Shown piece by piece: positions 1-64,000 of a stretch of DNA of 64,000 nt. Position numbers and translations under genes: made by a program. The stretch lies in contig CAWIGJ010000003.1 of assembly GCA_963835655.1 (NCBI GenBank), positions 305,016 to 369,015 of the forward strand, written 5' to 3'. This stretch comes from an uncultured Chloroflexia bacterium (lineage in GTDB: Bacteria > Chloroflexota > Dehalococcoidia > DSTF01 > JALHUB01). How positions within the stretch are numbered: the first letter of the stretch is position 1; the number at the start of each line of letters is the position of its first letter. The notes beneath the pieces were generated by a model that saw nothing but the letters and a program-made list of their open reading frames with translations, had not been told where the DNA came from and did no database searches.

Positions 1-110
1 TTATCCTCGGCAGCGGTGATGCCGTGCCCTTCGGCACGCCGCCCGAGAACGTGCGGGCTGCGGCAGCCGCTGCGGCGCGATTCCGGGTCGACTGATCCGG
101 CAAGGGAAAT

Positions 111-1070
111 ATGCAGGGCTATATCATCCGCAGGCTAGTCGCTATGGTGCCGATTCTATTCGGCGTCTCGATCCTTGTATTCGTTTCTGCGCGCATCATG
201 CCCGGCAACATCGCCCAGATGAAGGCAGGGCAAAACGCGACACCGGAGCAGGTCGCGCAGCTGGAGCACCAATACGGAATAGACAAGCCGCTGGTGGAGC
301 AATACGTAGTCTGGTTGCGCGACATCTCCCACCTCGATCTCGGCGAGTCTCTGCTCCATGACCAGCCAGTGGCAGACGAGATCGCCTCTCGTCTCCCGGT
401 CACGGCTCAGCTGCTGATTATGACAATGCTGGTTTCCGCCACGCTGGGGTTGTCGATCGGCATCCTTTCCGCGATGAACCGGGGCCGTTTCCTTGATTCC
501 ATGCTGCGCGGCGTCAGCATTCTGGGAATGTCAGTGCCCACTTTCTGGGTCGCGACGCTGGTAATTCTGCTTCCTTCGATCTGGTTCTCGTATGCGCCGC
601 CATTCGCTAATGTCAGCTTCTTCCAGGACCCCTGGGATAACCTGCGAGAATATGGCCCGCCGGCGCTGGTGCTTGGCTTCGCCTCCGGCTGCGGGCTGGC
701 GCGAATCGTTCGCGGCTCCATCCTGGGGGTGCTCGGTCAGGACTTTCTGCGTACCGCGCGAGCGAAGGGATTATCCGAATCGGTGGTCATCCGGCGTCAT
801 GCCCTCGGCAACGTCATGATGCCGATCATCACCGTTCTTGGAATGGAAGCCGTCGGCCTTCTCGGCGGCACCGTCATTATCGAGCAGGTCTTCAACCTGA
901 ATGGGCTGGGGCGTTTCCTGCTTGAATCTGCTCTCTCCAGAGATTACCCGGCGATTCAGGCGATGGCTCTCATCGTTGGCGTCGTGGTTATGGTGCTTTT
1001 CTTGTTCATTGACCTCGCTTACGCGTGGCTCGATCCACGCGTCCGGTTCACGGGGGAATCGCATGCGTAG
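111..1070 (+). CDS. ABC transporter permease, DppB/OppB-like
   Basis: 319 aa ORF, multiple TM helices, permease signature region (RTARAKGL...), followed by overlapping second permease. Confidence 0.85.
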   Translation: MQGYIIRRLVAMVPILFGVSILVFVSARIMPGNIAQMKAGQNATPEQVAQLEHQYGIDKPLVEQYVVWLRDISHLDLGESLLHDQPVADEIASRLPVTAQLLIMTMLVSATLGLSIGILSAMNRGRFLDSMLRGVSILGMSVPTFWVATLVILLPSIWFSYAPPFANVSFFQDPWDNLREYGPPALVLGFASGCGLARIVRGSILGVLGQDFLRTARAKGLSESVVIRRHALGNVMMPIITVLGMEAVGLLGGTVIIEQVFNLNGLGRFLLESALSRDYPAIQAMALIVGVVVMVLFLFIDLAYAWLDPRVRFTGESHA

Positions 1071-1962
1071 CGAAGCAATGGCGCTGGAATCGTTTAGTGA
1101 GATTCCCACGTATCACGTCGGGCTGTTGAGGCGGGTTCAGCGGCGGCTGATGGGCACGATAGGCGCTATAATACTGGGCTTTCTTATCCTGACCGCCATC
1201 ATTGGGCCCTTCCTGGTACCCTATAGCCCTCAGTCGATTGAGTTCAAGGCCTTCGAGAAACCCAGCCCCACTCATCCCTTCGGCACCGACAAGCTGGGCC
1301 GCGACGTGTTCTCGAGGGTCGTCTACGGGGCACGCATATCCCTGGGAATCGGATTCGCTGCCACCGCGATTGCCGCTATAGGCGGCACGATGGTTGGTGT
1401 GATATCCGCTTACTTCGGCGGCTGGGTAGACTACGTCGTGCAGCGGGCCACCGAAGTCGTGATGTCCTTCCCTTCCCTGATCTTGTTGATAATACTGGTG
1501 GCGGCAGTGGGCGCCTCAATAAGGAACGTCATCTTCATACTCGGCATAGGGGCCATACCGATCATGTCGCGGCTTGTGCGGTCCATTGTCCTCTCTGAAA
1601 AGGAGCAGCCGTACATCGAGGCGGCGCGCGCTCTCGGCGCCACGAACAGGCGTATTCTGTTCGTCCATATCTTGCCCTCGGCGTTGCCGCTGGCTGCGAT
1701 CCTGGCGAGTCTGAGCCTGGGAGCGATGGTCCTGGCGGAAGCGGCCCTCAGCTTCCTCGGCCTGGGCGTGCCGGTGCCCAACCCGTCCTGGGGCGCCGAC
1801 ATGAGCGGAAATGCGCGCTCTTACTTCCAGCAGGCGCCGTGGCTGGCCATCTTCCCGGGCCTCGCGATAAGCCTCACGATACTGGGCGCCAACCTTGTCG
1901 GCGAGGCTGTGCGCGATATCATCGACCCCTTCGCACAGAGCTGGGGGCGGGCCGGCAGATAA
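1063..1962 (+). CDS. ABC transporter permease, DppC/OppC-like
   Basis: ATG at 1063 overlaps stop of upstream permease by 8 nt; TM-rich protein MRSEAMALESF... with ABC permease signature (RALGATNRRILFVHILP). Confidence 0.85.
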   Translation: MRSEAMALESFSEIPTYHVGLLRRVQRRLMGTIGAIILGFLILTAIIGPFLVPYSPQSIEFKAFEKPSPTHPFGTDKLGRDVFSRVVYGARISLGIGFAATAIAAIGGTMVGVISAYFGGWVDYVVQRATEVVMSFPSLILLIILVAAVGASIRNVIFILGIGAIPIMSRLVRSIVLSEKEQPYIEAARALGATNRRILFVHILPSALPLAAILASLSLGAMVLAEAALSFLGLGVPVPNPSWGADMSGNARSYFQQAPWLAIFPGLAISLTILGANLVGEAVRDIIDPFAQSWGRAGR

Positions 1963-1973
1963 CCGGGGGGCGC

Positions 1974-3026
1974 GTGACGAGCGAAAACGGGCTGGACCTG
2001 CTTGCGGCGTATCTGCGCCCGACACCGGCGCCGGAAGGCCACACGAGCCGCGAGATTGTCCGCAGGGCGATTGAGTTCGAGAACCCGCCGCGAATCCCCT
2101 ACAGCTTTGTCAACCCCTTAGAGTCCGATTTCTTCGAGCTGGCCGTCCTGGCGCCTTCTGGAGCGGCCGGTGTGAGGCAGATCCCCAAAGGCGAGATGAT
2201 GTTCGACGAATGGGGCGTCGGCTGGCGCGGTTCCGGCAGGCTTTGGGGGCACGCGGAGGTATCGCCGCTGGCCGACCTGTCGGCACTGGCGGACTACCAT
2301 TATCCTGAGGTCATTTCATCGGAGACATGGGGACTTATGAAAGCCGTGACGGAGACGGCGGGCAAGGCAGGGAAGTATGTCGTCGGCGCCGACCCGATAA
2401 ACCTCTACGAACGGCTGCGGTCGTTGATGGGCTTCGAGAGCTTGATGACTGCCGTCTACACGGACAAGCAGCAGTTCGAAAGGCTGCTGGACCGCCTGAC
2501 CGACATGACGATCGAACTCGTGCAGGGCTATGCGGAGACCGGCAACGTGCATGCCTTCATGTCGTGGGACGACTGGGGGCTTCAAACGGGGCTCCAGATC
2601 AGGCCGGCGCAATTTCGCGAAGTCTTCAAGCCGCGTTATGGGCGCATTGTCGCAGCTTGCCACGAGCGAGGCATGCATTACATACTCCACAGTTGCGGCG
2701 TCATCTGGGACATAATCCCCGACCTGATAGACGTCGGCGCGGACGTTTTGCAGATCGATCAGCCGCGTTTGATGGGCGTGCAGCGCCTAGCAGACGAGTT
2801 CGGCGGCAAGATCTGTTTCTGGAACTGCGTCGACATCCAGTGGTCTTCCCGGCCAGAGGTGACGGCGGACGAGGCGCGACGCGAGGCAGAGGAGATGGCG
2901 AAGGCGATGGGATGCTTCAGCGGCGGCTTCATTGCCCGACAGTACCCGCAGCCGGATGACATCGAGATGCCGTCGGAGAAGCACCGCGCGATCTACGAGG
3001 GCTTCATGCAGGGCGGTTGTCGGTAG
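1974..3026 (+). CDS. Uroporphyrinogen decarboxylase (UroD/MtaA/CmuA)-family methyltransferase-like protein
   Basis: ORF 1839..3026; probable GTG start at 1974 just after permease stop; URO-D family-like sequence. Confidence 0.7.
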   Translation: MTSENGLDLLAAYLRPTPAPEGHTSREIVRRAIEFENPPRIPYSFVNPLESDFFELAVLAPSGAAGVRQIPKGEMMFDEWGVGWRGSGRLWGHAEVSPLADLSALADYHYPEVISSETWGLMKAVTETAGKAGKYVVGADPINLYERLRSLMGFESLMTAVYTDKQQFERLLDRLTDMTIELVQGYAETGNVHAFMSWDDWGLQTGLQIRPAQFREVFKPRYGRIVAACHERGMHYILHSCGVIWDIIPDLIDVGADVLQIDQPRLMGVQRLADEFGGKICFWNCVDIQWSSRPEVTADEARREAEEMAKAMGCFSGGFIARQYPQPDDIEMPSEKHRAIYEGFMQGGCR

Positions 3027-3043
3027 GTGGGATTGGAGATTGG

Positions 3044-4186
3044 TCAGGCGTAGCGGAGGACAGCCTGACGACAACGCTCCGCAAACGCGTCTATGCCGCC
3101 GGTCTTGTCGACATGGTCCTCCGGCGCCGGCATGGCGATGATGCCGAAGCCCCGATTGTGCGTCTTTGTCTGGAGAACGTGCTCTATGAACTCCTGGTTG
3201 TTCGCGAAGTGGATCTCGCCGCTGGCGTTGTTGAGGCCCATGTGAGGGATGATAGCGGTCTTGTCGTTGAACCGCTCCCAGACCGCGTCAAACGACGTCT
3301 CGGAGGCGCCGAAATTCAAGCCGCGCAGGTTATGGACCTTTTCCAGGTTATCGAACTGATGAACGAAGTTGCCGCAAGAGTGGATCGAAATCCCTCCGAA
3401 TTCCTCCGATAGCTCATTGACATAAGGAAGGCAGAACTCCCGGTAGAGCTTGGCGCTAATGACTGCGAGTCCGTCGTCGCTGATCTGAAGGCCCTGGCCG
3501 TCCGGCAGGTAAAGCGGCGGATAGTGGCAGGGAATGAATTCCGGCGAGCGCGCCTTCTGCTCCCTCACGTATTTGACGATCAGGTCGGTGACGAGGCGCA
3601 TGAGGTGGTGCACCTCTTTGGGATTGGTATACATAGCGAGCATGAAGGCACTGGAATCCCAGACGAGGTAGGCGGTGTCCAGCGGCCCCTGGAGGTCGGT
3701 CATGGCAATGGGATAGCGGCCCTTTGTTTGCTCGACGAAGTACTCTGTGAACTCGAGCATCTGGCCGAGCTGGCCGTCAGTGGGCTTGGGTGTTGGCAAC
3801 TCGTAGACCTTCTCCGGCGGGTCGTTCGCCTTGATGACCGCATGCGCCCAGGGGAGCGTGTGCTCGAAGAACTCGACTTCGCAGCCGAAGGCCGAAGCGA
3901 AGACGGAGACGCCGCCATACGGTTCGAGGTGCGGCACAAAATCATCGTCGATATTAAGCATCTCGCGCCAGTTGAGGATGTTCAGCGAAGTCTGTAGCTG
4001 CGTCACCTTATCGGTGAAGAGCTTGGGCAGGGGCTCGATTAACAGGGTGGCGGCTGTGAGCACAGGCTCTGACGGTATCAGCCATAGCGGCCGACCGATG
4101 TCTTGCAGCGACCAGAACGCCTGCCAGTTCTCGATGATCTTGGCGTATTTCGGTTCCTGCGTTACTGAGGTCACCCGGTCAACCAT
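3044..4186 (-). CDS. UroD-family protein (paralog 2), lower-GC gene
   Basis: 380 aa ORF with URO-D family-like sequence; GC content visibly lower (about 52-55%) than surrounding DNA. Confidence 0.7.
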   Translation of the reverse strand: MVDRVTSVTQEPKYAKIIENWQAFWSLQDIGRPLWLIPSEPVLTAATLLIEPLPKLFTDKVTQLQTSLNILNWREMLNIDDDFVPHLEPYGGVSVFASAFGCEVEFFEHTLPWAHAVIKANDPPEKVYELPTPKPTDGQLGQMLEFTEYFVEQTKGRYPIAMTDLQGPLDTAYLVWDSSAFMLAMYTNPKEVHHLMRLVTDLIVKYVREQKARSPEFIPCHYPPLYLPDGQGLQISDDGLAVISAKLYREFCLPYVNELSEEFGGISIHSCGNFVHQFDNLEKVHNLRGLNFGASETSFDAVWERFNDKTAIIPHMGLNNASGEIHFANNQEFIEHVLQTKTHNRGFGIIAMPAPEDHVDKTGGIDAFAERCRQAVLRYA

Positions 4187-4198
4187 GGGAACGGCTTT

Positions 4199-5365
4199 CT
4201 ACTCCACGCCGAAGCGCTCGCGGTTCCAACGGCGGCCTTCGTCGAGCATGGCGAGGTAGTTGTCTTTCGGTATGTAGTTGGCGACCGTGTTGCCGGTTCC
4301 CAGGCAGTAGCCGGTTCCGGCGACGCCGCAGACCTCCAGCACCTGACGCGTCCGGCGCCGCACGTCCTCCACGCTGCCTCTGGCCATAATATCCATGTCG
4401 ATGCCGCCGACGATGGCGATGCGTTCGCCCCAGCGCCGGTAGACTTCCTCGACGGGCATTATCTTGTCCTCGAACGACTGCTTGGCGTCGAAACCAATGT
4501 CGATGATGTCATCCATGATCTTCTCGAGGTTTCCACAGGAGTGGAGGAGGACGGGCTTGTCGTAGGCATGGGCAGCACTGACGAGACGGCGATGGTAGGG
4601 GAAGATGTGCTCGCGCAGGATTGCGGGTGAGACAAGCGTGCCGGAATAGAAGCCCATGTCGTCGCCGAGGAAGAACATGCCGACGTTTTCGAACCTCGCC
4701 GTATGCTCGACTGCTGCGATGACGGCTTCGCCCACCTTCTGAATGATCGCCTTCACCAAATCGAGCTGATCGAAGAGGGCATAGGAGAAGGACTGGAATC
4801 CCATCAGCCAGGAGGCATTCTCCAGAACGCCCGGGAGGTCGACGCAGACCTTCATGCCGGGCGGCATGACGGCGTCGAGGTACTGGACGCCGGCATAATC
4901 GATAGTTTCCGGCGTTGGCCAGGGGTAGGCCTCGAAGTCGGCCCAGGTCTGTATGGGGCCGGTTTCCTCATTCTGCCAGACGCGCTGTCCGGCGATCCAG
5001 TTCTTCTGACTCGCGGTGTCTTCGGCAAGGTTGTAGTTGTCGCGCGGGAAATCGATGCCGGGATACATGTAGACGTAGTCGTAGCCGGTCTCCAGGCAGA
5101 AGCGCAAGATCATGTCGACGACTTGCTTGCCCTTCAGGAGGCGGTCCAACGCTGGCTCCGGGTCTTCTTCTGACGGCCCCCGGACCATTGCCCGCAAGTC
5201 GACGGGAAACTTCTGGTCCAGGACCAACTCCATTGTCCCGGGGTCGGCGAAGAGTTCCGCGAAGGGAACCGGCCCAGGCGGCCCCTGCCGGAGGAGCGTC
5301 CGGCGCAGGTTGTCGAAGTTCGGTTTTTGCCGGATTTGAAGCGGGCGGTTCTCAAATGTTGTCAT
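4199..5365 (-). CDS. UroD-family protein (paralog 3)
   Basis: 388 aa ORF, URO-D family-like, tandem with 3044..4186. Confidence 0.7.
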   Translation of the reverse strand: MTTFENRPLQIRQKPNFDNLRRTLLRQGPPGPVPFAELFADPGTMELVLDQKFPVDLRAMVRGPSEEDPEPALDRLLKGKQVVDMILRFCLETGYDYVYMYPGIDFPRDNYNLAEDTASQKNWIAGQRVWQNEETGPIQTWADFEAYPWPTPETIDYAGVQYLDAVMPPGMKVCVDLPGVLENASWLMGFQSFSYALFDQLDLVKAIIQKVGEAVIAAVEHTARFENVGMFFLGDDMGFYSGTLVSPAILREHIFPYHRRLVSAAHAYDKPVLLHSCGNLEKIMDDIIDIGFDAKQSFEDKIMPVEEVYRRWGERIAIVGGIDMDIMARGSVEDVRRRTRQVLEVCGVAGTGYCLGTGNTVANYIPKDNYLAMLDEGRRWNRERFGVE

Positions 5366-5601
5366 CTTTGCCCCTTAGAACCTCAACGCCTGCAGAGTAT
5401 TTTAGTCTTGTTGCCGGGAAAAGGGAATGCCTAGCGCGATTGACCGCTCCAAGGACGGCGTCTAGATTATGATCAGTGTCGGTGGGGGAGCGGTACATTT
5501 GACGGTGTTCAAAGATTTCGCGGTAGAACTCGACGCAGAAGAGGTACGTCGTCTGATCCAGCAGCGGCGGGAGAGGCTGCCAGGACGCCTGGATCGAGGT
5601 T

Positions 5602-6168
5602 GTGGATAGGGCTGTCGAGGAAGCGAAGGCGCTCGCGCGGCCTGCTATCGCCTACGAAGTGCTCCGGGTGACGGCCGTGGAACCCGATCGTCTCATCGTC
5701 GGCGAGGGACAGGCGCTGGAAAGCCGGGTCGTTGCGTCGCTGTTCGGACGCGCGCCGGAAGTGGTTCTCATGGTCTTTACCATCGGACGTGCGCTGGAGG
5801 AGCGCGTTGTCGCGCTAGGGAACGCTGGCGATTACCCGGTCGCCTTTGCCCTGGACGCTGCGGGCTCGTTGATGCTGGGCAAGGCAGGCGAGGTTGGCTA
5901 TGAGATCATCGAGGAGATGGCGAAGGCCAGGGGCACGAAGGCGAGCATTCCACTGAATCCAGGAACAAGTCACTGGCCGATGTCCGGGCAGCGCCTGGTC
6001 GCAGAGTTGGTTAGGGCAAGCGAAATCGGCGTCGGGGCGAAGGAATCGGGCGTGTTGAGTCCGTTCAAGAGCATCGCCTTTGCGGTGGCATTGGGCGACG
6101 ACGTGCTGACGCCCGCTGAAGGATCCTCCTGTGATTATTGCGAGCGGCGCGACCTCTGCCGACTCTAG
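5602..6168 (+). CDS. Vitamin-B12-dependent methionine synthase activation-domain-like protein (C-terminal CxxC); N-terminal part apparently in another frame from ATG 5469
   Basis: Similarity to MetH activation/reactivation domain; upstream 42-codon ORF 5469..5594 (MISVGGGAVHLTVFKDFAVELDAEEVRRL...) looks like the missing N-terminus in a different frame, implying a frameshift near 5590-5602. Confidence 0.6.
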   Translation: MDRAVEEAKALARPAIAYEVLRVTAVEPDRLIVGEGQALESRVVASLFGRAPEVVLMVFTIGRALEERVVALGNAGDYPVAFALDAAGSLMLGKAGEVGYEIIEEMAKARGTKASIPLNPGTSHWPMSGQRLVAELVRASEIGVGAKESGVLSPFKSIAFAVALGDDVLTPAEGSSCDYCERRDLCRL

Positions 6169-6297
6169 TTGTAAATTCAATAACTGCGTGATAAAATAGC
6201 TCCGATTGTTAGGCTTTCCGCGTCTTCAGTGGCCGCGCAGAATCCCTCGATTCGCTCCGCACTCGATGACAAGGAAGTTGAACCAAGGAGGTCGTCG

Positions 6298-6625
6298 AGT
6301 GCCATACACCGACAGAACCCTAACGTGCGTCGATTGCGGCGCTGACTTTACGTTCTCGGCAGAGGATCAGGAGTACCACGCCAGCCGCGGCTTTACCAAT
6401 GAGCCGAAGCGCTGTCCGGCGTGTCGAGCGGCGCGGAAGGCCGAGCGGGGCGGCGGCCGAAGCGGCGGCGCAAGCTTCTCCGGCGGAGCGCGACGCCAGA
6501 TGTATCCGGCAGTTTGCGCCGACTGCGGCCAGCCCACAGAGGTCCCGTTCGAACCGAGGGGGGACCGGCCGGTCTACTGCTTCGACTGCTTCTCTCGCCG
6601 ATCGCCCAGTCGCACCCGGTTCTAG
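6298..6625 (+). CDS. Double zinc-ribbon protein (2x CxxC...CxxC)
   Basis: GTG start at 6298 preceded by AAGGAGG about 9 nt upstream; motifs CVDCG...CPAC and CADCG...CFDC. Confidence 0.55.
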
Positions 6626-6707
6626 GAACCGCACGTAGGGTAATTGTTGACGACGCCGGCGGGCAGCCGGCGCGTCAGCTAATCGTGGAGTAAAAAGGGG
6701 ATAGTAT

Positions 6708-6905
6708 TTGTTCGTAGAGCTTAGAGAAGGAGAATCGCAAGAGCACCTCCTTTCGCGCTTCCGGCAGACGATGCAGCGAAACGGGGTGCTCAGGGAGATA
6801 AAGAAGAGGCGCCACTTCATTTCCAAATCGGAGGTGAGGCGCCTGGCGAAGGCAAAAGCAACCAGAAGGGCGCGCAAGCGAGCGGCGAGAGTAGCCAGAG
6901 GCTAA
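6708..6905 (+). CDS. rpsU: 30S ribosomal protein S21
   Basis: 65 aa basic protein MFVELREGESQEHLLSRFRQTMQRNGVLREIKKRRHF... matches S21 family pattern. Confidence 0.85.
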   Translation: MFVELREGESQEHLLSRFRQTMQRNGVLREIKKRRHFISKSEVRRLAKAKATRRARKRAARVARG

Positions 6906-6955
6906 AGCCTCTCGCCGCCGGCCTGGCGCCTATTATCATTTCATCGACACGTCGC

Positions 6956-7327
6956 TCAGGCGGCGTTCGTGTCCATCTCCCAGAGCGCGAAGACGTTGCC
7001 CTCGGGGTCCCGGCAGATAGCGAACCAGCCCATCTTCGGCACGGCGCGCTTGCCTTCCAAGACCTGGCCGCCCCTGGACGTCACCTTCTTCGAGTACTCC
7101 TCGACTGATTCCACTCCGAAGTAGTCCAGAATGCCCGATGACGGCATTGTCTTCTTCATCATGCCGCCGTTGGGACCGTCCTCGCCTTCGCCGGTGTCGA
7201 TGAGCCAGTACTCCATGCCCTCTTCGCCGGCCTTTTCGATCTTCCAGTCGAAGACCCCGCGATAAAAGCCGGCCAGCTTCTCGACATCGTCGGCGGCGAT
7301 CTCGAAGTGTACGATTGATCTCCTCAC
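6956..7327 (-). CDS. VOC/glyoxalase-family protein
   Basis: 123 aa, glyoxalase/bleomycin-resistance-like fold motifs (HFEIAADD...GG...EGN). Confidence 0.7.
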   Translation of the reverse strand: MRRSIVHFEIAADDVEKLAGFYRGVFDWKIEKAGEEGMEYWLIDTGEGEDGPNGGMMKKTMPSSGILDYFGVESVEEYSKKVTSRGGQVLEGKRAVPKMGWFAICRDPEGNVFALWEMDTNAA

Positions 7328-7373
7328 GTCAGTCCTCCCCTTCCTTCTTCGCCCTCGCTGATAGCGCCCGTGT

Positions 7374-7946
7374 CTACAGGCGGCTTTCCACCACCTCGCG
7401 CTTCACGCTACGGAAGAAGGCCTCGACGTAATCGGCGCGCTTCAGCCCGTAGTCGGCCAGGAAGGCGTGCTCGAAGACGTCGAGGACGAGGATCGGCGTG
7501 CAGCCGGCGAGGTGGTTGTTCTGGTGCTCGTTGATCCACTCGTTGATGAAGGCGCCGGACTGGTTATCGCGATAGAGGATAGCCCAGCCGACACCGCGCA
7601 TGGCGCCGGTGGCCTTGAAGTCGGCCAGCCAGGCGTCGTAGCCGCCGAAATCCGGCTTGACGGCGTTCGCCAGCTTCTCCGACTGTGCCAGGTCGCCCTT
7701 GCCGCCGAGATTCTCGAAGTAGTATTCGTGGAGGCGCATGCCGTCCCACTCGAAGCCGAAACGACGCTTCAGTTCCGCGAACTCGGGGGAGGCCTGCTTT
7801 CCATCCTTGGCCATCTGGGCCAATTCATCGCGCAGCTTGTTCGTGTTGGTGACGTAGCCCTGATAGAGAGTGAAGTGGTTCCTCAGCAACGTCTCGCTGA
7901 ATCCGTCCATGCCGATGAGGTGACTGTAGTCCTTCGCCTGGTACAT
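7374..7946 (-). CDS. sodA: Fe/Mn superoxide dismutase
   Basis: Fe/Mn SOD-like motifs (HLAG...DVFEHAF, EHAYY); probable start MYQAKDY within ORF 7374..7988. Confidence 0.9.
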   Translation of the reverse strand: MYQAKDYSHLIGMDGFSETLLRNHFTLYQGYVTNTNKLRDELAQMAKDGKQASPEFAELKRRFGFEWDGMRLHEYYFENLGGKGDLAQSEKLANAVKPDFGGYDAWLADFKATGAMRGVGWAILYRDNQSGAFINEWINEHQNNHLAGCTPILVLDVFEHAFLADYGLKRADYVEAFFRSVKREVVESRL

Positions 7947-8007
7947 CAAGAGCTTCCCTCCTTCTAGGCGCCGGCGTCTTGCCGGCAAACGATAGACGTT
8001 GTTTGTC

Positions 8008-8511
8008 TCAGGCGGCTGCCCGCCGAGCGAGCCAGTCCCTGATCATGGCTGCATGAGTAGGAAAGTGGCCGGAGCCGGCCCGCCGGAAAATGCCGTTGGC
8101 CGTCTTGTCAGGGCCGAAGCGATCGTCCGGCAACTGTGCTCCGATCTGACGGAAGCGGGCGACGGCTTCGTCGAACTCCTGAAGTATCTGGGCCTTGTCT
8201 TTCCCCTGGGCTCCGGCAGCGAAGATGTCGTTCCAGTGCTGCACATCGGTCCAATCGACGCCTTCGGGCGTAGGACGCTCCCCGCGCGCCATTCGCTCGA
8301 GGCCCATCGAGAGTTGCTGATGCCAGCCGGTCAGGTGGGCGACGATTTCGCGCACGCCCCAGCGGCCATCAAGCCATTTTTCCTCGAACCGCTGCGGGTC
8401 GATCCCGTCGACGAGCGAGCGGAAGTCTCGACAGGCTTCCTCGTGCCATTGCAGTTCGTCCTGTTTCGAGGGCATCCACGCACCTCTCTGGCGCGCCCCC
8501 AGGTCAAACAC
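8008..8511 (-). CDS. ClbS/DfsB (DUF1706)-like four-helix-bundle protein
   Basis: 167 aa; pattern L.GW...L..W....P.EG..W...N resembles ClbS/DUF1706 family. Confidence 0.5.
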   Translation of the reverse strand: MFDLGARQRGAWMPSKQDELQWHEEACRDFRSLVDGIDPQRFEEKWLDGRWGVREIVAHLTGWHQQLSMGLERMARGERPTPEGVDWTDVQHWNDIFAAGAQGKDKAQILQEFDEAVARFRQIGAQLPDDRFGPDKTANGIFRRAGSGHFPTHAAMIRDWLARRAAA

Positions 8512-8570
8512 AGCGGATGTCAGGCGGCCGCGACCACCGGATGACGGCCCGTCGATGGGACGGGAACGGC

Positions 8571-8774
8571 TCAGGCGGCTTTGGCGTCGCCGGCGACCTC
8601 AGCTTCGAACAGATCAGTACGGCTGACAGGCCGCCGTTGCGCTACGGCGACGCGCCGGAACCCGCACTGCAGACAGACTACGTCCCAACTGCCAGGTGGG
8701 TCGTACTCCAGCCCGAGGTTGCCCTGACAGCGTGGGCACCTTGTGAGTCCTGCATTCAATGTCGGCTTTGTCAT
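8571..8774 (-). CDS. Small zinc-ribbon protein (CPRC...CLQCG)
   Basis: 67 aa; C4 zinc-ribbon; paralog of 10722..10994. Confidence 0.5.
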   Translation of the reverse strand: MTKPTLNAGLTRCPRCQGNLGLEYDPPGSWDVVCLQCGFRRVAVAQRRPVSRTDLFEAEVAGDAKAA

Positions 8775-8830
8775 TTAGTTTTCCTCCTTTACGGCAACGG
8801 CAAGAGCAAGTGGAGGGCTTCCCTGCCAGC

Positions 8831-10366
8831 TCAAGCCGCGGCCGGCGTTGGCTTTATGTCGTCGATTGCCGCCAGGTCCTGGAGCTGTACCTGCAACCAG
8901 CGACCGATATCGTGTCGCAGGACGGCGCGCCGCAGTAGCGACGCCCGTTCGTGGCGCTCAGTGTCACTCATTGTCAACGCCGAGAAGAGGGCGCGAGCCG
9001 TGTCGTCGACGTCTTCCGGGCGGAGCGAGACGGCTCCCTCCCGCAATTCCTCGTACGAGCCTGCGGCTTCGGAAAGCACGAGGACACCGTCGCGCCGGTT
9101 CAACACGGGCCCCTCCTTGGATACCAGGTTCATGCCATCGATGAGGGGGTTGACCATGAGCACGTCGTAGAGGCTGAGGGCTACCAGCGCCTGCAACCGG
9201 TCGTGCTGGTAGTAGACCTTTATGGGCGTCCAGTCGCCTTTGCGATGCCGGTCGTTTATCTCGTCGACGAGGGCGAGTGTTTCCTCGGCGTAGGCTCGGT
9301 ATTCGGGGATCGATTCGCGCGACGGAATCAGGAAGGCGAGCATTCGCGCTCTTCCGGCCCACTCTGGATGATGCTGGAGCAAGACGTCGAACGCCTGGAA
9401 GCCAGCCGCCACGTTCTTGCTGGGGTCGACCCGGTCGACCCGGACGATTGTCCTCTCGCCCGTTTCCGCCAGCAACTTTGAGAAGTAGGGCCGCGCCTCG
9501 GGCAGGGAGAGCTGGCTCCGCAGGTCGAAGACGTCGACGGAAATGGGGTTGGCGGAAACCCTGGTGTGATGACCGCGATAGGTCACAATGCTGTCCGTGA
9601 AGTCGATGCGTGCCGCCGGGAAGAGGGCCCAGCACGTGAGAAGGAAGTCCTGCGCCCACTTCTCCGTCTGGAAGACGACGCTGTCGTTGGCGAGCAGTCC
9701 CTCGCAAATGGAGTCGACGATCTGACGTGGCAGTTCCTGCCATGCCTCCAGGCTTGGCCACGGAACATGGATGAAGTGCTGCAAAGACGCGTTCGGGCAG
9801 AGATTTCGAATGAACAGCGGCGCCGCATAGAGGTGATAGTCATGGAGCATGACCGGGCCGCAATTGCGCGTGCTCCTGAGCTCGGTGGCAACTGCTTCGG
9901 CGACGGCCTGGTTCACGGGCAAGTAGCCGTGCTCCCAGGCATGCAGGGCCTCAGTGCGAATGTCGGGCCTGCTCAGGCGGTCCCAAATCGAGTGCTGCAG
10001 GAACCACAGGACGGGGTTACAAAAAGTGCCGTAGAAGAGGTCGTAGACCTCTTCCCGTGCGGCAACGAGGCGCAGCTGAAGGCCGTCATTGATGTTGAGG
10101 ATAGCGCCGTTCGCTGCCACTTCGCGCTCGGCGGCGCAGGTGGCGCTGGCAACCCAACTCACCGGTGTCGAATTCGAAATCGCAGTCAAGGCCGTAGCGA
10201 CACCGCCACTGACGCGACGCCTTCGCAGACGGCCCATGTCGTCGTGGTAGTACTCCGCCGGCCCGCGATTGCTCACGATCAAGAGCGGTTGCTGCGACGT
10301 TCTCGCCACGGGGGCGAGGGTGAGCCCGGGCCTCAAGTAGATGGACACTGTGCTGGTCCTTTCCAT
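8831..10366 (-). CDS. otsA: Alpha,alpha-trehalose-phosphate synthase (GT20)
   Basis: GT20-like sequence (LLIVSNRGP..., DYHLY...); probable start MERTST within ORF 8831..10441. Confidence 0.85.
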   Translation of the reverse strand: MERTSTVSIYLRPGLTLAPVARTSQQPLLIVSNRGPAEYYHDDMGRLRRRRVSGGVATALTAISNSTPVSWVASATCAAEREVAANGAILNINDGLQLRLVAAREEVYDLFYGTFCNPVLWFLQHSIWDRLSRPDIRTEALHAWEHGYLPVNQAVAEAVATELRSTRNCGPVMLHDYHLYAAPLFIRNLCPNASLQHFIHVPWPSLEAWQELPRQIVDSICEGLLANDSVVFQTEKWAQDFLLTCWALFPAARIDFTDSIVTYRGHHTRVSANPISVDVFDLRSQLSLPEARPYFSKLLAETGERTIVRVDRVDPSKNVAAGFQAFDVLLQHHPEWAGRARMLAFLIPSRESIPEYRAYAEETLALVDEINDRHRKGDWTPIKVYYQHDRLQALVALSLYDVLMVNPLIDGMNLVSKEGPVLNRRDGVLVLSEAAGSYEELREGAVSLRPEDVDDTARALFSALTMSDTERHERASLLRRAVLRHDIGRWLQVQLQDLAAIDDIKPTPAAA

Positions 10367-10721
10367 CCCATTCCCCAGTCTGACGCTGCGAGGTCTAGCT
10401 GGCCTTTGACCAGCGGTGGTCGCCCTCGAAGGAATCGTCATGGCCCGTTTCTTAAGCCTTCCACGACGCTGCCGCTGCCAGCGGCCGCCCGATGGAAGTG
10501 CCGGGGCGTTTCATTCCATCCGAAAGCGCTTCGAATGTGAGGGCCAGCTCGCTCATGAAGTCCACCGGTTCCAGTGTGGACGGGTCGGTCTTCACCAGTG
10601 ACACGGCCATCCGCAGCAGGTCTTCTCTGACCGTTCGTATAGGATCACCGCTTGTGGTTCTTGACGTCGACCCTGTTTCCAGCTGGACGCGGCTCGCTTG
10701 TCTCCGGTTCATCTCCGCCAC

Positions 10722-10994
10722 CTAGGCAACCCTTTCCACATTCCTCTCCCGTGGTTCAGGCGTCTTCGGCAGCTCTGGCGCCGTTTCGGCGAACAGCCGC
10801 TGCTGAAGGGCATCGTGCTGCGTCTTGTCCAGCGACGCACCACACTGGATGCACGATACAAAGTGCCCGTAGTAGTCGGAGTCGAGGATTAAATCGCCTC
10901 GGCAGCGCGGGCACGATTTCAACCACATCATCATGCGATTCCTTTCGTCCACCACTCCAAGTCCCTTCGGGACTACCACCACTTCAACCTCCAT
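10722..10994 (-). CDS. Small zinc-ribbon protein (CPRC...CIQCG), paralog of 8571..8774
   Basis: 90 aa ORF; same C4 spacing as 8571..8774. Confidence 0.5.
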   Translation of the reverse strand: MEVEVVVVPKGLGVVDERNRMMMWLKSCPRCRGDLILDSDYYGHFVSCIQCGASLDKTQHDALQQRLFAETAPELPKTPEPRERNVERVA

Positions 10995-11199
10995 TCCCTC
11001 ACTTGGCCGCGACGATTCGTCTAAGACGGGGTCAAATCACCCTGCATATTAACTGCTGCCCCATGCGTTCCGTATGAACGCAAGAGGCAATTACATGCAG
11101 GAAGTGTGAATATGGGTGGAACGAGACATAAGAGTCATGCGTGACGCAGGGAGAACGGGGCCTTCGGGCGTAAGAAGGACGCCGAGAAGACAGCCGGAT

Positions 11200-11242
11200 G
11201 GAAGCGAAAGAAAAGAGGCGTCTGGAGAATCCGAACGCCTCT
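11200..11242 (-). terminator. Intrinsic-terminator-like hairpin plus U-tract after hybrid kinase gene
   Basis: Stem AGAGGCGT/ACGCCTCT (11214-11221 / 11235-11242) followed on the minus strand by CTTTTCTTTCG. Confidence 0.5.
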
Positions 11243-11266
11243 GCCTTGTCGAGGGATGAAGGAGGG

Positions 11267-14200
11267 CTACTCCTTGACCATCCGATAGCCTATTTGCCGC
11301 TCTGTGAGAATGTAGGTCGGCTGCTTGGCGTCGTCGTTGAGCTTGCGGCGCAGGTTGCGGATGAACGAGCGCACTAGCTCGGTCTCGCCGGCGTACTCGG
11401 CGCCCCAGACTCGCTGCAGGATCTGGTCGAAGGTCAGCACGAGGCCGGAGTGAGTCGCCAGCTCGTAGAGCAGCTTGTATTCGGTGGCGGAAAGGGAGAT
11501 CTCCTTGCCCGCGAGGATGACGCGCCGTTCCGCGAAGTTGATCTCCAGGTCCTTCACCTTGAACGGGGCCCGTGCTTCGCTCATGCCAGGCAGTGAGCGC
11601 CGGCGTAGCGCCGCTTCGATGCGCGCCAGCAGCTCCGAGGGCGCGAAGGGCTTGGTCACATAGTCGTCGGCGCCGAGCTTAAGCGCGCGAACAGTATCCT
11701 CGCTGCTGTCGCTGGCGGTGAGGAAGATAACCGGCGCGCCGGAGAACTCGCGGATGCGAGCGAGCAGGTCGAAGCCGCTAACGCCGGGCAGCCGCAGGTC
11801 AAGAAGCACGAGGTCGGGCTGCTGCAGCTCCATGAACTTCACTACCTGCGATGGATCGCTGGTGACGACGCACTGGTATCCGGCCTCATCGAGCGAGTGC
11901 TGAAGGTAACGCAGCACAGGAAGCTCGTCGTCTACGGCCAGGACGCGCGGCCGCGCGCTCTTCCGAATGCCGGCGGTAGTTGTCGGCCCGGTCGCAGCGG
12001 GAGGCGCCTCCACCTCTGTTTCGGCGGCAAGAGGCAGGGTGAAGACGAACGTGGCACCCTTTCCTTCGCCTTCGCTTTCGGCCCAGATACGGCCGCCGTG
12101 AGCTTCGACTATGCCCTTGCAAATGGCGAGACCAAGTCCGGCGCCGCTAGCCCGCGCGGCCTTCGAGTCGTTGACCTGCGAGAACTTCTGGAAGAGCAGG
12201 GGCAGCTTCTCGGGCGCGATGCCCTGACCCGTGTCCTTGATGCGTACCGTCGCGAGAAGGGCATCGTGGACAACGCTGATTTTGATTGGCGCAGTTGCCG
12301 TCGAGAACTTCGCGGCGTTGTTGAGAAGGTTCGTCAGAACCTGGACGAGGCGGCGACGGTCGGCATTGACCTGCGGCATCGTTTCCGGCATCTCCACCTC
12401 GACGCGTTGAGGCCGCCCGCTGCGGGTAAAGATAGAGCGGGCCTCTTCGATTGCCGCGCGCAGGTCCAGCGGCTCCGCCTTGACGGAGAGGGAGCCGGCT
12501 TCGATGCGGCTCATGTCAAGCAGGTTGTCCGCCAGGTCGCGCATGCGGTCCGCCTGTTCGTCGATGATCTGGAACATCTCGCGCACCTCCTCGTGGTCGA
12601 GGGGGCGTGAGCTGCCGAGAGCGGTTGCGGCAGAGCCCTTGATAGCGGCCAGCGGCGTCTTGAGTTCGTGCGTGACCATGCCCAGGAAGTCGCTGCGCAG
12701 CCGCTCGATCTCCTCCATCGACTGCACGCGTTCCGTCACGTCGCGGACGATGCCCTGGATGGCGACGACGTTGCCGTTTTCGTCCCATATAGGCGCGTTG
12801 TGATGTTCAATCCACATGGGCGTACCGGCGCGATTGTGACAGCGAAGCATAACCGGCCCGGTGAGCGTCCCGGAGGGGACGCGCATCCTATCGATCAACG
12901 CCTGGTCGTCCGGATGGACGATCTTATGGTCGAGATCGGGGTCAGCCAGCCACTCCTCGCGCTCGTACCCAAAGAGCGCAGTCATGGCGGGACTGACGTA
13001 CTCGTAGCCGGGCGGGTCCAAGCGGAAGCGGTAGATGCCGTCCGTGGCGTTCTCCGCCAGCAGCCGGAAGCGGCCCTCGCTGTCGCGCAACTGCTCCTGG
13101 ATGGCCCGCTCGTGGGTGACGTCGACGACGCCGGCCAGGGCGCCCATGTACTTGCCCTGGTCCGTGAACAGCGGCGACGATTCTATGGCTACGTGAATGA
13201 CGGTGCCGTCGCGGCGCCGCAGTTCGAGGTCAAGGTGCTCGGCGACACCCTTCTTGCGCAGTTCCAGATGCTCCAGAGCGGAGGGGAGGTCTTCCTCGGT
13301 GATGAAGGAGCTTATGTGCTTGCCCATCATGTCTTCGATGCGGTAGCCCAGCATTTCCGCCATGCGCGGGTTAACGAACGTTGTGAAGCCTTCTTCGTCG
13401 ATGGCCCAGACGCCCTCCTGCAGGCTTTCGACCAGCTGCCGGTACCGCTTCTCGCTCTCGCGGACTGCCTGTTCGGCGCGAACGCGGTCTGTTACGTCCA
13501 GCATCGAGAGGACGAGCCCTTGAACGCGGCCGCGGACGTCCTTGGTGGGAATGAGAGTCCAGTCCCAGTAGGTAATGCCCCTTTGCGGCTGGTCCGCGAA
13601 CTGGAAGGGCTTGGCGCGGAACTCAACGGGTTTGCCGGTGTTCCTGACCTTCTCGAAGATCACCTGGTTCTCCGCGTCGGGGAAGAGGTCGAAATGGTTC
13701 TTGCCGATGAGGCTCTCGACGGAATGGCCGGAGCCTTCCGCGTAGGTGGTGTTCACCTTGACGAAGTCGAAGTCGGCGTCGAGATAGGCGAGATGGGCGC
13801 GCGTGTTCTCCATGATGACTTCGAGGAGGTCGGGCTCGGCGCGCAGGCTGGTGCCGAGGTGGGCGATCTGCTCCTTGCCACGTCCCACTTCTTCAATCAA
13901 GCCCCTCTCCGCCTCTTCGGCGCGCGAGAGGCGCGTGGTCTCCTGCACCTGCGCGAGGTAGCCCTTCATGCCGCCGTCGCGCTTAGCGCCGAGCGGCGCA
14001 AGGACGACATTGAGCTGGATGGCGCCGGAACGGTTTGTAGGGTAGAGGCCGGCCGCCTTCACCTTCTCAAAGTGGAACGGGGCTTCGTAGGATACTCTCT
14101 CGCCGCGCCGGAGCGCAGCCTTCGCCTGCTTGGACACGTTGGGGTCGTCGAACAGCTTAAAGCCGCGCACGTCGTCAACTTTCGACACGCCGAATATGTC

Positions 14201-14404
14201 GAGGCAGGCCTTGTTGGCGTCCAGCAGGTTACCCTTCCCATCGTATATCTCAATGCCGATGGGCGACTCGTTGAAGAGGATCCGGAAGAGGCCCGCTGCT
14301 GTCTCTATGTCGTCGTCAAGGCTGTTGCGGGTAGGGATCGGTCGCAAGACAGGGCGGTGCGCTCCAGCCTTTTCAGTTTGTTCTGTCGTTGTTTTTTTGG
14401 CCAT
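11267..14404 (-). CDS. Hybrid sensor histidine kinase fused to complete OmpR-type response regulator (PAS repeats, HisKA, HATPase_c, REC, winged-helix)
   Basis: 1045 aa; multiple PAS-like segments, H-box (THELKTPL), ATPase G-boxes, receiver (VLAVDDE...DLVLLDLRLP...KPF) and C-terminal trans_reg_C (TYILTERQIGYRMVKE). Confidence 0.85.
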   Translation of the reverse strand: MAKKTTTEQTEKAGAHRPVLRPIPTRNSLDDDIETAAGLFRILFNESPIGIEIYDGKGNLLDANKACLDIFGVSKVDDVRGFKLFDDPNVSKQAKAALRRGERVSYEAPFHFEKVKAAGLYPTNRSGAIQLNVVLAPLGAKRDGGMKGYLAQVQETTRLSRAEEAERGLIEEVGRGKEQIAHLGTSLRAEPDLLEVIMENTRAHLAYLDADFDFVKVNTTYAEGSGHSVESLIGKNHFDLFPDAENQVIFEKVRNTGKPVEFRAKPFQFADQPQRGITYWDWTLIPTKDVRGRVQGLVLSMLDVTDRVRAEQAVRESEKRYRQLVESLQEGVWAIDEEGFTTFVNPRMAEMLGYRIEDMMGKHISSFITEEDLPSALEHLELRKKGVAEHLDLELRRRDGTVIHVAIESSPLFTDQGKYMGALAGVVDVTHERAIQEQLRDSEGRFRLLAENATDGIYRFRLDPPGYEYVSPAMTALFGYEREEWLADPDLDHKIVHPDDQALIDRMRVPSGTLTGPVMLRCHNRAGTPMWIEHHNAPIWDENGNVVAIQGIVRDVTERVQSMEEIERLRSDFLGMVTHELKTPLAAIKGSAATALGSSRPLDHEEVREMFQIIDEQADRMRDLADNLLDMSRIEAGSLSVKAEPLDLRAAIEEARSIFTRSGRPQRVEVEMPETMPQVNADRRRLVQVLTNLLNNAAKFSTATAPIKISVVHDALLATVRIKDTGQGIAPEKLPLLFQKFSQVNDSKAARASGAGLGLAICKGIVEAHGGRIWAESEGEGKGATFVFTLPLAAETEVEAPPAATGPTTTAGIRKSARPRVLAVDDELPVLRYLQHSLDEAGYQCVVTSDPSQVVKFMELQQPDLVLLDLRLPGVSGFDLLARIREFSGAPVIFLTASDSSEDTVRALKLGADDYVTKPFAPSELLARIEAALRRRSLPGMSEARAPFKVKDLEINFAERRVILAGKEISLSATEYKLLYELATHSGLVLTFDQILQRVWGAEYAGETELVRSFIRNLRRKLNDDAKQPTYILTERQIGYRMVKE

Positions 14405-14548
14405 TTTTCTCTATCTGCGCCGTCTAGGGGCACTTTGTTGAAGGCTCAAGCGGATGCGGCGCTCATTCACCTACTATTACTATACGTAGCAGAACAACAC
14501 CACCTGTATCAGGTTAGCACTCACGTCATCGCACGGCAAAACAGGCCG

Positions 14549-16114
14549 CTACGTGCGATCGCCGGAGGCGACGGGAAGCGTGAAGCTCACGGTCGCTCCT
14601 TCGCCTTCGCCGGGGCTATCGGCCCAAATGTGACCTCCGTGAGCTTCGATTATTCCCTTGCAGATGACAAGCCCCAGCCCCGTTCCGCGGCCACCGCTTT
14701 CATGGACCTGCGTGAACTTCTTGAAGAGCAGCGGAAGCTTGTCTGCGGCGATGCCGCGTCCCTGGTCGCGCACCTGCACTATCACCTGATTGTCGTTGGG
14801 CTGAGCGGTGATGGCTATCGGCGTCTCAGGAGGCGACGCCTTCGCCGCGTTAGTAAGCAGGTTCATCACGACTTGGACCACGCGCCGGCGATCGGCGTAG
14901 ACGGGTGGTAGCGACGGCGGCATGACGACCTTCACCGGGTGGCCGAAAGCGCTCCGGTCGAACGTCGACACGGCTTCCTCGATTACCTTCGAGAGCCGTT
15001 CGGGTTGCGGGTTTACGGACAGGGAACCGGCCTCGATGCGCGTCATGTCGAGCAGGTTGCCGATGAGCTCGCGCAGACGCTCCGCCTGTTCATCGATCAC
15101 GGTGAAGAGCTCGCGCGCCTCGGCGTCGGACGGCGGCGTTCCGGACGTGAGGGCCATCGACGTGGATCCCTTTATAGCGGTCAGCGGCGTCTTCAGCTCG
15201 TGGCTGACCTCGCCCAGGAACTCGCTGCGCGTCCGCTCCAGCTCCTCTTCGACGCGTCTGCGCTCCGTCAGGTCGACGACGAAGCAGACCCAGCGCAAGG
15301 GCGCCTGTTGAGTGGCCGCAGCGCCGATGAGGATGGGCACGCGAACGCCGTCCTTGCGAATGTACTCCTTCTCATAGGCGACGGCTTCACCGGCGGTCTC
15401 CAGCTCTCTGAGGGCGCGTTCATCAAGGTGGGTATATTCAGGGGGCGTCATTGCCCGCCAGTTGAGGCCGCCGCTAAGATCGGCCCGCTCATAGCCGATG
15501 ATGCGGAGGAAGGCACCATTGGCGTCGACGATGTTGTCGCCTTCGGCCTCGAGGATGCCGATCAGGTTGGAGTCGAAGAGACGCCGGGCATAAGCCTGCG
15601 ACGTTCGAAGCTCTTCCGCCTTCGCCATCTGCTGCTGGTGCAACCAGACGGAGGTCATATAGGCGGAGAGCTGGCCGGCGATGACCGAAAGTAGACCCAA
15701 GTCGGTCTCGTCGTAGGAGACCTCCTCGTTGGCGCCGACGAAGAGGAGTCCGATTATCTTGTCGTTGCCGATCAGAGGCAGGCCGAGGTAGGAGCGCCAG
15801 GGAACGACGGCGGCCAGAGGAGGAGCGGGTTTGCCGGAGAAGCCGGCGAAGGACGGGTCGGTGATCATGGCGAGGCAGGAGACCGTCGCCAACTCGAGGG
15901 CAGCGACGTTCTTCTTGGTGGTCTCCGGGACGACGACCAGCTCCCGCTCGCCGTCCTGCGCTTTCAGCAGCACGCACTCGTCATAGGGCACGACGCGGTT
16001 GAGGAGCTCCAGCACACGCCGCTCGCGCGCCTGCGGGTCATCCAGCGATTCGAGGAGATGCGCCGAGTCGTTCAGGAGACGCAGCGGCAATTGAAGCGAC
16101 GTTCTACCAACCAT
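14549..16114 (-). CDS. Sensor histidine kinase with GAF and PAS domains
   Basis: 521 aa; H-box (SHELKTPLTAIKG), HATPase_c motifs. Confidence 0.85.
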   Translation of the reverse strand: MVGRTSLQLPLRLLNDSAHLLESLDDPQARERRVLELLNRVVPYDECVLLKAQDGERELVVVPETTKKNVAALELATVSCLAMITDPSFAGFSGKPAPPLAAVVPWRSYLGLPLIGNDKIIGLLFVGANEEVSYDETDLGLLSVIAGQLSAYMTSVWLHQQQMAKAEELRTSQAYARRLFDSNLIGILEAEGDNIVDANGAFLRIIGYERADLSGGLNWRAMTPPEYTHLDERALRELETAGEAVAYEKEYIRKDGVRVPILIGAAATQQAPLRWVCFVVDLTERRRVEEELERTRSEFLGEVSHELKTPLTAIKGSTSMALTSGTPPSDAEARELFTVIDEQAERLRELIGNLLDMTRIEAGSLSVNPQPERLSKVIEEAVSTFDRSAFGHPVKVVMPPSLPPVYADRRRVVQVVMNLLTNAAKASPPETPIAITAQPNDNQVIVQVRDQGRGIAADKLPLLFKKFTQVHESGGRGTGLGLVICKGIIEAHGGHIWADSPGEGEGATVSFTLPVASGDRT

Positions 16115-16180
16115 GTGTCCCTGCTCCCGCGATTCGCAGGGTTTGTGCCCAGTTCAACGCCCCGATCTATGCGTCGTGCG

Positions 16181-16200
16181 TTTTCACAGAAACGTGAAAA
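16181..16200. promoter_or_regulatory. Inverted repeat TTTTCAC-n6-GTGAAAA about 70 bp upstream of GAF/PAS kinase gene
   Basis: Read directly. Confidence 0.4.
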
Positions 16201-16294
16201 TGATGAGTGAGTCGCCACCCCTATCCGATCATCGGGGATGAAAATTCTGCACATAATACTAACACTTGCGTCAAGTAATCGCTAGGAGAATGGG

Positions 16295-16702
16295 TTATGC
16301 TGGCCCGGCGTCGGGCCGGTGGTCCAGAAGGTCTTTCAGCCTTCTTATGAGGTCCCAGGGGTCGAAAGGCTTGGGGACAAAAATGCCGTTGAGCGGCCCA
16401 TAGCGCCGCGTGGCTTCGTCCTCATCGAGGGCGGAGAGAATCAGCCAGACGGGATAGCCGTCGCGCGCGGCCTGGAGACGGCGGAGCACGGCGCCGCCCA
16501 GACCATCGGGTAGCCCAAGGTCCAAGAGAACGGCGTCCGGCTGACTCTGGTCCATCTTCTCGAGCGCCCCACGGCCGGTCTCTACCACAGAAGTGTTGAA
16601 TCCGGCCCGATGAAGGCAGACTCGCAAAATCCTTGCCACGGCCGGATCGTCCTCAACAATGAGCACGTTGCGGCGAGCGGGGTCTGGCTTCTCGGATGTC
16701 AT
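16295..16702 (-). CDS. Single-domain response regulator (CheY-like)
   Basis: Receiver motifs VLIVEDD...LLDLGLPDG...KPF; probable start MTSEKPD within ORF 16295..16750; paralog of 25247..25663. Confidence 0.8.
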   Translation of the reverse strand: MTSEKPDPARRNVLIVEDDPAVARILRVCLHRAGFNTSVVETGRGALEKMDQSQPDAVLLDLGLPDGLGGAVLRRLQAARDGYPVWLILSALDEDEATRRYGPLNGIFVPKPFDPWDLIRRLKDLLDHRPDAGPA

Positions 16703-16781
16703 CCAGTATCCAATCTCTCGGGAAGAGGAGAGAAGTTCGTTCGACCTCATTTCTTAGGGTAGGACGGCTATATGGCCGAAT

Positions 16782-16827
16782 TGTGAATAACGCTGGCGTA
16801 TTTGTGAAGACTTTGTGAAGGAAAACG
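16782..16827. promoter_or_regulatory. Direct repeats TTGTGAAt / TTTGTGAAG / TTTGTGAAG (11-bp and 20-bp phasing) followed by GAAAACG, in divergent promoter region between response regulator and PBP1A genes
   Basis: Read directly. Confidence 0.4.
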
Positions 16828-17012
16828 CCGGCAACGGTCCCGCCCTGCAGATCTCCCCTCAGCCCTCGAGATTCGAGTTGTCCTTCACGCTTCTCTCACG
16901 GAAGCCGCGCCGGTCTTCACGCCGTCTGCACGGTCCGCCCGTATTCTCTTCTTATTAGACATAAAAGACATAAAGCGCGCCCCGGGACCCTTTCAACCCT
17001 AGAGAGTCAAGG

Positions 17013-19550
17013 ATGCCTCAGAGCCGACCGTTTCATGCTCTTCGTCCCGAAGCGGAGCCCGCCATTCGGCCTCCTTTTGAAGTGGGCCCGGAGGAGAAGA
17101 AGTGGCGGCAGTTCCACGTCCGGCGCTACAGGCGCTTTCGAAGTCATCTGTCGCTGAGATCGTATTCGCCGCCGCGGGTCATGATCCTCTTCGCCGTGGC
17201 GCCGCTGTTGATCGCGCCGATCATCGTCGCCTTGGGCGGGATGTTCTTTCATTATTACAACAGCGTGGCGGGGAGTATCATTCCGCCGGACGAGGCGATT
17301 GCTCTGAACGGTGGCGGGGCACGCATCCTCGACCGGAACGGCAACCTCCTCTATCAGTTCCTCGATGACAAGCACGGCTTCCAGGAATGGGTCTCGTTGC
17401 AGGACACGTCCCCGTGGATTCAGAAGGCGACGATCGCCGTGGAAGACCCGGACTTCTACTCCAATCCGGGAATCAGCATACGCGGACTGGCGAGGGCTGT
17501 CTGGGAGAACCTGGCGCCGGGCCACGACCTGATGGAAGGAACGGGCGGTAGCTCGATAACGCAGCAACTTGCAAAGCAGCTGTACTTCACACAAGCGGAG
17601 CGCGGCGAGCGAACGGTTAGCCGCAAGGCGCGGGAGATGGCGATCGCGCTGGAACTGACGCGCCAGTATAGCAAGGATCAGATCCTCGAATGGTACCTGA
17701 ACATCATCCCCTACGGTAGCGTGTACACGGGGATAGAGGAGGCTTCGGAGCGCTATTTCAGCATCCCGGCGTCGGACCTCAACCTGGCGCAGGCAGCGTT
17801 CCTGGCCGGCCTGCCGCAATCGCCGTCGCGCTATGACCCGATAACCAATTTCGCGGCGGCAAAGGACCGGCAGATAGAGGTGCTGGACCTGATGGTGAAG
17901 CACGGCTTCATCACGCAGACGGAGGCCGATTGGACCAAGTTCGCTGACCTCCAGTTCAATCCGTCGCTGATGCCGTTTGAGGCGCCTCATTTCGTAATGT
18001 ACGTCGCTGACTACATCCGGGCGACCCTGGGCGAGGACGCGCTGCTGCACGGCGGACTCGTCGTGCAGACGACGCTGGATCTCAACCTCAACAACAAGGC
18101 GCAGCAGTTGCTGGAGCAGCACCTGAGCGAGAACGAGTCGTACACAAACGCGCACAACGGCTCGGTCATTGTCATTGACCCAAAAACGGGGCAGATACTC
18201 GCCATGGTCGGCAGCCGCGACTATTTCCGGGATGACATCGACGGGGAGGTGAACAACGCTCTGGCGGTGCGATCGCCGGGCTCGGCGTTGAAGCCTTTTA
18301 CCTACGTGACGGCCTTCATGCAGGGGTGGAGTCCAGACTGGCCAATTATCGACACTCCTATCAACTACGTAGACCTTGACGGCAAGACGTTCAGCCCAAC
18401 CAACCCCAGCAATGGCCAAACGTACGGTGTGATTCCCGCCCGAGTGGCATTGGGGAACTCTCTCAACGTGTCCGCGTTCAAGACGATCCTCTGGGTGGGC
18501 GCGAACAACATGATCCAGACAGCGAGGGCGATGGGTATTACCACTCTCGATACGAACCTTGGACCTGACGTCACGCTTGGCGGCGGGGATGTGAAGCTCA
18601 TTGACCTGACATATGCCTACAGCGTTTTCGCAAACGGCGGCACGATGGCCGGCGCGCCGACTATCCTTTCGTTGCCGGAGGGGAGCCGCAGACTGGACCC
18701 GATTTGTGTCCTGAAGGCAACCGACTCAACTGGCAAGGTGCTCATCGACAATACAGTCTCGCAGACTCAGCCTGTCATCAAGCCAGAATACGCCTACATG
18801 ATCAGCAGCATTCTCTCAAACGATGACGACAGATCACTGACATTTGGAACCGGCAGCGTTCTGAACATTCCCGGCTGGCAGGCGGCAGTGAAGTCCGGCA
18901 CGAGCGAGCCGTTCGAGAACGTCAACCCGGCCGATGCGGCGATGCACTATACGGACGACACCTGGTCCGTCGGCTACACGAATGACGTGGCGGTAGGGGT
19001 CTGGATTGGCAATAGCGATAACAGCCGCATGCAGCACATGTACAGCACGACTATCGCCGCGCCGCTCTGGCACGATGTGATGCTGGCGGCGCTGGAAGGC
19101 AAGACGCCGACGAACTTCGTCCAGCCGCCTGGACTGGTGCGAGCGACGGTCTGCGTCCCCAGCGGCATACCGGTGACTCCGGGAGTGAAGTGTCCGAGCG
19201 TCACCGGCCTCTTCGCCTCGGATGCGCTGGCGATTGAGGCGACGAACCACTGGGGCGGAGAGGAACTCAACGGGTTGGTCTCCGCGAACGTTTGCTCCAC
19301 CTGCATTCCAAACCAGATTCAGGGCTGGAAGCGTTACCTGGCGATGGAGTATCTGGGGCGATACGGTGGATCATATTCGACGAATGCGTCGGGCAGTTCT
19401 GTTTCAACGCCTCGGGCGACGACGAATGGCGTTCCGCAGGTGCCCACATCGCCCCCTGCGGCCGCGACGCCTGTGCCACAACCGACACAGGCGATCCCGG
19501 AGGTGCCGACGCCGATGTACTTCCCGCCTATAGGGAATTACAACCATTGA
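17013..19550 (+). CDS. Penicillin-binding protein 1A (bifunctional transglycosylase/transpeptidase) with Pro/Thr-rich C-terminal tail
   Basis: 845 aa; GT51-like motifs (EDPDFY, RKAREMAIA), transpeptidase-like SxxK/KSGT; N-terminal TM anchor. Confidence 0.85.
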   Translation: MPQSRPFHALRPEAEPAIRPPFEVGPEEKKWRQFHVRRYRRFRSHLSLRSYSPPRVMILFAVAPLLIAPIIVALGGMFFHYYNSVAGSIIPPDEAIALNGGGARILDRNGNLLYQFLDDKHGFQEWVSLQDTSPWIQKATIAVEDPDFYSNPGISIRGLARAVWENLAPGHDLMEGTGGSSITQQLAKQLYFTQAERGERTVSRKAREMAIALELTRQYSKDQILEWYLNIIPYGSVYTGIEEASERYFSIPASDLNLAQAAFLAGLPQSPSRYDPITNFAAAKDRQIEVLDLMVKHGFITQTEADWTKFADLQFNPSLMPFEAPHFVMYVADYIRATLGEDALLHGGLVVQTTLDLNLNNKAQQLLEQHLSENESYTNAHNGSVIVIDPKTGQILAMVGSRDYFRDDIDGEVNNALAVRSPGSALKPFTYVTAFMQGWSPDWPIIDTPINYVDLDGKTFSPTNPSNGQTYGVIPARVALGNSLNVSAFKTILWVGANNMIQTARAMGITTLDTNLGPDVTLGGGDVKLIDLTYAYSVFANGGTMAGAPTILSLPEGSRRLDPICVLKATDSTGKVLIDNTVSQTQPVIKPEYAYMISSILSNDDDRSLTFGTGSVLNIPGWQAAVKSGTSEPFENVNPADAAMHYTDDTWSVGYTNDVAVGVWIGNSDNSRMQHMYSTTIAAPLWHDVMLAALEGKTPTNFVQPPGLVRATVCVPSGIPVTPGVKCPSVTGLFASDALAIEATNHWGGEELNGLVSANVCSTCIPNQIQGWKRYLAMEYLGRYGGSYSTNASGSSVSTPRATTNGVPQVPTSPPAAATPVPQPTQAIPEVPTPMYFPPIGNYNH

Positions 19551-19589
19551 AGCTCTGCTGTTCTGCTGTGGAAGGCAGGGATATGAAGA

Positions 19590-19614
19590 GGGGCCGCTCG
19601 GCAAGAGCGGCCCC
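19590..19614. terminator. Perfect 10-bp stem / 5-nt loop hairpin between convergent PBP1A and encapsulin genes
   Basis: GGGGCCGCTC ggcaa GAGCGGCCCC. Confidence 0.55.
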
Positions 19615-19652
19615 GAATGCGCCTGCGCGTTCGCAGCGAGAGATGACGTTGC

Positions 19653-20504
19653 TTAGGGCGACGACGCAGGCCGTCGTGTACGTTCTTGCCGCGCGGCAGT
19701 TCGTGGTTGCTCCTCTGTCAGAGAGCAGATCGCGCCGGGACGTCGGACTATCGGAGCCAGGGTTTCCACGATCGCGAAGTCCAGCATCTCCTTCGTCGGA
19801 CCGATAAAGGCGATCGTCATGTCCTGTCCGAGGGCGATCGAGGCGTAAATACGACCGGTATTGATTATGAGACCTCCGGTCTCCAATACCGGTGCCTTGA
19901 ATACGCCTTCCGTCGCTATCGTCTGCACCTGCTCCAACTCGCTAAAGGCGCCGATCGGGTGGCGGCGGTAAAGCTGGTCATAGCGCGTGGGCGATAGGAC
20001 AAGGGCGTAGGGTCCGTGGAAGCCCGCGTTGTCGAGGATCGTGACGCCGGTGATGATGTCGCCGGCAGCGGTGCCGAGATCATCCCAAGCGGCCAGGGCA
20101 TGTGTATTGATGCCCTCGTAGCAGAGGAAGCCGGGCAGCGGCGGCGGACATCCCTGTAAGAGAACCTTATCCTCGTGCTGAGCGGCGCGGATCGCAGCGT
20201 CGATGAGCGGATTCAGGTTCAGCGGCAGGCCGTCCCGTTCATAGGCCGCGAGGTCGCGTTTGCTGAGCGAGAACGGCGTGGCGATGTGGGACAAGGGGAT
20301 CGAAGAACTGGCATATACGTCTTCTTCGATCTCTATGTCTTCAAGCGGCACGGACTTCAGGCCGAACCCGTAGGGGCCTTCGATGGACAATATGCGTCGG
20401 GCGACCAGGACGCTTCTGGCGGCCTCGACCATCGCGGCGTCCATGACCTTCCAGGTTTCCGGCTCAATGGGAGCGTCGTCTCTAAGCAGGTATCTGTCGT
20501 TCAT
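19653..20504 (-). CDS. Family 1 encapsulin shell protein (linocin M18-like)
   Basis: 283 aa; N-terminus MNDRYLLRDDAPIEPETWKVMDAAMVEAAR... resembles HK97-fold encapsulins. Confidence 0.85.
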   Translation of the reverse strand: MNDRYLLRDDAPIEPETWKVMDAAMVEAARSVLVARRILSIEGPYGFGLKSVPLEDIEIEEDVYASSSIPLSHIATPFSLSKRDLAAYERDGLPLNLNPLIDAAIRAAQHEDKVLLQGCPPPLPGFLCYEGINTHALAAWDDLGTAAGDIITGVTILDNAGFHGPYALVLSPTRYDQLYRRHPIGAFSELEQVQTIATEGVFKAPVLETGGLIINTGRIYASIALGQDMTIAFIGPTKEMLDFAIVETLAPIVRRPGAICSLTEEQPRTAARQERTRRPASSP

Positions 20505-20540
20505 CAGGCTCCTCCTTAAGCGTAGTTGCGCTTGCGCTCG

Positions 20541-20900
20541 TTACTCCTTCAACGAGCCGATAGTCATCTGATTCTCGACGGCGTCGGTCTGCGGCATCCC
20601 TTCCGCGGCCGCCATTTCGTTGACCTCCTGTGCCCCCTCAGCGTGGGTGGTATCTTCCTCGCCTTCGGTAAGGATGCTGAGCAGCCGCAGGAATTCGCCC
20701 GAGTGCACCCGCTCCTCTCTCGCGATGTCCAGCAACACCCGTTTTACGAAGGGATTGTCCGTTGCCTCAGCTTGGGCAGTGTAGATGTGCGTTGCCTCTT
20801 CTTCCGCTGCTACGTCTAGCCTGATGGCCCGGATTAGTTCACCCAGTGTGAGGCTCCGCTCCGAAACCATTCCTCGGAAGGGGTCGACGAATTCCGGCAT
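20541..20900 (-). CDS. Encapsulated ferritin-like protein (EncFtn/Flp cargo) with C-terminal targeting peptide
   Basis: 119 aa ferritin-like (E..H motifs); C-terminus ...MTIGSLKE matches encapsulin cargo-loading peptide; directly upstream of shell gene. Confidence 0.8.
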   Translation of the reverse strand: MPEFVDPFRGMVSERSLTLGELIRAIRLDVAAEEEATHIYTAQAEATDNPFVKRVLLDIAREERVHSGEFLRLLSILTEGEEDTTHAEGAQEVNEMAAAEGMPQTDAVENQMTIGSLKE

Positions 20901-20936
20901 ATTGTCCTCCTTTTCGAAATTGTTGCCCTACGCTGG

Positions 20937-23692
20937 CTAGCCGTGCCGCTCGGCAACGGCGGCCTCTGGCTTCTCGGCCAGCAAGCGGCCGAGGTCGTGC
21001 TTCGCTTTCAGTATTTCTTTCCACGGATCGCCAGTCCTGGCGAGGCGGTCCGGGACGTTGATAATCGTGAAATCCGTCGGGTAGACGCTTGCGAGTTCCT
21101 CCCACGACAGCGGCACGGCCACGCTTGCGTCCGGCGAAGGCCGCGGCGAATAGGCGGAAGCCAGAGTCTTGCCGCGCGAGTTCTGGTTATGATCGAAGAA
21201 GACCTTTCCCTTGCGCTTGCGCACCGACCACTCCATCGTGATGTCCTGCGGGTGCTGCCGTATCAGATAGCCGCCGACGGCTCCGGCTGCGGCGCGCACG
21301 GTGTCGTAGTCAAAGTGGCGGAGAATGGGCACGTAGATGTGCAGTCCGGTTCGGCCCGAGGTCTTGACGAACGGCGTCAGCGAAAGCGACATCACTGCCT
21401 CTCGCAGCCAGTACGCAACCTCCCGTGTCTTCGCGAAGGCGGCGCGATTTAGCTCCGGCTCGTCGCCCTCCTTCTCTTTACCTGAATAGAGATAGGGTCC
21501 AAGTCGAAAACGATGTAGTCCGGGTAGTTGAGCGCGGAACCGCGTATGTTCTCCAAGGAGCCGGAGAACTTCGTCGTCAGGTGCTTTCCATCCGGTTCCG
21601 GGTCGACTCGTGAGTACCAGGTATGTAGTTCTATGTCGGCGATCTGGCCAAGCCAGAGGAGCGTCGGCAGGTTGTTGCAGAGGAGGTACTCCCGGTCGCC
21701 CTCCGTGTCCGAAAACAGCAGCACGGTATCGACGAAAGGCGGCAAAGGATCCGCCCAGTGCTTCTGAAAGAAGCTCTCGCCGTAGATGCCGTCCGGGTAG
21801 CGCTTGAGGGTCAGCGGCCGGTCCTTGATATGTGGTAGGAGCCAGGGCGAAACCTTTGTCAGGTAGACCAGGAGGTCTAGCTTGGTCAGATCGCGCTGCT
21901 TTCCCTGGGCCGGCCAGAAGACCTTGTCGAGATTGCTGAGCTCTATGCGATGGCCTTCGACGTTCAACCTCAGCTTGTCCTTCGCCGCCGAAAGCTGCTC
22001 GAGAACGTCTTCGATCGCCTTCTTGCCCTTGGCTGCTTTCGGGCCCGGAGGGTCGTCGTCGCGATGTTTTTTGCCTTCTGAGGGTGTGGAAACGACTGCC
22101 ACGCGCTCTGTCTCCCTTGCCGGCTTGTCCTCGCGGAGGCGCACGAACACCGGCGCGCGCAGGCGGCCGTCGCCGGTCCGCTCAGCGAACTTGACTTCGG
22201 CCACCAGTTCTGGCTTCACCCATGTCGCTTCGGTGCGGCCGCTGACTTCGCCGCTGAAGGGCGACCGTTCAGTCCGCAGTCCATCCAGCTGCCTTCGCAA
22301 CTCCTTGAGCAAACGGTCGTCGAAGCCGGTGCCGACGTGGCCGGCGTGGCGTAGTTTCCCGTCCTTGTCGTACTGGCCGAGGATGAGCGCGCCGAAGGTG
22401 TCGTCGCGGGCGCCGGTGCCTTGGCTGAAGCCGCCTATCGTGAACTCGTCGCTCAGGGTCGCCTTCACTTTGAGCCAGAGCCGCGAGCGCTCGCCGGAAC
22501 GATACTGGCTGTCGCGGCGCTTGGCCATCACGCCCTCCAGGCCGTGTTCCACAGCCGCCTCGTAAGCGGCCTCACCCTCTTCCGGGAACTGGTCGATGAG
22601 TCGCACGCGGTCGCTGGTCACTAGCGTTCGTTCGAGCTGCCTTCGACGTTGCTCGAAGGGCACGGCACGGAGGTCGTAACCGTCGCTATAAAGGAGGTCG
22701 AAGACATAGTACAGGACGGGTATCTGCGCGTCGGCGCGGCGGATGTCAGGCTCTTTCTGGAGGTTCATCCGTTGTTGAAGCCTCTGAAACGAAGGCCGCC
22801 CTTCTCCGTCCGGCGCGACGACTTCCCCATCGAGGACCATCTGGCCGGGCTGGCCGGTTAGTTCCTCACCAAGGGACGGATAGGTCCGCGTCACGTCCCT
22901 GCCGCCCCGCGAGATAAGCTTCGACTTGCCGTTGTCGATCAGGGTAATGGCCCGCAGTCCGTCCAGCTTTGGCTCGAACACCCAATCCGGATGCGAAAAC
23001 GGCTTTTCGGCTAGCGTCGCGAGCATAGGCGCGACGGTGTTGGGAAATGGCGCCCTGCGGGCTCCCCGAAGATCGGCGACGGAGTGGGATTCTGCCGGCA
23101 TCTGCGACGGACGCGCGCCTTCCCGTAGGTCCTCCACCGTCAGCCCCGAAACGACCGACCGGTCCTCCTTCAGGACGTCGCGAATCGGCGTATCATCGCG
23201 GTGCTTGATGAGGAGCCAGTCCTTCTCGCCGCGCTTCGACTTTACGAGCGTCCAGGATCCTCTCAGCTTCTCGCCGTCGAGGACAAAGCCTATTTTGCCT
23301 TCAGATAGACCGCGACGCATCAGCTCCTCGCCTTCGCCGCGCTGGAACGTCCGGCGTCCTTCTTCTTCCGGCGCGTAGCTGCCATGATCCCAGATGATCA
23401 CCTCGCCGGCGCCGTACTCGCCTTCCGGGATCACGCCTTCGAAGTTGCCGTAGTCCAGCGGATGGTCTTCGACCATTACAGCCAGGTGCTTGTCGTTCGG
23501 GTTCAACGACGGCCCTTTCGGAACGGCCCATGATTTGAATGCGCCGTCAACCTCCAGACGAAGGTCATAATGGAGGCGTCGGGCGTCGTGCTTGTGGATG
23601 ACGAAGCGAAGGGGCCCACTTGACCGCCGGGCGCGGGGCGCCGGTTCAGAGGTCTTCTCCAGACGCCGCTTTTTAGCGTATTCGTCGAGCAT
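20937..23692 (-). CDS. ligD: Multidomain ATP-dependent DNA ligase LigD (phosphoesterase-ligase-polymerase) with apparent frameshift near 21440-21480
   Basis: ORF 21449..23692 encodes PE domain (HYDLRLE), ligase domain (EPKLDGLRA) and start of Pol domain; remainder of Pol domain (FVKTSGRTGLHIYVP...DHNQN) is in ORF 20937..21395 in another frame. Confidence 0.8.
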
Positions 23693-23713
23693 CCCTGCTT
23701 GTCACCCGAAGCC

Positions 23714-24535
23714 TTAACTTGCTTTGCGGCGCTGACGTGCCGTTTCGCGGCTCGGCGGTTCCTCCGGACGCCGTTGCTTCGCCGCCTCCACGCTCTGGCG
23801 CAACGCGGCCATAAGGTCGACCACCTTCCCGGCCGGGGCGGGCGGCGCCACCACCTCCTGACCCTTGCGCTTCGCGTCGATAAGTTCCATCAGTGCCTGA
23901 CGGTACTCGTCGTGGTACCGCGTTGGATCGAAGTGGTCGGACAGCACATCGACAAGGGCGGTTGCCATCTGCATTTCTCGGTCGCTGACCTGCGCGGTTG
24001 ACATCTCGATGCCCTTCTCGACCCGAATTTCGTCGGGATAGTAGAGCGTCTCCAGCACGAGGGTACTGTCTTGGGGACGGAGGACGCAGAGCTGCTCTTT
24101 GTTGCGAATCGCGATCTTCGCCATGCCGACGAGCTTCTTGTCTTCGAGCACCTTCATCAGGAGGCCGTAGGCCTTGGCGCCTTCTTCGCGAGGGGCCAGG
24201 TAGTAGCTCTTCTCATAGTAGATGGGGTCTATCTCGTCGGCATCGACGAAGGCGGTCAGCTCGACGGTGTGTTTGCTCGGCAGAGGGAGCTTTTCGAAGT
24301 CCCCGTCGGTGAGGACAACGTACTCGTTTTTGCCATATTCGAAGCCCCGCACCGTCTCGTCCCAATCAACGGCTCGCTCATGATAGGGGCACCAGCGCAC
24401 TTGCTTGACGCGCGTGCCGCACTCCTCATGCAAGAGATGGAAAGAGACGTCTTTGTCCTGCGTGGCCGGAAACAGGTTGACAGGAATGCTGACCATCCCG
24501 AAGCTGATCACCCCGCTCCATATCGATCGAGGCAT
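23714..24535 (-). CDS. ku: Ku protein (NHEJ)
   Basis: Ku-core-like N-terminus MPRSIWSGVISFGMVSIPVNLF...; probable start inside ORF 23714..24664. Confidence 0.85.
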   Translation of the reverse strand: MPRSIWSGVISFGMVSIPVNLFPATQDKDVSFHLLHEECGTRVKQVRWCPYHERAVDWDETVRGFEYGKNEYVVLTDGDFEKLPLPSKHTVELTAFVDADEIDPIYYEKSYYLAPREEGAKAYGLLMKVLEDKKLVGMAKIAIRNKEQLCVLRPQDSTLVLETLYYPDEIRVEKGIEMSTAQVSDREMQMATALVDVLSDHFDPTRYHDEYRQALMELIDAKRKGQEVVAPPAPAGKVVDLMAALRQSVEAAKQRRPEEPPSRETARQRRKAS

Positions 24536-24761
24536 TGTTCCGCTGCTTTCTGTGTCTAGCCCCTGCGGGCCAGCCTTGGGAAGGGAAAGGTCGAGAGATC
24601 CCCCTCTCGACCCTCCCAACTCGTTATTCGAAGGCGAACCGGCCAGTCCCGGCAACTCGGGCACTTAGCTCCCTCTCGTGCCCGCTCTCCCTAGGTTTGC
24701 CAGCGCGACTCTCCTTGACGTTCCGGGATCAGCCGGCTCGCCCCGTTCCCTTCTGAAGTGC

Positions 24762-25139
24762 CTAACGGATGCTCGCTGGCAGCACCAGCGGCTTGTAATC
24801 GGCGGCGATGAGCAATTCGTCCATCTCGTCGACGCTAAGCTCAAGGCCCCAACAACCCAGCAGGACGAGAGCATCCCTGCTCGGATTAAGGCGGTCCCCG
24901 GAAAGCAGGCGGGAGACGTAGCTATCAGCCAACCAGCAATCCCGCGCTATCTGCGCCTGGGTTTTGCCCTTTTGCCGGCGAAGCCGTTCGCAGTACTTTC
25001 CGAGGAGAATCGTCAGCGGCAATCGCTCCTCCGGCTCATGAACGCGGGCTGCGTCCTGTCCCGTCGAGAAGTGGTTGTCGGCGCCTGGCCCCGGTCGCAC
25101 GCTCAGCACCCGAATCCTCCACTGGGGTTGACTTGCCAC
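24762..25139 (-). CDS. XRE-family helix-turn-helix transcription regulator
   Basis: HTH segment KTQAQIARDCWLADSYVSRLLSG. Confidence 0.55.
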   Translation of the reverse strand: MASQPQWRIRVLSVRPGPGADNHFSTGQDAARVHEPEERLPLTILLGKYCERLRRQKGKTQAQIARDCWLADSYVSRLLSGDRLNPSRDALVLLGCWGLELSVDEMDELLIAADYKPLVLPASIR

Positions 25140-25191
25140 CTGCCGCTGACTTCTCGTTGAGTTTAACGGACCGTCATGTATGCCATGTGAA

Positions 25192-25230
25192 GCAATGCAT
25201 CAGCGTCATGAAGAAAACGTGAAGATGGCT
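25192..25230. promoter_or_regulatory. GTGAAG / ATGAAG / GTGAAG repeats (21- and 11-bp phasing) with GAAAACG, between response-regulator paralog and XRE gene
   Basis: Read directly; same motif family as 16782..16827 and 16190..16200. Confidence 0.4.
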
Positions 25231-25246
25231 GCGGAGACGTCTGGGG

Positions 25247-25663
25247 TTAGGACGCTGCCTTTGCGACGTTGACCTGACCCTCCGGGCTCCTGCCTACAAG
25301 ACGGTCGAGAAGACGGATCAGGTCCCATAGATCAAAAGGCTTTGCCAGGAATGGGCTCTGTAAGGGACCGAAGCGCTTCTCGGCATCCTCTTCGTCGAGG
25401 GCGGACATGACGATCCAGGGTGTCCGGTGCGCTGTCGACTGAAGATGGCGAAGGACATCGCCGCCGCGGCCGTCGGGCAAACATAGATCCAGAATAACGG
25501 CGTCATAGTTCGTTTCATCCATGGCCTTGAGCGCCTCTCGACCGGACTCCACACGCACCGTTTCGAAGCCATTGCTTCTCAGCGACAGGCGCAACATCCT
25601 CACAATGCCGTCATCGTCTTCAACGAGCAGAACCCTACGGTGTTTCGTCTTTTCCCGTGCCAT
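25247..25663 (-). CDS. Single-domain response regulator (CheY-like), paralog of 16295..16702
   Basis: VLLVEDDD...ILDLCLPDG...KPFDLWDLIRLL; same unusual C-terminal KPFDxWDLIRxL as the other copy. Confidence 0.8.
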   Translation of the reverse strand: MAREKTKHRRVLLVEDDDGIVRMLRLSLRSNGFETVRVESGREALKAMDETNYDAVILDLCLPDGRGGDVLRHLQSTAHRTPWIVMSALDEEDAEKRFGPLQSPFLAKPFDLWDLIRLLDRLVGRSPEGQVNVAKAAS

Positions 25664-26045
25664 TGTCACATGCCTGCCTGCTTTGCAACCTCTAATAATC
25701 ATCGGAAAACGTCATGCAACGCCCGTGATTATCGAGCGGTGATCGGTGAAGAATTCATGAAGAGAAGAAGCAAAATGAATAATCGCCTTAACAGAAGATC
25801 GCCCGAAGCGGACATTCATGCTCGCATGGACCATGATGAGGCGGACGGCACGGTATCGCCTTGTCCGGCTTAAGCCGCCAGCGTCTCCATGACCTGCTGC
25901 CTGCCTGTCGAGCGCCTGCGCCTTGATCGCCTTCCTAGCGGATGCTACTATCGTCGAGGCTAAAGACGCTGGCCACGGAGGGGACCACCCCTCTTTCTTT
26001 TACTGCCGAAACGGCCGCGTCTTGCCGGAGTATGCTGTGGCTGAG

Positions 26046-27041
26046 ATGACGAAGCGAGAGCGAGTAACGGCAGCGCTTGCCGGCGATGATGTTGACCATG
26101 TTCCCGTCTCCTTTTGGAGCCACGGTTACCTTCGTGAATGGTCGCCGTCTGATCTGGCCGAGGCGACGCTGGAACGCTACCTCCGGTTTGACTGGGACTT
26201 CGTCAAAGTCAATCCGCGAGCCAGTTACTATGCCGAAGCTTGGGGTAGTCGCTACGAGCCATCAGGCGATGCGCTACATGGCCCGGTGAACGTCGACTAC
26301 GTATTGAAGACCGCGCGCGACCTGGATAGGCTGGCGCCGGTAGATGTCCACGAGGGGCCGTTCGGCGAGCAACTGGCGGCGCTGCGGCTTATCGGCGAAA
26401 AGCTGACCGGAGACGCGCCTTTCATCCAGACCATCTTCTCGCCGCTGGCGGTCGTTGCTCGGCTGGCAAACGGTGATCTGGGATTCATCCGGCGATTGAT
26501 GCGCGAAGCGAGCGAGGCGTTGCATAGCGCGCTCGACGTTGTGACGCAGACGCTGGCGGACTATGGCAAGGCCAGCCTTGACGCCGGAGCCGATGGCATC
26601 TTCTTCGCCACCGTTGAATGGGCGACTTATGACGCGGCGACGCAGGAGCAGTACGCCGAGTTCGGCCGGCCTTACGACCTACGCGTGCTTTCGGCCGTTT
26701 CGGAAGCGCCGTTGAACGTTCTTCATGTCTGCCGGAAGCACAACATGCTGGAATCGATGCTCGACTACCCGGTCGCAGCCTTCAACTGGGCGGCGAACGA
26801 GTCTGGAAATCCATCTCTGGCCTCAATTCTAGAGAAGAGCGATAAGGCAGTGATGGGAGGCGTCGCCGTCAGCACCGTGAGCGAACGGACGGCTGGAGAG
26901 GTGACGGCGGAAGCCGAGGCGGCGCTGTCGGAGACGTCCGGCCGCCGTTTTTTGCTGGCGCCCGGCTGCTCCATCTCGCCGCAGACGCCGGAAGCAAATC
27001 TGCGGGCAGCGCTCGCGGTGGCCCGTTCGAGGCAGCGATGA
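26046..27041 (+). CDS. UroD-family protein (paralog 4)
   Basis: URO-D family-like; probable start MTKRERV within ORF 25923..27041. Confidence 0.7.
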   Translation: MTKRERVTAALAGDDVDHVPVSFWSHGYLREWSPSDLAEATLERYLRFDWDFVKVNPRASYYAEAWGSRYEPSGDALHGPVNVDYVLKTARDLDRLAPVDVHEGPFGEQLAALRLIGEKLTGDAPFIQTIFSPLAVVARLANGDLGFIRRLMREASEALHSALDVVTQTLADYGKASLDAGADGIFFATVEWATYDAATQEQYAEFGRPYDLRVLSAVSEAPLNVLHVCRKHNMLESMLDYPVAAFNWAANESGNPSLASILEKSDKAVMGGVAVSTVSERTAGEVTAEAEAALSETSGRRFLLAPGCSISPQTPEANLRAALAVARSRQR

Positions 27042-27979
27042 GCGACGCGGCTTCGCTACTGCGGGAGCTTGTGGTTGCCGGTCTAGATCGGGACACGGCG
27101 GTCACCATCGGCGTGTTCGATGGCGTTCACCGCGGACATTTGCATCTTCTGAACGCCCTTCGACAACGTGCTGAGGAGCGCCGGTTGGCCGCCGGGGTCA
27201 TCACGCTGCATCCCCATCCGGCGCTCGTCCTTAACCCGCGGGCGGAGATCGTCTACCTGTCGAGCCTGGAAGAACGCGTCCGATTGCTGCGAGAGAGCGG
27301 CGTCGACTTCGCGCTGCCGCTGACGTTCACGCCGGAGATCGCGCGGCTCTCGGCGGACGAATTCGTCAAGGCGTTGCGCGACCTGCTTCGGATGCGCTTC
27401 CTGCTCATTGGGCCCGACTTCGCGCTGGGTCGGGGACGGCAGGGCGATGCGACGGCGCTGACGGAGATCGGCAAGGAGATCGGGTTCGAGGTTGAACGGG
27501 TGCCGCCGCTAGTCGAAGACGGCATCGCCGTCAGCTCAACGTCGATCCGCACGGCGCTCGATGCCGGCGATGTCGAAACCGTGAACCATTTGCTCGGGAG
27601 GCCATTCTCGTTGCACGGGCCTGTCGTTCGAGGCGTCGAGCGCGGCCACGTGCTGGGCTTTCCGACTGCGAACGTTGCCATCGATACCGGGTTGGCGCTG
27701 CCGCCGTTTGGTGTGTATGTGACGCAGGCTCGAGTTGAGGGTCAGGGATACCCCTCCGTCACTAACATCGGCCGCCGGCCGACGTTCGATAATGGTGAAC
27801 GCACGGTCGAGGTGCATATAATGGACTTTGACGGCGACCTGTACGAGAAAGAAATGCGGGTCGACGTGCTCAAGCGTCTGCGCGGCGAGGTCCGCTTTGA
27901 TAGCGTGGAGACGCTGAGCGAACAGATCCGCCGAGACGTGGTGGATGCCCGCCGCTACTTCGCGGGCAAACAGGTTTAA
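27038..27979 (+). CDS. ribF: Bifunctional riboflavin kinase / FMN adenylyltransferase
   Basis: 313 aa; FAD-synthetase N-domain (GVFDGVHRGH) and riboflavin kinase C-domain (PTANV...GVY). Confidence 0.9.
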   Translation: MSDAASLLRELVVAGLDRDTAVTIGVFDGVHRGHLHLLNALRQRAEERRLAAGVITLHPHPALVLNPRAEIVYLSSLEERVRLLRESGVDFALPLTFTPEIARLSADEFVKALRDLLRMRFLLIGPDFALGRGRQGDATALTEIGKEIGFEVERVPPLVEDGIAVSSTSIRTALDAGDVETVNHLLGRPFSLHGPVVRGVERGHVLGFPTANVAIDTGLALPPFGVYVTQARVEGQGYPSVTNIGRRPTFDNGERTVEVHIMDFDGDLYEKEMRVDVLKRLRGEVRFDSVETLSEQIRRDVVDARRYFAGKQV

Positions 27980-27998
27980 CCTCACAGAGAAGACTGCT

Positions 27999-29273
27999 AT
28001 GCTATCCGTCGATGAACAGGTAAGGCTCCTCATGCGCGGCGTCGTTTACGGCGATGAAGGGGTAGCGCACGCGATGGAGGGCGAGCTGCGGGAGCGGCTG
28101 AGCGAAGGACGGCCCCTGCGCGTCTACCTCGGCATCGACCCGACGGCGCCGGACCTGACGTTGGGCCACACCGTACCGATGCGGAAGCTGCGCCAGTTCC
28201 AGCAGCTCGGTCACGAAGCCGTCCTGCTCATCGGCGGCTTCACGGCGCTCGTCGGCGACCCCAGCGACAAGGACAGCGCGCGCCCGATGCTCACGCTCGA
28301 AGAGATCGAGGCGAACGGGCGCACCTACGCCGAGCAGGCGTTCAAGATACTCGACCGCGAGCGCACGGTCGTTCGCAACAACGCCGAGTGGCTAAGCAAG
28401 CTGACGTTCGAGGAGCTGATAAAGATCGCGTCCAACTTCACCGTCGGGCAGTTCCTGCAGCGCGACAACTTTGCCCTACGACGCGAGCGCGGTGACCCTA
28501 TCTACATGCACGAGTTCTTCTACGCCTTCATGCAGGCCTACGACGCTGTCGCCCTCCAGACCGATGCACAGGTGGGCGCCACCGAGCAGATCTTCAACCT
28601 CATGGCCGGCCGCACCCTCCAGGGAGTCTATGGCCAGCGGCCGCAAATCGCCATCTGCATGCCGATTCTGGTCGGCATCGATGGCCGGCTGCGGATGTCG
28701 AAGAGCCAGGGGAACTACATCGCCCTCAACGACCCGCCGGAGGAGATGTACGGGAAGGTGATGTCGCTGCCGGACGACGTGATGATCGACTACTTCACGC
28801 TGGTGACGGACGTGCCGGAAGAGGAGATCGAGGAGATACGGCGCAAGCTGGCGGAGCGGTCGGTGAACCCGATGGACGTGAAGAAGCGCCTGGCGTGGGA
28901 GATCACCAGCGAAATCCACGGCCCGGAAGCGGCAGGGAAAGCGGAGGAGTCGTTCGAGCGCACGTTCCAGAGGAAAGACGCGAAGGTGAGCGCTGTGACC
29001 GCTACTGCCACTGCGGAAGTGCTAGCACCCGCTGTGACGGTGGAAAACAGACTGCCTTTGGAGCAGGTCAAGCGTTTGGGCCTCCTCAGGGCACTGCTGG
29101 TTGCAAAGCTCATCCCCAGCCGAAGTGAAGGGCGAAGGCTGCTTCGGCAGGGAGCTATTGATGTGGATGGTCAACCCATCGAGAGCTTTGATATTGTTCT
29201 TCACCCTGGAGCTGTCGTCCGCGTAGGAAAGCATCGGTTCCTGCGGATCGTTGACAGCGACAAGCGCGACTGA
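27999..29273 (+). CDS. tyrS: Tyrosine--tRNA ligase
   Basis: HIGH-like (GIDPTAPDLTLGHTVP), KMSKS (RMSKSQ), C-terminal S4-like domain. Confidence 0.9.
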   Translation: MLSVDEQVRLLMRGVVYGDEGVAHAMEGELRERLSEGRPLRVYLGIDPTAPDLTLGHTVPMRKLRQFQQLGHEAVLLIGGFTALVGDPSDKDSARPMLTLEEIEANGRTYAEQAFKILDRERTVVRNNAEWLSKLTFEELIKIASNFTVGQFLQRDNFALRRERGDPIYMHEFFYAFMQAYDAVALQTDAQVGATEQIFNLMAGRTLQGVYGQRPQIAICMPILVGIDGRLRMSKSQGNYIALNDPPEEMYGKVMSLPDDVMIDYFTLVTDVPEEEIEEIRRKLAERSVNPMDVKKRLAWEITSEIHGPEAAGKAEESFERTFQRKDAKVSAVTATATAEVLAPAVTVENRLPLEQVKRLGLLRALLVAKLIPSRSEGRRLLRQGAIDVDGQPIESFDIVLHPGAVVRVGKHRFLRIVDSDKRD

Positions 29274-29296
29274 AGGTCGGTTGCGGGGCGATAGAC

Positions 29297-29782
29297 GTGG
29301 ACTTCGATTTCCAGGTTGATCTCAAGGAGATGGCGAACTCCCTCGACACCGCGGATGTCGTTGCCCTCTACTTCCCGCTCCTCCGCAAAACGCTCATCAT
29401 CGACGCTCGCTCCAGCGCCGTAGACGCGCCGATGGTGAAGATCGTCGAAATGGTGGGCACGGCCGAAGAGCGTTTCCGCTCGCTACGCCGCCTGCGACCC
29501 CGCTTCCCGCGACCGGAAAGCCTGACGCTCATTCCCTGGCCGAAGTACGTTTCCAGCCTTGTCGGGCTGGGAATGTGGGACCATGTCGTCACCCGGTTCA
29601 TCAACCTGGGCTTTCCGGACACTGTCCGCGACTGCGAGGCTTCGCTGGAGACGCTGACGAAACTGGAGAAGGAAGAGGTAGACCGCGCCCTAAAAGGCGA
29701 GAACTACAAGTCGATGTGGGAGGCCAAGCCGGGCGATTGGTCAGAGGGCGAGGGCGACGTGGAGGACGACACGGGCGTATAG
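29297..29782 (+). CDS. Hypothetical protein with acidic C-terminus
   Basis: 161 aa ORF (GTG start), no recognisable family. Confidence 0.35.
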   Translation: MDFDFQVDLKEMANSLDTADVVALYFPLLRKTLIIDARSSAVDAPMVKIVEMVGTAEERFRSLRRLRPRFPRPESLTLIPWPKYVSSLVGLGMWDHVVTRFINLGFPDTVRDCEASLETLTKLEKEEVDRALKGENYKSMWEAKPGDWSEGEGDVEDDTGV

Positions 29783-29862
29783 CGACGGCGTGTGAGCGGC
29801 TGGATACGGCGAGCCGAGGCTGAAAGGCCCCGGCTTTGTGTTTGTTAGGGAGGAGAGGGCGG

Positions 29863-31936
29863 CTACGACGCCTTCGCGTCCTCTTTCGCCTTGTCGATGA
29901 TCTTCTGGGCCAGGTGAGCCGGCACCTCTTCGTAGTGATCGAACTCCAGGGTGTAGTGGCCGCGGCCCTGAGTGATCGACCGCAGGTCCGTCGCGTAGCG
30001 CTGCACTTCCGCCAACGGCACCTGCGCCTCGATGACGCTGTAGCCGTCCTGCGGCGTTATCCCCAGCACCTTGGCGCGCTTGCTATTGAGGTCGCCCATG
30101 GCGTCGCCCGTGTTCGCCTCGGGGACGGTGACGCGCAAGTTCATGATCGGCTCGACGAGGATGGGCTTGCCCTGGTTCACTCCCTGCTTCAGAGCGGCTG
30201 AGCCGGCGATCTTGAACGCCATTTCCGATGAGTCGACCGGGTGCTCCTTGCCGTCGAACAGTGTGACCTTCACGTCGACCAGCGGGTAGCGGGCGATCAC
30301 GCCCTCCTGCATCGCCTCCGACACGCCCTTCTCGACGGCCGGGATGTAGGTCTTGGGCACGACGCCGCCGACGATCTTATCCTCGAACTGAAAGCCGCTG
30401 CCACGAGGCAGGGGTTCGAGCTTGATGGCAACGCGGGCGTACTGACCGTGACCGCCGGTCTGCTTCTTGTGCGTGTACTCTGAGGTTGCGGGCGCGGTGA
30501 TGGTCTCCTTGTATGGCACCTTCGGGGTAGTCAGCTCAAGGCCGACGCCGAACTTGCGCTGCACCTTCTCGACGGTCACCTCCAGGTGCGGCTCACCAAG
30601 GCCGGAGAGAATCGTCTCGTTGGTGTCGGCGTCACGATGGACGCGCAAGGTCGGGTCTTCCTCGACGATACGGGTGAGGGCGCTGCCCATCTTGTCGAGG
30701 TCGGCCTTCGTCCTGGGATGGACGGCGGCGCTGAAGGCGGGCGTCGGGAAGGTGATAGGCGGCAGGATGAGCGGCCGCTCCTTCGTCGCCAGAGTATCGC
30801 CGGTCGAGGTCTCCGCGAGCTTGGCCAGGGCGCCGATGTCACCGGCGGCCAGTTGCGCGACGGGCTCCTGCGTTTTCCCACGCAAGACGAAGAGCTGGCC
30901 GATGCGCTCGGCGGTCGCCTTGTTCGAGTTCCAGGCCGTCGAATCGCCCTTCAGGGTGCCGGAGTAGACGCGCAGGTAGGTCAGCTTGCCGACGTAGGGG
31001 TCGGCGGCGGTCTTGAAGACGAGAGCCGCCAGCGGGCCGGAGGCATCGGCTTTGACCTCCTCTTCCTGCTTGGTGGAAGCGTTCTTGGCCCTGGCGGGCG
31101 GGCGCTCCTTGGGCGAAGGGAAGTAGCTGGCGATGGTGTTGAGAAGCGGCGCGGTGCCGATATTCTTCGCGGCGGCGCCGGTGAGCACGGGGACGATGGC
31201 GCCGGATGCGATTCCCAACCCGCAGGCCGCGCGTTAGCTCTTCGTCGGAGAGCTCCGTGCCGTCGAGGTACTTCGTCAGGAGCTCGTCGTCGGTCTCGGC
31301 GACGGCTTCGACGAGCTGCTCGCGGTAGCGGGCGGCCTGGTCGGAGAGGGCGTCGGGAACGGCGCCTTCGGTCGCTTTGTCGCCGGAGTAGGCTTTGCCA
31401 GCAAGGATGTCGACGACGCCGGTGAAGGTGCTTTGGGCGCCGATAGGCACCTGGACGGCGACGCACTTCTTGCCGAAGCGCGACTGCACCTGGGAGAAGG
31501 CCTGGGCGAAGTCGGCGTTCTCACGGTCCATGCGGTCGATGAGGACGGCGCGCGGGAGGTCGGCCTCGTCGGCGAAGGCCCAGCAGTGCTCGGTGCCGAC
31601 TTCGACGCCGGATGAGGCGTCGACGAGGACGAGGGCGGCGTCGGCGGCGCGAATGGCGGCCTTCATCTCGCCGACGAAGTCAGCGTAGCCAGGGGCGTCG
31701 ATGACGTTCAGCTTCCGGTTCTGCCACTCGCAGGGCAGGAGGGAGAGGCTGATGCTGATGGTGCGCTTGGCCTCGTCGGGGTCGAAGTCGGAGGTTGTGG
31801 TGCCGTCTTCGACGGAGCCGAGGCGGTTGATGGCGCCGGAGGTGAAGAGCATGGCCTCGGCGAGGGTGGTCTTGCCGGTGCCGCCGTGGCCGATGAGGAC
31901 AACGTTACGTACGTCCTCTGTCTTATAGTCTTTCAT
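29863..31936 (-). CDS. Elongation factor G-like translational GTPase (EF-G paralog) with apparent frameshift near 31220-31245
   Basis: N-terminal G-domain (GHGGTGKTT, DAPGYADF) in ORF 30839..31936; domains II-V (IASGAIVPVLTGAAAKN...) in ORF 29863..31218, shifted by one nt around a GGGAA run. Confidence 0.8.
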
Positions 31937-32207
31937 CGGGGGATACTCCTGTGCGCAGGCTTCAGGGGTATGTTAGCGGAATCGGAGGGGACTGGCAAGA
32001 AGAGGCGGGATGAGGCGCGCAGGGTGAGGAGAGGTTTGATTGTCTGGTTGAATTCAATGTTTTTTCGCGTCTCCTCCGGTCCTTCCACACGAAGAGACGG
32101 AGTACGAGGGGCGGCGAGAAGAGGACACGAAAAGGCACGGCAATATCCCTCGGCATCCGCACGATAGCAGAAGCGGTAGGGAAGTCTGAGGGCTTCGCGT
32201 CACCTCG

Positions 32208-33072
32208 TTAGTGTGTTGGCATTCGGCGGCGAAGGGCGAGGCCGAAGGCGGTCGCGACAAAGCCCAAAGTGCCGAGCAGGAGGGCGAGACTGGCCCACGC
32301 AACACTCCCGGAGGAGGCAGTGCCGGTGCCGACGCTCGGCAGGCCTGCGCCGCTGCCGCCGACCGGCGCGAACGTCAGATTGAGCTGCTGCGGATCAGAC
32401 ACGCCATCCCAAGCATGCTACACGCCCGTCTCGTTGGCGACGGCGAGATATTCCCTTGTGCATCGAGGAGCTTGAACGCAACTTGCGATCCCTCCGCTCC
32501 GCAACTGGCCTGTTGCGCATTTGAATACACGATAGCCCCATACCCATCGCCGGTGGGAGCTAGCAGCGCGTAGCCACACGCGGTATTCCCGATGTAAGGT
32601 ATAACCGCTTCGGCGGTAGGCACCCTATTGGGCCCGAGTTTCCCGCCGAAGCGAGCGAAGGCAGCGTCCCGCAACTAGATTGAGGAACTGCGTGCCGCCG
32701 GCGTGCCATATGGCCGTTTGCGCAGCAGATTGATCAACGAGGAAATCGACGACGGCTCCCTCTTTACCGCACCCGGGTACGATCTCATCGGATACCACCT
32801 GTAGTGAGTACACGGGAACATTGCTGTCGGGGCCGAAACCCGCGACGAGGGCTCGCTGCAGACGAGTCCACCGATCTTCCCACGATGGGGCCAAGCGAAG
32901 TGTGGGCATTAAGCCAGGCTGTGCCCGTAAAGGTTGCCAGTTGTTGGGAAGTGGGGGTCGGTGGCGTTGTTGGGGTTGCGGCGGGCTGTTGCGTGAGAGT
33001 AGGCGTCGGTGTGGCTGCATGCGCGGCGGCAGCGATTGAGATTGAAGCTGCGACGGCGACTGCGAGGCACAT
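32208..33072 (-). pseudogene. Secreted two-domain LPxTG-type protein family, copy IV (disrupted by at least 3 frameshifts and one TAG; proper anchor and stop at 32208)
   Basis: Signal peptide + TPTPT linker at 33072; domains PGCGKEGAVVDF...WHAG and ASCGAEGSQVAFKLLDAQGN...PQQLNLTF; C-terminus GLPSVGTG...hydrophobic...RRRMPTH-stop. Confidence 0.5.
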
Positions 33073-33179
33073 AGCGTCCGGATCTCTCGCGTAGCCGTCA
33101 TGTGACGACCTCCTTGTGGCTGTGTTTTCGCGCGGCGATGCTCAGTACTTCGTCGCCCGGCTGCTAAAGGCGAGGCCGG

Positions 33180-33940
33180 AGACGGTGACGGCCTCAGAGA
33201 ACCCAGCAGGAGGGCGAGGCCGGTCAAGAGAGAGGCTTCGGGCGAGCCGTCGCCGGTGTTTGGCAAACTGGCGCCGCTGCCGCCGACCGGCGCAAAGGTC
33301 AGGTTGAGTTGCTGCGGTGCTGAAACGCCATCCCAAGCATGCCAGACTCCCGTCTGGTTAGCGACGGCAACAACGTTGCCTTGGGCGTCGAGAAGTTTGA
33401 AGGTGACCGAGTTGCCTCCGGTGCCACAGCTCGCTTGCTGGTCGGTGGAATACACCACCGCCCGTAATTGTCCGTGTGTTATTCAGCGACGCATATCCGC
33501 ATTGAACGTTTCCTACATAGGGAACAATGACTTCCCCAGCGGGGAGTCTTGCGGAACCAGGCGCGCCCGTGAACAGGGCGAAGGAGGGACCAATTATGAG
33601 GTCGATATGCTCATCTTCTCCAGCGTGCCAGACGGCTGTTTGCGGGGCTTGTTGAGTGCCAACGAAGAAAGTGATGAGCGCCCCGTCGTGCCCGCAACCA
33701 GGCACTGCGTCTTCCGAAGGAACGGACAAGCTGTACACAGGAGCATTTGTGTCAGGAGGGGTTATGAAAGGCGCCTTTTCAAGCGCGCAAGTGGTACTTC
33801 CGATCTTGGCAGCAACGTCCTGTCTACAGGTGCGTTGCCACGCTGCTCCGAAGAAGCGGAGCAGGGGCGCAGCTAGAAGTGGGTGTGGCGTAGCTGCATT
33901 GAGGGCAGCGGCGTGGAGCGCAGCGTGGCGACGAGGCATA
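33180..33940 (-). pseudogene. LPxTG-type protein family, copy III (no own signal peptide; domain 1 and domain 2 in different frames; LPNTG anchor without stop)
   Basis: dom1 VPGCGHDGALITFFVG...WHAG (ORF 33358..34302 frame), dom2 ASCGTGGNSVTFKLLDAQGN...LNLTFAPVGGSGASLPNTGDGS (ORF 32625..33458 frame). Confidence 0.4.
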
Positions 33941-34794
33941 CGTCTGCGTTGTCGCCGGCGGTGTGTGCGCGCGGCGTGCCGCGCGCGCGGGGCGGGCGCG
34001 AGGCCGAGAGCGAGCGGAGGGCAGGCTCGCCCAGGGAAGGCCTTCGGGTGAGCCGTCGCCGGTGTTTGGCAAACCGGCGCCGCTTCGGCGCTGGTACCGA
34101 AGGTCAGGTTGAGCGGCGGCGGCTCGTTGATGCCGTCCCAGGCGTGCCAGGTACCCGTCTCATTTGCGACTGCGAAGACGTTTCCTCGCGCGTCAAGAAT
34201 CTTGAAGGTGACCTGGGCTCTTCCGTCCCGCAGCCAGGTTGCTGACTGGGGGAGAGAACGTCGGCCTCGTATCCAGCCGGACCCCAGTAGCCAAAACCGC
34301 ATCGTGTCGCGCCGACAAAAGGCACCAGCTGTGAACCGGGAGACGGTTGTTTCGACAAAGAGCCGTCGAAGCGGGCGAAAGGATTGCCGGCGACGAAAAA
34401 CATAAATTGCTGAGCGCCGCGTGCCAAGCAGCGGTCTCGACTGCCTGCTGGTCTCCTACGAAGAAGGTGACCTGGGCTCCTTCGGTCCCACAACCGGGCA
34501 CCACCTCGGCAGACGGCACTCTCAGCGTAAAGAGCAGCCGATTTGCCCGTCCGTGGGGACGACGGGATTCGAGTCGGTCGCACAGACTGTGTCACCCACC
34601 CTGGCCGTCATCGTCTGTCCCTGGCAGAGTTGGGCGTTGAGCCAGCAACTGCCCCTAAAGGTTGAGTTGATCAGGTGAGGGATGTTTGGCGGGGTTTGAC
34701 TGGGTGGAGTTGCGGCAGTTGCTGCGGTGATCGAGAGAACAAACGAAGCCATTCCGACAACGATTGCTGAAAGATGACCTAGTCTGGGCATCAT
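33940..34794 (-). pseudogene. LPxTG-type protein family, copy II (signal peptide at 34794; multiple frameshifts)
   Basis: MMPRLGHLSAIVVGMASFVLSITAATAATPP... then VVPGCGTEGAQVTFFVGDQQ...; FARFDGSL...PGCGTE; ...FKILDARGNVFAVANETGTWHAWDG...LNLTFG; LPNTGDGSPEG. Confidence 0.45.
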
Positions 34795-34887
34795 AGCTCC
34801 TCCAGGGGATGCGATTGCTTCGTTTATAAGAACGCTTTATTCGTCGAAAAGTTAACGCTTAGCGGAAAAAGATGATGTGGAGAAGCT

Positions 34888-35070
34888 CTACTCCTGCGAC
34901 TGGAACGAGCGCGTGGCAAGCGAGGGGCGCGCAGTGGCGAAGGAGGAGGCCGATGCGGTCGGTGCTGCGGTAGGAGTGGGCGTGGGCGTGGGCGTTGCGG
35001 CATTCGCAGACGTATGCGTAGACGCCAGCAAGAGTATGGGGGGAGCCATCAGTACTGCGGCAATTCGCAT
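34888..35070 (-). pseudogene. Truncated family member: signal peptide + TPTPTPT linker then stop
   Basis: MRIAAVLMAPPILLLASTHTSANAATPTPTPTPTAAPTASAS... 61 codons. Confidence 0.4.
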
Positions 35071-35087
35071 CCCGCCCTCCTTGGCCC

Positions 35088-35613
35088 TTAAGCTGACTTC
35101 CTTGACAGTCTCACCTGGCGCAGCTTCTCTAGGATCCACATGCGGGCGAGAGTCGTGGGACCGACGCCCAATTCGTGGGCCTCGCGTCGCAGTTCCTCCC
35201 ACGTGTCTGAAGGTAAGCGGACGGGGATGACTTTGTCGAGCGGACGCTTCACCTCGACCTTCACGACCTCGTCGGTCTCGCGCCAGGCGTCGCCCTCCTC
35301 GACTCTAATCTCTGCTTTCACGTCACTCACGTTGGTCTCCTGTCTCACGTCGATAGAGCCGGCGTCCTGGCCAGTCATCTGTCGCGCGGTGACGATTCTC
35401 CAAACGCCTCCGCCTCGATCCGCCAGGACAACCAGCAGGTAGCGTCCGGCTTCCGTCCGACTGAATACCTTGTATAGACCCTCGCGGCCTCGACGCACAT
35501 GGCGAAGAAGCGAATAGCAGGCCTCTTCCGCTTCATCAAACGTGACACCGTGCGCCGTCTCGATCTTGTCCAGAACCTGGTCGTCGATCTCAAGCGCTTC
35601 GATACGATGCACG
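35088..35613 (-). CDS. brnTA: BrnT (DUF497 RNase toxin)-BrnA (RHH antitoxin) module, apparently fused in one reading frame
   Basis: BrnT-like IDDQVLDKIETAHGVTFDEAEEA...GRYLLVVLADRGGGVWRIVTARQ continuing in frame into BrnA-like ...KVIPVRLPSDTWEELRREAHELGVGPTTLARMWILEKL; probable GTG start about 35613. Confidence 0.6.
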
Positions 35614-35635
35614 TCTAGCGCCTCTGGCTCATAGT

Positions 35636-35651
35636 GTATACATATGTATAC
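35636..35651. promoter_or_regulatory. Perfect 16-bp AT-rich palindrome GTATACATATGTATAC immediately upstream of brnTA
   Basis: Self-complementary; only strongly AT-rich block in the region; candidate BrnA operator. Confidence 0.5.
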
Positions 35652-35683
35652 ATCGTAAGGAGGATGCACCGACGAGATACCTG

Positions 35684-36139
35684 TTATGCTCTCGCCTTCT
35701 CGGCCTCGAGCTGGGCATAAACGGGGTTGCCCTTGCCTCGGTACCAGTGACGCATGTGCTGAGCAAGTGGTTCCGAGGACCAGGTCGCGGCAACGCACGT
35801 GACGCCCTGCTCCGCGAGGAGAGCGAGCAAGAAGTCGAGCTTGCTCTTGTTGGGGGCGAGCCGGTCAACGCGGTCAACGATCAGGATATCAAAGGCAGGG
35901 TCCGATAGCAGGGCGACAAGCCCCGGTCTATTGAGACCGTCGCTGGCCCAGCTCATGTCCTCGTGGATGCTCTGAAGCTGCCATTTGTGGGCCTCAGCGA
36001 AGGAGGAGATATGTGCCTCCTGAACGTGGGGCGGCGTCCGCTTCTTGCCCATCTCCTCGAAATCCTGCCTGACGTATCCGACGGCACGAGGCCTCCGCTG
36101 CCAGGCGCGTGGATCTGATAGCGTCCAGTTAGGATTCAT
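35684..36139 (-). CDS. Serine-recombinase (resolvase) catalytic-domain-like protein, short, non-canonical nucleophile position
   Basis: AVGYVRQDF...ASDGLNRPGLVALLSD...FDILIVDRVDRLAPNKSKLDFLLALLAEQGV resembles resolvase N-domain but YVR-QDF replaces the usual YxRVS(T/S); no HTH domain. Confidence 0.5.
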   Translation of the reverse strand: MNPNWTLSDPRAWQRRPRAVGYVRQDFEEMGKKRTPPHVQEAHISSFAEAHKWQLQSIHEDMSWASDGLNRPGLVALLSDPAFDILIVDRVDRLAPNKSKLDFLLALLAEQGVTCVAATWSSEPLAQHMRHWYRGKGNPVYAQLEAEKARA

Positions 36140-36292
36140 GGGTGCCCCAGCGGAGGAACGTCCGCGTGGCGAGTATCACGGCCGCGCACGCCATGCGCGT
36201 ACCTTCTCCAGTTTCCAGAAAGCAATGTTCAGGCCACGCTCCGCATCGGCGTACTGGACAAGAGGCTCCATGACAGCGCCATCTTACACCGT

Positions 36293-37182
36293 TCAGGCAG
36301 GTCCGCCAAAGCTCGGTGCTCCAGTAGTGGCGGAGGGGACGCGGAAGGCGGTCGCGACAAAGCCCAGGGAAGCCAGCAAAAGCGGAAGGCCGGCCCAGAG
36401 AGGCCCCCCGGTGGAAGTGCCGCCGGTGCCGGTGTTTGGCAAACCGGCGCCGCTGCTGCTACCGAAGGTCAGGTTTAGCTGCTGCGGCCCAGACACGCCA
36501 TCCACGCATGCATGTACCTGTCTCGTTCGCGACCGCAACGACGTTCCCCTGAGCATCGAGAAACTTGAACGTGATGGGCGCGCCTTCGACGCCACAGCCT
36601 GCTTTCTGTTGCGCAGAGTAAGCGATGTCAGTGTAGCCGACGAGCTGACCAATGCAGGGCGGCGGGAGTGCTTCATTAAACTCCTCGGTGCCACACGATG
36701 CTCCGTTTATGAGGGAACGACCGCCTCGGGCTCATGCAGGTCACAGGTGTGCTGCCTGAGAACAGGGAGAAGGCAACGCCCACGATAAGGTTCAGTTGTG
36801 TATCCGTGCCCGCATGCCATATCGCTGTCTGCGCAGCCTGCCGACCGTCGATCAAGAACGTGATCAGGGCTCCGCTGCCGCAGCCTGGCGTGATGCTGGT
36901 GGAGACAACATCGACTTGATACTTCAGCGGCGCATCTGCAATTGGGATGGGACCTCCTGTGCCGCAAACGACGCTGCCAATCTTGGCGACGATGGTTCCC
37001 CTTGATAGCTGGCTGTCGCCCCATGATTCGCCGTGGAACCGCGCGACCTGTTGGAGCGAAGGGGTCGCTGTCAATCCGGGTGTCGCGGTGGGTGTAGGCG
37101 TCGCGGCTCTGGTGATGTTGGTGACAGCTGCAAACAGTCCGACGGAGAGGGCCACGAGCACAAACGGAGACGGCTTTTTCAT
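36293..37182 (-). pseudogene. LPxTG-type protein family, copy I (own promoter/RBS, signal peptide; at least 4 frame changes)
   Basis: MKKPSPFVLVALSVGLFAAVTNITRAATPTPTATP...; dom1 ITPGCGSGALITFLIDGRQAAQTAIWHAG; dom2 GCGVEGAPITFKFLDAQGNVVAVANETG / VDGVSGPQQLNLTFGSSSGAGLPNTG... in three different frames. Confidence 0.5.
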
Positions 37183-37271
37183 CGCGCTCCTCCAGATCAG
37201 AAGATGCCTTCACTAGAAAGAACGTTATAGTCCAACCGACTCTTAGCGGAAAAAGACGATGCGGGGAAGCT

Positions 37272-38138
37272 CTATTCCTGCGACTCGAAGGAGCGCATGG
37301 CCAGCGACAGAACGACGGCGGCGAAGACGGCGAGGATGGCGACGTCGGCCCAGGTTCCAAGATGGTAGCTGCCGATCTTTATGCCCGGCGCCAGCACGGA
37401 GCCGAGCAGGGCGCGTCGCATGGGGTCGACGCCGTAGGCTACGGGGTCGACGCGCGTCAGCACGGCCATCCAGCCCGGCAGGCCGCGCAGGGGGAAGAAG
37501 GCGCCGCTCAGGAAGAACATGGGCATCACGAAGAAGTTGATGATCATCTGGAAGGACTCCATCGTCTGGAGCCGTGACGCGATGAGGATGCCCATCGACG
37601 AGATCGCGAAGGCGGTCAGGAACATGAGGGCGAGCAGCTCCAGGGTGTTGAAGGGGTTGAGGCCGACGCCGAGGATAGGCGCCAGGACCAGCAAGATAGC
37701 GCCCTGGAGCATCGCTATGGTGCTGCCGCCGAGGGCCTTCCCCAGGACGACGGAGGCGCGGCTGACGGGCGCGACGAGCAGCTCGCGCAGGAAGCCGAAC
37801 TCGCGATCCCAGACGATGGAGATGGCGCTGAAAATCGAGGTGAAGAGCACCGCCATCGCGATGATGCCGGGATAGAGGAAGCGGATATAAGAGACGTTCC
37901 CGAGTTGCTGCGTGACGCCCGCGCCCAGCGAGGCGCCAAGGCCGGCGCCGAAGACGATGAGGAAAAGAAGGGGTTGTCCCATTGAGGCGATAATGCGGGC
38001 GCGGTCGCGGGAATAGCGGAGGACGTCGCGGTACCAGATGATGTAGACGCCGCGCAGGTTGGCCTGGAGGCCGCGGCCGGGAGTCACGTCCATAGTTGGA
38101 GCCAGGGTTGCCATTAGCGCCTTCCTCCTCCGCCCCAC
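37272..38138 (-). CDS. ABC-2 type transporter permease
   Basis: 288 aa, 6 TM, ABC-2 family pattern; overlaps ATPase gene. Confidence 0.8.
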   Translation of the reverse strand: MGRRRKALMATLAPTMDVTPGRGLQANLRGVYIIWYRDVLRYSRDRARIIASMGQPLLFLIVFGAGLGASLGAGVTQQLGNVSYIRFLYPGIIAMAVLFTSIFSAISIVWDREFGFLRELLVAPVSRASVVLGKALGGSTIAMLQGAILLVLAPILGVGLNPFNTLELLALMFLTAFAISSMGILIASRLQTMESFQMIINFFVMPMFFLSGAFFPLRGLPGWMAVLTRVDPVAYGVDPMRRALLGSVLAPGIKIGSYHLGTWADVAILAVFAAVVLSLAMRSFESQE

Positions 38139-39097
38139 ATGCGACCGCGCATGCGCAGCATCGCCAGGGGGTCGGCCTCATCCTCACGGATAACGTGGCC
38201 GGTGAGCTTCAAGAAAACGTCGTCGAGGGTCGGCCGGTGCAGGTCTACCGATTCGACGGGAACTGCGAGGTCGCAGACGACGCGCGGAATGAACTCAGCG
38301 CCGTTGGGCACTTCGAGCCGGAGGCGGCCGTCCTGGCTCTGCACCTCCAGGCCGAACTTCTCGCGGATCTCGACGACGGCCTTGTCGTTGTCCGGCGTTC
38401 GCAGCGTGACGATGTCGGCACCGACCATCCGCTTCAGCGCGTCCGGCGTGTCCAGCGCCTGGAGGTGGCCGTAGTCGATGACGCCGATGCGCTGGCAGTG
38501 CTCTGCCTCTTCCATGTAATGGGTGGTCATGAAGATGGTTATGTGGTGGGTGCGCTGGAGCTTCAGGATGTAGTTCCAGATGTGCTCGCGCGTCTGCGGG
38601 TCGAGGCCGATGGTCGGCTCGTCGAGGAAGAGGACGCGCGGGTGATGGAGCAGGCCGCGGGCGATCTCCAGCCGCCGCTTCATGCCGCCGGAGTAGGTCT
38701 TGACGACCGCCTTCCGCCGGTCCCATAGCTCGACGACGTGTAGAACCTCTTCGATGCGCTTCTCGCGGAGGTGGCCGGGCACGTTGTAGACGTAGGCGTG
38801 GAAGCGAAGGTTCTCGATAGCGGTGAGCTGGTCATCGAGGCTGGGGTCCTGGAAGACGAGGCCTATGGATTGACGGACCTCGTTCCGATGCGTCTCGACA
38901 TCGTAGCCGGCCACCTTCGCATGACCGGACGTTGGGCTCAGCAGGGTGCAGAGAATGTTGATGGTCGTCGTCTTCCCGGCGCCGTTTGGGCCCAGGAAGC
39001 CGAAGACCTCACCCTCTTCTATCTCAAAGCTGACGCCGTCGACGGCGGCCAGGGAACCGAAGTTCTTGTGGAGGTCTGAGACTTCGACTGAAAGCAT
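38114..39097 (-). CDS. ABC transporter ATP-binding protein (DrrA-like)
   Basis: Walker A GPNGAGKTT, signature LSGGMKRRL, Walker B LFLDEPT. Confidence 0.85.
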   Translation of the reverse strand: MLSVEVSDLHKNFGSLAAVDGVSFEIEEGEVFGFLGPNGAGKTTTINILCTLLSPTSGHAKVAGYDVETHRNEVRQSIGLVFQDPSLDDQLTAIENLRFHAYVYNVPGHLREKRIEEVLHVVELWDRRKAVVKTYSGGMKRRLEIARGLLHHPRVLFLDEPTIGLDPQTREHIWNYILKLQRTHHITIFMTTHYMEEAEHCQRIGVIDYGHLQALDTPDALKRMVGADIVTLRTPDNDKAVVEIREKFGLEVQSQDGRLRLEVPNGAEFIPRVVCDLAVPVESVDLHRPTLDDVFLKLTGHVIREDEADPLAMLRMRGRMWGGGGRR

Positions 39098-39115
39098 TGA
39101 ATCTATTATAACCGG

Positions 39116-39652
39116 TTACTCGCTTTTGTCCTTCTCTTTTTCCTCCTCCGGCTTTTGTTCGCGGAGTATTTCTTCGATTTCCTTGCGGGCGCGGCCGAGA
39201 ACGTCGCGGACCTGGCGGATGGTCTCGGGGCTCATGTAGCGCCTGCCGCGTCCGGCGATCGAGTGGACGAAGTCGCGCATGTCGTGGTGCAGTTCGCGGA
39301 ACTGGGTTTTCAGTTGCGGGTCCCACCAGGAGCCGGCGCGCTTGCGGATACCTTCGACGGTCTCTTTCTGCTGGTCGAGGAAGGTTCGCCCCTCATCGGT
39401 GATAGAGTAGACGCGACGGCCGTCCTGCTGCGCCGAAGTGGCGTAGCCCATGTCCTCCAGCATCTGGAGTGTGGGGTAGACGGCGCCGGCGCTGGGGGTA
39501 TACATGCCGCCGAAGCGCTCCTCCAGGGCGCGGATGACCTCGTAGCCGTGGGCCGGCCGCTCGCTGAGGAGCTGCAGGATGACGTACTTGAGGTCGCCTC
39601 TTTCAAAGACGCGTTCGTGGAAGCGTTCGGGATCAAACCAGGGTCTTCGCAT
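39116..39652 (-). CDS. PadR-family transcriptional regulator
   Basis: DLKYVILQLLSERPAHGYEVIRALEERFGGMYTPSAGAVYPTLQMLEDMG. Confidence 0.8.
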   Translation of the reverse strand: MRRPWFDPERFHERVFERGDLKYVILQLLSERPAHGYEVIRALEERFGGMYTPSAGAVYPTLQMLEDMGYATSAQQDGRRVYSITDEGRTFLDQQKETVEGIRKRAGSWWDPQLKTQFRELHHDMRDFVHSIAGRGRRYMSPETIRQVRDVLGRARKEIEEILREQKPEEEKEKDKSE

Positions 39653-39800
39653 TTCTTATTTCCTCCTTTAGTATCGCGATATATCTCGCTACATCTAATA
39701 CTATCGACATGCTCGCTGGTTTGTCAAGACCCCTTGACATTCCGCCTTTCAGGGGGGATGAATGGGACAACGACCTCGGCCCGTGAAGAGGAGAAGTGAG

Positions 39801-40571
39801 ATGATTGAGAACCGGCTGCGTCAGCTCTGGAAGGAAGACAAGCCCGCCCTTGGTTGCTGGCTTTCGATCCCGGACCCGTTCTGCGCCGAGATGATCGCGC
39901 GGATGGGCTTCGACTGGCTGTGCATCGACATGCAGCACGGTCTGATCGACTATCAGCGGGCTCTGTCGATGCTCCAAGCCATCTCGACGACTGCCGCGGC
40001 GCCGGTTGTGCGCGTGCCATGGAACGATCCCGGCGTGATCATGAAGATGCTCGACGCCGGCGCTTGCTCCGTCATCGTCCCCATGATCGAGACGGTGGCG
40101 GATGCCGAGAAGGCGGCAGCGGCCTGCCGTTATCCGCCGGCAGGGATGCGAAGCTTTGGGCCGACACGGGCTGTCGTATCTGCGGGCGCCGACTACGTGA
40201 CGAAGGCGGGGGAGTACGTCTGCTGCATACCGATGATCGAGACCGCGCCGGCCCTGGACAACCTGGACGATATCCTTTCGGTTCCGGGTGTCGACGCTGT
40301 TTACATCGGGCCGATGGACCTGAGTCTGGCCCTGGGCCTGCCGCCGCGGCCGGACAGCGACGAGCCGGTCTACGCAGAGGCGCGAAAGAAGGTTGTGGAA
40401 GCGTGCAAACGGCACAACATTGTTGCGGGCGTCCACTCGTCGGCGGCGACGGTGGCGGACCGCGTGGCTGAGGGCTTCCGTCTCGTGCTGGCGGCGTCCG
40501 ACGTGTCCGCTTTGGGGCGAGGCATCGTCATGGATTTGACTTCGGCGCGGCAAAGCCTGGAGAGGGGCTAG
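39801..40571 (+). CDS. HpcH/HpaI aldolase / citrate-lyase beta-like family enzyme
   Basis: MIENRLRQLWKEDKPALGCWLSIPDP...; probable ATG within ORF 39762..40571. Confidence 0.75.
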   Translation: MIENRLRQLWKEDKPALGCWLSIPDPFCAEMIARMGFDWLCIDMQHGLIDYQRALSMLQAISTTAAAPVVRVPWNDPGVIMKMLDAGACSVIVPMIETVADAEKAAAACRYPPAGMRSFGPTRAVVSAGADYVTKAGEYVCCIPMIETAPALDNLDDILSVPGVDAVYIGPMDLSLALGLPPRPDSDEPVYAEARKKVVEACKRHNIVAGVHSSAATVADRVAEGFRLVLAASDVSALGRGIVMDLTSARQSLERG

Positions 40572-40632
40572 CGTTTTGCCCCTGCTATACTGGGATACTA
40601 ATCTGAGGGAGCGACAGGGCGGATAGGACGAC

Positions 40633-41289
40633 ATGCGGACGATACTCGTTGTCGGCGAGGGGGAGTGCGCGCAGGAGATAGCGCGAGAGGCCGTCGCGGG
40701 CGGCTATCAAGTCGAGGCGAAGGCTTCGTTGGATGCGAGCGATGCGGTCGACGCGCAGGTCGCGGCGTTGATTGTGTGCGCCGGATCCTCGACCGAAATG
40801 GGCGGTCTTTCACTCCTGAGGGAGAGCGCTGCCGAGAAGCCGCCGGTGCTCGCCGTCCTGTCCGAAGAAGCGCTGGATGGCAAGATCGACTTTCCTGCGG
40901 ACGACCTCGCCTTCTATCCGCTTCGGCCGCGCGAGTTGGAGGCGCGGCTTCGACGCCTGCTTAAGGAGCCTGGCCCTGCTGAGTCGGACGAAGTCCTGCG
41001 GCAGGGAGCGCTGGCTATCGACACAGCTGGTTACCGCGTATATGTCGATGGCGTGCAGGTGGAGCTGACGTTCAAGGAGTACGAGCTGTTGCGCTTCCTG
41101 GCGACGCACCCGGACCGCGTCTATTCCCGTGAGGCGCTGCTCGACAAGGTCTGGGGCTACGACTACTTCGGCGGCGCGCGGACGGTTGACGTCCACATCC
41201 GCCGTATTCGCAGCAAGGTTGAACGAGCCGGCTTCACCTTCATCGAAACCGTGCGAAGCGTCGGCTACCGCTTTCACGCCTCACCCTGA
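40633..41289 (+). CDS. Atypical OmpR-family regulator (degenerate receiver + winged helix), GlnR-like orphan
   Basis: C-terminal trans_reg_C (TFKEYELLRFLATHPDRVYSREALLDKVWG...VGYRF); N-terminal receiver lacks canonical acidic pocket; positioned upstream of amt-amt-glnA. Confidence 0.65.
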   Translation: MRTILVVGEGECAQEIAREAVAGGYQVEAKASLDASDAVDAQVAALIVCAGSSTEMGGLSLLRESAAEKPPVLAVLSEEALDGKIDFPADDLAFYPLRPRELEARLRRLLKEPGPAESDEVLRQGALAIDTAGYRVYVDGVQVELTFKEYELLRFLATHPDRVYSREALLDKVWGYDYFGGARTVDVHIRRIRSKVERAGFTFIETVRSVGYRFHASP

Positions 41290-41317
41290 TCCCCCGATTG
41301 CACCGGTCTACGCGAAC

Positions 41318-41344
41318 TTAATTCCGCCGTAACATCCCCGCAAT
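41318..41344 (+). promoter_or_regulatory. TTAAT-n6-GTAAC-n6-GCAAT 11-bp phased repeats upstream of first amt gene
   Basis: Read directly; same phasing as 42848..42885. Confidence 0.4.
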
Positions 41345-41387
41345 GCCTGTCTCCTAGACTCAAGGCAAAGAGTTAAGGAGAACGGTA

Positions 41388-42740
41388 ATGCCCGCGACCC
41401 CCATCAACGCCGGCGACACAGCCTGGGTCTTAGTGGCGGCGGCCCTGGTCATGCTCATGACGCCTGGCCTGGCCTTCTTCTACGGTGGCCTGGTGCGCGA
41501 GAAGAACGTCCTGGGCACGATCATGCACAGTTTTGTGGTGATCGCCATAGTCAGCCTGCTATGGGTGGTGGTCGGCTACAGCCTCGCCTTCGGGCCGGAC
41601 CACTGGGGGCTGATCGGCGGGCTCGACTGGGCGTTCCTCCGGCACGTCGGACAGACGCCGAACCCCGCTTACTCGTCGACCGTCCCGCACCAGGCGTTCA
41701 TGGCCTTCCAGATGATGTTCGCGATTATCACGCCGGCGCTTATCACGGGCGCTCTCGCGGAGAGGGCCCGCTTCAGCTCATTCGTCATCTTCATGGCCGC
41801 CTGGTCGCTTTTGGTGTACGCACCGATAGCGCATTGGGTATGGGCGCCGGGCGGTTGGCTTCGCAATCTGGGCGCGCTGGACTTCGCCGGCGGGACCGTG
41901 GTGCATGTGAATGCGGGAATCGCCGCCCTTGTCGCCGCAATCATGTACGGACGGCGGCTGGAGTACGGCAAAGAAGCGATCGAGCCGCATGACATCTCGA
42001 TGATGATGCTCGGGGTTGGGCTTCTCTGGTTCGGCTGGTTTGGCTTCAACGCGGGCAGCGCCCTCGCGGCGAACGGGGTGGCTGTCAATGCTCTGGTTGT
42101 CACGCACGTCGCCGCAGCCGCGGGCGCCCTCACCTGGCTGCTCATAAGCTGGTGGCAGACGGGAAAGGCGAGCGTGGTGGGCGTGGGGGCGGGCGCCGTG
42201 GCCGGGCTGGTGGCGATTACGCCGGCTTCCGGCTTCGTGGACGCGGGCCCGGCGATAGTCATCGGGATCGGCGCAGGCACATTCTGTTACTTCGCCGTCC
42301 AGTTGCGTCACCGCCTGCACCTTGACGACGCCCTTGACGTGGTCGGTGTGCACGGCGTCGGCGGCGCCTGGGGCGCGCTGGCGACCGGCATCTTCGCGAC
42401 CGTCGCGGTGAACTCGGCAGGCGCTAACGGCCTCATTCACGGCAATCCCGGACAGTTGGGTGCGCAAGCGGCAGCAGTTGGCGCGACGATCGCCTATTCG
42501 CTTGTTGCGACGTTCTTGATCCTGCGCGTGCTGGACGTCGTCATAGGACTCCGGGTCTCGGAAGAGGAGGAGAAGATCGGGCTGGACGTCTCGCAGCACG
42601 GCGAACGGGCGTATGCCTTGCCAAGCCTCAGCGTTCTTAGGGTCGCTGAACTGACCGTGCCGAGTCCGGACAGGCACAAGGAAACGACGCCGGTTGGGGC
42701 ACAGGAGAGGCCTGAAAGCGGGCGTTTGCCGAGTAAATGA
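41388..42740 (+). CDS. amt: Ammonium transporter (Amt/MEP family)
   Basis: 450 aa, 11-12 TM, Amt signature (DFAGGTVVHVNAG..., GFNAGSALAANG); AAGGAG RBS. Confidence 0.9.
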   Translation: MPATPINAGDTAWVLVAAALVMLMTPGLAFFYGGLVREKNVLGTIMHSFVVIAIVSLLWVVVGYSLAFGPDHWGLIGGLDWAFLRHVGQTPNPAYSSTVPHQAFMAFQMMFAIITPALITGALAERARFSSFVIFMAAWSLLVYAPIAHWVWAPGGWLRNLGALDFAGGTVVHVNAGIAALVAAIMYGRRLEYGKEAIEPHDISMMMLGVGLLWFGWFGFNAGSALAANGVAVNALVVTHVAAAAGALTWLLISWWQTGKASVVGVGAGAVAGLVAITPASGFVDAGPAIVIGIGAGTFCYFAVQLRHRLHLDDALDVVGVHGVGGAWGALATGIFATVAVNSAGANGLIHGNPGQLGAQAAAVGATIAYSLVATFLILRVLDVVIGLRVSEEEEKIGLDVSQHGERAYALPSLSVLRVAELTVPSPDRHKETTPVGAQERPESGRLPSK

Positions 42741-42847
42741 GGCAGATGTATGCCTAGGCCTAACGGCGGCTTCCATGCCGTCGAGATGGTTAAGCATTCC
42801 GCAGCGGCATGTGCCGCGGCGGCAGGAGGGGTGTGATTTCTGCCTTC

Positions 42848-42885
42848 GTAACCGTGGGTTCATCGGCCCGTAACATGGCTGTAAC
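42848..42885 (+). promoter_or_regulatory. Four pentamer half-sites phased at 11 bp (GTAAC-n6-TTCAT-n6-GTAAC-n6-GTAAC) upstream of second amt gene
   Basis: Read directly; resembles actinobacterial GlnR a-site/b-site boxes (GTnAC-n6-GnnAC). Confidence 0.5.
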
Positions 42886-42938
42886 GTGGCCCTTCTACAC
42901 TCGGAGCACCGGTACGCTTGGGAGTAGGAGGAAGGGTC

Positions 42939-44321
42939 GTGCCAACAGGGGCTATCAACGCTGGCGACACAGCCTGGGTCTTAGTGGCGGCGGCCCTGGT
43001 CATGCTCATGACGCCCGGCCTGGCCTTCTTCTACGGTGGCCTGGTGCGCGAGAAGAACGTCCTGGGCACGATCATGCACAGCTTTGTGGTGATCGCCATA
43101 GTCAGCCTGCTATGGGTGGTGGTCGGCTACAGCCTGGCCTTCGGGCCGGACCACTGGGGGCTGATCGGCGGGCTCGACTGGGGGTTCCTCCGGCATGTCG
43201 GGCAAGCGCCGAACCCCGACTATGGTCCGACGATACCGCACCAAGCGTTCATGGTCTTCCAGATGATGTTCGCCGTGATCACCCCTGCTCTCATCACCGG
43301 CGCCTTTGCCGAGAGGGCGAAATTCGGCACCTTCCTTGTCTTCATGGCTGCCTGGTCGCTCTTGGTCTACGCGCCCATCGCCCACTGGGTCTGGGCAAGC
43401 GGCGGCTGGCTGAAGGAAATGGGCGCGCTGGACTTTGCCGGCGGAACGGTGGTGCACGTGAATGCAGGGATCGCTGCCCTCGTTGCGGCCATCATGTACG
43501 GACGGCGCCTGGAGTACGGCAAAGAAGCGTTGGAGCCGCATGACATTTCGATGATGATGCTCGGGGTTGGACTATTGTGGTTCGGCTGGTTTGGCTTCAA
43601 TGCCGGCAGTGCCCTCGCGGCGAACGGGCTGGCCGTCAACGCTTTCGTCGTCACTCACGTCTCTGCCGTGTCGGCCGCACTAGCCTGGCTTGGCCTCAGT
43701 TGGTGGCAGACCGGCAAGGCCAGCGTCCTGGGCGTGGGCGCCGGCGCCGTCGCAGGTCTCGCCGCGATTACGCCCGCGTCCGGCTTCGTCGATGTCGCCC
43801 CCGCTATCGTCATCGGAATCGGTGCGGGCACATTTTGCTACCTCGCCGTGCAGTTGCGGCACCGCCTCCATCTCGACGACACTCTCGACGTCGTGGGCGT
43901 GCACGGTCTCGGCGGCGCCTGGGGCACGATAGCCGCCGGACTCTTCGCTACCGTCGCTGTGAACGCGGCGGGCGCAAATGGGCTGGTCCACGGAAACGCG
44001 GGACAACTGGGCATACAGGCGCTCGCAGTCGGCGTGACCCTGGGCTACTCGCTGGTCGCGACCTTTGTGATCTTGCGCGTCCTGGACCTTGTCTTTGGAC
44101 TCAGGGTCTCCGAGGAGGAGGAGAAGATCGGGCTGGACATGTCGCAGCACGGCGAACGCGCCTACGGCTTCGGCTCACTCAGCGTGCTCCAAGTCTCGCA
44201 GTTGACGGTGCCGGGGATGGACAGCGCAGCGGCGAAGTCGAAGCCGACGGCCCCAACTGGCAAAAGTCCGTTGCATCCAGAAATCACGTTACCGGGCACG
44301 GAACGCCGCGAAAAGACATGA
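42939..44321 (+). CDS. amt: Ammonium transporter (Amt/MEP family), tandem paralog
   Basis: About 85% identical to upstream amt; probable GTG start at 42939 after AGGAGG (ORF 42918..44321). Confidence 0.9.
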   Translation: MPTGAINAGDTAWVLVAAALVMLMTPGLAFFYGGLVREKNVLGTIMHSFVVIAIVSLLWVVVGYSLAFGPDHWGLIGGLDWGFLRHVGQAPNPDYGPTIPHQAFMVFQMMFAVITPALITGAFAERAKFGTFLVFMAAWSLLVYAPIAHWVWASGGWLKEMGALDFAGGTVVHVNAGIAALVAAIMYGRRLEYGKEALEPHDISMMMLGVGLLWFGWFGFNAGSALAANGLAVNAFVVTHVSAVSAALAWLGLSWWQTGKASVLGVGAGAVAGLAAITPASGFVDVAPAIVIGIGAGTFCYLAVQLRHRLHLDDTLDVVGVHGLGGAWGTIAAGLFATVAVNAAGANGLVHGNAGQLGIQALAVGVTLGYSLVATFVILRVLDLVFGLRVSEEEEKIGLDMSQHGERAYGFGSLSVLQVSQLTVPGMDSAAAKSKPTAPTGKSPLHPEITLPGTERREKT

Positions 44322-44529
44322 TCGATCCAAAGTCTGGACAAGGACGGGAAGGGGGTCTATAGCGACAACAAGACGGGAGCGAAGTCAGCCATAAGCAGGA
44401 AACCAGCACTGATTTCGGCAACAGGATCGCCTCCTGGGGCGGCCTTTACTGAGGCGGCCGCAGGCGTTAATTTGTTGGCGTGACCCTCCGTTCTTCCGAA
44501 GGGTCGCAAGATTGAGAATAGGAGTAGTG

Positions 44530-45861
44530 ATGAACGAAGGCAAAGACAAGCAATACGTGCTCCGGACCTGCAAAGACCAGGGCGTAAGATTCGTGCGCCT
44601 GTGGTTCACTGACATCCTGGGGTCGCTGAAGAGCTTCGCCATCATGATCGACGAACTCGAAGGCGCGCTCAACGAAGGCATGGGCTTTGACGGGTCATCC
44701 ATCGAAGGGTTCGCCCGTATCGACGAGAGCGACATGGTGGCGATGCCCGATCCCTCGACCTTCACCATCATCCCCTGGCGACCGAGAGAACAAGGGACGG
44801 CGCGGATGTTCTGCGATATCTATCGCCCGGACGGCACCCCTTTCGAGGGCGACCCGCGTTTCGTCCTGAGGCGAAACATCAAGCGCGCGGCTGACCTTGG
44901 CTTTACGTTCTACGTCGGCCCCGAGCTTGAGTATTTCTACTTCCGCAGCGTCGACGCTCCCGAGCCGCTGGACCAGGGCGGTTATTTCGACCTGACACCA
45001 CTGGACGTGGCGACGGACCTCCGGCGCGACACTATTCTCATCCTCGAAGAGATGGGCATCGGGGTCGAGTACTCGCACCATGAGGTGGCGCCCAGCCAGC
45101 ACGAGATTGATCTCCGCTACACCGACGCGCTGTCGATGGCGGACGCGGCGATGACCTACCGCCTCGTCGTCAAGGAGGTTGCGCTGGCCCACGGCGTCTA
45201 TGCCACCTTCATGCCGAAGCCCATCGGCGGACAGAACGGGTCCGGCATGCACGTGCACCAGTCGCTATTCAAGGGCGACCGGAACGCCTTCTTCGACGCC
45301 AACGATCCCTATTACCTGTCGCCGCTGGGAAAGTCTTACACGGCGGGGCTGCTGAAGCACTCGCGGGAGATCACGCTGGTAACGAACCAGTGGGTAAACT
45401 CGTACAAGCGGCTTGTGCCCGGCTACGAGGCTCCCTGCTACATCACCTGGGCCCGACGGAACCGCGCCGACATGATCCGCATCCCGGAATACAAGCCGGG
45501 CAAAGAGGCGGCTACGCGCATTGAGTACCGTTCGCCTGACCCGGCCTGCAACCCCTACCTGGCGTTTTCAGCCATGCTGGCCGCGGGCCTGGAGGGCATC
45601 GAGAAAGAATATCCCCTAGGGGAGCCGACGGAGGAGAACGTCTTCGAGATGTCGGCGGCGGAGCGAACGAAGCGCGGCATCAAGGTCCTGCCGGGCAGCC
45701 TGATCGAGGCGATTGAGGTGGCGGAGACAAGCGACCTCCTGCGACGGGCCCTCGGTGACCACGTGTTCGACATGCTCATCGCCAACAAGAGGATCGAGTG
45801 GGACCAGTACCGGACGCAGATCACGGACTACGAGTTGCGGCGCTACCTGCCGATTCTATAG
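44530..45861 (+). CDS. glnA: Glutamine synthetase type I
   Basis: GS-I motifs (FDGSSIEGF, GMHVHQSLF, adenylylation-region NPY); ATG 44530 after AGGAGTAG. Confidence 0.9.
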   Translation: MNEGKDKQYVLRTCKDQGVRFVRLWFTDILGSLKSFAIMIDELEGALNEGMGFDGSSIEGFARIDESDMVAMPDPSTFTIIPWRPREQGTARMFCDIYRPDGTPFEGDPRFVLRRNIKRAADLGFTFYVGPELEYFYFRSVDAPEPLDQGGYFDLTPLDVATDLRRDTILILEEMGIGVEYSHHEVAPSQHEIDLRYTDALSMADAAMTYRLVVKEVALAHGVYATFMPKPIGGQNGSGMHVHQSLFKGDRNAFFDANDPYYLSPLGKSYTAGLLKHSREITLVTNQWVNSYKRLVPGYEAPCYITWARRNRADMIRIPEYKPGKEAATRIEYRSPDPACNPYLAFSAMLAAGLEGIEKEYPLGEPTEENVFEMSAAERTKRGIKVLPGSLIEAIEVAETSDLLRRALGDHVFDMLIANKRIEWDQYRTQITDYELRRYLPIL

Positions 45862-46135
45862 TTCGAAGTCAGCAACCAGAGGAGGCCGGCGATGGAAGTT
45901 GCCGGCCTCTTTGTATGCGAAGGTTGGCTTCGGGCGGCCGCCGAAGGCGGCCGCGGGTGCGGCGCACAAAGTGCGCCGCACAAGACGCCGAGCCCTTCGG
46001 GCTCGGCAACCTTGTTCTGGGGGACACTTTCGTTTGCTTGCATCCCGACGATCCTGGGGCGGGACGTGGGACAAATGTCGCTTGCTTGCCGGCGCGGCAG
46101 CAGCGCGGCTATGTGTTCCGCGTGGCCGCGAAGAG

Positions 46136-47632
46136 TTAGCGCTGCGTCAGAGGGACCGGGGTCGCGGGCGACGTTTGGTGGACCTGCGTAGTCGAGGTCT
46201 GGAAGACAGCGTGGACGGCGTTGTCAGTCGCCGAGAACAGCGGCCGCGGATACAGCCCCACTACGAACACGCCGACGACCAGCGCGAGGATAACGCTATT
46301 GACGACGACGGGGACGCGCAGGCGCACCTTTTCGTCTGGCTCGCCGACGTACATCTGCTTGATGATCAGCAGGTAGTAGTAGAGGGATATCAGGCTGTTG
46401 ATAACAGCCAGGGCGGCCAGCCAGAGCAGGCCTTCTTTGGCGACGGCCTGAAACAGCAGGAACTTCGTCGCAAAGCCGGCGAACAGCGGCATCCCAGCCA
46501 GCGAGAAGAGCGCGGCAGTGAGCGAGAGCGCCAAGAAGGGGGCGCGTTCTGCGAGACCTCGGTAGTCGGCTATCTCGTCCTTTCCGCTGGCGTTGTAGAA
46601 GGCAATGATGACGACGAATGCCGCCAGGTTGGTGATGACATAGCCGGTCAGGTGGAGGACGAGTGTGCTCGCCGCTGACTCCGACAGCGCGGCGATGCCC
46701 ATGAGCATGAATCCGGCCTGTCCGATGCTGGAGTAGGCAAGCAAGCGCTTAATGTTGTGCTGCTGGATCGCGACGAGGTTGCCGAGAGTCATGCTCGCCG
46801 CCGCCAGGGCCGCAATCATCCATCGCCAGTCGGAAAGCACCGGCAGGAAGGCCTCCGTGAAAAGACGGAGCAGCAGGGCCACGCCAGCCGCTTTCGATGC
46901 AGCGGAGAGATAGGCTGTTATTGGCAAGGGAGCGCCTTCATAGGCGTCGGGTGCCCACATGTGGAAGGGCACGGCCGATACTTTGAAGCCGATGCCGGCG
47001 ATCACCAGCACCAGCCCCATCAGCATCGCGATGCCGAAGCTGCTGACGCCGCCGCTAAGCGAGGCGTTAATGTCGGCGTAGGACGTAGAGCCGGTAACGC
47101 CGTAGATAAGGCTGAGGCCGTACAGGAACAGCGCCGACGAGAAGGCGCCGAGCACCATGTACTTCAGGCCACCCTCATTCGACTTGGCGTCCATCTTCGC
47201 GAAAGAAACGAGGATGTAGAGGCTGAAGCTCAGGAGCTCCAACGAGATATAGGCGGCTATCAGGTCGCGGGCGGCGGCCATGTAGATAGCGCCGATGGTC
47301 GACAGGATCAGCAGGCCATAGTACTCGCCGGCGTGGCGCAGATGCTCGCGCACGAAGTGGGCTGAGGCCAGGCAGATGACGGCGGTGATCGAGATGAATA
47401 AGACGCGGAAGAACACCGTGTAGTTGTCGATCTCCACCATGCCGGCGAAGCTAAGCGGCCCCTTATTGATATAGAACAGCGACACAACGAGGATGCCCGC
47501 CAGTCCGCCTGCTGAGACGTACGGCAGATAGGTGCGGGAGCGTCGCGTGTCGTACAGGCCGAGGGCGATGACGATCCCGGCCAGGGCGGCCAGCAGGTAC
47601 TCCGGAATCAGCAGCGAGTAGTCTACGTTCAC
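46136..47632 (-). CDS. nuoN: NADH-quinone oxidoreductase subunit N
   Basis: 498 aa antiporter-like subunit, last gene of nuo operon. Confidence 0.85.
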   Translation of the reverse strand: MNVDYSLLIPEYLLAALAGIVIALGLYDTRRSRTYLPYVSAGGLAGILVVSLFYINKGPLSFAGMVEIDNYTVFFRVLFISITAVICLASAHFVREHLRHAGEYYGLLILSTIGAIYMAAARDLIAAYISLELLSFSLYILVSFAKMDAKSNEGGLKYMVLGAFSSALFLYGLSLIYGVTGSTSYADINASLSGGVSSFGIAMLMGLVLVIAGIGFKVSAVPFHMWAPDAYEGAPLPITAYLSAASKAAGVALLLRLFTEAFLPVLSDWRWMIAALAAASMTLGNLVAIQQHNIKRLLAYSSIGQAGFMLMGIAALSESAASTLVLHLTGYVITNLAAFVVIIAFYNASGKDEIADYRGLAERAPFLALSLTAALFSLAGMPLFAGFATKFLLFQAVAKEGLLWLAALAVINSLISLYYYLLIIKQMYVGEPDEKVRLRVPVVVNSVILALVVGVFVVGLYPRPLFSATDNAVHAVFQTSTTQVHQTSPATPVPLTQR

Positions 47633-49137
47633 TTGAGCGCCCCGAAGGTAAGAACCGTATGCGAGATCCGGTCAACGAAGGGAGCCGGCCAGGAGCCCAT
47701 GAACAACAGGAAGAAGATGAGCACGGCGCCTGCCGCCTGCTCAAAGCGCGTCATCTCGACGAGGTGAGACCAGCGTTCGTTGAACGGCCCGAAGAAGGCC
47801 ATCGCGAGCATGCGCAGGATATAGGCCGCCGTTAGTGCCGCGCCGAAAATGGCCATGGCACCGAAGAACGGATAGGTCTGGAACGTTCCGACGAAGATGT
47901 GGAACTCGGCGACGAAGCCTGACAGGCCGGGCAGACCCAGCGAAGCCAATCCGGCGACGGCGAAGAAGGCGGTGAAACGAGGCATCTTGTTCGCCAGGCC
48001 GCCGAAGAGCGACATGTCGCGGACGTGCGCCTGGTCGTAGATGGCGCCCACCATAGCGAACATGAGGGCCGTCATAATGCCATGAGAGAACATCTGGAGC
48101 ACGGCGCCGTTGATCCCGATCGGGTTCAGGGTCGCCAGGCCCATCAGCACGTAGCCCATGTGGCTGACGCTGGAGTAACCCACCATGTACTTGAAGTCCT
48201 TCTGGGCCATTGCTGAGACGGCGCCGTAGATCACGTTCGTCGTCGCGAGGACCATTACGCCGGGCATCCAGAACTGCGCCCCCTGCGGCAGTAGCTGGAT
48301 GCCGAGCCGGATGATACCGAAGGCGCCTAGCTTCATCAGGACGCCGGCGTGGAGCATGCTCACGGCCGTCGGCGCTGCCACATGGCCATCGGGCGACCAG
48401 GTGTGGAAGGGCCAGAGGCCGGCAAGCACGCCGCAACCGATGAGGAAGACCGGGAAAACGGCCTTCTGGAAGCCTTCGGAGAACTGGACGTTATAGAGCG
48501 CCGGCAGGTCGAAGGTGCCGATGTTCGCCTTCACGAAGACGGCGAAGATGCCTATGAAGATGAGCACGCTGGCGGCGACCAGGTAGAGAGTCAGCTTCAT
48601 CGCGCCGTATTCCTTCGTCCGGACGAAGGTCGGGAAACGGCTGCTGGAGCCCCAGACGGCGATGAGCAGGAACATGGGAAGCACGGCGAGCTCGTAGAAG
48701 AAGAAAAAGAAGAAGAGGTCGAGCGAGATGAAGGTGCCGAAAACGCCGGCGACCAGCGCGAAGAACAAGACGAAGAAGTCCTTTGTTCGGTTGGTGATCT
48801 TCCAGGAGATGAGTACGCCGGTGAAGGCAACGACGCCGTTCAGCAGCACCATCGGCGCAGAGATGCCGTCGACGCCCAGGTGAAGCGTTATGCCGTTCGC
48901 ACCCAGGAAGGCAACGTTCTCCAGCCAGGGCCAGCGACCTTCGAACTGGATGACGGCGTCGCTATCGCCGAACTGGTAAGCGAAGAAGACATAGAGGGCT
49001 ATCCCGAGCATAGCCGCCGCCGACGTCACGGCGATGTAGCGGACGACGTTGGCGTGCCGCGAAGGTACCGCCAGCAGGACCAGCGAGGTCGCCAGCGGCA
49101 GGACTATCAGCGGCAGGAGCAGGTAGTTGTGCGGCAC
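47629..49137 (-). CDS. nuoM: NADH-quinone oxidoreductase subunit M
   Basis: 502 aa antiporter-like subunit; 4-nt overlap with nuoN. Confidence 0.85.
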   Translation of the reverse strand: MPHNYLLLPLIVLPLATSLVLLAVPSRHANVVRYIAVTSAAAMLGIALYVFFAYQFGDSDAVIQFEGRWPWLENVAFLGANGITLHLGVDGISAPMVLLNGVVAFTGVLISWKITNRTKDFFVLFFALVAGVFGTFISLDLFFFFFFYELAVLPMFLLIAVWGSSSRFPTFVRTKEYGAMKLTLYLVAASVLIFIGIFAVFVKANIGTFDLPALYNVQFSEGFQKAVFPVFLIGCGVLAGLWPFHTWSPDGHVAAPTAVSMLHAGVLMKLGAFGIIRLGIQLLPQGAQFWMPGVMVLATTNVIYGAVSAMAQKDFKYMVGYSSVSHMGYVLMGLATLNPIGINGAVLQMFSHGIMTALMFAMVGAIYDQAHVRDMSLFGGLANKMPRFTAFFAVAGLASLGLPGLSGFVAEFHIFVGTFQTYPFFGAMAIFGAALTAAYILRMLAMAFFGPFNERWSHLVEMTRFEQAAGAVLIFFLLFMGSWPAPFVDRISHTVLTFGALK

Positions 49138-49150
49138 TCTGCCTTCCTCC

Positions 49151-51049
49151 CTACGTGCCCACGACGAAAGCTATGATGGCCAGAACGACGACGCCGGCGG
49201 TCATCGCCAAGGCGTAGTTCGGCATGACGCCGGTCTCATGGAACTTCAGCAGGAATCCGCTGAAGCGCGTCGCGTCGGCCGAGCCGTTCACGCCGGTGTC
49301 GTTCACGATTACGCGGTCATACCAGGCGACGATGCGCGCAACCACGAGCACAACGCGGTCGATGACCCACTGGTAGGCGTCGTCTACGTAGAACTTGTTG
49401 CGCAGAAGCGTGTAGACCTGCGGCAACGCCTGTCCGACGGCCTTTGCCCTTTCGGCCGTGCCGCTCCAGAAGTAGAAGCCGCCGGCAATGCCTATCAGGA
49501 CGAGGGCAATCGACGACGCGGTCACGCCGACGTTCACCGTGAATGCCTCGGGCTCGTTGGTGAACAGGAACTGGCCGAAGCCGCCTGGAAAGCCCATCAG
49601 CTTTCCTACGCCGGTGAAGACGACGAACCCAGCGAACACTGTCAGAATGCCCAGCAGGACCAGCGGCCACTTCATGAAAGGATCCGGCTCGTGGGCGTGC
49701 TCGTAGACGTGCTCATTGCGCGGCTTGCCGGTGAAGACCAGCAAGACGAGTCTTGTCATGTAGAGCGCGGTTATCAGCACGCTGGCCAGCACGGCGAGGT
49801 AGATGAAGATGTTATGGTGCTGGAAGGTCGCGAGCAGGAGCTCGTCTTTGTTCCAGAAGCCCGCGAGCGGGAAGAGACCGGCCATAGACATGGCGCCCAG
49901 CGTGAAGACGGTCGCGGTTAAGGGCATCTTCTTCGCCAGGCCGCCCATCTGCGTCACCTCGAGTTCGTCCGTTGCGTGGTAGACGGAGCCGGACGAGAGG
50001 AAGAGGAGCGCCTTGAAGAAGGCGTGGGTGAATACGTAGAGCAGCGCGACGGTCACGGAGCCGGCACCGAGGGCTATGAACATGAGGCCGAGGCTATTGA
50101 GCGTCGAGTAGGCGACGACGCGCTTGATGTCTGTCATCACCAACCCCATTGTCGCGGACATCAGGGTCGTGATCAGACCGACCGCGGTCACGGCGATCAG
50201 CGTTCCATTGACCTCCTGGAACAGCGGCATGGCCCGGGCGACGAGGTAGACGCCGGCGACAACCATCGTTGCGGCGTGGATGAGGGCGCTGACGGGCGTT
50301 GGGCCTTCCATGGCGTCCGGAAGCCAGACGTGGAAGGGGAACTGGGCCGACTTGCCCATCGCACCGAGCAGGATGAGCAGCACCGCGGCCGTCAAATAGG
50401 CATGGTCAATCTGGCCGGCGCGGGCGGCGTTGAAGATCGTCTGCATGTCGAAGGTGCCGACGGAACGGTAGAGCAGAATGACGCCGATCAGGAGTCCCAC
50501 ATCGCCGAGACGCGTTGTGACGAATGCCTTCTTCGCCGCCTCGGCCGCCGAGCGCCGCTCGTGGTAGTGACCGATGAGCAGGAACGAGCAGAGACCGACC
50601 CCTTCCCAGGCGAAGTAGAGGAGCAGGAAGTTGTCGGCGAGGACGAGCGTGAGCATCGCGGCGGCAAACATCGACTGAACGGCGAAGTACCAGCCGTAGC
50701 GCTTGTCGCCCTTCATGTAGCCGAGCGAGTAGACTTGCACCATGAGGCTGATGAAGCTGACGACGGCCAGCATCACGGCGGCCAGCTGGTCGACCTCGAA
50801 GCCGAGACGCAACTGGAAGCTGCCGATGTGGAGCCACTGGCGGCCGGAGTGGACGGGCGTAAAGTCGCCGCCGCGCGCCAGAGCTGTCGTCAGGTCGTGG
50901 AGGACGAAGAAAAAGAGCACAAACGAGGCGGTGATGGCGAGCACGGAGAGCCAGTCGCCCTTGCGCGGCAGGTATTTGCCGAAGAGTATGAGAATTGCCG
51001 CGGCGGCTGCCGGCACGGCAGGAATCAGCCAGGCCTGCTCCATGCCCAT
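49151..51049 (-). CDS. nuoL: NADH-quinone oxidoreductase subunit L
   Basis: 632 aa antiporter-like subunit with long C-terminal extension. Confidence 0.85.
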   Translation of the reverse strand: MGMEQAWLIPAVPAAAAAILILFGKYLPRKGDWLSVLAITASFVLFFFVLHDLTTALARGGDFTPVHSGRQWLHIGSFQLRLGFEVDQLAAVMLAVVSFISLMVQVYSLGYMKGDKRYGWYFAVQSMFAAAMLTLVLADNFLLLYFAWEGVGLCSFLLIGHYHERRSAAEAAKKAFVTTRLGDVGLLIGVILLYRSVGTFDMQTIFNAARAGQIDHAYLTAAVLLILLGAMGKSAQFPFHVWLPDAMEGPTPVSALIHAATMVVAGVYLVARAMPLFQEVNGTLIAVTAVGLITTLMSATMGLVMTDIKRVVAYSTLNSLGLMFIALGAGSVTVALLYVFTHAFFKALLFLSSGSVYHATDELEVTQMGGLAKKMPLTATVFTLGAMSMAGLFPLAGFWNKDELLLATFQHHNIFIYLAVLASVLITALYMTRLVLLVFTGKPRNEHVYEHAHEPDPFMKWPLVLLGILTVFAGFVVFTGVGKLMGFPGGFGQFLFTNEPEAFTVNVGVTASSIALVLIGIAGGFYFWSGTAERAKAVGQALPQVYTLLRNKFYVDDAYQWVIDRVVLVVARIVAWYDRVIVNDTGVNGSADATRFSGFLLKFHETGVMPNYALAMTAGVVVLAIIAFVVGT

Positions 51050-51078
51050 CTAGTGTGCCCCTCGATGCTGGATCATCG

Positions 51079-51387
51079 TTACCACTTGAGCTGATGCACC
51101 TCATCGACGTTTGCAGTCTTGCGGTTGCGGAAGATGCGCAGGACTATCGCCAGCGCCAGTCCGACCTCCGCGGCGGCGACGGTGATGATGAAGATAGCGA
51201 AGATTATGCCCGTGAACAGGGTCGCCGACGTGTACGTGGCGAAGGCGACCATGTTGATACTGGCGGCGTTAAGCATCAATTCCACCGACATCAGGATCAA
51301 CACGGCGTGTCTTCGGACGAGGACTCCGTAGACGCCCAGGGAGAACAGGATGGCGCTGAGGACGAGGAAGGCTTCGAGGCGGATCAT
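51079..51387 (-). CDS. nuoK: NADH-quinone oxidoreductase subunit K
   Basis: 102 aa, 3 TM. Confidence 0.85.
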   Translation of the reverse strand: MIRLEAFLVLSAILFSLGVYGVLVRRHAVLILMSVELMLNAASINMVAFATYTSATLFTGIIFAIFIITVAAAEVGLALAIVLRIFRNRKTANVDEVHQLKW

Positions 51388-51887
51388 TCCTCTTCCTCCT
51401 CTTCCGAGCGCGCCAGGACTATTGCGCCGATAAGGGCGACCAGCAGGACGAGCGAGGCGACCTCGAACGGGAGCGCGAAGTCGCGGAAGAGCCGGTCACC
51501 GATGGCGTTGATGCTCACGACCGCGGGCTCGCTGGCCCGTCGCGGCCAGGTAGTCAGGAAGACCATGCTTATGAGGACGCCCATGAGACTCATTCCGGCG
51601 AGGGCAGCCAGGGGCTTCTGAGAGCCGTCGAGGCCAGCTGAAAGTTCGCGGGCGCGGGTCAGCATGAGTGCGAACAGCAGCAACACGGCGACGCCGCCGG
51701 CGTACAGGAGCACCTGCACCAGGGCCAGGAATTCGCTCGCCAGCAGGATGTATAGCGCGGCGACGGCCAGCAAGGTGAAGATGAGCGAGATGGCGGCGTA
51801 AGCGACGCGTCCGCTCATGACGACGCCGAGGGCGCCCATCACTGTCGCGGCGGCGATGAAATAGAAGATGGCTTCGGTTACGGTCAT
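51384..51887 (-). CDS. nuoJ: NADH-quinone oxidoreductase subunit J
   Basis: 167 aa membrane protein; overlaps nuoK by 4 nt. Confidence 0.8.
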   Translation of the reverse strand: MTVTEAIFYFIAAATVMGALGVVMSGRVAYAAISLIFTLLAVAALYILLASEFLALVQVLLYAGGVAVLLLFALMLTRARELSAGLDGSQKPLAALAGMSLMGVLISMVFLTTWPRRASEPAVVSINAIGDRLFRDFALPFEVASLVLLVALIGAIVLARSEEEEEE

Positions 51888-52351
51888 GGCGCCACCCAGG
51901 GCGTGAACTCGCCCGCCTTCGATTTCACCAGCAACTGGTCGAGGTCCATCACGAGGTCGGCGCGGTCGTAGCGCGACATCTCATGGCCGTCCCAGTCGTT
52001 ATTCATGGCGATGGCGCTGAAGTTACACGTCTCGACGCAGATGCGGCAGCGGATGCAGCGCCCGTAGTCGAGCAGGAACTGGTCGACGATCTTGCGTCGC
52101 TTGCTCTTCCCCTCGGCGGCAAGCGGGTTGTCCTTCATGATGACCGAAATGCATTCCGTTGGGCAGGCGCGCTCGCAAGCGTGGCAGCCGGTGCAAAACG
52201 GCTCGCCGGTGTCCGCATCCCAGAGGAGAAGCGGATAGCCGCGACTGCGCTCCGGTATCGCGTGCCGGACGGTCGGATACTGGACGGTGACCGGCTTGCG
52301 GGCCATCGTTCGCAGGGTTTCGCCCAGGCTGCGAAGCACTCCCAACATCAG
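51884..52351 (-). CDS. nuoI: NADH-quinone oxidoreductase subunit I (2x[4Fe-4S] ferredoxin)
   Basis: CTGCHACERACP and CIRCRICVETC motifs; start MLGVLRSL at 52351 overlapping nuoH stop (ATGA). Confidence 0.85.
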   Translation of the reverse strand: MMLGVLRSLGETLRTMARKPVTVQYPTVRHAIPERSRGYPLLLWDADTGEPFCTGCHACERACPTECISVIMKDNPLAAEGKSKRRKIVDQFLLDYGRCIRCRICVETCNFSAIAMNNDWDGHEMSRYDRADLVMDLDQLLVKSKAGEFTPWVAP

Positions 52352-53460
52352 GCGTTGCTTCTCACGACTATGCGCGACGGCGCGCCGACGGGAAGGACCG
52401 AGTAGACAATGTAGCCGGCAACCGCCAGCGCCAGGCCGGAGGTCACCAGGAACGTCCAGTCGGGCCAGCCGTAGACCAGGATGAGGCCGTTGAGGAAGAT
52501 CTGCGCAAACGCCAGCGGCAGGAGCAGCTTCCAGCAGAGCGACATTAGCTGGTCGATGCGAACTCGCGGGAAGGTCGCGTTCACCCACATGACGACGAGG
52601 ATCAGGGTCATGGTCTTGGCGAAGATGAGGACTAGCTGCCACCACCAGCCGTACTTGAGCCCGAGCGGCCAGTCCCAGCCGCCGAGGAAGATGAGCGAGC
52701 CCAGAACGCAGAGCGCGAACATGTTCGTGTACTCGGTGAGGGCGTAAAGGATGCTCCAGCGAATGCCGCTGAACTCAATCCAGGGCCCGCCCGCGACCTC
52801 CGACTCGGCGGCCGCAATGTCGAAGGGGCGTCGTGTCAGGTCGGAGACAGCGGCCGCCATGAAGAGGAAGAAGCCAAGGGGTTGCCAGACAATGAACGGG
52901 ACACGCCCCTGGTCGGTGACGATCTGGGCCAGATTCAGCGAGCCGGCAAGCATCGCCAGGGCGAGGACGGCGAGGACCAGCGGCACCTCGTAGCTGATGA
53001 GCTGGGCGGCCGTTCGGAGGGCGCCGATGAGGCCGTACTTGCTGTCGGAGGCCCAGCCGGCGAAGACGTAGCCGAGCACGGGGAGGCCGGACACGGCGAT
53101 GAAATAGAGCAGCCCCAAGTCCAGGATGCGGACGCTCCATTTCGCGGTGAAGGGTAGAGCGAGGAGCGTCAGAAAGACGGGCACGAAGGCGAGGAAGGGC
53201 GCCAGCTCGAAGGCGACGCGGTCGGCGGTGGCGGGACGGAGGTCTTCCTTCAGCAGGACCTTCACCATGTCGGCGATGGGCTGCATGATGCCGAAGGGGC
53301 CGGTACGCATCGGGCCGAGACGCATCTGAATGCGGCCGATGAACTTCCGCTCGACATAAGTAAGGGCCAGCACGACAAGCACCATCAGCCCGAGGACGGC
53401 GAGGAGCCGCCAGAAGGCGTCGACCCAGACGTTGTCGAAGAACGATTCGAGGCCGCTCAA
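52348..53460 (-). CDS. nuoH: NADH-quinone oxidoreductase subunit H
   Basis: 370 aa, 8 TM, NuoH signature (GLLYFIAVSGL...). Confidence 0.85.
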   Translation of the reverse strand: MSGLESFFDNVWVDAFWRLLAVLGLMVLVVLALTYVERKFIGRIQMRLGPMRTGPFGIMQPIADMVKVLLKEDLRPATADRVAFELAPFLAFVPVFLTLLALPFTAKWSVRILDLGLLYFIAVSGLPVLGYVFAGWASDSKYGLIGALRTAAQLISYEVPLVLAVLALAMLAGSLNLAQIVTDQGRVPFIVWQPLGFFLFMAAAVSDLTRRPFDIAAAESEVAGGPWIEFSGIRWSILYALTEYTNMFALCVLGSLIFLGGWDWPLGLKYGWWWQLVLIFAKTMTLILVVMWVNATFPRVRIDQLMSLCWKLLLPLAFAQIFLNGLILVYGWPDWTFLVTSGLALAVAGYIVYSVLPVGAPSRIVVRSNA

Positions 53461-54581
53461 CGGTCCACCTCACCCAAGACGATGTCGACGGAACCGAGGA
53501 TGACCACGGCGTCGGCGACGTAGTGTCCGACGACCATCTGCTTCAAGGCGGTCAGGTTGCTCAGGCAGGAGGAGCGGATCTTCAGCCGGTAGGGCTTCTC
53601 GCCGCCCTTGGAGACGAGATAGATGCCGTACTCGCCGCGGGGGTTCTCGGTACGCATGTAGACCTCGCCGGGCGGCAGACGCAGGCGGCGCGGCGCCTTC
53701 TCGGGCATGATCGGGCCGTCGGGCATCTGCTCGATCGCCTGCTCGACGATGCGCACCGACTGTCGCATCTCCTCCATGCGGACGAGGTAGCGGTCGTAAA
53801 CGTCGCCACGGGTGCCGGTCGGGATGTCGAAGTCGAAGCGGTCGTAGATGGAGTAAGGCTCGGCGCGACGGAGGTCGAAGGGGACGCCGCAGGCCCGCAA
53901 CATGGGGCCGGACAGGCCGTAGTCGATAGCGTCTTCCTTGGAAATGACGCCGATGTCGAGGCAGCGCGTCAGGAAGACCTCGTTCTTCGTCAGGAGGCGG
54001 TCGATATCGTCGATTCCGACGCGTGTCTGCTTGCAGACCCAGCGGACGCGGTCCTTGAAGTCGTCGGTCACGTCCCAGACGACGCCGCCCGGGCGGAAGT
54101 AGCCGTACATCATGCGGTCGCCGGTGACCTCTTCGAATATCTGCTGGATGTATTCGCGCTCGCGGAAGGCGTAGGTGAAGGCGGTGCCGTAGACGCCGAT
54201 GTCGGTGGCGAAGGCGCCGACGAACATGTAGTGGCTGGTTATGCGGTTGAGCTCGGTAAGGATAACGCGAATGTACTCGGCCCGCTCCGGCACTTCGAGC
54301 CCGGCCAGCTTCTCGACCGCCTGGCAATAGCACATCTCGGCGTTGAACTGGGCGAGGTACTCCGTGCGGTCCTGGTAGATCAGCCCCTGCCGGTAGTCGA
54401 TGGCCTCCGACAGCTTCTCGGCGCCGCGGTGCATGTAGCCGATGTGCGGCACAACGTCGACGACCTTTTCGCCGCTGACGGTGAGGACCATGCGGAAGAC
54501 GCCGTGGGTCGCCGGGTGCTGCGGCCCCACGTTGATAGTGATGTCGAGTGTTTCGAGCTCGCGGTCGACTTCTGTCGTCAT
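53457..54581 (-). CDS. nuoD: NADH-quinone oxidoreductase subunit D (49 kDa)
   Basis: [31 protein letters not shown]...; start overlaps nuoC stop (TGATG). Confidence 0.85.
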   Translation of the reverse strand: MTTEVDRELETLDITINVGPQHPATHGVFRMVLTVSGEKVVDVVPHIGYMHRGAEKLSEAIDYRQGLIYQDRTEYLAQFNAEMCYCQAVEKLAGLEVPERAEYIRVILTELNRITSHYMFVGAFATDIGVYGTAFTYAFREREYIQQIFEEVTGDRMMYGYFRPGGVVWDVTDDFKDRVRWVCKQTRVGIDDIDRLLTKNEVFLTRCLDIGVISKEDAIDYGLSGPMLRACGVPFDLRRAEPYSIYDRFDFDIPTGTRGDVYDRYLVRMEEMRQSVRIVEQAIEQMPDGPIMPEKAPRRLRLPPGEVYMRTENPRGEYGIYLVSKGGEKPYRLKIRSSCLSNLTALKQMVVGHYVADAVVILGSVDIVLGEVDR

Positions 54582-55186
54582 CAACCGCCGTCCTCTTCGC
54601 CGCCCGGGCCGGCGATGCTCTCGTAGCCGGCGGGTATGTGTCCAACTTTCGCCGCCTCGTCGCCGAGAAGCGACCCCTGCCATTCCTCGATCTGCGCGAA
54701 GGGGTTGTCCTTGCGCAGCGGATGGTGGTCTGTCATGTCGTCCGGCAGGAGGAGCGGCACCGGGTTCGGATGCCCCTCGAACGTTATGCCGAACATCTCC
54801 GCCGTCTCCCGCTCCAGCCAGTCGGCGCCCTTCCAGATAGATGCGGCCGAGGCGACGCGTGGATCGTCGAGCGGCAGGCGCGTCTTGATGGTCACACCGT
54901 GGCCATGGGTGAAGGAGTAGAGCTGATAGACGACCTCCAGCCCGCCTTCCATGTGGTCGACGCCGAGCAGGCAGCGGAGGTACTTGAGATTGAGGCGCGG
55001 GTCATCCTTCGCCGCCCGGAGAACGCGCGGGACGTCGTCGCGGGCGACGATGAGGATGACGTCGCCGGCGCCTTGCGTCGCGGTGAACTCAACGTCCGGA
55101 AGGACTTCCCGGAAGACGTCAAAGATGGTGCCGGGCTCGGGCGGTACAATCGGCGCCTCCTGTGGCCCCTCATGCGGCGATGTCAT
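54581..55186 (-). CDS. nuoC: NADH-quinone oxidoreductase subunit C (30 kDa)
   Basis: MTSPHEGPQ... typical NuoC; separate gene from nuoD (not fused). Confidence 0.8.
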
Positions 55187-55752
55187 CCGATAGACCCCCT
55201 GTCGCGCATGATCTTCTCCTGGAGGGCAATGAAGCCGTCTATGAGCGCCTCGGGCCGCGGCGGGCAACCGGGGACGTAGACGTCGACGGGAATGAGCTTG
55301 TCGACGCCCTGCACAACGCGGTCGTAGCGGGTGTAGGGGCCGCCGTTCGTCGCGCAGGAGCCCATGGCGACGACCCACTTGGGGTTCGGCATCTGCTCGT
55401 AGAGGAGCTTGACGGCTGGGGCCATCTTCTTCGTCACGGTACCGGCGACGATCATGACGTCCGATTGCCGCGGCGAAGCCCAGGGCACAATGCCGAACCG
55501 GTCGAGATCGTGGTGCGACATGAAGGCCGACATCATTTCGATGGCGCAGCAGGCAAGCCCGAAGGTCATGGGCCAGAGCGACGATTTGCGGGCCATGGCC
55601 AGTAGATAGTCGGCGGGCGCCTGGATGATTCCGGGAAGGACTTCGCGATAGAAGGCGTGGGCATCCTCACGTTCGATAGGACGCAGACGCTCGGCCTCGC
55701 GTTCAAGGCTTGTCATGGGGCGGGTTGCCTCGCCTCGGTCGTCTAGCGCCAC
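55183..55752 (-). CDS. nuoB: NADH-quinone oxidoreductase subunit B (20 kDa, [4Fe-4S])
   Basis: [17 protein letters not shown]...[10 protein letters not shown]...VPGCPPRPE; alternative start at 55716. Confidence 0.85.
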
Positions 55753-56108
55753 TCAAGGGCTCCCTTCTTCCAGGCGTAGATGAGCCCTCCAACAAGGATG
55801 CCGAGAAAGAGGGCCATCTCGAAGAAGGCGGCCTTGCCGAGGCCGACGAGGCTGACGGCCCAGGGGAAGAGGAAGACGGCTTCGGCGTCGAAGATGAGGA
55901 AGAGGATGGCGTAGAGGTAGTAACGGACGTTCATCTGAACGCGCACACGTCCGATGGGGAGCATGCCGCATTCGTAAGGGGTAGCCTTGGCCCTGGATTT
56001 GGCAAAAGGCGCGAGGATCCTAGCCGCGATGAGGGCAGCCAGAACCATGCCGACGCCAATACCAACGGCCAAAAGAACGGCCGCGTAGTTATTCAGGAGG
56101 GTCTGCAA
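55743..56108 (-). CDS. nuoA: NADH-quinone oxidoreductase subunit A
   Basis: 121 aa, 3 TM, first gene of operon. Confidence 0.85.
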
Positions 56109-56264
56109 GAGAACTCCGTCATAGATGCGAGAAGTGAAGGCAACCTACACCAAAATGCTATCAATAGGCAATGTATGGGTCAATTTGGGGCCAACGGGAA
56201 GGTTCCGTGTCCGACCTTTGGCGTTAGGCCGCGTGGGTCGAGCGTCTTGCCCGCGCTGCGCGGA

Positions 56265-58955
<2,691 letters not shown>

Positions 58956-59138
58956 GGGTTTGCGCTCTGCTGGGCGTGACGAAACGCCTCGGCGAAGGTG
59001 GGACTCTGCCGGTCCAGCAAAGCGGAGTCCCGGGCCGAGGACGCTCTAGGCTTAGAATAAGGGGCGGAATTCGTAGAGGCAAGGCTTGGAGCGGTGGCAT
59101 TACATCGTCGGCGGCGACTCTGATAGGATCGGAGCATC

Positions 59139-59933
59139 ATGGTCAAATGGGACGCCGAAGACTACAGTCGCAACTCGAAGGCGCAGCAGACGTGGGCGAG
59201 GGAACTCGTCGCCAAGCTTCATCTCGAGGGCGATGAGTCGGTGCTGGACATCGGCTGCGGCGACGGGAAGGTGACCCGCGAGATCGCTGGTCTGCTGCCC
59301 GGAGGGAATGTAGTCGGCATCGACAGCTCTAGAGAGATGATCGAATATGCTGAAGGACAGCGGTGTGTCTCCGGCAACGCTTCCTTTCGCGTCTGCGACG
59401 CGAGGGAACTTCAGTTTGTCGAGGAGTTTGACGTCGTCTTCTCCAATGCGACGTTGCACTGGGTCATCGACCACCGGCCGGTGCTCGCCGGCATAGGACG
59501 GGCCCTGAAACCGGGCGGCCGTCTGCTTCTTCAGATGGGGGGACGCGGGAATGCAGAGGACGTTCAGATGACTATCGAGGCTCTCATCGTCGACAGTGCG
59601 TGGAGTCGCTACTTCACCGACCCCTTCACAGCCTACGGCTTCTATGGTCCGGAGGAGTACATCCCATGGCTTCGGGATGCCGGTCTAATGCCGCTTCGAG
59701 TGGAGCTGCTCGAGCGGGGCATGGTGCAGCCGGGCGGGGAGGGTCTTGCTGCATGGATACGCACTACCTGGCTTCCCTATACGCAACGAGTGCCCGAAGC
59801 GGAACGCGGCAAGTTCGTTTCAGACGTGGTCGAGAGATACATAGAGTCGCACCCGGCGGACGATGAAGGGATGGTCCTCGTCCGGATGGTACGGCTGGAA
59901 GTGGAAGCCCTCAGGCCCAAGCCTGTCAACTAG
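59139..59933 (+). CDS. Class I SAM-dependent methyltransferase, trans-aconitate methyltransferase (Tam)-like
   Basis: [12 protein letters not shown] motif I, overall Tam-like layout. Confidence 0.7.
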
Positions 59934-60460
59934 CCCGCCGCGCCTGTCCCGCCCTCCGCCGGCGGCGGCACGAAGACGCGTTGCGCCAGCTCGCGATCGA
60001 GCATCAGCAGGCCTGTGCCATCACTGCCGATCAGCTTCAGATTCCTGAGAATCCGGTTCGCCGACTCCTCTTCCTCCACTTGCTCGTTCACAAACCACTG
60101 GAGGAAGGTCTGCGTGGCGTGGTCCGATTCCTGAACGGCGGCGGTGGAAAGGGCGTTGATGAGTCCCGTGACCTTTTGCTCGTGCCGGTAAACCTCCTCG
60201 AAGGCAGTCGTGGCCGACTGCCAGTCCGTCGCCGGACCTTCGATAGGCTTGAGCGTAACGCGCCCGTCACGGCTGTTGACGAAGTCAAAGAACTTCATCG
60301 CGTGCATCAGCTCTTCTCTCGCCTGCACGCGCATCCAGTTCGCAAAGCCGTCGAGATCGGACGACTCGAAGTAGGCCGACATCGAGAGGTAGAGGTAGGC
60401 GGAATATAGCTCGGCGTTAAGCTGATTGTTTAGTCTCTCTTCCATATTCGGGGTCAACAT
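59930..60460 (-). CDS. Ferritin (non-heme, bacterial)
   Basis: [26 protein letters not shown]...[13 protein letters not shown] ferroxidase-site pattern. Confidence 0.8.
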
Positions 60461-61400
60461 CGCTGATTCCTCCGTTCGCTAGTCCTTGTTGGGCGCGCCG
60501 TATTCTGCCCGTCGCCTCGATGACCGGACGTTCTTCTACGGCCGTCTTCGCCTCAGGCTTCTGGTCGACGAGGAAGAGCAACGGGTAGGTGGCGTTTTCC
60601 AGCAGCCTCTGGATGACCTGTGCCCTTCCGGGCGAGAGGTGGCCCTTCCAGGCGGCTATCAAAAGGTCGCAGTCGGAATCGGCCGCGTAGCGGATGATCT
60701 CTTCGCCGGGGTCGCCGACGCGCAGGGCGACGACCATGTTGGTGAGTTGGGGCCTGCCGATGACGGCAAAGCTGCTGCGGACGAACTCGTCTTGCCAGGC
60801 TTCGAGCTCGTAGCGCGGAGAGTCGAGGAAGACCGGCGAGGCAGGCGCGGGTGCCGTCTCCGGCCGGCTATCGACGATGTGCAGCATAAGCAGCCGGGCG
60901 TTCGATTGCGACGCCAGTGCGCACGCTTCTCTCACCGAACACACCGATTCGAAATTGCCATCCAACGGCACCACGATGCGACGGAGATGGCGCAGCCGAT
61001 GGACCTGGGTGCCGGCATCGAGGGCGGAGCGCAGCACGTAGACTGGACATGGCGGCTCCTGCAGGACGTGCAATGTGACGTGACCGACTGGGGTGTCGAG
61101 GTTGCCGCCGACGCCATGGGTCGAGAGAAATATCGCGTGGGCGTCTATCTCCGCTGCGACCCGGCAGATGGATTCAGCGGGCTCGCCGACGGCGTTCATC
61201 ACGACTACGCGTGTCAGCCATTCGTCCGGTAACCCGACCATCTCGACCATCTCGGGTATTGTCATTGGTCGTGAAGAGACGTGTAGCACGCAGATCTCGT
61301 TGCCGTCTAAATCGGCAATTGCCTCCGCCACCCTAAGCGGTTTTTCCGCCGCCAGCGAACCGTCCAGGGGAACCAGTATGGGACCATTACCCGGAAGCAT
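60417..61400 (-). CDS. Tandem universal stress protein (2x UspA domains)
   Basis: 327 aa; two Usp-like halves each with ILVPLDGS / IVVPLDG openings. Confidence 0.7.
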
Positions 61401-63642
61401 CGGAATCTCCCTTTCTGCCGGTAGCCGACCAGAAAGTGACGGCTGGGTCGAATGAGAACGAATGCCATTGGCCCGGCTGCACTACTCGTTCCTCCATGTT
61501 CACGCGAACAGGGCAGGGAGCACCTTCGATCTTGATTTCGAACCGGTTGTCCCGGCGAATGCGGACATCGAACCGCCTTCGCTGCCAGAGGTGAGAGAAC
61601 TCGAGGCTTTCGACCGAGCCCGGAAGGGACGGGTCGAAGCCAATGCCGATATCGCTAAACTTGAAGCCGGCGAGGCCAAAGACCATGACCTGCCGCAGGG
61701 CGCCCTGAGAGGCTAGCCTGACTCCACCGGCGGCACCCCGGTACGGCGGCTGGAGGTCGATAGACATCGACTGCTCCAGATATTTGCGGCACAGGTCGTC
61801 GTCACGCAGCCAAGCGGCGACGATGGCATGCATCGGTGGGCTCAGCGAACTGGTATGGGCGGTAATAGGCTCGTAGTAGGCGAGGTTCTTTCGCGCCGCG
61901 GCCTCTGTCCACCATTCGGGGAAAAGCCGGAGCGCCATGAGCACATCCGCCTGCTTGACGGCCCGCATGTGTTGGACGGCATCGTGACCGACGGCGATGT
62001 CGAGTGGCACGCCGGCTCGCAGGTAGGACGCGACGTCGACCGGCTCGTAGCTGAAGAAGCCATCGAATTGCTCAACCACCTCGTCTTTCAGGAAGGTGCT
62101 GCGCCGCATTAGCTCGCCGACCTGGCGCCAGGCGGCAGGCTCGTCCGGCTTAATGTTTAGCCGCTGCAGCAGCTTTTCCGCTGCCTCCGGCTGCGACTTA
62201 CGAAGCGTCGAGACGTAGGATTCCGCCTGCAGGAGCGTCCAGCGTGCCAGGGCATTGGTGTAGGCGTTGTCGCTGACGTTGTCATGGTACTCGTCAGGTC
62301 CGATGACGTTGCGGATAGAGTAGTAGTGGTTGGAAGGTGAGACACGGCTGCGCCAGAAGCGGGCGCATTCGATCAGCATCTCCGCACCGTAGCGGAGCAT
62401 GAAGTCGTCGTCGCCACTGGCCCGCCAGTACGAGACGATGGCGTAGGGCACGGCGCCGGATATGTGATTCTCCTGCTCGCCGTTCAGCACCCGCACTGTG
62501 GAGCCGTCCGGCAGGGACACGAAGTCCGGTGTCCGGTCCTCGCCCGTGTCCGTCGACTCCCAGGCGTACATCGCACCCTCGTAGCCGTATGTCTTCGCGC
62601 GACGGCGGGCGGCGTCGAGCGTTCGGTAGCGATAGAGGAGGCAGGAACGAGCGGATTCGGGCCAGGTAAACGAAAGGAACGGCAGGATAAACAGTTCCGT
62701 ATCCCAGAACACGTGGCCGTGGTAGGCAATACCAGACAGGTCGCGCGGGCCGATGGAAGAGCGACCTTCGTTGACGGTAGCGGAGGACAGCAAATGGTAG
62801 GTGGCGAATCGCACCGCCTGCTGGAGCGTGTTGTCGCCCTCGATCTTCATGTCCGCGATGTCCCAGCGCTGTTGCCAAGTCCGCTGGTGTTCTTCGAGCA
62901 GTGCCTGAAAGGACGCTTCGTCCTTGGGACGCTCGGGAAATTCCTCCGGCACAATCCGGCTGACCATATCCAGGACGACCCGCTCACCGACACGCGCCGC
63001 TGCGGTCACTGACATATTATCAATGGAGCCGGGCTGGCCCTGGAGGAAGACATCAGTGTCCACGCGCCCAGCGTCATCGGCGAGGGACTGGGCCGGGTCC
63101 TGGGGGCGAAGGCGGCGGCGGCTTGGCGCCGCGACGTTCGGCATGGTGATAGTCGCTTGCAGCGGCTCATTGCTCTCTTCGAGGGTTAGGACGAGCCGGT
63201 AGAGGTAGAGTTCGGGCCGGACTGCCGAGGCTGCTCGAAGTGATTGCCAGCGCCAGACGTGTCCGTGGCGGTCGCTGAACGTCCAGTCTCGTCGCAAGAG
63301 CCCGTTTCGCAGGTCCAGTCGGCGTAGGTGCGAGTTGGTCCGCACGGTTGACATGCTGAAACTGACGCCGTCAGCGGTGACAAAGAGCGTCGAAGGGTCG
63401 TGGAGCGTGAGCAGCGTCTGGCCGGCCGGCAGGGTCGTCGGCATGTAGATGCCGGCGACGATGACCATCGGGTTTGACGCCGGATTCCCTTCCTCAAGCG
63501 ACGCGCGGACGCCGAAGTGGCCGTTGGCGACGGCGAAAACTGCCTCCGCGCCGCGCTCATTCAGCGGATCGAAACCCTCGGAGACGATCGTCCAGGTCGC
63601 CTCTTCCCGCTCCATCAGCTCACGCGAAGCTTCAACTGCCAT
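61387..63642 (-). CDS. GH65-family glycoside phosphorylase (trehalose/kojibiose/maltose phosphorylase-like)
   Basis: 751 aa; GH65 central catalytic domain motifs (GHVFWDTE, YHDNVSDNAYTN). Confidence 0.8.
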   Translation of the reverse strand: MAVEASRELMEREEATWTIVSEGFDPLNERGAEAVFAVANGHFGVRASLEEGNPASNPMVIVAGIYMPTTLPAGQTLLTLHDPSTLFVTADGVSFSMSTVRTNSHLRRLDLRNGLLRRDWTFSDRHGHVWRWQSLRAASAVRPELYLYRLVLTLEESNEPLQATITMPNVAAPSRRRLRPQDPAQSLADDAGRVDTDVFLQGQPGSIDNMSVTAAARVGERVVLDMVSRIVPEEFPERPKDEASFQALLEEHQRTWQQRWDIADMKIEGDNTLQQAVRFATYHLLSSATVNEGRSSIGPRDLSGIAYHGHVFWDTELFILPFLSFTWPESARSCLLYRYRTLDAARRRAKTYGYEGAMYAWESTDTGEDRTPDFVSLPDGSTVRVLNGEQENHISGAVPYAIVSYWRASGDDDFMLRYGAEMLIECARFWRSRVSPSNHYYSIRNVIGPDEYHDNVSDNAYTNALARWTLLQAESYVSTLRKSQPEAAEKLLQRLNIKPDEPAAWRQVGELMRRSTFLKDEVVEQFDGFFSYEPVDVASYLRAGVPLDIAVGHDAVQHMRAVKQADVLMALRLFPEWWTEAAARKNLAYYEPITAHTSSLSPPMHAIVAAWLRDDDLCRKYLEQSMSIDLQPPYRGAAGGVRLASQGALRQVMVFGLAGFKFSDIGIGFDPSLPGSVESLEFSHLWQRRRFDVRIRRDNRFEIKIEGAPCPVRVNMEERVVQPGQWHSFSFDPAVTFWSATGRKGDSDASG

Positions 63643-64000
63643 TCCAGGATCTCCACAAATCTTTGAGGGCCGCCGCCGAGCCCAAGAACCGGATCAGGCA
63701 CGCCTCCCGGCTCGGGGCCGACGGATGCGAAGGCGGCGTTTGCAGCCTCCGGCACAAGCATTCGGGCGTCGCTGCCGGAGAAGCCGCCGACGTCGCCGAA
63801 CTCGTCGCCGGCGATAAGAATGCTCTCGTTGACGATGCCGTTTGGTTGGGCGACATTCTCCAGCAGCCAGACGACGGAATCGCCTTTGTCTGTGAGGCCC
63901 ACCTCGACGTATTTGCCGTCGCTGGTGATGCGTGGGTTTTGAAGGCCGGCCTGGCGGGCGATGTCGCCGGCAAGATCCATCACGTCGGCGATCGCAGCGA
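63615..64000 (-). CDS. HAD-IIB sugar-phosphate phosphatase-like protein (OtsB/trehalose-phosphatase-like), 5' end outside window
   Basis: C-terminal part only: ...KYVEVGLTDKGDSVVWLL...ILIAGDEFGDVGGF... resembles HAD-IIB C-terminus; overlaps GH65 start by 28 nt. Confidence 0.45.
   Translation of the reverse strand, partial: AAIADVMDLAGDIARQAGLQNPRITSDGKYVEVGLTDKGDSVVWLLENVAQPNGIVNESILIAGDEFGDVGGFSGSDARMLVPEAANAAFASVGPEPGGVPDPVLGLGGGPQRFVEILEWQLKLRVS

Follow-up and report, generated by a model that had tools for sequence, protein, structure and literature searches.

The described systems that come closest to the genes studied here are cell-surface proteins with a C-terminal sorting signal. Substrates of LPXTG sortases have an N-terminal signal peptide and tandem β-sandwich domains similar to pilin/CnaB-type modules, and at the C-terminus they carry, in this order, a pentapeptide-like motif, a hydrophobic helix and an arginine cluster. 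All these features are shared by the protein family reported below. A peptidoglycan acceptor is indirectly indicated for the lineage by a class A PBP (transglycosylase and transpeptidase) encoded at positions 17013–19550 of the 64-kb stretch of DNA analysed (hereafter the window). Unlike LPXTG substrates, the family has about 10 polar residues as a spacer between motif and helix. The PEP-CTERM, PGF-CTERM, MYXO-CTERM and GlyGly-CTERM systems (exosortase, archaeosortase and rhombosortase) likewise have a family- and lineage-specific tripartite tail composed of a short motif, a transmembrane helix and a basic cluster, but the motif of the present family is Gly/Thr-rich and is associated with a spacer and a conserved Trp. 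Transthyretin-like, CBM20 and CnaB-type β-sandwich domains are also among the closest known systems to the family domains. The condition of the genes, in turn, recalls the false pseudogenes of Nanopore-only assemblies. The two have in common deletion-biased, homopolymer-enriched single-base errors that split ORFs, lesions that are absent in short reads and differ in position between assemblies, and lone frameshifts in conserved genes of the same and of a sister assembly. The array differs from the usual false pseudogenes by its density of about 29 events per kb and by a 300-nt stretch in which about one base in three is missing.

The genes lie on the minus strand between two genes of the same strand, an intact ABC-2 permease gene (37272–38138), which is the upstream limit of the error-rich zone, and an EF-G paralogue (29863–31936), which forms the downstream boundary. 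Four full-length paralogous units, U1 (36293–37182), U2 (about 33980–34794), U3 (33142 to about 33954) and U4 (32208–33101, with the ribosome-binding site AAGGAGG upstream), are arranged in tandem with a leader fragment of 60 codons (34888–35070). The first-pass annotation had described five tandem units. The four full-length paralogues are real, and the fifth, truncated unit is this leader fragment, which joins a signal peptide and TPTPT linker to a duplicate of the permease tail. Its permease part is a degenerate copy of the ABC-2 permease C-terminus (...SLATRSFQSQE and stop), and the 3' end of the permease gene with the leader region has a second copy at 34796–34942. The insert between U1 and U2 is composed of a resolvase-like gene of 151 aa (35684–36139, minus strand; Pfam PF00239, 34.4 bits, N-terminal domain only) and a single fused ORF of 236 aa (35088–35798, minus strand) with a BrnT-like toxin part and a CopG/BrnA-like antitoxin part (Pfam PF04365, 30.3 bits, below the cutoff of 34.5). 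The array is scored as non-coding by the codon-usage model, as expected because the frame shifts every 100–200 nt.

Every unit is frame-broken as written, and U4 carries a TAG codon (32420–32418) where the others have TGG, in agreement with the first-pass annotation. In U1, the true product of which would be about 290–300 aa long, one base is missing at each of positions 36736, 36713, 36512 and 36504, 3 nt are lost in frame at 36874 and the tail (36402–36323) is garbled. U3 has lost its ATG, shows G-run losses at 33474 and 33464 and is damaged in its tail (33191–33187). In U4, an extra CG is present at 33076, one G is lost from GGGG at 32882 and there are further 1-nt losses. The copies are 71–80% identical at the DNA level in the domain-2/anchor segment, for which 85–90% had been given before, and 45–56% identical at the protein level. 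Judged by these values, U1–U4 are old paralogues and not recent repeats.

The window was aligned, over positions 34857–32874, with the independent Logan short-read contig ERR10755942_1575545 (L001), whose coverage of the array is limited to U2, U3 and codons 1–75 of U4. L001 encodes two complete genes of 286 aa, U2 (L001:64–924) and U3 (L001:972–1832; the family protein P0001), and the beginning of U4, all intact. In this contig, all three genes begin with an ATG and a signal peptide of their own, and U2 and U3 also end with their own anchor and stop. Short-read support for intactness is restricted to these parts of the array, with most of U1 and U4 outside L001. In the alignment, 1973 positions match, 8 are substituted and 121 nt are lost; of the 58 indel events, 56 are deletions and 2 are insertions in the window. 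This corresponds to about seven indels per substitution and to a deletion:insertion ratio of 28:1. A BLAST comparison of the two sequences is concordant (8 mismatches and 41 gap openings). Within U2, 22 deletion events and 1 insertion event were counted, and the TGA stop is destroyed. At the level of substitutions, the two sequences are 99.6% identical; formally, L001 could represent a very close but different strain, intact where the present one has decayed. The indel density in the array is about 29 events per kb (58 in about 2 kb), compared with two frameshifts, in EF-G and LigD, in the other approximately 59 kb of the window, an excess far larger than the roughly tenfold one first estimated. 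Isolated 1-nt deletions fall in runs of two or more identical bases in 11 of 13 cases, against 47% expected (P = 0.0065), and the break sites are located in runs of 1–4 nt, not in long homopolymer or repeat tracts.

Deletions are densest at 34023–33823 (minus strand), where the transmembrane tail and stop of U2, a 47-nt spacer with a ribosome-binding site, and the start and signal peptide of U3 follow one another in L001. Here, the 201 nt of the window are a near-perfect subsequence of the 300 nt of L001 (200 matches, 1 mismatch), whereas 200 shuffled controls gave at most 163 matches and a score about 20 SD lower. About 100 bases, or one-third of the 300 nt, are thus missing from the window, and because of this loss U2 appears to read through into U3. 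The third copy had been described as devoid of a signal peptide of its own for this reason; the U2 stop and the ATG and signal peptide of U3 are all present in L001. The related statement that only the fourth copy ends with an anchor and a stop is accounted for by errors in the tails of U1–U3.

A second long-read contig (L002), spanning exactly 37224–32206, also contains the insert between U1 and U2. At each of the four U1 breaks (36736, 36713, 36512 and 36504), it has the one base that is missing from the window and its product, P0052, stays in frame there; it carries a frameshift of its own in the U1 tail. The TAG of U4 (32420–32418) and the extra CG at 33076 are common to the window and L002, and the CG is absent from L001. 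The copy number and order of U1–U4 are concordant across three independent assemblies. As a separate contig of 5.2 kb in another assembly, L002 covers exactly the variable segment, and the related locus L003, collinear with the window over 22300–46349 at 88–91% identity, has a single family gene at the site of the array. On the basis of the separate contig and of the one gene in this close relative against four here, we infer structural polymorphism of the locus within the population. Lone frameshifts also occur in conserved genes: in EF-G and LigD in the window and in GS, a response regulator and TyrRS in L003. The EF-G paralogue of the window is split by one extra base (GGGAATC, 31213–31212), without which it is 96% identical, gap-free, to the intact 690-aa EF-G of L003. 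The same locus and its closest relatives were found in Microflora Danica (MFD) MAG assemblies with Flye-style contig names. These assemblies are Nanopore-only; they were built by Flye, after which Medaka was run once (PMC12313526). The window probably comes from such a Nanopore-only metagenome assembly (Microflora Danica; Flye and one Medaka round, without short-read polishing).

We are confident of the following explanation: four tandem old paralogues of an unannotated surface-protein family in a soil Dehalococcoidia bacterium look shattered because the assembly consensus lost bases. Putting back the missing bases gives complete ORFs, and functional genes are indicated in at least three of the four cases. 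The decaying cassette locus would therefore be essentially an artefact of assembly, with almost all of the frameshifts attributable to consensus errors, and the genes beneath it would be those of an unannotated family. The reading initially preferred for this locus, a decaying or variable cassette locus with expressed and silent copies, is not supported, as the lesions are absent from L001 and lie elsewhere in L002.

The error density is much higher than the contig background (two detected in 59 kb), which points to a locus-specific cause, probably the structural heterogeneity of the population. It speaks against a consensus artefact that losing about one-third of the bases over 300 nt goes far beyond what raw errors in present-day Nanopore reads would give; a special mechanism, presumably a heterogeneous pile-up, is therefore needed. 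We propose that reads from shorter or different alleles would pile onto the array and that this mixture would push the per-column choice between base and gap towards gap. The resulting errors would be deletions only, would stay within the array and would be densest where the alleles differ most. A further counterpoint to the artefact explanation is that paralogues with 71–80% DNA identity are too diverged for ordinary repeat cross-mapping.

True decay of all four copies in this strain, with L001 and L002 derived from sister strains that have intact copies, would agree with the presence of the lesions in the deposited sequence, with the non-coding call of the codon-usage model, with an identity to L001 of 99.6% and not 100%, and with the break in the adjoining EF-G paralogue. 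The non-coding score is, however, expected for any sequence that changes frame every 100–200 nt, and the observed spectrum, 8 substitutions against 58 indels with a 56:2 bias towards deletion, is not known for bacteria. The pattern of neutral decay, with substitutions at least as frequent as indels, indels of mixed sign and nonsense codons, was not seen, and the four copies together contain just one in-frame stop. An indel:substitution ratio of about 7:1 with a 28:1 deletion bias is not known as a product of neutral decay. Moreover, the 201-nt stretch is a subsequence of the intact allele (200/201 nt), the deletions are enriched in homopolymers, the break sites differ in the independent long-read assembly and similar lone frameshifts strike conserved housekeeping genes in sister assemblies. 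We regard general decay as highly improbable. The case is milder for a mixed situation, in which U1–U3 are intact genes damaged by the assembly and U4 is a true pseudogene with a TGG to TAG change and a frameshift in the signal peptide; we consider it possible but doubtful. Both the TAG and the extra CG are found in the window and in L002, the CG is missing from the short-read contig, and the U4 motif is off consensus: LPNTG, initially assigned to all copies, is read in U1–U3, and U4 has LPSVG. Against this, the two contigs are long-read consensuses, probably from one project, and may have systematic errors in common; PSVG is found in intact homologues such as P0043; and Nanopore sequencing is known to miscall G as A close to methylated motifs. 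The TAG stands immediately 5' of GCATGC, and in U1 a G is missing from the same TGG-CATGC context. No short-read sequence over the U4 TAG was found in a JGI scan.

Two further explanations invoke the repetitive nature of the locus. The restriction of the errors to a tandem array of paralogues would fit a classical repeat collapse or mis-polishing, in which reads of one paralogue are aligned onto another and the mixed pile-up gives errors. This was the fallback proposal of the first-pass annotation, and its attribution of the damage to faulty consensus essentially holds. Simple collapse is nevertheless improbable: even in the most conserved segment, identities of 71–80% for DNA and 45–56% for protein are too low to misplace kilobase reads, the three independent assemblies agree on copy number and order, and the errors are densest in the least conserved parts (tail, spacer and signal peptide) rather than the most conserved ones. 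Programmed or phase-variable expression, by recombinase-driven cassettes or slipped-strand switching of surface-protein copies, is brought to mind by a resolvase-family ORF inside the array and by a surface-protein family the copy number of which differs between relatives. No active recombinase was found beside the cassettes. The resolvase-like ORF has GYVRQD in place of Y-x-R-x-S, and hence no catalytic Ser, lacks the HTH DNA-binding domain and is conserved in this state in L003; it is predicted to be an inactive remnant. As flanking inverted repeats or recombination sites, only inverted repeats of 18–25 nt with 76–89% complementarity were detected, and all units are in direct orientation. 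The runs of 1–4 nt at the break sites and the existence of an intact allele in short reads also argue against switching, which appears extremely unlikely.

Assembly damage thus remains our preferred explanation, and the genes concerned are predicted to encode cell-surface proteins of roughly 290 aa belonging to an unannotated family of Chloroflexota (Dehalococcoidia). The family has about 1600 cluster representatives, so far confined to Dehalococcoidia/Chloroflexota MAGs, and no Pfam or NCBIfam model, in line with the earlier remark that the domains match no recognized family. The two-domain pattern noted in the window is real and family-wide in the alignment. From sequence and model, an N-terminal signal peptide ending in A-x-A is followed by a Thr/Pro (TPTPT) linker and by two β-sandwich domains that are homologous to each other (HHalign probability 99.3%, E = 2.6e-20) and together contain four invariant Cys residues. 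After these come a degenerate Gly-rich motif, [LMIV]-[PG]-x-[TV]-G-[TD]-G, about 10 polar spacer residues, a transmembrane helix and a cluster of Arg residues. The signal peptide was judged by inspection of the alignment, from the conserved hydrophobic N-terminus up to the A-x-A before the linker. A helix is predicted at residues 256–285, and RRR or RKR is found at the C-terminus in nearly all members. Export would be through Sec, with the C-terminal helix keeping the proteins at the cell surface, and the β-sandwich pair may act as a binding or structural module. Cleavage of the motif by a sortase-like enzyme, as an anchoring step, is conjectural.

The LPNTG-type sorting signal initially proposed was overstated. 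U1–U3 do have LPNTG, the helix and the Arg tail, but the sorting-signal model TIGR01167 gives 14.2–14.5 bits on the window-type copies, below its cutoff of 15.9, and does not match other members. Among 58 family members, 2 have LPxTG, 22 an MPxTG-type motif and 23 no Pro; strict LPxTG is not a family trait. No ORF with the sortase motif TLxTC is present in the 64-kb window, and the homologous loci L003 and L005 have no PF04203 gene within 10 kb. The NCBIfam models of the exosortase, archaeosortase and rhombosortase class gave no match at E ≤ 1, and no cognate sorting enzyme for the family tail was identified. It is conceivable, though we give it little weight, that the locus is a surface-protein island with true copy-number polymorphism (a relative with about 90% DNA identity has one gene, this genome four), the family of which perhaps carries an undescribed C-terminal sorting signal for an enzyme other than a classical LPXTG sortase. 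In that event, the signal would consist of the Gly-rich motif given above, the polar spacer, the Trp, the transmembrane helix and RRR. One homologue has been automatically named a MYXO-CTERM protein by JGI.

The array of surface-protein genes is encoded on the minus strand and bounded by an intact ABC-2 permease gene (38138–37272, minus) and a paralogue of EF-G (31936–29863, minus). All four of its full-length units code for two-domain secreted proteins of a single family: U1 (37182–36293), U2 (34794 to about 33980), U3 (about 33954 to 33142) and U4 (33101–32208). U1 is separated from U2 by a 2.2-kb insert carrying a resolvase-like remnant, a BrnT-like toxin/antitoxin ORF and a 60-codon fragment. 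As the window is written, each of the four units contains several frame changes, and codon 32420–32418 of U4 is TAG where the other units have TGG. The first-pass annotation had recorded both features, and its anatomy of the array is correct apart from some details. The DNA identity between copies in the domain-2/anchor segment, given there as 85–90%, is 71–80% by our measurement, and the proteins are 45–56% identical. The LPNTG tails form part of the array as described, except in U4, which reads LPSVG. The supposed fifth, truncated unit exists as the 60-codon fragment (35070–34888, minus), but it is only a leader (signal peptide and TPTPT linker), which runs into a degenerate second copy of the permease C-terminus.

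A database search with the reconstructed U3 as query returned a protein of 286 aa that covers 100% of the query at 96% identity. Its source is a 2.1-kb contig, L001, from the independent short-read (Logan) assembly ERR10755942, which contains a complete 286-aa U2, a complete 286-aa U3 and the first 75 codons of U4. A gap-tolerant alignment of L001 with window positions 34857–32874 has 1,973 matched bases and 8 substitutions; of its 58 gap events, 56 are deletions in the window and 2 are insertions, and 121 nt are absent from the window overall. BLAST independently gives 8 mismatches and 41 gap openings. A first pairwise alignment with MAFFT had forced 87 mismatches where these two methods showed deletions, and the deletion reading was validated by a shuffle control. 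About 40 of the deletion events are concentrated in 34023–33823, whose 201 nt are a near-perfect subsequence of 300 nt of L001 (200 matches, 1 mismatch); 200 shuffles of this stretch reach 163 matches at most, with a score about 20 standard deviations lower. The stretch holds the transmembrane tail and stop of U2, a 47-nt spacer, and the ATG and signal peptide of U3. This is why U3 seemed to lack a signal peptide of its own and to be read through from U2, as had been claimed for the third copy.

The second long-read contig of the locus, L002 (5.2 kb, with a Flye-style name, ENA assembly ERZ25039512), which encodes the family member P0052, covers exactly window positions 37224–32206, insert included, and thus confirms the order U1, insert, U2, U3, U4. 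L002 is itself noisy, with 93% identity to L001. It has each of the single bases missing at the U1 frame breaks of the window (36736, 36713, 36512 and 36504), as well as the in-frame GAA lost at 36874 (the conserved Glu of PGCG-x-EGA), and the tail of its U1 carries a frameshift of its own, different from that of the window. Isolated single-base deletions fall in runs of two or more identical bases in 11 of 13 cases, against 47% expected (P = 0.0065). The TAG codon of U4 and an extra CG at 33076 are common to the window and L002, the extra CG being absent from L001. These two lesions are either real or systematic long-read errors; the short-read sequence does not reach the TAG, and a scan of JGI metagenomes for this segment of U4, in its TGG or its TAG form, gave no matches.

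A Viterbi frame tracker based on codon usage, with the long ORFs of the window as training set, labels the entire array as non-coding. In the approximately 59 kb outside it, two frameshifts were found, in the EF-G paralogue and in LigD. This count is a lower bound, since the tracker's rule that a switch at an upstream stop is a normal boundary was too lenient and missed the LigD frameshift. The EF-G paralogue is split into ORFs of 365 and 451 aa by an extra A in GGGAATC (31213–31212). With this base removed, the protein is 96% identical, without gaps, to the intact 690-aa EF-G on L003, a syntenic long-read contig from a close relative; a search for an intact EF-G from the same strain found only this relative. 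The frameshift is probably another consensus error. LigD (20937–23692, minus; phosphoesterase, ligase and primase-polymerase domains) is split into ORFs 21449–23692 and 20937–21395, and was exposed by the splitting of the Pfam Prim-Pol domain, with positions 1–109 in one ORF and 131–254 in the next. At the break (21497–21495) the junction is GACCCTAT (GAC-CC-TAT), and GAC-CCC-TAT restores the frame, so that a four-C run has been shortened to three. The other stretches labelled non-coding contain only small ORFs and spacers, and scans of the window for Rfam families and for tRNAs found none. L003, from assembly ERZ25039477, is collinear with window positions 22300–46349 at 88–91% DNA identity. 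It has three frameshifts in 20.9 kb, in the genes for glutamine synthetase (490–1822, the halves being 99–100% identical to the window protein), a response regulator (5072–5729) and TyrRS (13797–15109), all intact in the window. Sporadic frameshifts are thus a property of these assemblies.

The resolvase-like remnant (36139–35684, minus) consists of the N-terminal domain only: it has no HTH, and where the catalytic Ser motif would stand it reads GYVRQD. Its counterpart on L003 (9415–9783) has 82% DNA identity to the window copy; being conserved in a relative, it is therefore an old, inactive remnant. In both genomes, direct repeats made up of the permease 3′ end and the leader lie on either side of it. 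The last 25 or so codons of the ABC-2 permease and the downstream leader are duplicated before U2 (34796–34942 versus 37182–37344), and L003 has a similar duplicate (9833–10101) ahead of its single family gene, an arrangement that points to recombination at this leader as the origin of the array and insert. The BrnT-like toxin and CopG/BrnA-like antitoxin segment (35798–35088, minus) is a single 236-aa ORF, matching PF04365 with 30.3 bits, below the cutoff of 34.5. BrnT-type toxin and antitoxin are normally two genes, so this fusion may be another artefact of base loss; L002 divides the region differently from the window.

We consider it very probable that the signal of universal disruption and decay is a consensus artefact; the array itself and the architecture of its proteins are real. 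True pseudogene decay of the array is contradicted by indel-to-substitution and deletion-to-insertion ratios of 7:1 and 28:1, by the most deletion-dense stretch being a subsequence of an intact allele, by the preference of deletions for homopolymers and by break sites that differ from one assembly to another. For U4 alone, with its two shared lesions, a genuine pseudogene is conceivable but rather unlikely. The first-pass annotation had proposed a decaying or variable cassette locus with expressed and silent copies; the intact genes of L001, the assembly-specific breaks and the inactive resolvase argue against it. A system driven by a recombinase, for which the insert offers a resolvase, is contradicted: the remnant lacks the catalytic motif and HTH and has been kept in that state in L003, all copies are directly oriented, and a search for inverted repeats around the array found no meaningful ones. 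Programmed frameshifting was rejected because an intact allele exists and neither slippery sequences nor long repeat tracts are present. Of the other proposal, a collapsed or mis-polished repeat assembly, the consensus error stands. Collapse or ordinary cross-mapping of paralogues was rejected and is an unlikely source of the errors, because the copies are too dissimilar at 71–80% identity.

The array locus and its closest relatives were found in Microflora Danica long-read assemblies. According to the project paper (PMC12313526), these metagenomes are Nanopore-only; Flye was the assembler, and a single round of Medaka the polishing step. One contig of ERZ25039512, contig_58588, is OY970386.1 ('MFD03726.bin.c.14'). 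Identical proteins occur in the short-read run ERR10755942, so this run evidently derives from the same sample. At the array site L003 has one family gene and the resolvase remnant, against four genes and the insert in the window. We infer that the locus is structurally polymorphic and propose this as the reason for the dense errors; L002 resembles a contig assembled along an alternative path through precisely the variable segment. Reads of a shorter allele stacked on the array would tip base-versus-gap calls towards 'gap'. The resulting errors would all be deletions, restricted to the array and most frequent in the parts where the alleles diverge most. Error-dense regions of this kind may flag structurally polymorphic loci with heterogeneous pile-up, and in MAGs built from Nanopore reads only they can mislead any census of pseudogenes, 'silent cassettes' or phase-variable loci. 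The main value of the present case is as a warning about such error hot-spots.

The proteins themselves belong to an undescribed but unremarkable surface-protein family. Searches of Pfam and NCBIfam gave no assignment, in agreement with the earlier remark that the domains match no recognised family. In an exhaustive profile search, 1,608 cluster representatives passed E ≤ 1e-3, of which 127 also passed E ≤ 1e-30; in some of them the domain is repeated three or four times. The named members and genome loci are from Dehalococcoidia/Chloroflexota MAGs, often multi-locus or tandem: the 2.3-Mb Chloroflexota chromosome OY970386.1 has at least three separate loci (L011, L012 and L015), and several short metagenome contigs bear two members (P0019/P0044; P0049/P0062). 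Tandem or multi-locus expansion is thus typical of this moderately large, unannotated soil Dehalococcoidia family, which merits its own Pfam/NCBIfam model.

In an alignment of 58 members, a signal peptide ending in A-x-A is followed by a Thr/Pro linker and two domains with PGCG motifs. The domains have four invariant Cys altogether (C70, C101, C166 and C191), for which disulfides C70–C101 and C166–C191 are predicted, and the Trp of their WHAG and WHAWDG motifs never varies. Then comes a C-terminal anchor or sorting tail peculiar to the family, in which a Gly-rich motif and a polar spacer lead to a Trp, a hydrophobic segment and RRR. The LPNTG-type sorting signal of the first-pass annotation holds as a pentapeptide in U1–U3, but judged by its sequence the tail is not a canonical LPXTG signal: it scores 14.2–14.5 bits with TIGR01167 (cutoff 15.9), and LPxTG occurs in 2 of the 58 members, both from this locus, while 22 have an MPxTG-type motif and 23 no proline. 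A motif scan of the 64-kb window revealed no sortase-like ORF, and no sortase was found within 10 kb of two homologous loci. The window encodes a class A penicillin-binding protein (17013–19550, plus; transglycosylase and transpeptidase), so this lineage appears to make peptidoglycan and sortase-type anchoring is still chemically possible. Dehalococcoides proper differs in being without peptidoglycan synthesis. The protein would be Sec-exported and displayed at the surface, held by its C-terminal helix, possibly with processing at the Gly-rich motif before the helix. Should the tail turn out to be a processed sorting signal, it could give some insight into the cell-envelope biology of a poorly known phylum.

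Four URO-D/MtaA-like paralogues, possibly methyltransferases or decarboxylases, are present at 1839–5365 and 25923–27041; three of the four form a cluster beside a pair of Opp-type ABC permeases. At 19653–20900 (minus) lies a typical encapsulin–cargo pair: a rubrerythrin/ferritin-like gene (119 aa) and, directly after it, the gene for an encapsulin shell protein (Linocin_M18, 283 aa). A 25-nt blip of the frame tracker (20517–20541) falls in the gap between these two genes.

What the first reader, a model, noticed from the sequence alone, without database searches (positions are those of the whole stretch)
35684..36139. Short resolvase-like protein lacking the canonical catalytic serine, embedded in the LPNTG array
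The 151 aa protein has clear serine-recombinase catalytic-domain hallmarks (DGLNRPGLVALL, ILIVDRVDRLAPNKSKLDFLLALLAEQGV). However, the usual YxRVSTxxQ nucleophile motif reads YVRQDFEEM, and there is no C-terminal HTH DNA-binding domain. Its position between paralogous surface-protein cassettes and a toxin-antitoxin module suggests either a degenerate mobile-element relic or a non-catalytic recombinase-fold protein. In the first case it could have mediated duplication or exchange of the cassettes.
Basis: partly seen in the sequence, partly recalled or inferred. Interest (0 to 1): 0.55.

Follow-up and report, generated by a model that had tools for sequence, protein, structure and literature searches.

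The report
Dead resolvase-fold protein, conserved family
The gene encodes a short protein with the fold of a DNA-cutting serine recombinase that lacks the cutting residues and any DNA-binding domain; it is not a decaying relic, because it belongs to a conserved, unnamed family that in most genomes is the first gene of a sensor-controlled operon for a membrane iron-sulfur oxidoreductase.

Summary
ORF 35684-36139(-) encodes a 151-aa protein that passes Pfam's Resolvase threshold and folds like a serine-recombinase catalytic domain. It has Asp where the nucleophilic Ser should be, Pro where the gamma-delta R71 arginine should be, and no DNA-binding domain.

It is not a relic. It has 81 close homologues (53-89% identity), all short and all from Dehalococcoidia. 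The Ser and R71 columns vary freely among them, while the rest is under purifying selection (dN/dS about 0.2). Each canonical catalytic residue (R8, S10, D67, R68, R71) is lost in some branch of the wider family.

The wider family shares a specific C-terminal W(D/E)xxSQxxRxxY helix. In Dehalococcoidia, Thermodesulfobacteriota and unassigned metagenome lineages, these genes sit directly upstream of a ~700-aa NarI+4Fe4S+CCG oxidoreductase gene. A divergent two-component system lies next to them, often with a sigma-54 promoter.

The window copy belongs to a subclade that lies after a PadR-ABC-ABC2 operon instead. The LPNTG cassette upstream of it, and BrnTA downstream, are later insertions. I found no evidence that it mediated cassette duplication.

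Its function is inferred: a non-catalytic partner or regulator. I rate it a new variant of a known kind.

The parts
35684..36139 (-). Pseudo-resolvase gene (called RESL in this report), 151 aa plus stop
   Evidence: ORF; PF00239 at 34.4 bits; AF2 model and Foldseek hits to serine-recombinase catalytic domains; 81 homologues; dN/dS 0.26-0.33 against the nearest relatives
36050..36076 (-). Degenerate nucleophile motif YVRQDFEEM (residues 22-30). D26 (36062-36064) occupies the catalytic Ser column. Y22 and R24 are retained.
   Evidence: Profile alignment against about 140 ordinary recombinases; family alignment A1
35852..35875 (-). DRVDRLAP loop (residues 89-96). The D67/R68 equivalents are kept. 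The R71 equivalent is Pro here and variable across the family. D89-R90 is a family-specific conserved pair.
35738..35782 (-). Family-specific C-terminal signature WSSEPLAQHMRHWYR (residues 120-134). Q127 and R130 are invariant across the wider family. It replaces the long E-helix with two short helices (124-135 and 139-150).
   Evidence: Alignments A1 and A3; secondary structure of the model
36140..36224 (-). About 85-nt upstream leader that stays with the gene in the window subclade (window, L002, L008)
   Evidence: DNA alignment and blastn
37272..39652 (-). PadR regulator (39116-39652), ABC ATPase (38114-39097) and ABC-2 permease (37272-38138): the conserved upstream neighbours of the gene in this subclade
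   Evidence: Pfam; same order in L002, L008 and L096
36293..37182 (-). LPNTG surface-protein cassette A, inserted between ABC2 and the pseudo-resolvase gene in the window only; reading frame interrupted
   Evidence: Absent at this position in L002, L008 and L096; the two HSPs lie in different frames
35088..35600 (-). BrnT/BrnA toxin-antitoxin module downstream, shared with L096 but absent in L002. In the window the two genes are fused into one ORF by a 1-nt deletion.
   Evidence: Pfam/NCBIfam; comparison with L096
34855..34942 (-). Remnant copy of the ABC2 3' end plus the LPNTG leader. It forms a direct repeat with 37239-37326 (80-87% identity), bracketing cassette A, the pseudo-resolvase gene and BrnTA.
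   Evidence: the repeat finder family D5 and blastn; an equivalent remnant sits after the gene in L002 at 8419-8492
32211..34794 (-). LPNTG/LPSVG surface-protein cassettes B-D downstream
   Evidence: Motif scan; paralogy at 70-77% nt identity

Best explanation
The gene encodes a pseudo-resolvase: a serine-recombinase catalytic domain that has lost its chemistry and its DNA-binding module and is kept by selection for a non-catalytic role. 

Shown:
- It has the recombinase fold.
- The nucleophile Ser and the R71 arginine are absent, and those columns are unconstrained in the family.
- There is no HTH, and the E-helix is replaced by a conserved W(D/E)xxSQxxRxxY tail.
- The gene is under purifying selection.
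- It gives one hit per genome in a clade of Dehalococcoidia and is absent from phages and plasmids.
- In most genomes, family members are the first gene of a two-gene unit with a NarI + 2x[4Fe-4S] + 2xCCG (HdrED/DsrMK-like) membrane oxidoreductase. That unit is transcribed divergently from a histidine kinase and response regulator, and many loci outside Dehalococcoidia have a canonical sigma-54 promoter in front.

Inferred:
- The protein acts by binding rather than catalysis. It could be an accessory or adaptor subunit, an assembly factor, or a regulator of that membrane redox enzyme.
- Binding would use the retained polar cluster at the former active site (Y22, Q40, D61, R71, plus the tail residues Q127 and R130).

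The window copy belongs to a sister subclade in which the gene lies after a PadR-ABC-ABC2 exporter operon, with no oxidoreductase gene within 64 kb. Here it either acts in trans or has taken a related partner-binding role. It played no part in duplicating the LPNTG cassettes.
For: - Fold and family.
- Loss of catalytic residues: the nucleophile column is D40/G20/A11/E2/Q1/T1/S1/N1 and the R71 column is C35/G18/T9/A6/S5/P4/R2 in 81 homologues, against S122 and R133 in about 140 ordinary recombinases. In the distant branch R8, D67 and R68 are also lost, while Y, Q, D, R(P), Q and R stay invariant.
- Selection: median dN/dS 0.22 over 286 pairs; 0.26 and 0.33 for the window against L008 and L002.
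- A discrete family: only 5 representative clusters at E<1e-30 among 1.84 billion proteins, then a jump to ordinary recombinases.
- Taxonomy: 19 species representatives, all Dehalococcoidia/Chloroflexota MAGs, one hit each, including three complete chromosomes.
- Linkage to the oxidoreductase: 24 of 28 Dehalococcoidia loci. Also L029/L036 (Thermodesulfobacteriota), L032 and L033-35. 24 of 29 assessable metagenome loci.
- Divergent HK plus NtrC-type RR in 5 of 5 sampled loci.
- TGGCAC-N5-TTGC promoters upstream in 12 or more loci.
- Window subclade context PadR-ABC-ABC2 in four loci.
- Not mobile.
Against: - No experiment or interaction prediction links the protein physically to the oxidoreductase; the role rests on gene neighbourhood alone.
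- The window copy itself is not next to such a gene, has a different upstream region and lacks the N-terminal extension of the main clade, so its function may have diverged.
- No Cys pair or cofactor motif is conserved across the family that would indicate a redox role.
- Retention of Y22, R24, D61, R71, D92 and R93 could still mean nucleic-acid phosphate binding.
- The window carries at least two likely indel errors, though this ORF aligns end to end with intact 151-aa homologues.
Confidence: 0.6

Rival explanations
1. It is a nucleic-acid-binding regulator. The dead catalytic core still grips a DNA or RNA backbone phosphate with R24, D61, R71 and D92/R93. The basic, aromatic C-terminal helices (MRHWYRGKGNPVY) provide extra contacts. 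The protein then autoregulates or modulates expression of the adjacent operon.
For: Several residues that line the phosphate pocket of real recombinases are retained in the Dehalococcoidia group. The tail is rich in Arg, Trp and Tyr. The gene always sits next to transcription regulators: NarL- or NtrC-type RRs, or PadR in the window.
Against: There is no recognisable DNA-binding domain. The pocket residues R8, D67 and R68 are replaced in the distant branch that keeps the same genomic linkage, so DNA-phosphate binding cannot be the shared function. No repeated operator-like site was found near the window gene.
Confidence: 0.2
2. It is a dominant-negative or decoy partner of an active serine recombinase encoded elsewhere. 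It would form dead heterodimers through the catalytic-domain interface and so control an inversion or excision switch.
For: The catalytic-domain fold is retained. Serine recombinases work as dimers and tetramers (established knowledge).
Against: There is no other resolvase-like ORF in the window. The E-helix that forms the dimer/tetramer interface is replaced by two short helices. The conserved neighbours are redox and signalling genes, not recombinases or invertible segments. No inverted repeats typical of an invertible element lie nearby.
Confidence: 0.07
3. It is a decaying relic of a mobile-element recombinase that once duplicated or exchanged the LPNTG cassettes.
For: It lies inside the cassette array, and a short direct repeat (34855-34942 and 37239-37326) brackets the segment that contains it.
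Against: The ORF is intact and full length, with dN/dS of 0.2-0.3. All 81 homologues, including those in unrelated contexts, lack the catalytic residues. Relatives L002 and L096 have the gene but not the array. The cassettes are 70-77% identical, so they are old. The repeat is a duplicated gene 3' end, not a crossover site.
Confidence: 0.03
4. It is still a recombinase or nuclease that uses another nucleophile (for example a conserved Thr, Ser or Tyr) and borrows DNA binding from a partner.
For: Conserved hydroxyl residues exist: Y22, T35, T114, T119, S121, Y133. The basal member P0082 still has Ser and both Arg residues.
Against: Across the wider family every canonical catalytic residue is dispensable in some branch, and no hydroxyl residue other than Y22 is invariant. 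Y22 is also conserved in ordinary recombinases, where it is not the nucleophile. The family has a chromosomal housekeeping context and gives one hit per genome.
Confidence: 0.03

Closest known systems
N-terminal catalytic domain of large serine recombinases (TP901-1 integrase, Bxb1, PhiC31)
   Same: These are the best sequence and structure matches (3bvp E=7.8e-4; Bxb1 9iu2 Foldseek E=4.5e-8). The beta1-alphaA spacing aligns without gaps to YxRVSTxxQ...Q. The Y, R8, D36, R45 (RP motif), D67 and R68 equivalents are retained.
   Different: No nucleophilic Ser (Asp here; the column is variable in the family). No R71 equivalent. No recombinase, zinc-ribbon or coiled-coil DNA-binding domains. No long E-helix. 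Chromosomal, one hit per genome, not associated with phage or att sites.
Small serine recombinases (gamma-delta/Tn3 resolvase, Hin/Gin invertases, Sin)
   Same: Same Pfam family PF00239 and same alpha/beta core. Similar overall size to a resolvase catalytic domain.
   Different: Lacks S10, R71 and the C-terminal HTH. No res, hix or gix-like repeats nearby. The E-helix is replaced by the family-specific W(D/E)xxSQxxRxxY tail.
IS607-family TnpA catalytic domain (ISC1926, IS1535)
   Same: Second-best structural matches (6dgc E=7e-7, 6dgb). In those proteins the helix-E region also folds back on the core rather than extending (PMC6188088).
   Different: TnpA keeps the catalytic Ser, has an N-terminal MerR-like DNA-binding domain and lies in a transposon with tnpB. 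None of this applies here: NCBIfam IS607 scores 19.5 bits against a cut-off of 110.
Small partner proteins of HdrD/DsrK-type CCG enzymes (for example DsrC for DsrMK)
   Same: A small soluble protein encoded next to a NarI + Fe-S + CCG membrane module. This is an analogy of genomic logic, drawn from established knowledge of the Dsr system.
   Different: Unrelated fold. No conserved Cys pair that could act as a thiol/disulfide substrate. This is an analogy only; membership was never in question.

Membership tests
Serine recombinase (resolvase/invertase/integrase) superfamily | Catalytic-domain fold / Pfam PF00239 match | tested here: met
   34.4 bits against a cut-off of 23.3; Foldseek probability 1.00 to many solved catalytic domains
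Serine recombinase (resolvase/invertase/integrase) superfamily | Nucleophilic Ser in the YxRVS(T)xxQ motif | tested here: not met
   The motif reads YVRQDFEEM. The column is D/G/A/E/Q/T/S/N in 81 homologues, against Ser in 122 of about 140 ordinary members.
Serine recombinase (resolvase/invertase/integrase) superfamily | Active-site arginines (gamma-delta R8, R68, R71) | tested here: not met
   The R8 and R68 equivalents are present (R24, R93). The R71 equivalent is Pro96 and variable in the family. The distant branch also loses R8 and R68.
Serine recombinase (resolvase/invertase/integrase) superfamily | A DNA-binding domain (C-terminal HTH, large C-terminal domains, or N-terminal MerR-like domain) | tested here: not met
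   PF00239 is the only Pfam domain. The protein ends at residue 151. No extension exists in other frames.
Serine recombinase (resolvase/invertase/integrase) superfamily | Long E-helix forming the dimer/tetramer interface | tested here: inconclusive
   The model shows two short helices (124-135 and 139-150) instead of one long helix. The oligomeric state was not modelled.
Serine recombinase (resolvase/invertase/integrase) superfamily | Cognate crossover sites or a mobile or invertible DNA segment nearby | tested here: not met
   Only a duplicated ABC2 3' end and old cassette paralogy were found, with two weak inverted repeats. No phage or plasmid relatives.
Provisional 'HdrED-linked pseudo-resolvase' family (defined in this report) | Short, single-domain protein with invariant Y, Q, D, R(P) in the core and Q, R in the tail | tested here: met
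   Y22, Q40, D61, R71, Q127 and R130 are all present in the window protein
Provisional 'HdrED-linked pseudo-resolvase' family (defined in this report) | C-terminal W(D/E)xxSQxxRxxY helix replacing helix E | tested here: met
   WSSEPLAQHMRHWYR at residues 120-134
Provisional 'HdrED-linked pseudo-resolvase' family (defined in this report) | Gene directly upstream of a NarI + 4Fe4S + CCG oxidoreductase gene | tested here: not met
   No homologue of that gene occurs anywhere in the 64-kb window. The whole window subclade sits after PadR-ABC-ABC2 instead.
Provisional 'HdrED-linked pseudo-resolvase' family (defined in this report) | Divergently transcribed two-component system next to the gene | tested here: not met
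   Not adjacent in the window. The nearest receiver-domain ORFs are 10 and 19 kb away.
BrnT/BrnA type II toxin-antitoxin (the neighbour, not the finding) | BrnT toxin domain followed by a BrnA/CopG-like antitoxin | tested here: inconclusive
   PF04365 scores 30.3 bits (below the cut-off of 34.5) and NF047399 scores 23.3 bits (below 60). The L096 orthologue has two separate ORFs; in the window they are fused by a 1-nt deletion.

The most novel reading that the evidence does not exclude
Short, Ser-less, HTH-less resolvase-fold proteins form a previously unrecognised family spanning at least two phyla. Public annotation calls them only 'recombinase family protein'. In this reading the family is a dedicated partner (subunit, assembly factor or signal-linked regulator) of a two-component-controlled, often sigma-54-dependent, NarI-HdrD-type quinone-linked oxidoreductase. 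That would be a site-specific recombinase catalytic domain recruited into respiratory or redox metabolism. The window copy would be a relocated orphan of this family.
Probability: 0.5. Interest if true: 0.7.

Novelty: new variant of a known kind. Interest (0 to 1): 0.58.

Why it matters
Serine-recombinase catalytic domains are treated as markers of mobile DNA and of programmed rearrangements, and these genes are annotated that way ('recombinase family protein', 'DNA invertase Pin-like').

This family shows that the fold has been kept for a job that needs none of the catalytic residues. It is embedded in a conserved, sensor-controlled operon with an uncharacterised membrane Fe-S/CCG oxidoreductase in Dehalococcoidia, Thermodesulfobacteriota and other anaerobe-like lineages.

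- It corrects a systematic mis-annotation that inflates counts of mobile elements in MAGs.
- It gives a handle on an unstudied redox module, through its always-present small partner and its regulators.
- It adds a rare example of a recombinase-derived pseudoenzyme.

For this window specifically, it removes the suggestion that a recombinase shaped the surface-protein array.

Tried and rejected
- **Hidden Ser-bearing N-terminus or other frames:** none found.
- **A second resolvase-like gene in the window:** none found.
- **Crossover-site repeats around the cassettes:** only a duplicated ABC2 3' end and old cassette paralogy.
- **Phage, plasmid or viral origin:** no family members in IMG/VR. Hits in INPHARED and PLSDB are at most 32% identical and are ordinary recombinases.
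- **Defence-system component:** no PADLOC hit.
- **Conserved RNA upstream:** no Rfam match in the window or in five loci.
- **Sigma-70 promoter and terminator scans around the gene:** nothing above background.
- **Thiol/disulfide carrier (DsrC-like) idea:** rejected, because no Cys pair is conserved across the family.
- **Receiver-domain-like phospho-acceptor idea:** rejected, because position 26 is not a conserved Asp.
- **Literature:** five full-text searches found no description of Ser-less resolvase-domain families or of this operon.

Full report
**1. The observation**

- It passes Pfam's curated threshold for the Resolvase N-terminal domain: PF00239, E=2.8e-8, 34.4 bits against a cut-off of 23.3. 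Residues 19-119 align to profile positions 1-100 of 145.
- NCBIfam gives only far-sub-threshold hits, to CcrB and the IS607 transposase.
- The best solved-structure sequence match is the TP901-1 integrase catalytic domain, E=7.8e-4.
- An AlphaFold model built on 31 homologues is confident (pLDDT 86.8, pTM 0.83). Its topology is beta-alpha-beta-alpha-beta-alpha-beta followed by two short helices.
- Foldseek returns only serine-recombinase catalytic domains: Bxb1, IS607-type TnpA, TP901-1, Sin, PhiC31, gamma-delta and Gin. Probability is 1.00 and E goes down to 4.5e-8.

There is no hidden N-terminus. An in-frame stop lies 12 codons upstream, and no YxRxS(T/S)xxQ motif exists in any frame of 33000-39000. 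It is the only resolvase-like ORF in the window.

**2. Catalytic residues**

I aligned 228 proteins to a profile of the family.

| Column | Window residue | 81 close homologues | About 140 ordinary serine recombinases |
|---|---|---|---|
| Nucleophile (gamma-delta S10) | D26 | D40, G20, A11, E2, Q1, T1, S1, N1 | Ser in 122 |
| gamma-delta R71 | P96 | C35, G18, T9, A6, S5, P4, R2 | Arg in 133 |

These two positions are therefore free to drift. Around them, GYVRQxFxEM, EDxxW, LNRPGL, DRxDRL and above all TCVxATWSxEPLxQxMRxWYR are strongly conserved.

**3. A family, not a relic**

- The search for homologous proteins returned 81 proteins at 53-89% identity. All are 106-198 aa and carry at most PF00239 (two have no Pfam hit on record). 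Where named, they are called 'DNA invertase Pin-like' or 'recombinase family protein'.
- An exhaustive HMMER pass over 1.84 billion representatives found only five clusters at E<1e-30. Scores then drop to fragments and, from about 1e-18, to ordinary recombinases.
- In GTDB species representatives the family occurs in 19 genomes, all Dehalococcoidia/Chloroflexota MAGs. Each gives one hit, including three complete chromosomes.
- Pairwise Nei-Gojobori dN/dS has a median of 0.22 over 286 pairs. It is 0.26 and 0.33 for the window against its nearest relatives L008 and L002.
- No relatives occur in IMG/VR. PLSDB and INPHARED give only hits of at most 32% identity, to ordinary recombinases. There is no PADLOC match.

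**4. Where the family normally lives**

In 24 of 28 Dehalococcoidia loci the order is:

GNAT | HK (GAF-PAS-HisKA_3) <- RR (NarL/GerE) <- | -> pseudo-resolvase -> ~700-aa protein

The ~700-aa protein has a NarI-like membrane domain, two [4Fe-4S] motifs and two CCG domains.

More distant short relatives surfaced: P0082, P0083, P0091, P0105, P0146, P0170 and the three-domain P0103. They share the C-terminal W(D/E)xxSQxxRxxY helix and only six invariant residues (Y22, Q40, D61, R71, Q127, R130 in window numbering). In this branch R8, D67 and R68 are also replaced (AYTADI..., ERVWALSR), while the R71 equivalent is kept. So every canonical catalytic residue is dispensable somewhere in the wider family.

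The genomic linkage nevertheless persists:
- L029/L036 (Thermodesulfobacteriota), L032 (P0082) and L033-35 (two tandem pseudo-resolvase genes) all have the NarI-4Fe4S-CCG gene directly downstream.
- A metagenome scan with the distant group gave 35 strong loci. In 24 the oxidoreductase gene follows on the same strand within about 30-350 nt of the match end. Six are cut by contig ends. Two of the five exceptions (L037, L040) I take to be copies of the multi-domain paralogue.
- In five of five sampled loci the upstream divergent genes are a HAMP/sCache histidine kinase and an NtrC-type sigma-54 activator.
- A canonical TGGCAC-N5-TTGC promoter lies 50-190 nt upstream of the pseudo-resolvase gene in a dozen loci.
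- Dehalococcoidia main-clade loci instead share a conserved upstream element, AAATGCCTAnC...CGGCGGACGAC.

Taken together this is a conserved, sensor-controlled two-gene unit. I found no description of it in the literature library.

**5. The window copy**

In a neighbour-joining tree, the window protein groups with L002, L008, P0001, P0003 and P0005. That group is sister to all other Dehalococcoidia members.

This subclade lacks the N-terminal extension and the main-clade upstream element. It lies after a PadR-ABC ATPase-ABC-2 permease operon in four loci: the window, L002, L008 and L096. The window contains no NarI-HdrD-like gene.

The window is collinear with L002 at about 88% identity, except between ABC2 and EF-G:
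- L002 has ABC2 | pseudo-resolvase | a ~75-nt remnant of the ABC2 3' end | one surface-protein gene | EF-G.
- L096 has ABC2 | pseudo-resolvase | BrnT | BrnA | a 40-codon remnant of the pseudo-resolvase 3' end.
- The window has ABC2 | LPNTG cassette A | pseudo-resolvase | BrnT-BrnA | ABC2 3' remnant (34855-34942, a repeat of 37239-37326) | cassettes B-D | EF-G.

Placing cassette A upstream of the gene is therefore a derived, window-specific rearrangement. The cassettes are only 70-77% identical in DNA. The only bracketing repeat is a duplicated gene end.

Nothing points to recombinase-mediated exchange. A protein whose lineage lost the nucleophile before the family diversified could not have catalysed it.

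**6. Mechanism**

*Shown:* recombinase fold; loss of catalytic residues and of DNA-binding modules; a new conserved tail; purifying selection; a chromosomal location with one hit per genome; conserved operon linkage in most of the family.

*Inferred:* the protein works by binding. The most likely role is as an accessory or adaptor, an assembly factor, or a regulator of the co-encoded membrane Fe-S/CCG oxidoreductase. The surviving polar cluster at the old active site, plus the tail Q/R, would form the interaction or ligand site. For the window copy the partner is unknown: either the oxidoreductase encoded elsewhere, or a new partner such as the adjacent ABC-2 exporter.

*Rivals:*
- A nucleic-acid-binding regulator. 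This is plausible for the Dehalococcoidia group, but the phosphate-pocket residues are not conserved family-wide.
- A decoy subunit for an active recombinase. There is no such gene nearby and no E-helix.
- A mobile-element relic, or a cryptic enzyme using another nucleophile. Both are contradicted by the conservation pattern.

**7. Comparison and novelty**

The protein works like no characterised serine recombinase. It fails the membership tests for the nucleophile, the Arg triad, the DNA-binding domain and cognate sites, while meeting the fold test.

It is best described as a pseudoenzyme offshoot of the serine-recombinase catalytic domain. It is closest in sequence and structure to the large-serine-recombinase N-terminal domain, and it resembles IS607 TnpA in folding its helix-E region back on the core (PMC6188088).

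I rate it a new variant of a known kind. The window instance alone is of moderate interest. The family-level pattern it led to is the more interesting result.

**8. Caveats**

- The window carries probable indel errors. EF-G is frameshifted at 31214/31215, brnT has a 1-nt deletion relative to L096, and the LPNTG cassettes are frameshifted. The pseudo-resolvase ORF, however, aligns end to end with intact 151-aa homologues.
- The functional inference rests on gene neighbourhood only.

Noticed in passing
window 29863-31936 (-), junction at 31214/31215: The EF-G gene is split into two overlapping ORFs by a frameshift. The L002 orthologue aligns as residues 1-241 and 241-689 in different frames. 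Because the gene is essential, this is probably an assembly indel, which warns that other frameshifts in the window may be errors too.
   Followed up: partly
window 35088-35600 (-); deletion near 35340; palindrome 35636-35651: BrnT and BrnA are fused into one ORF. Relative to the L096 orthologue, which has two separate ORFs, there is a 1-nt deletion (GGAAC to GGAC) and the stop TAA is changed to CAA. A perfect palindrome GTATACATATGTATAC sits just upstream of brnT. L096 has GTATACCTATGGTATAC at the same place, so it is a likely operator.
   Followed up: partly
window 34855-34942 and 37239-37326; L002 8419-8492; L096 4205-4330: Nested duplications of gene 3' ends. A remnant of the ABC2 3' end lies downstream of the inserted segment in the window and in L002. 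In L002 the remnant (…SFESQE*) matches the window's ABC2 end better than it matches L002's own ABC2 end (…AFESTE*). A 40-codon remnant of the pseudo-resolvase 3' end lies after BrnTA in L096. Small cassettes seem to enter this locus at gene 3' ends while regenerating the end. The mechanism is unexplained.
   Followed up: partly
window 32211-34794 and 36293-37182 (-): Several LPNTG/LPSVG surface-protein cassettes have interrupted reading frames. After LPNTG at 34072 the expected hydrophobic anchor is out of frame, and cassette A is split between two frames. The intact L002 homologue (286 aa, IPNVG motif) has no Pfam domain.
   Followed up: partly
window 16295-16750 (-) and 25247-25702 (-): Two paralogous 151-aa stand-alone receiver-domain proteins (PF00072, E=8.5e-18 and 6.4e-19). 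They happen to be the same length as the finding but are unrelated to it.
   Followed up: yes
L029 8001-9440 (also L030, L031, L039, L040): A 479-aa Thermodesulfobacteriota protein made of three tandem Ser-less pseudo-resolvase domains. In L029 it lies about 2.8 kb downstream of a single-domain copy and its NarI-4Fe4S-CCG partner, beside a sigma-54 response regulator.
   Followed up: partly
L029 2259, L047 3912, L055 3950, L056 3917, L057 3864, L062 1275, L068 1804, L070 992 and others: Canonical sigma-54 promoters (TGGCAC-N5-TTGC) lie 50-190 nt upstream of pseudo-resolvase genes in loci outside Dehalococcoidia. Each has a divergent histidine kinase and NtrC-type activator next door.
   Followed up: partly
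L001, L003, L005, L009-L028, about 100 nt upstream of the pseudo-resolvase start (e.g. L010 ~7830-7870): A conserved ~40-nt upstream element, AAATGCCTAnC...(N)...CGGCGGACGAC, followed by a TAnnnT box. It is present even in L009, where the gene context differs, but is absent from the window subclade. No Rfam match. It is probably a promoter plus a regulator site.
   Followed up: partly
L032 343-834 (P0082): A basal family member still has Ser at the nucleophile position and both loop arginines (YVRQSREE, ERLTRRR). It is already short, has no HTH, carries the family tail and sits upstream of the oxidoreductase gene. This suggests that recruitment preceded loss of the catalytic residues.
   Followed up: partly
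window 41388-44321 (+): Two adjacent ammonium-transporter paralogues, about 80-82% identical to each other's counterparts in L002, next to a glutamine-synthetase gene in the syntenic L002 locus. This is ordinary nitrogen-assimilation context.
   Followed up: no
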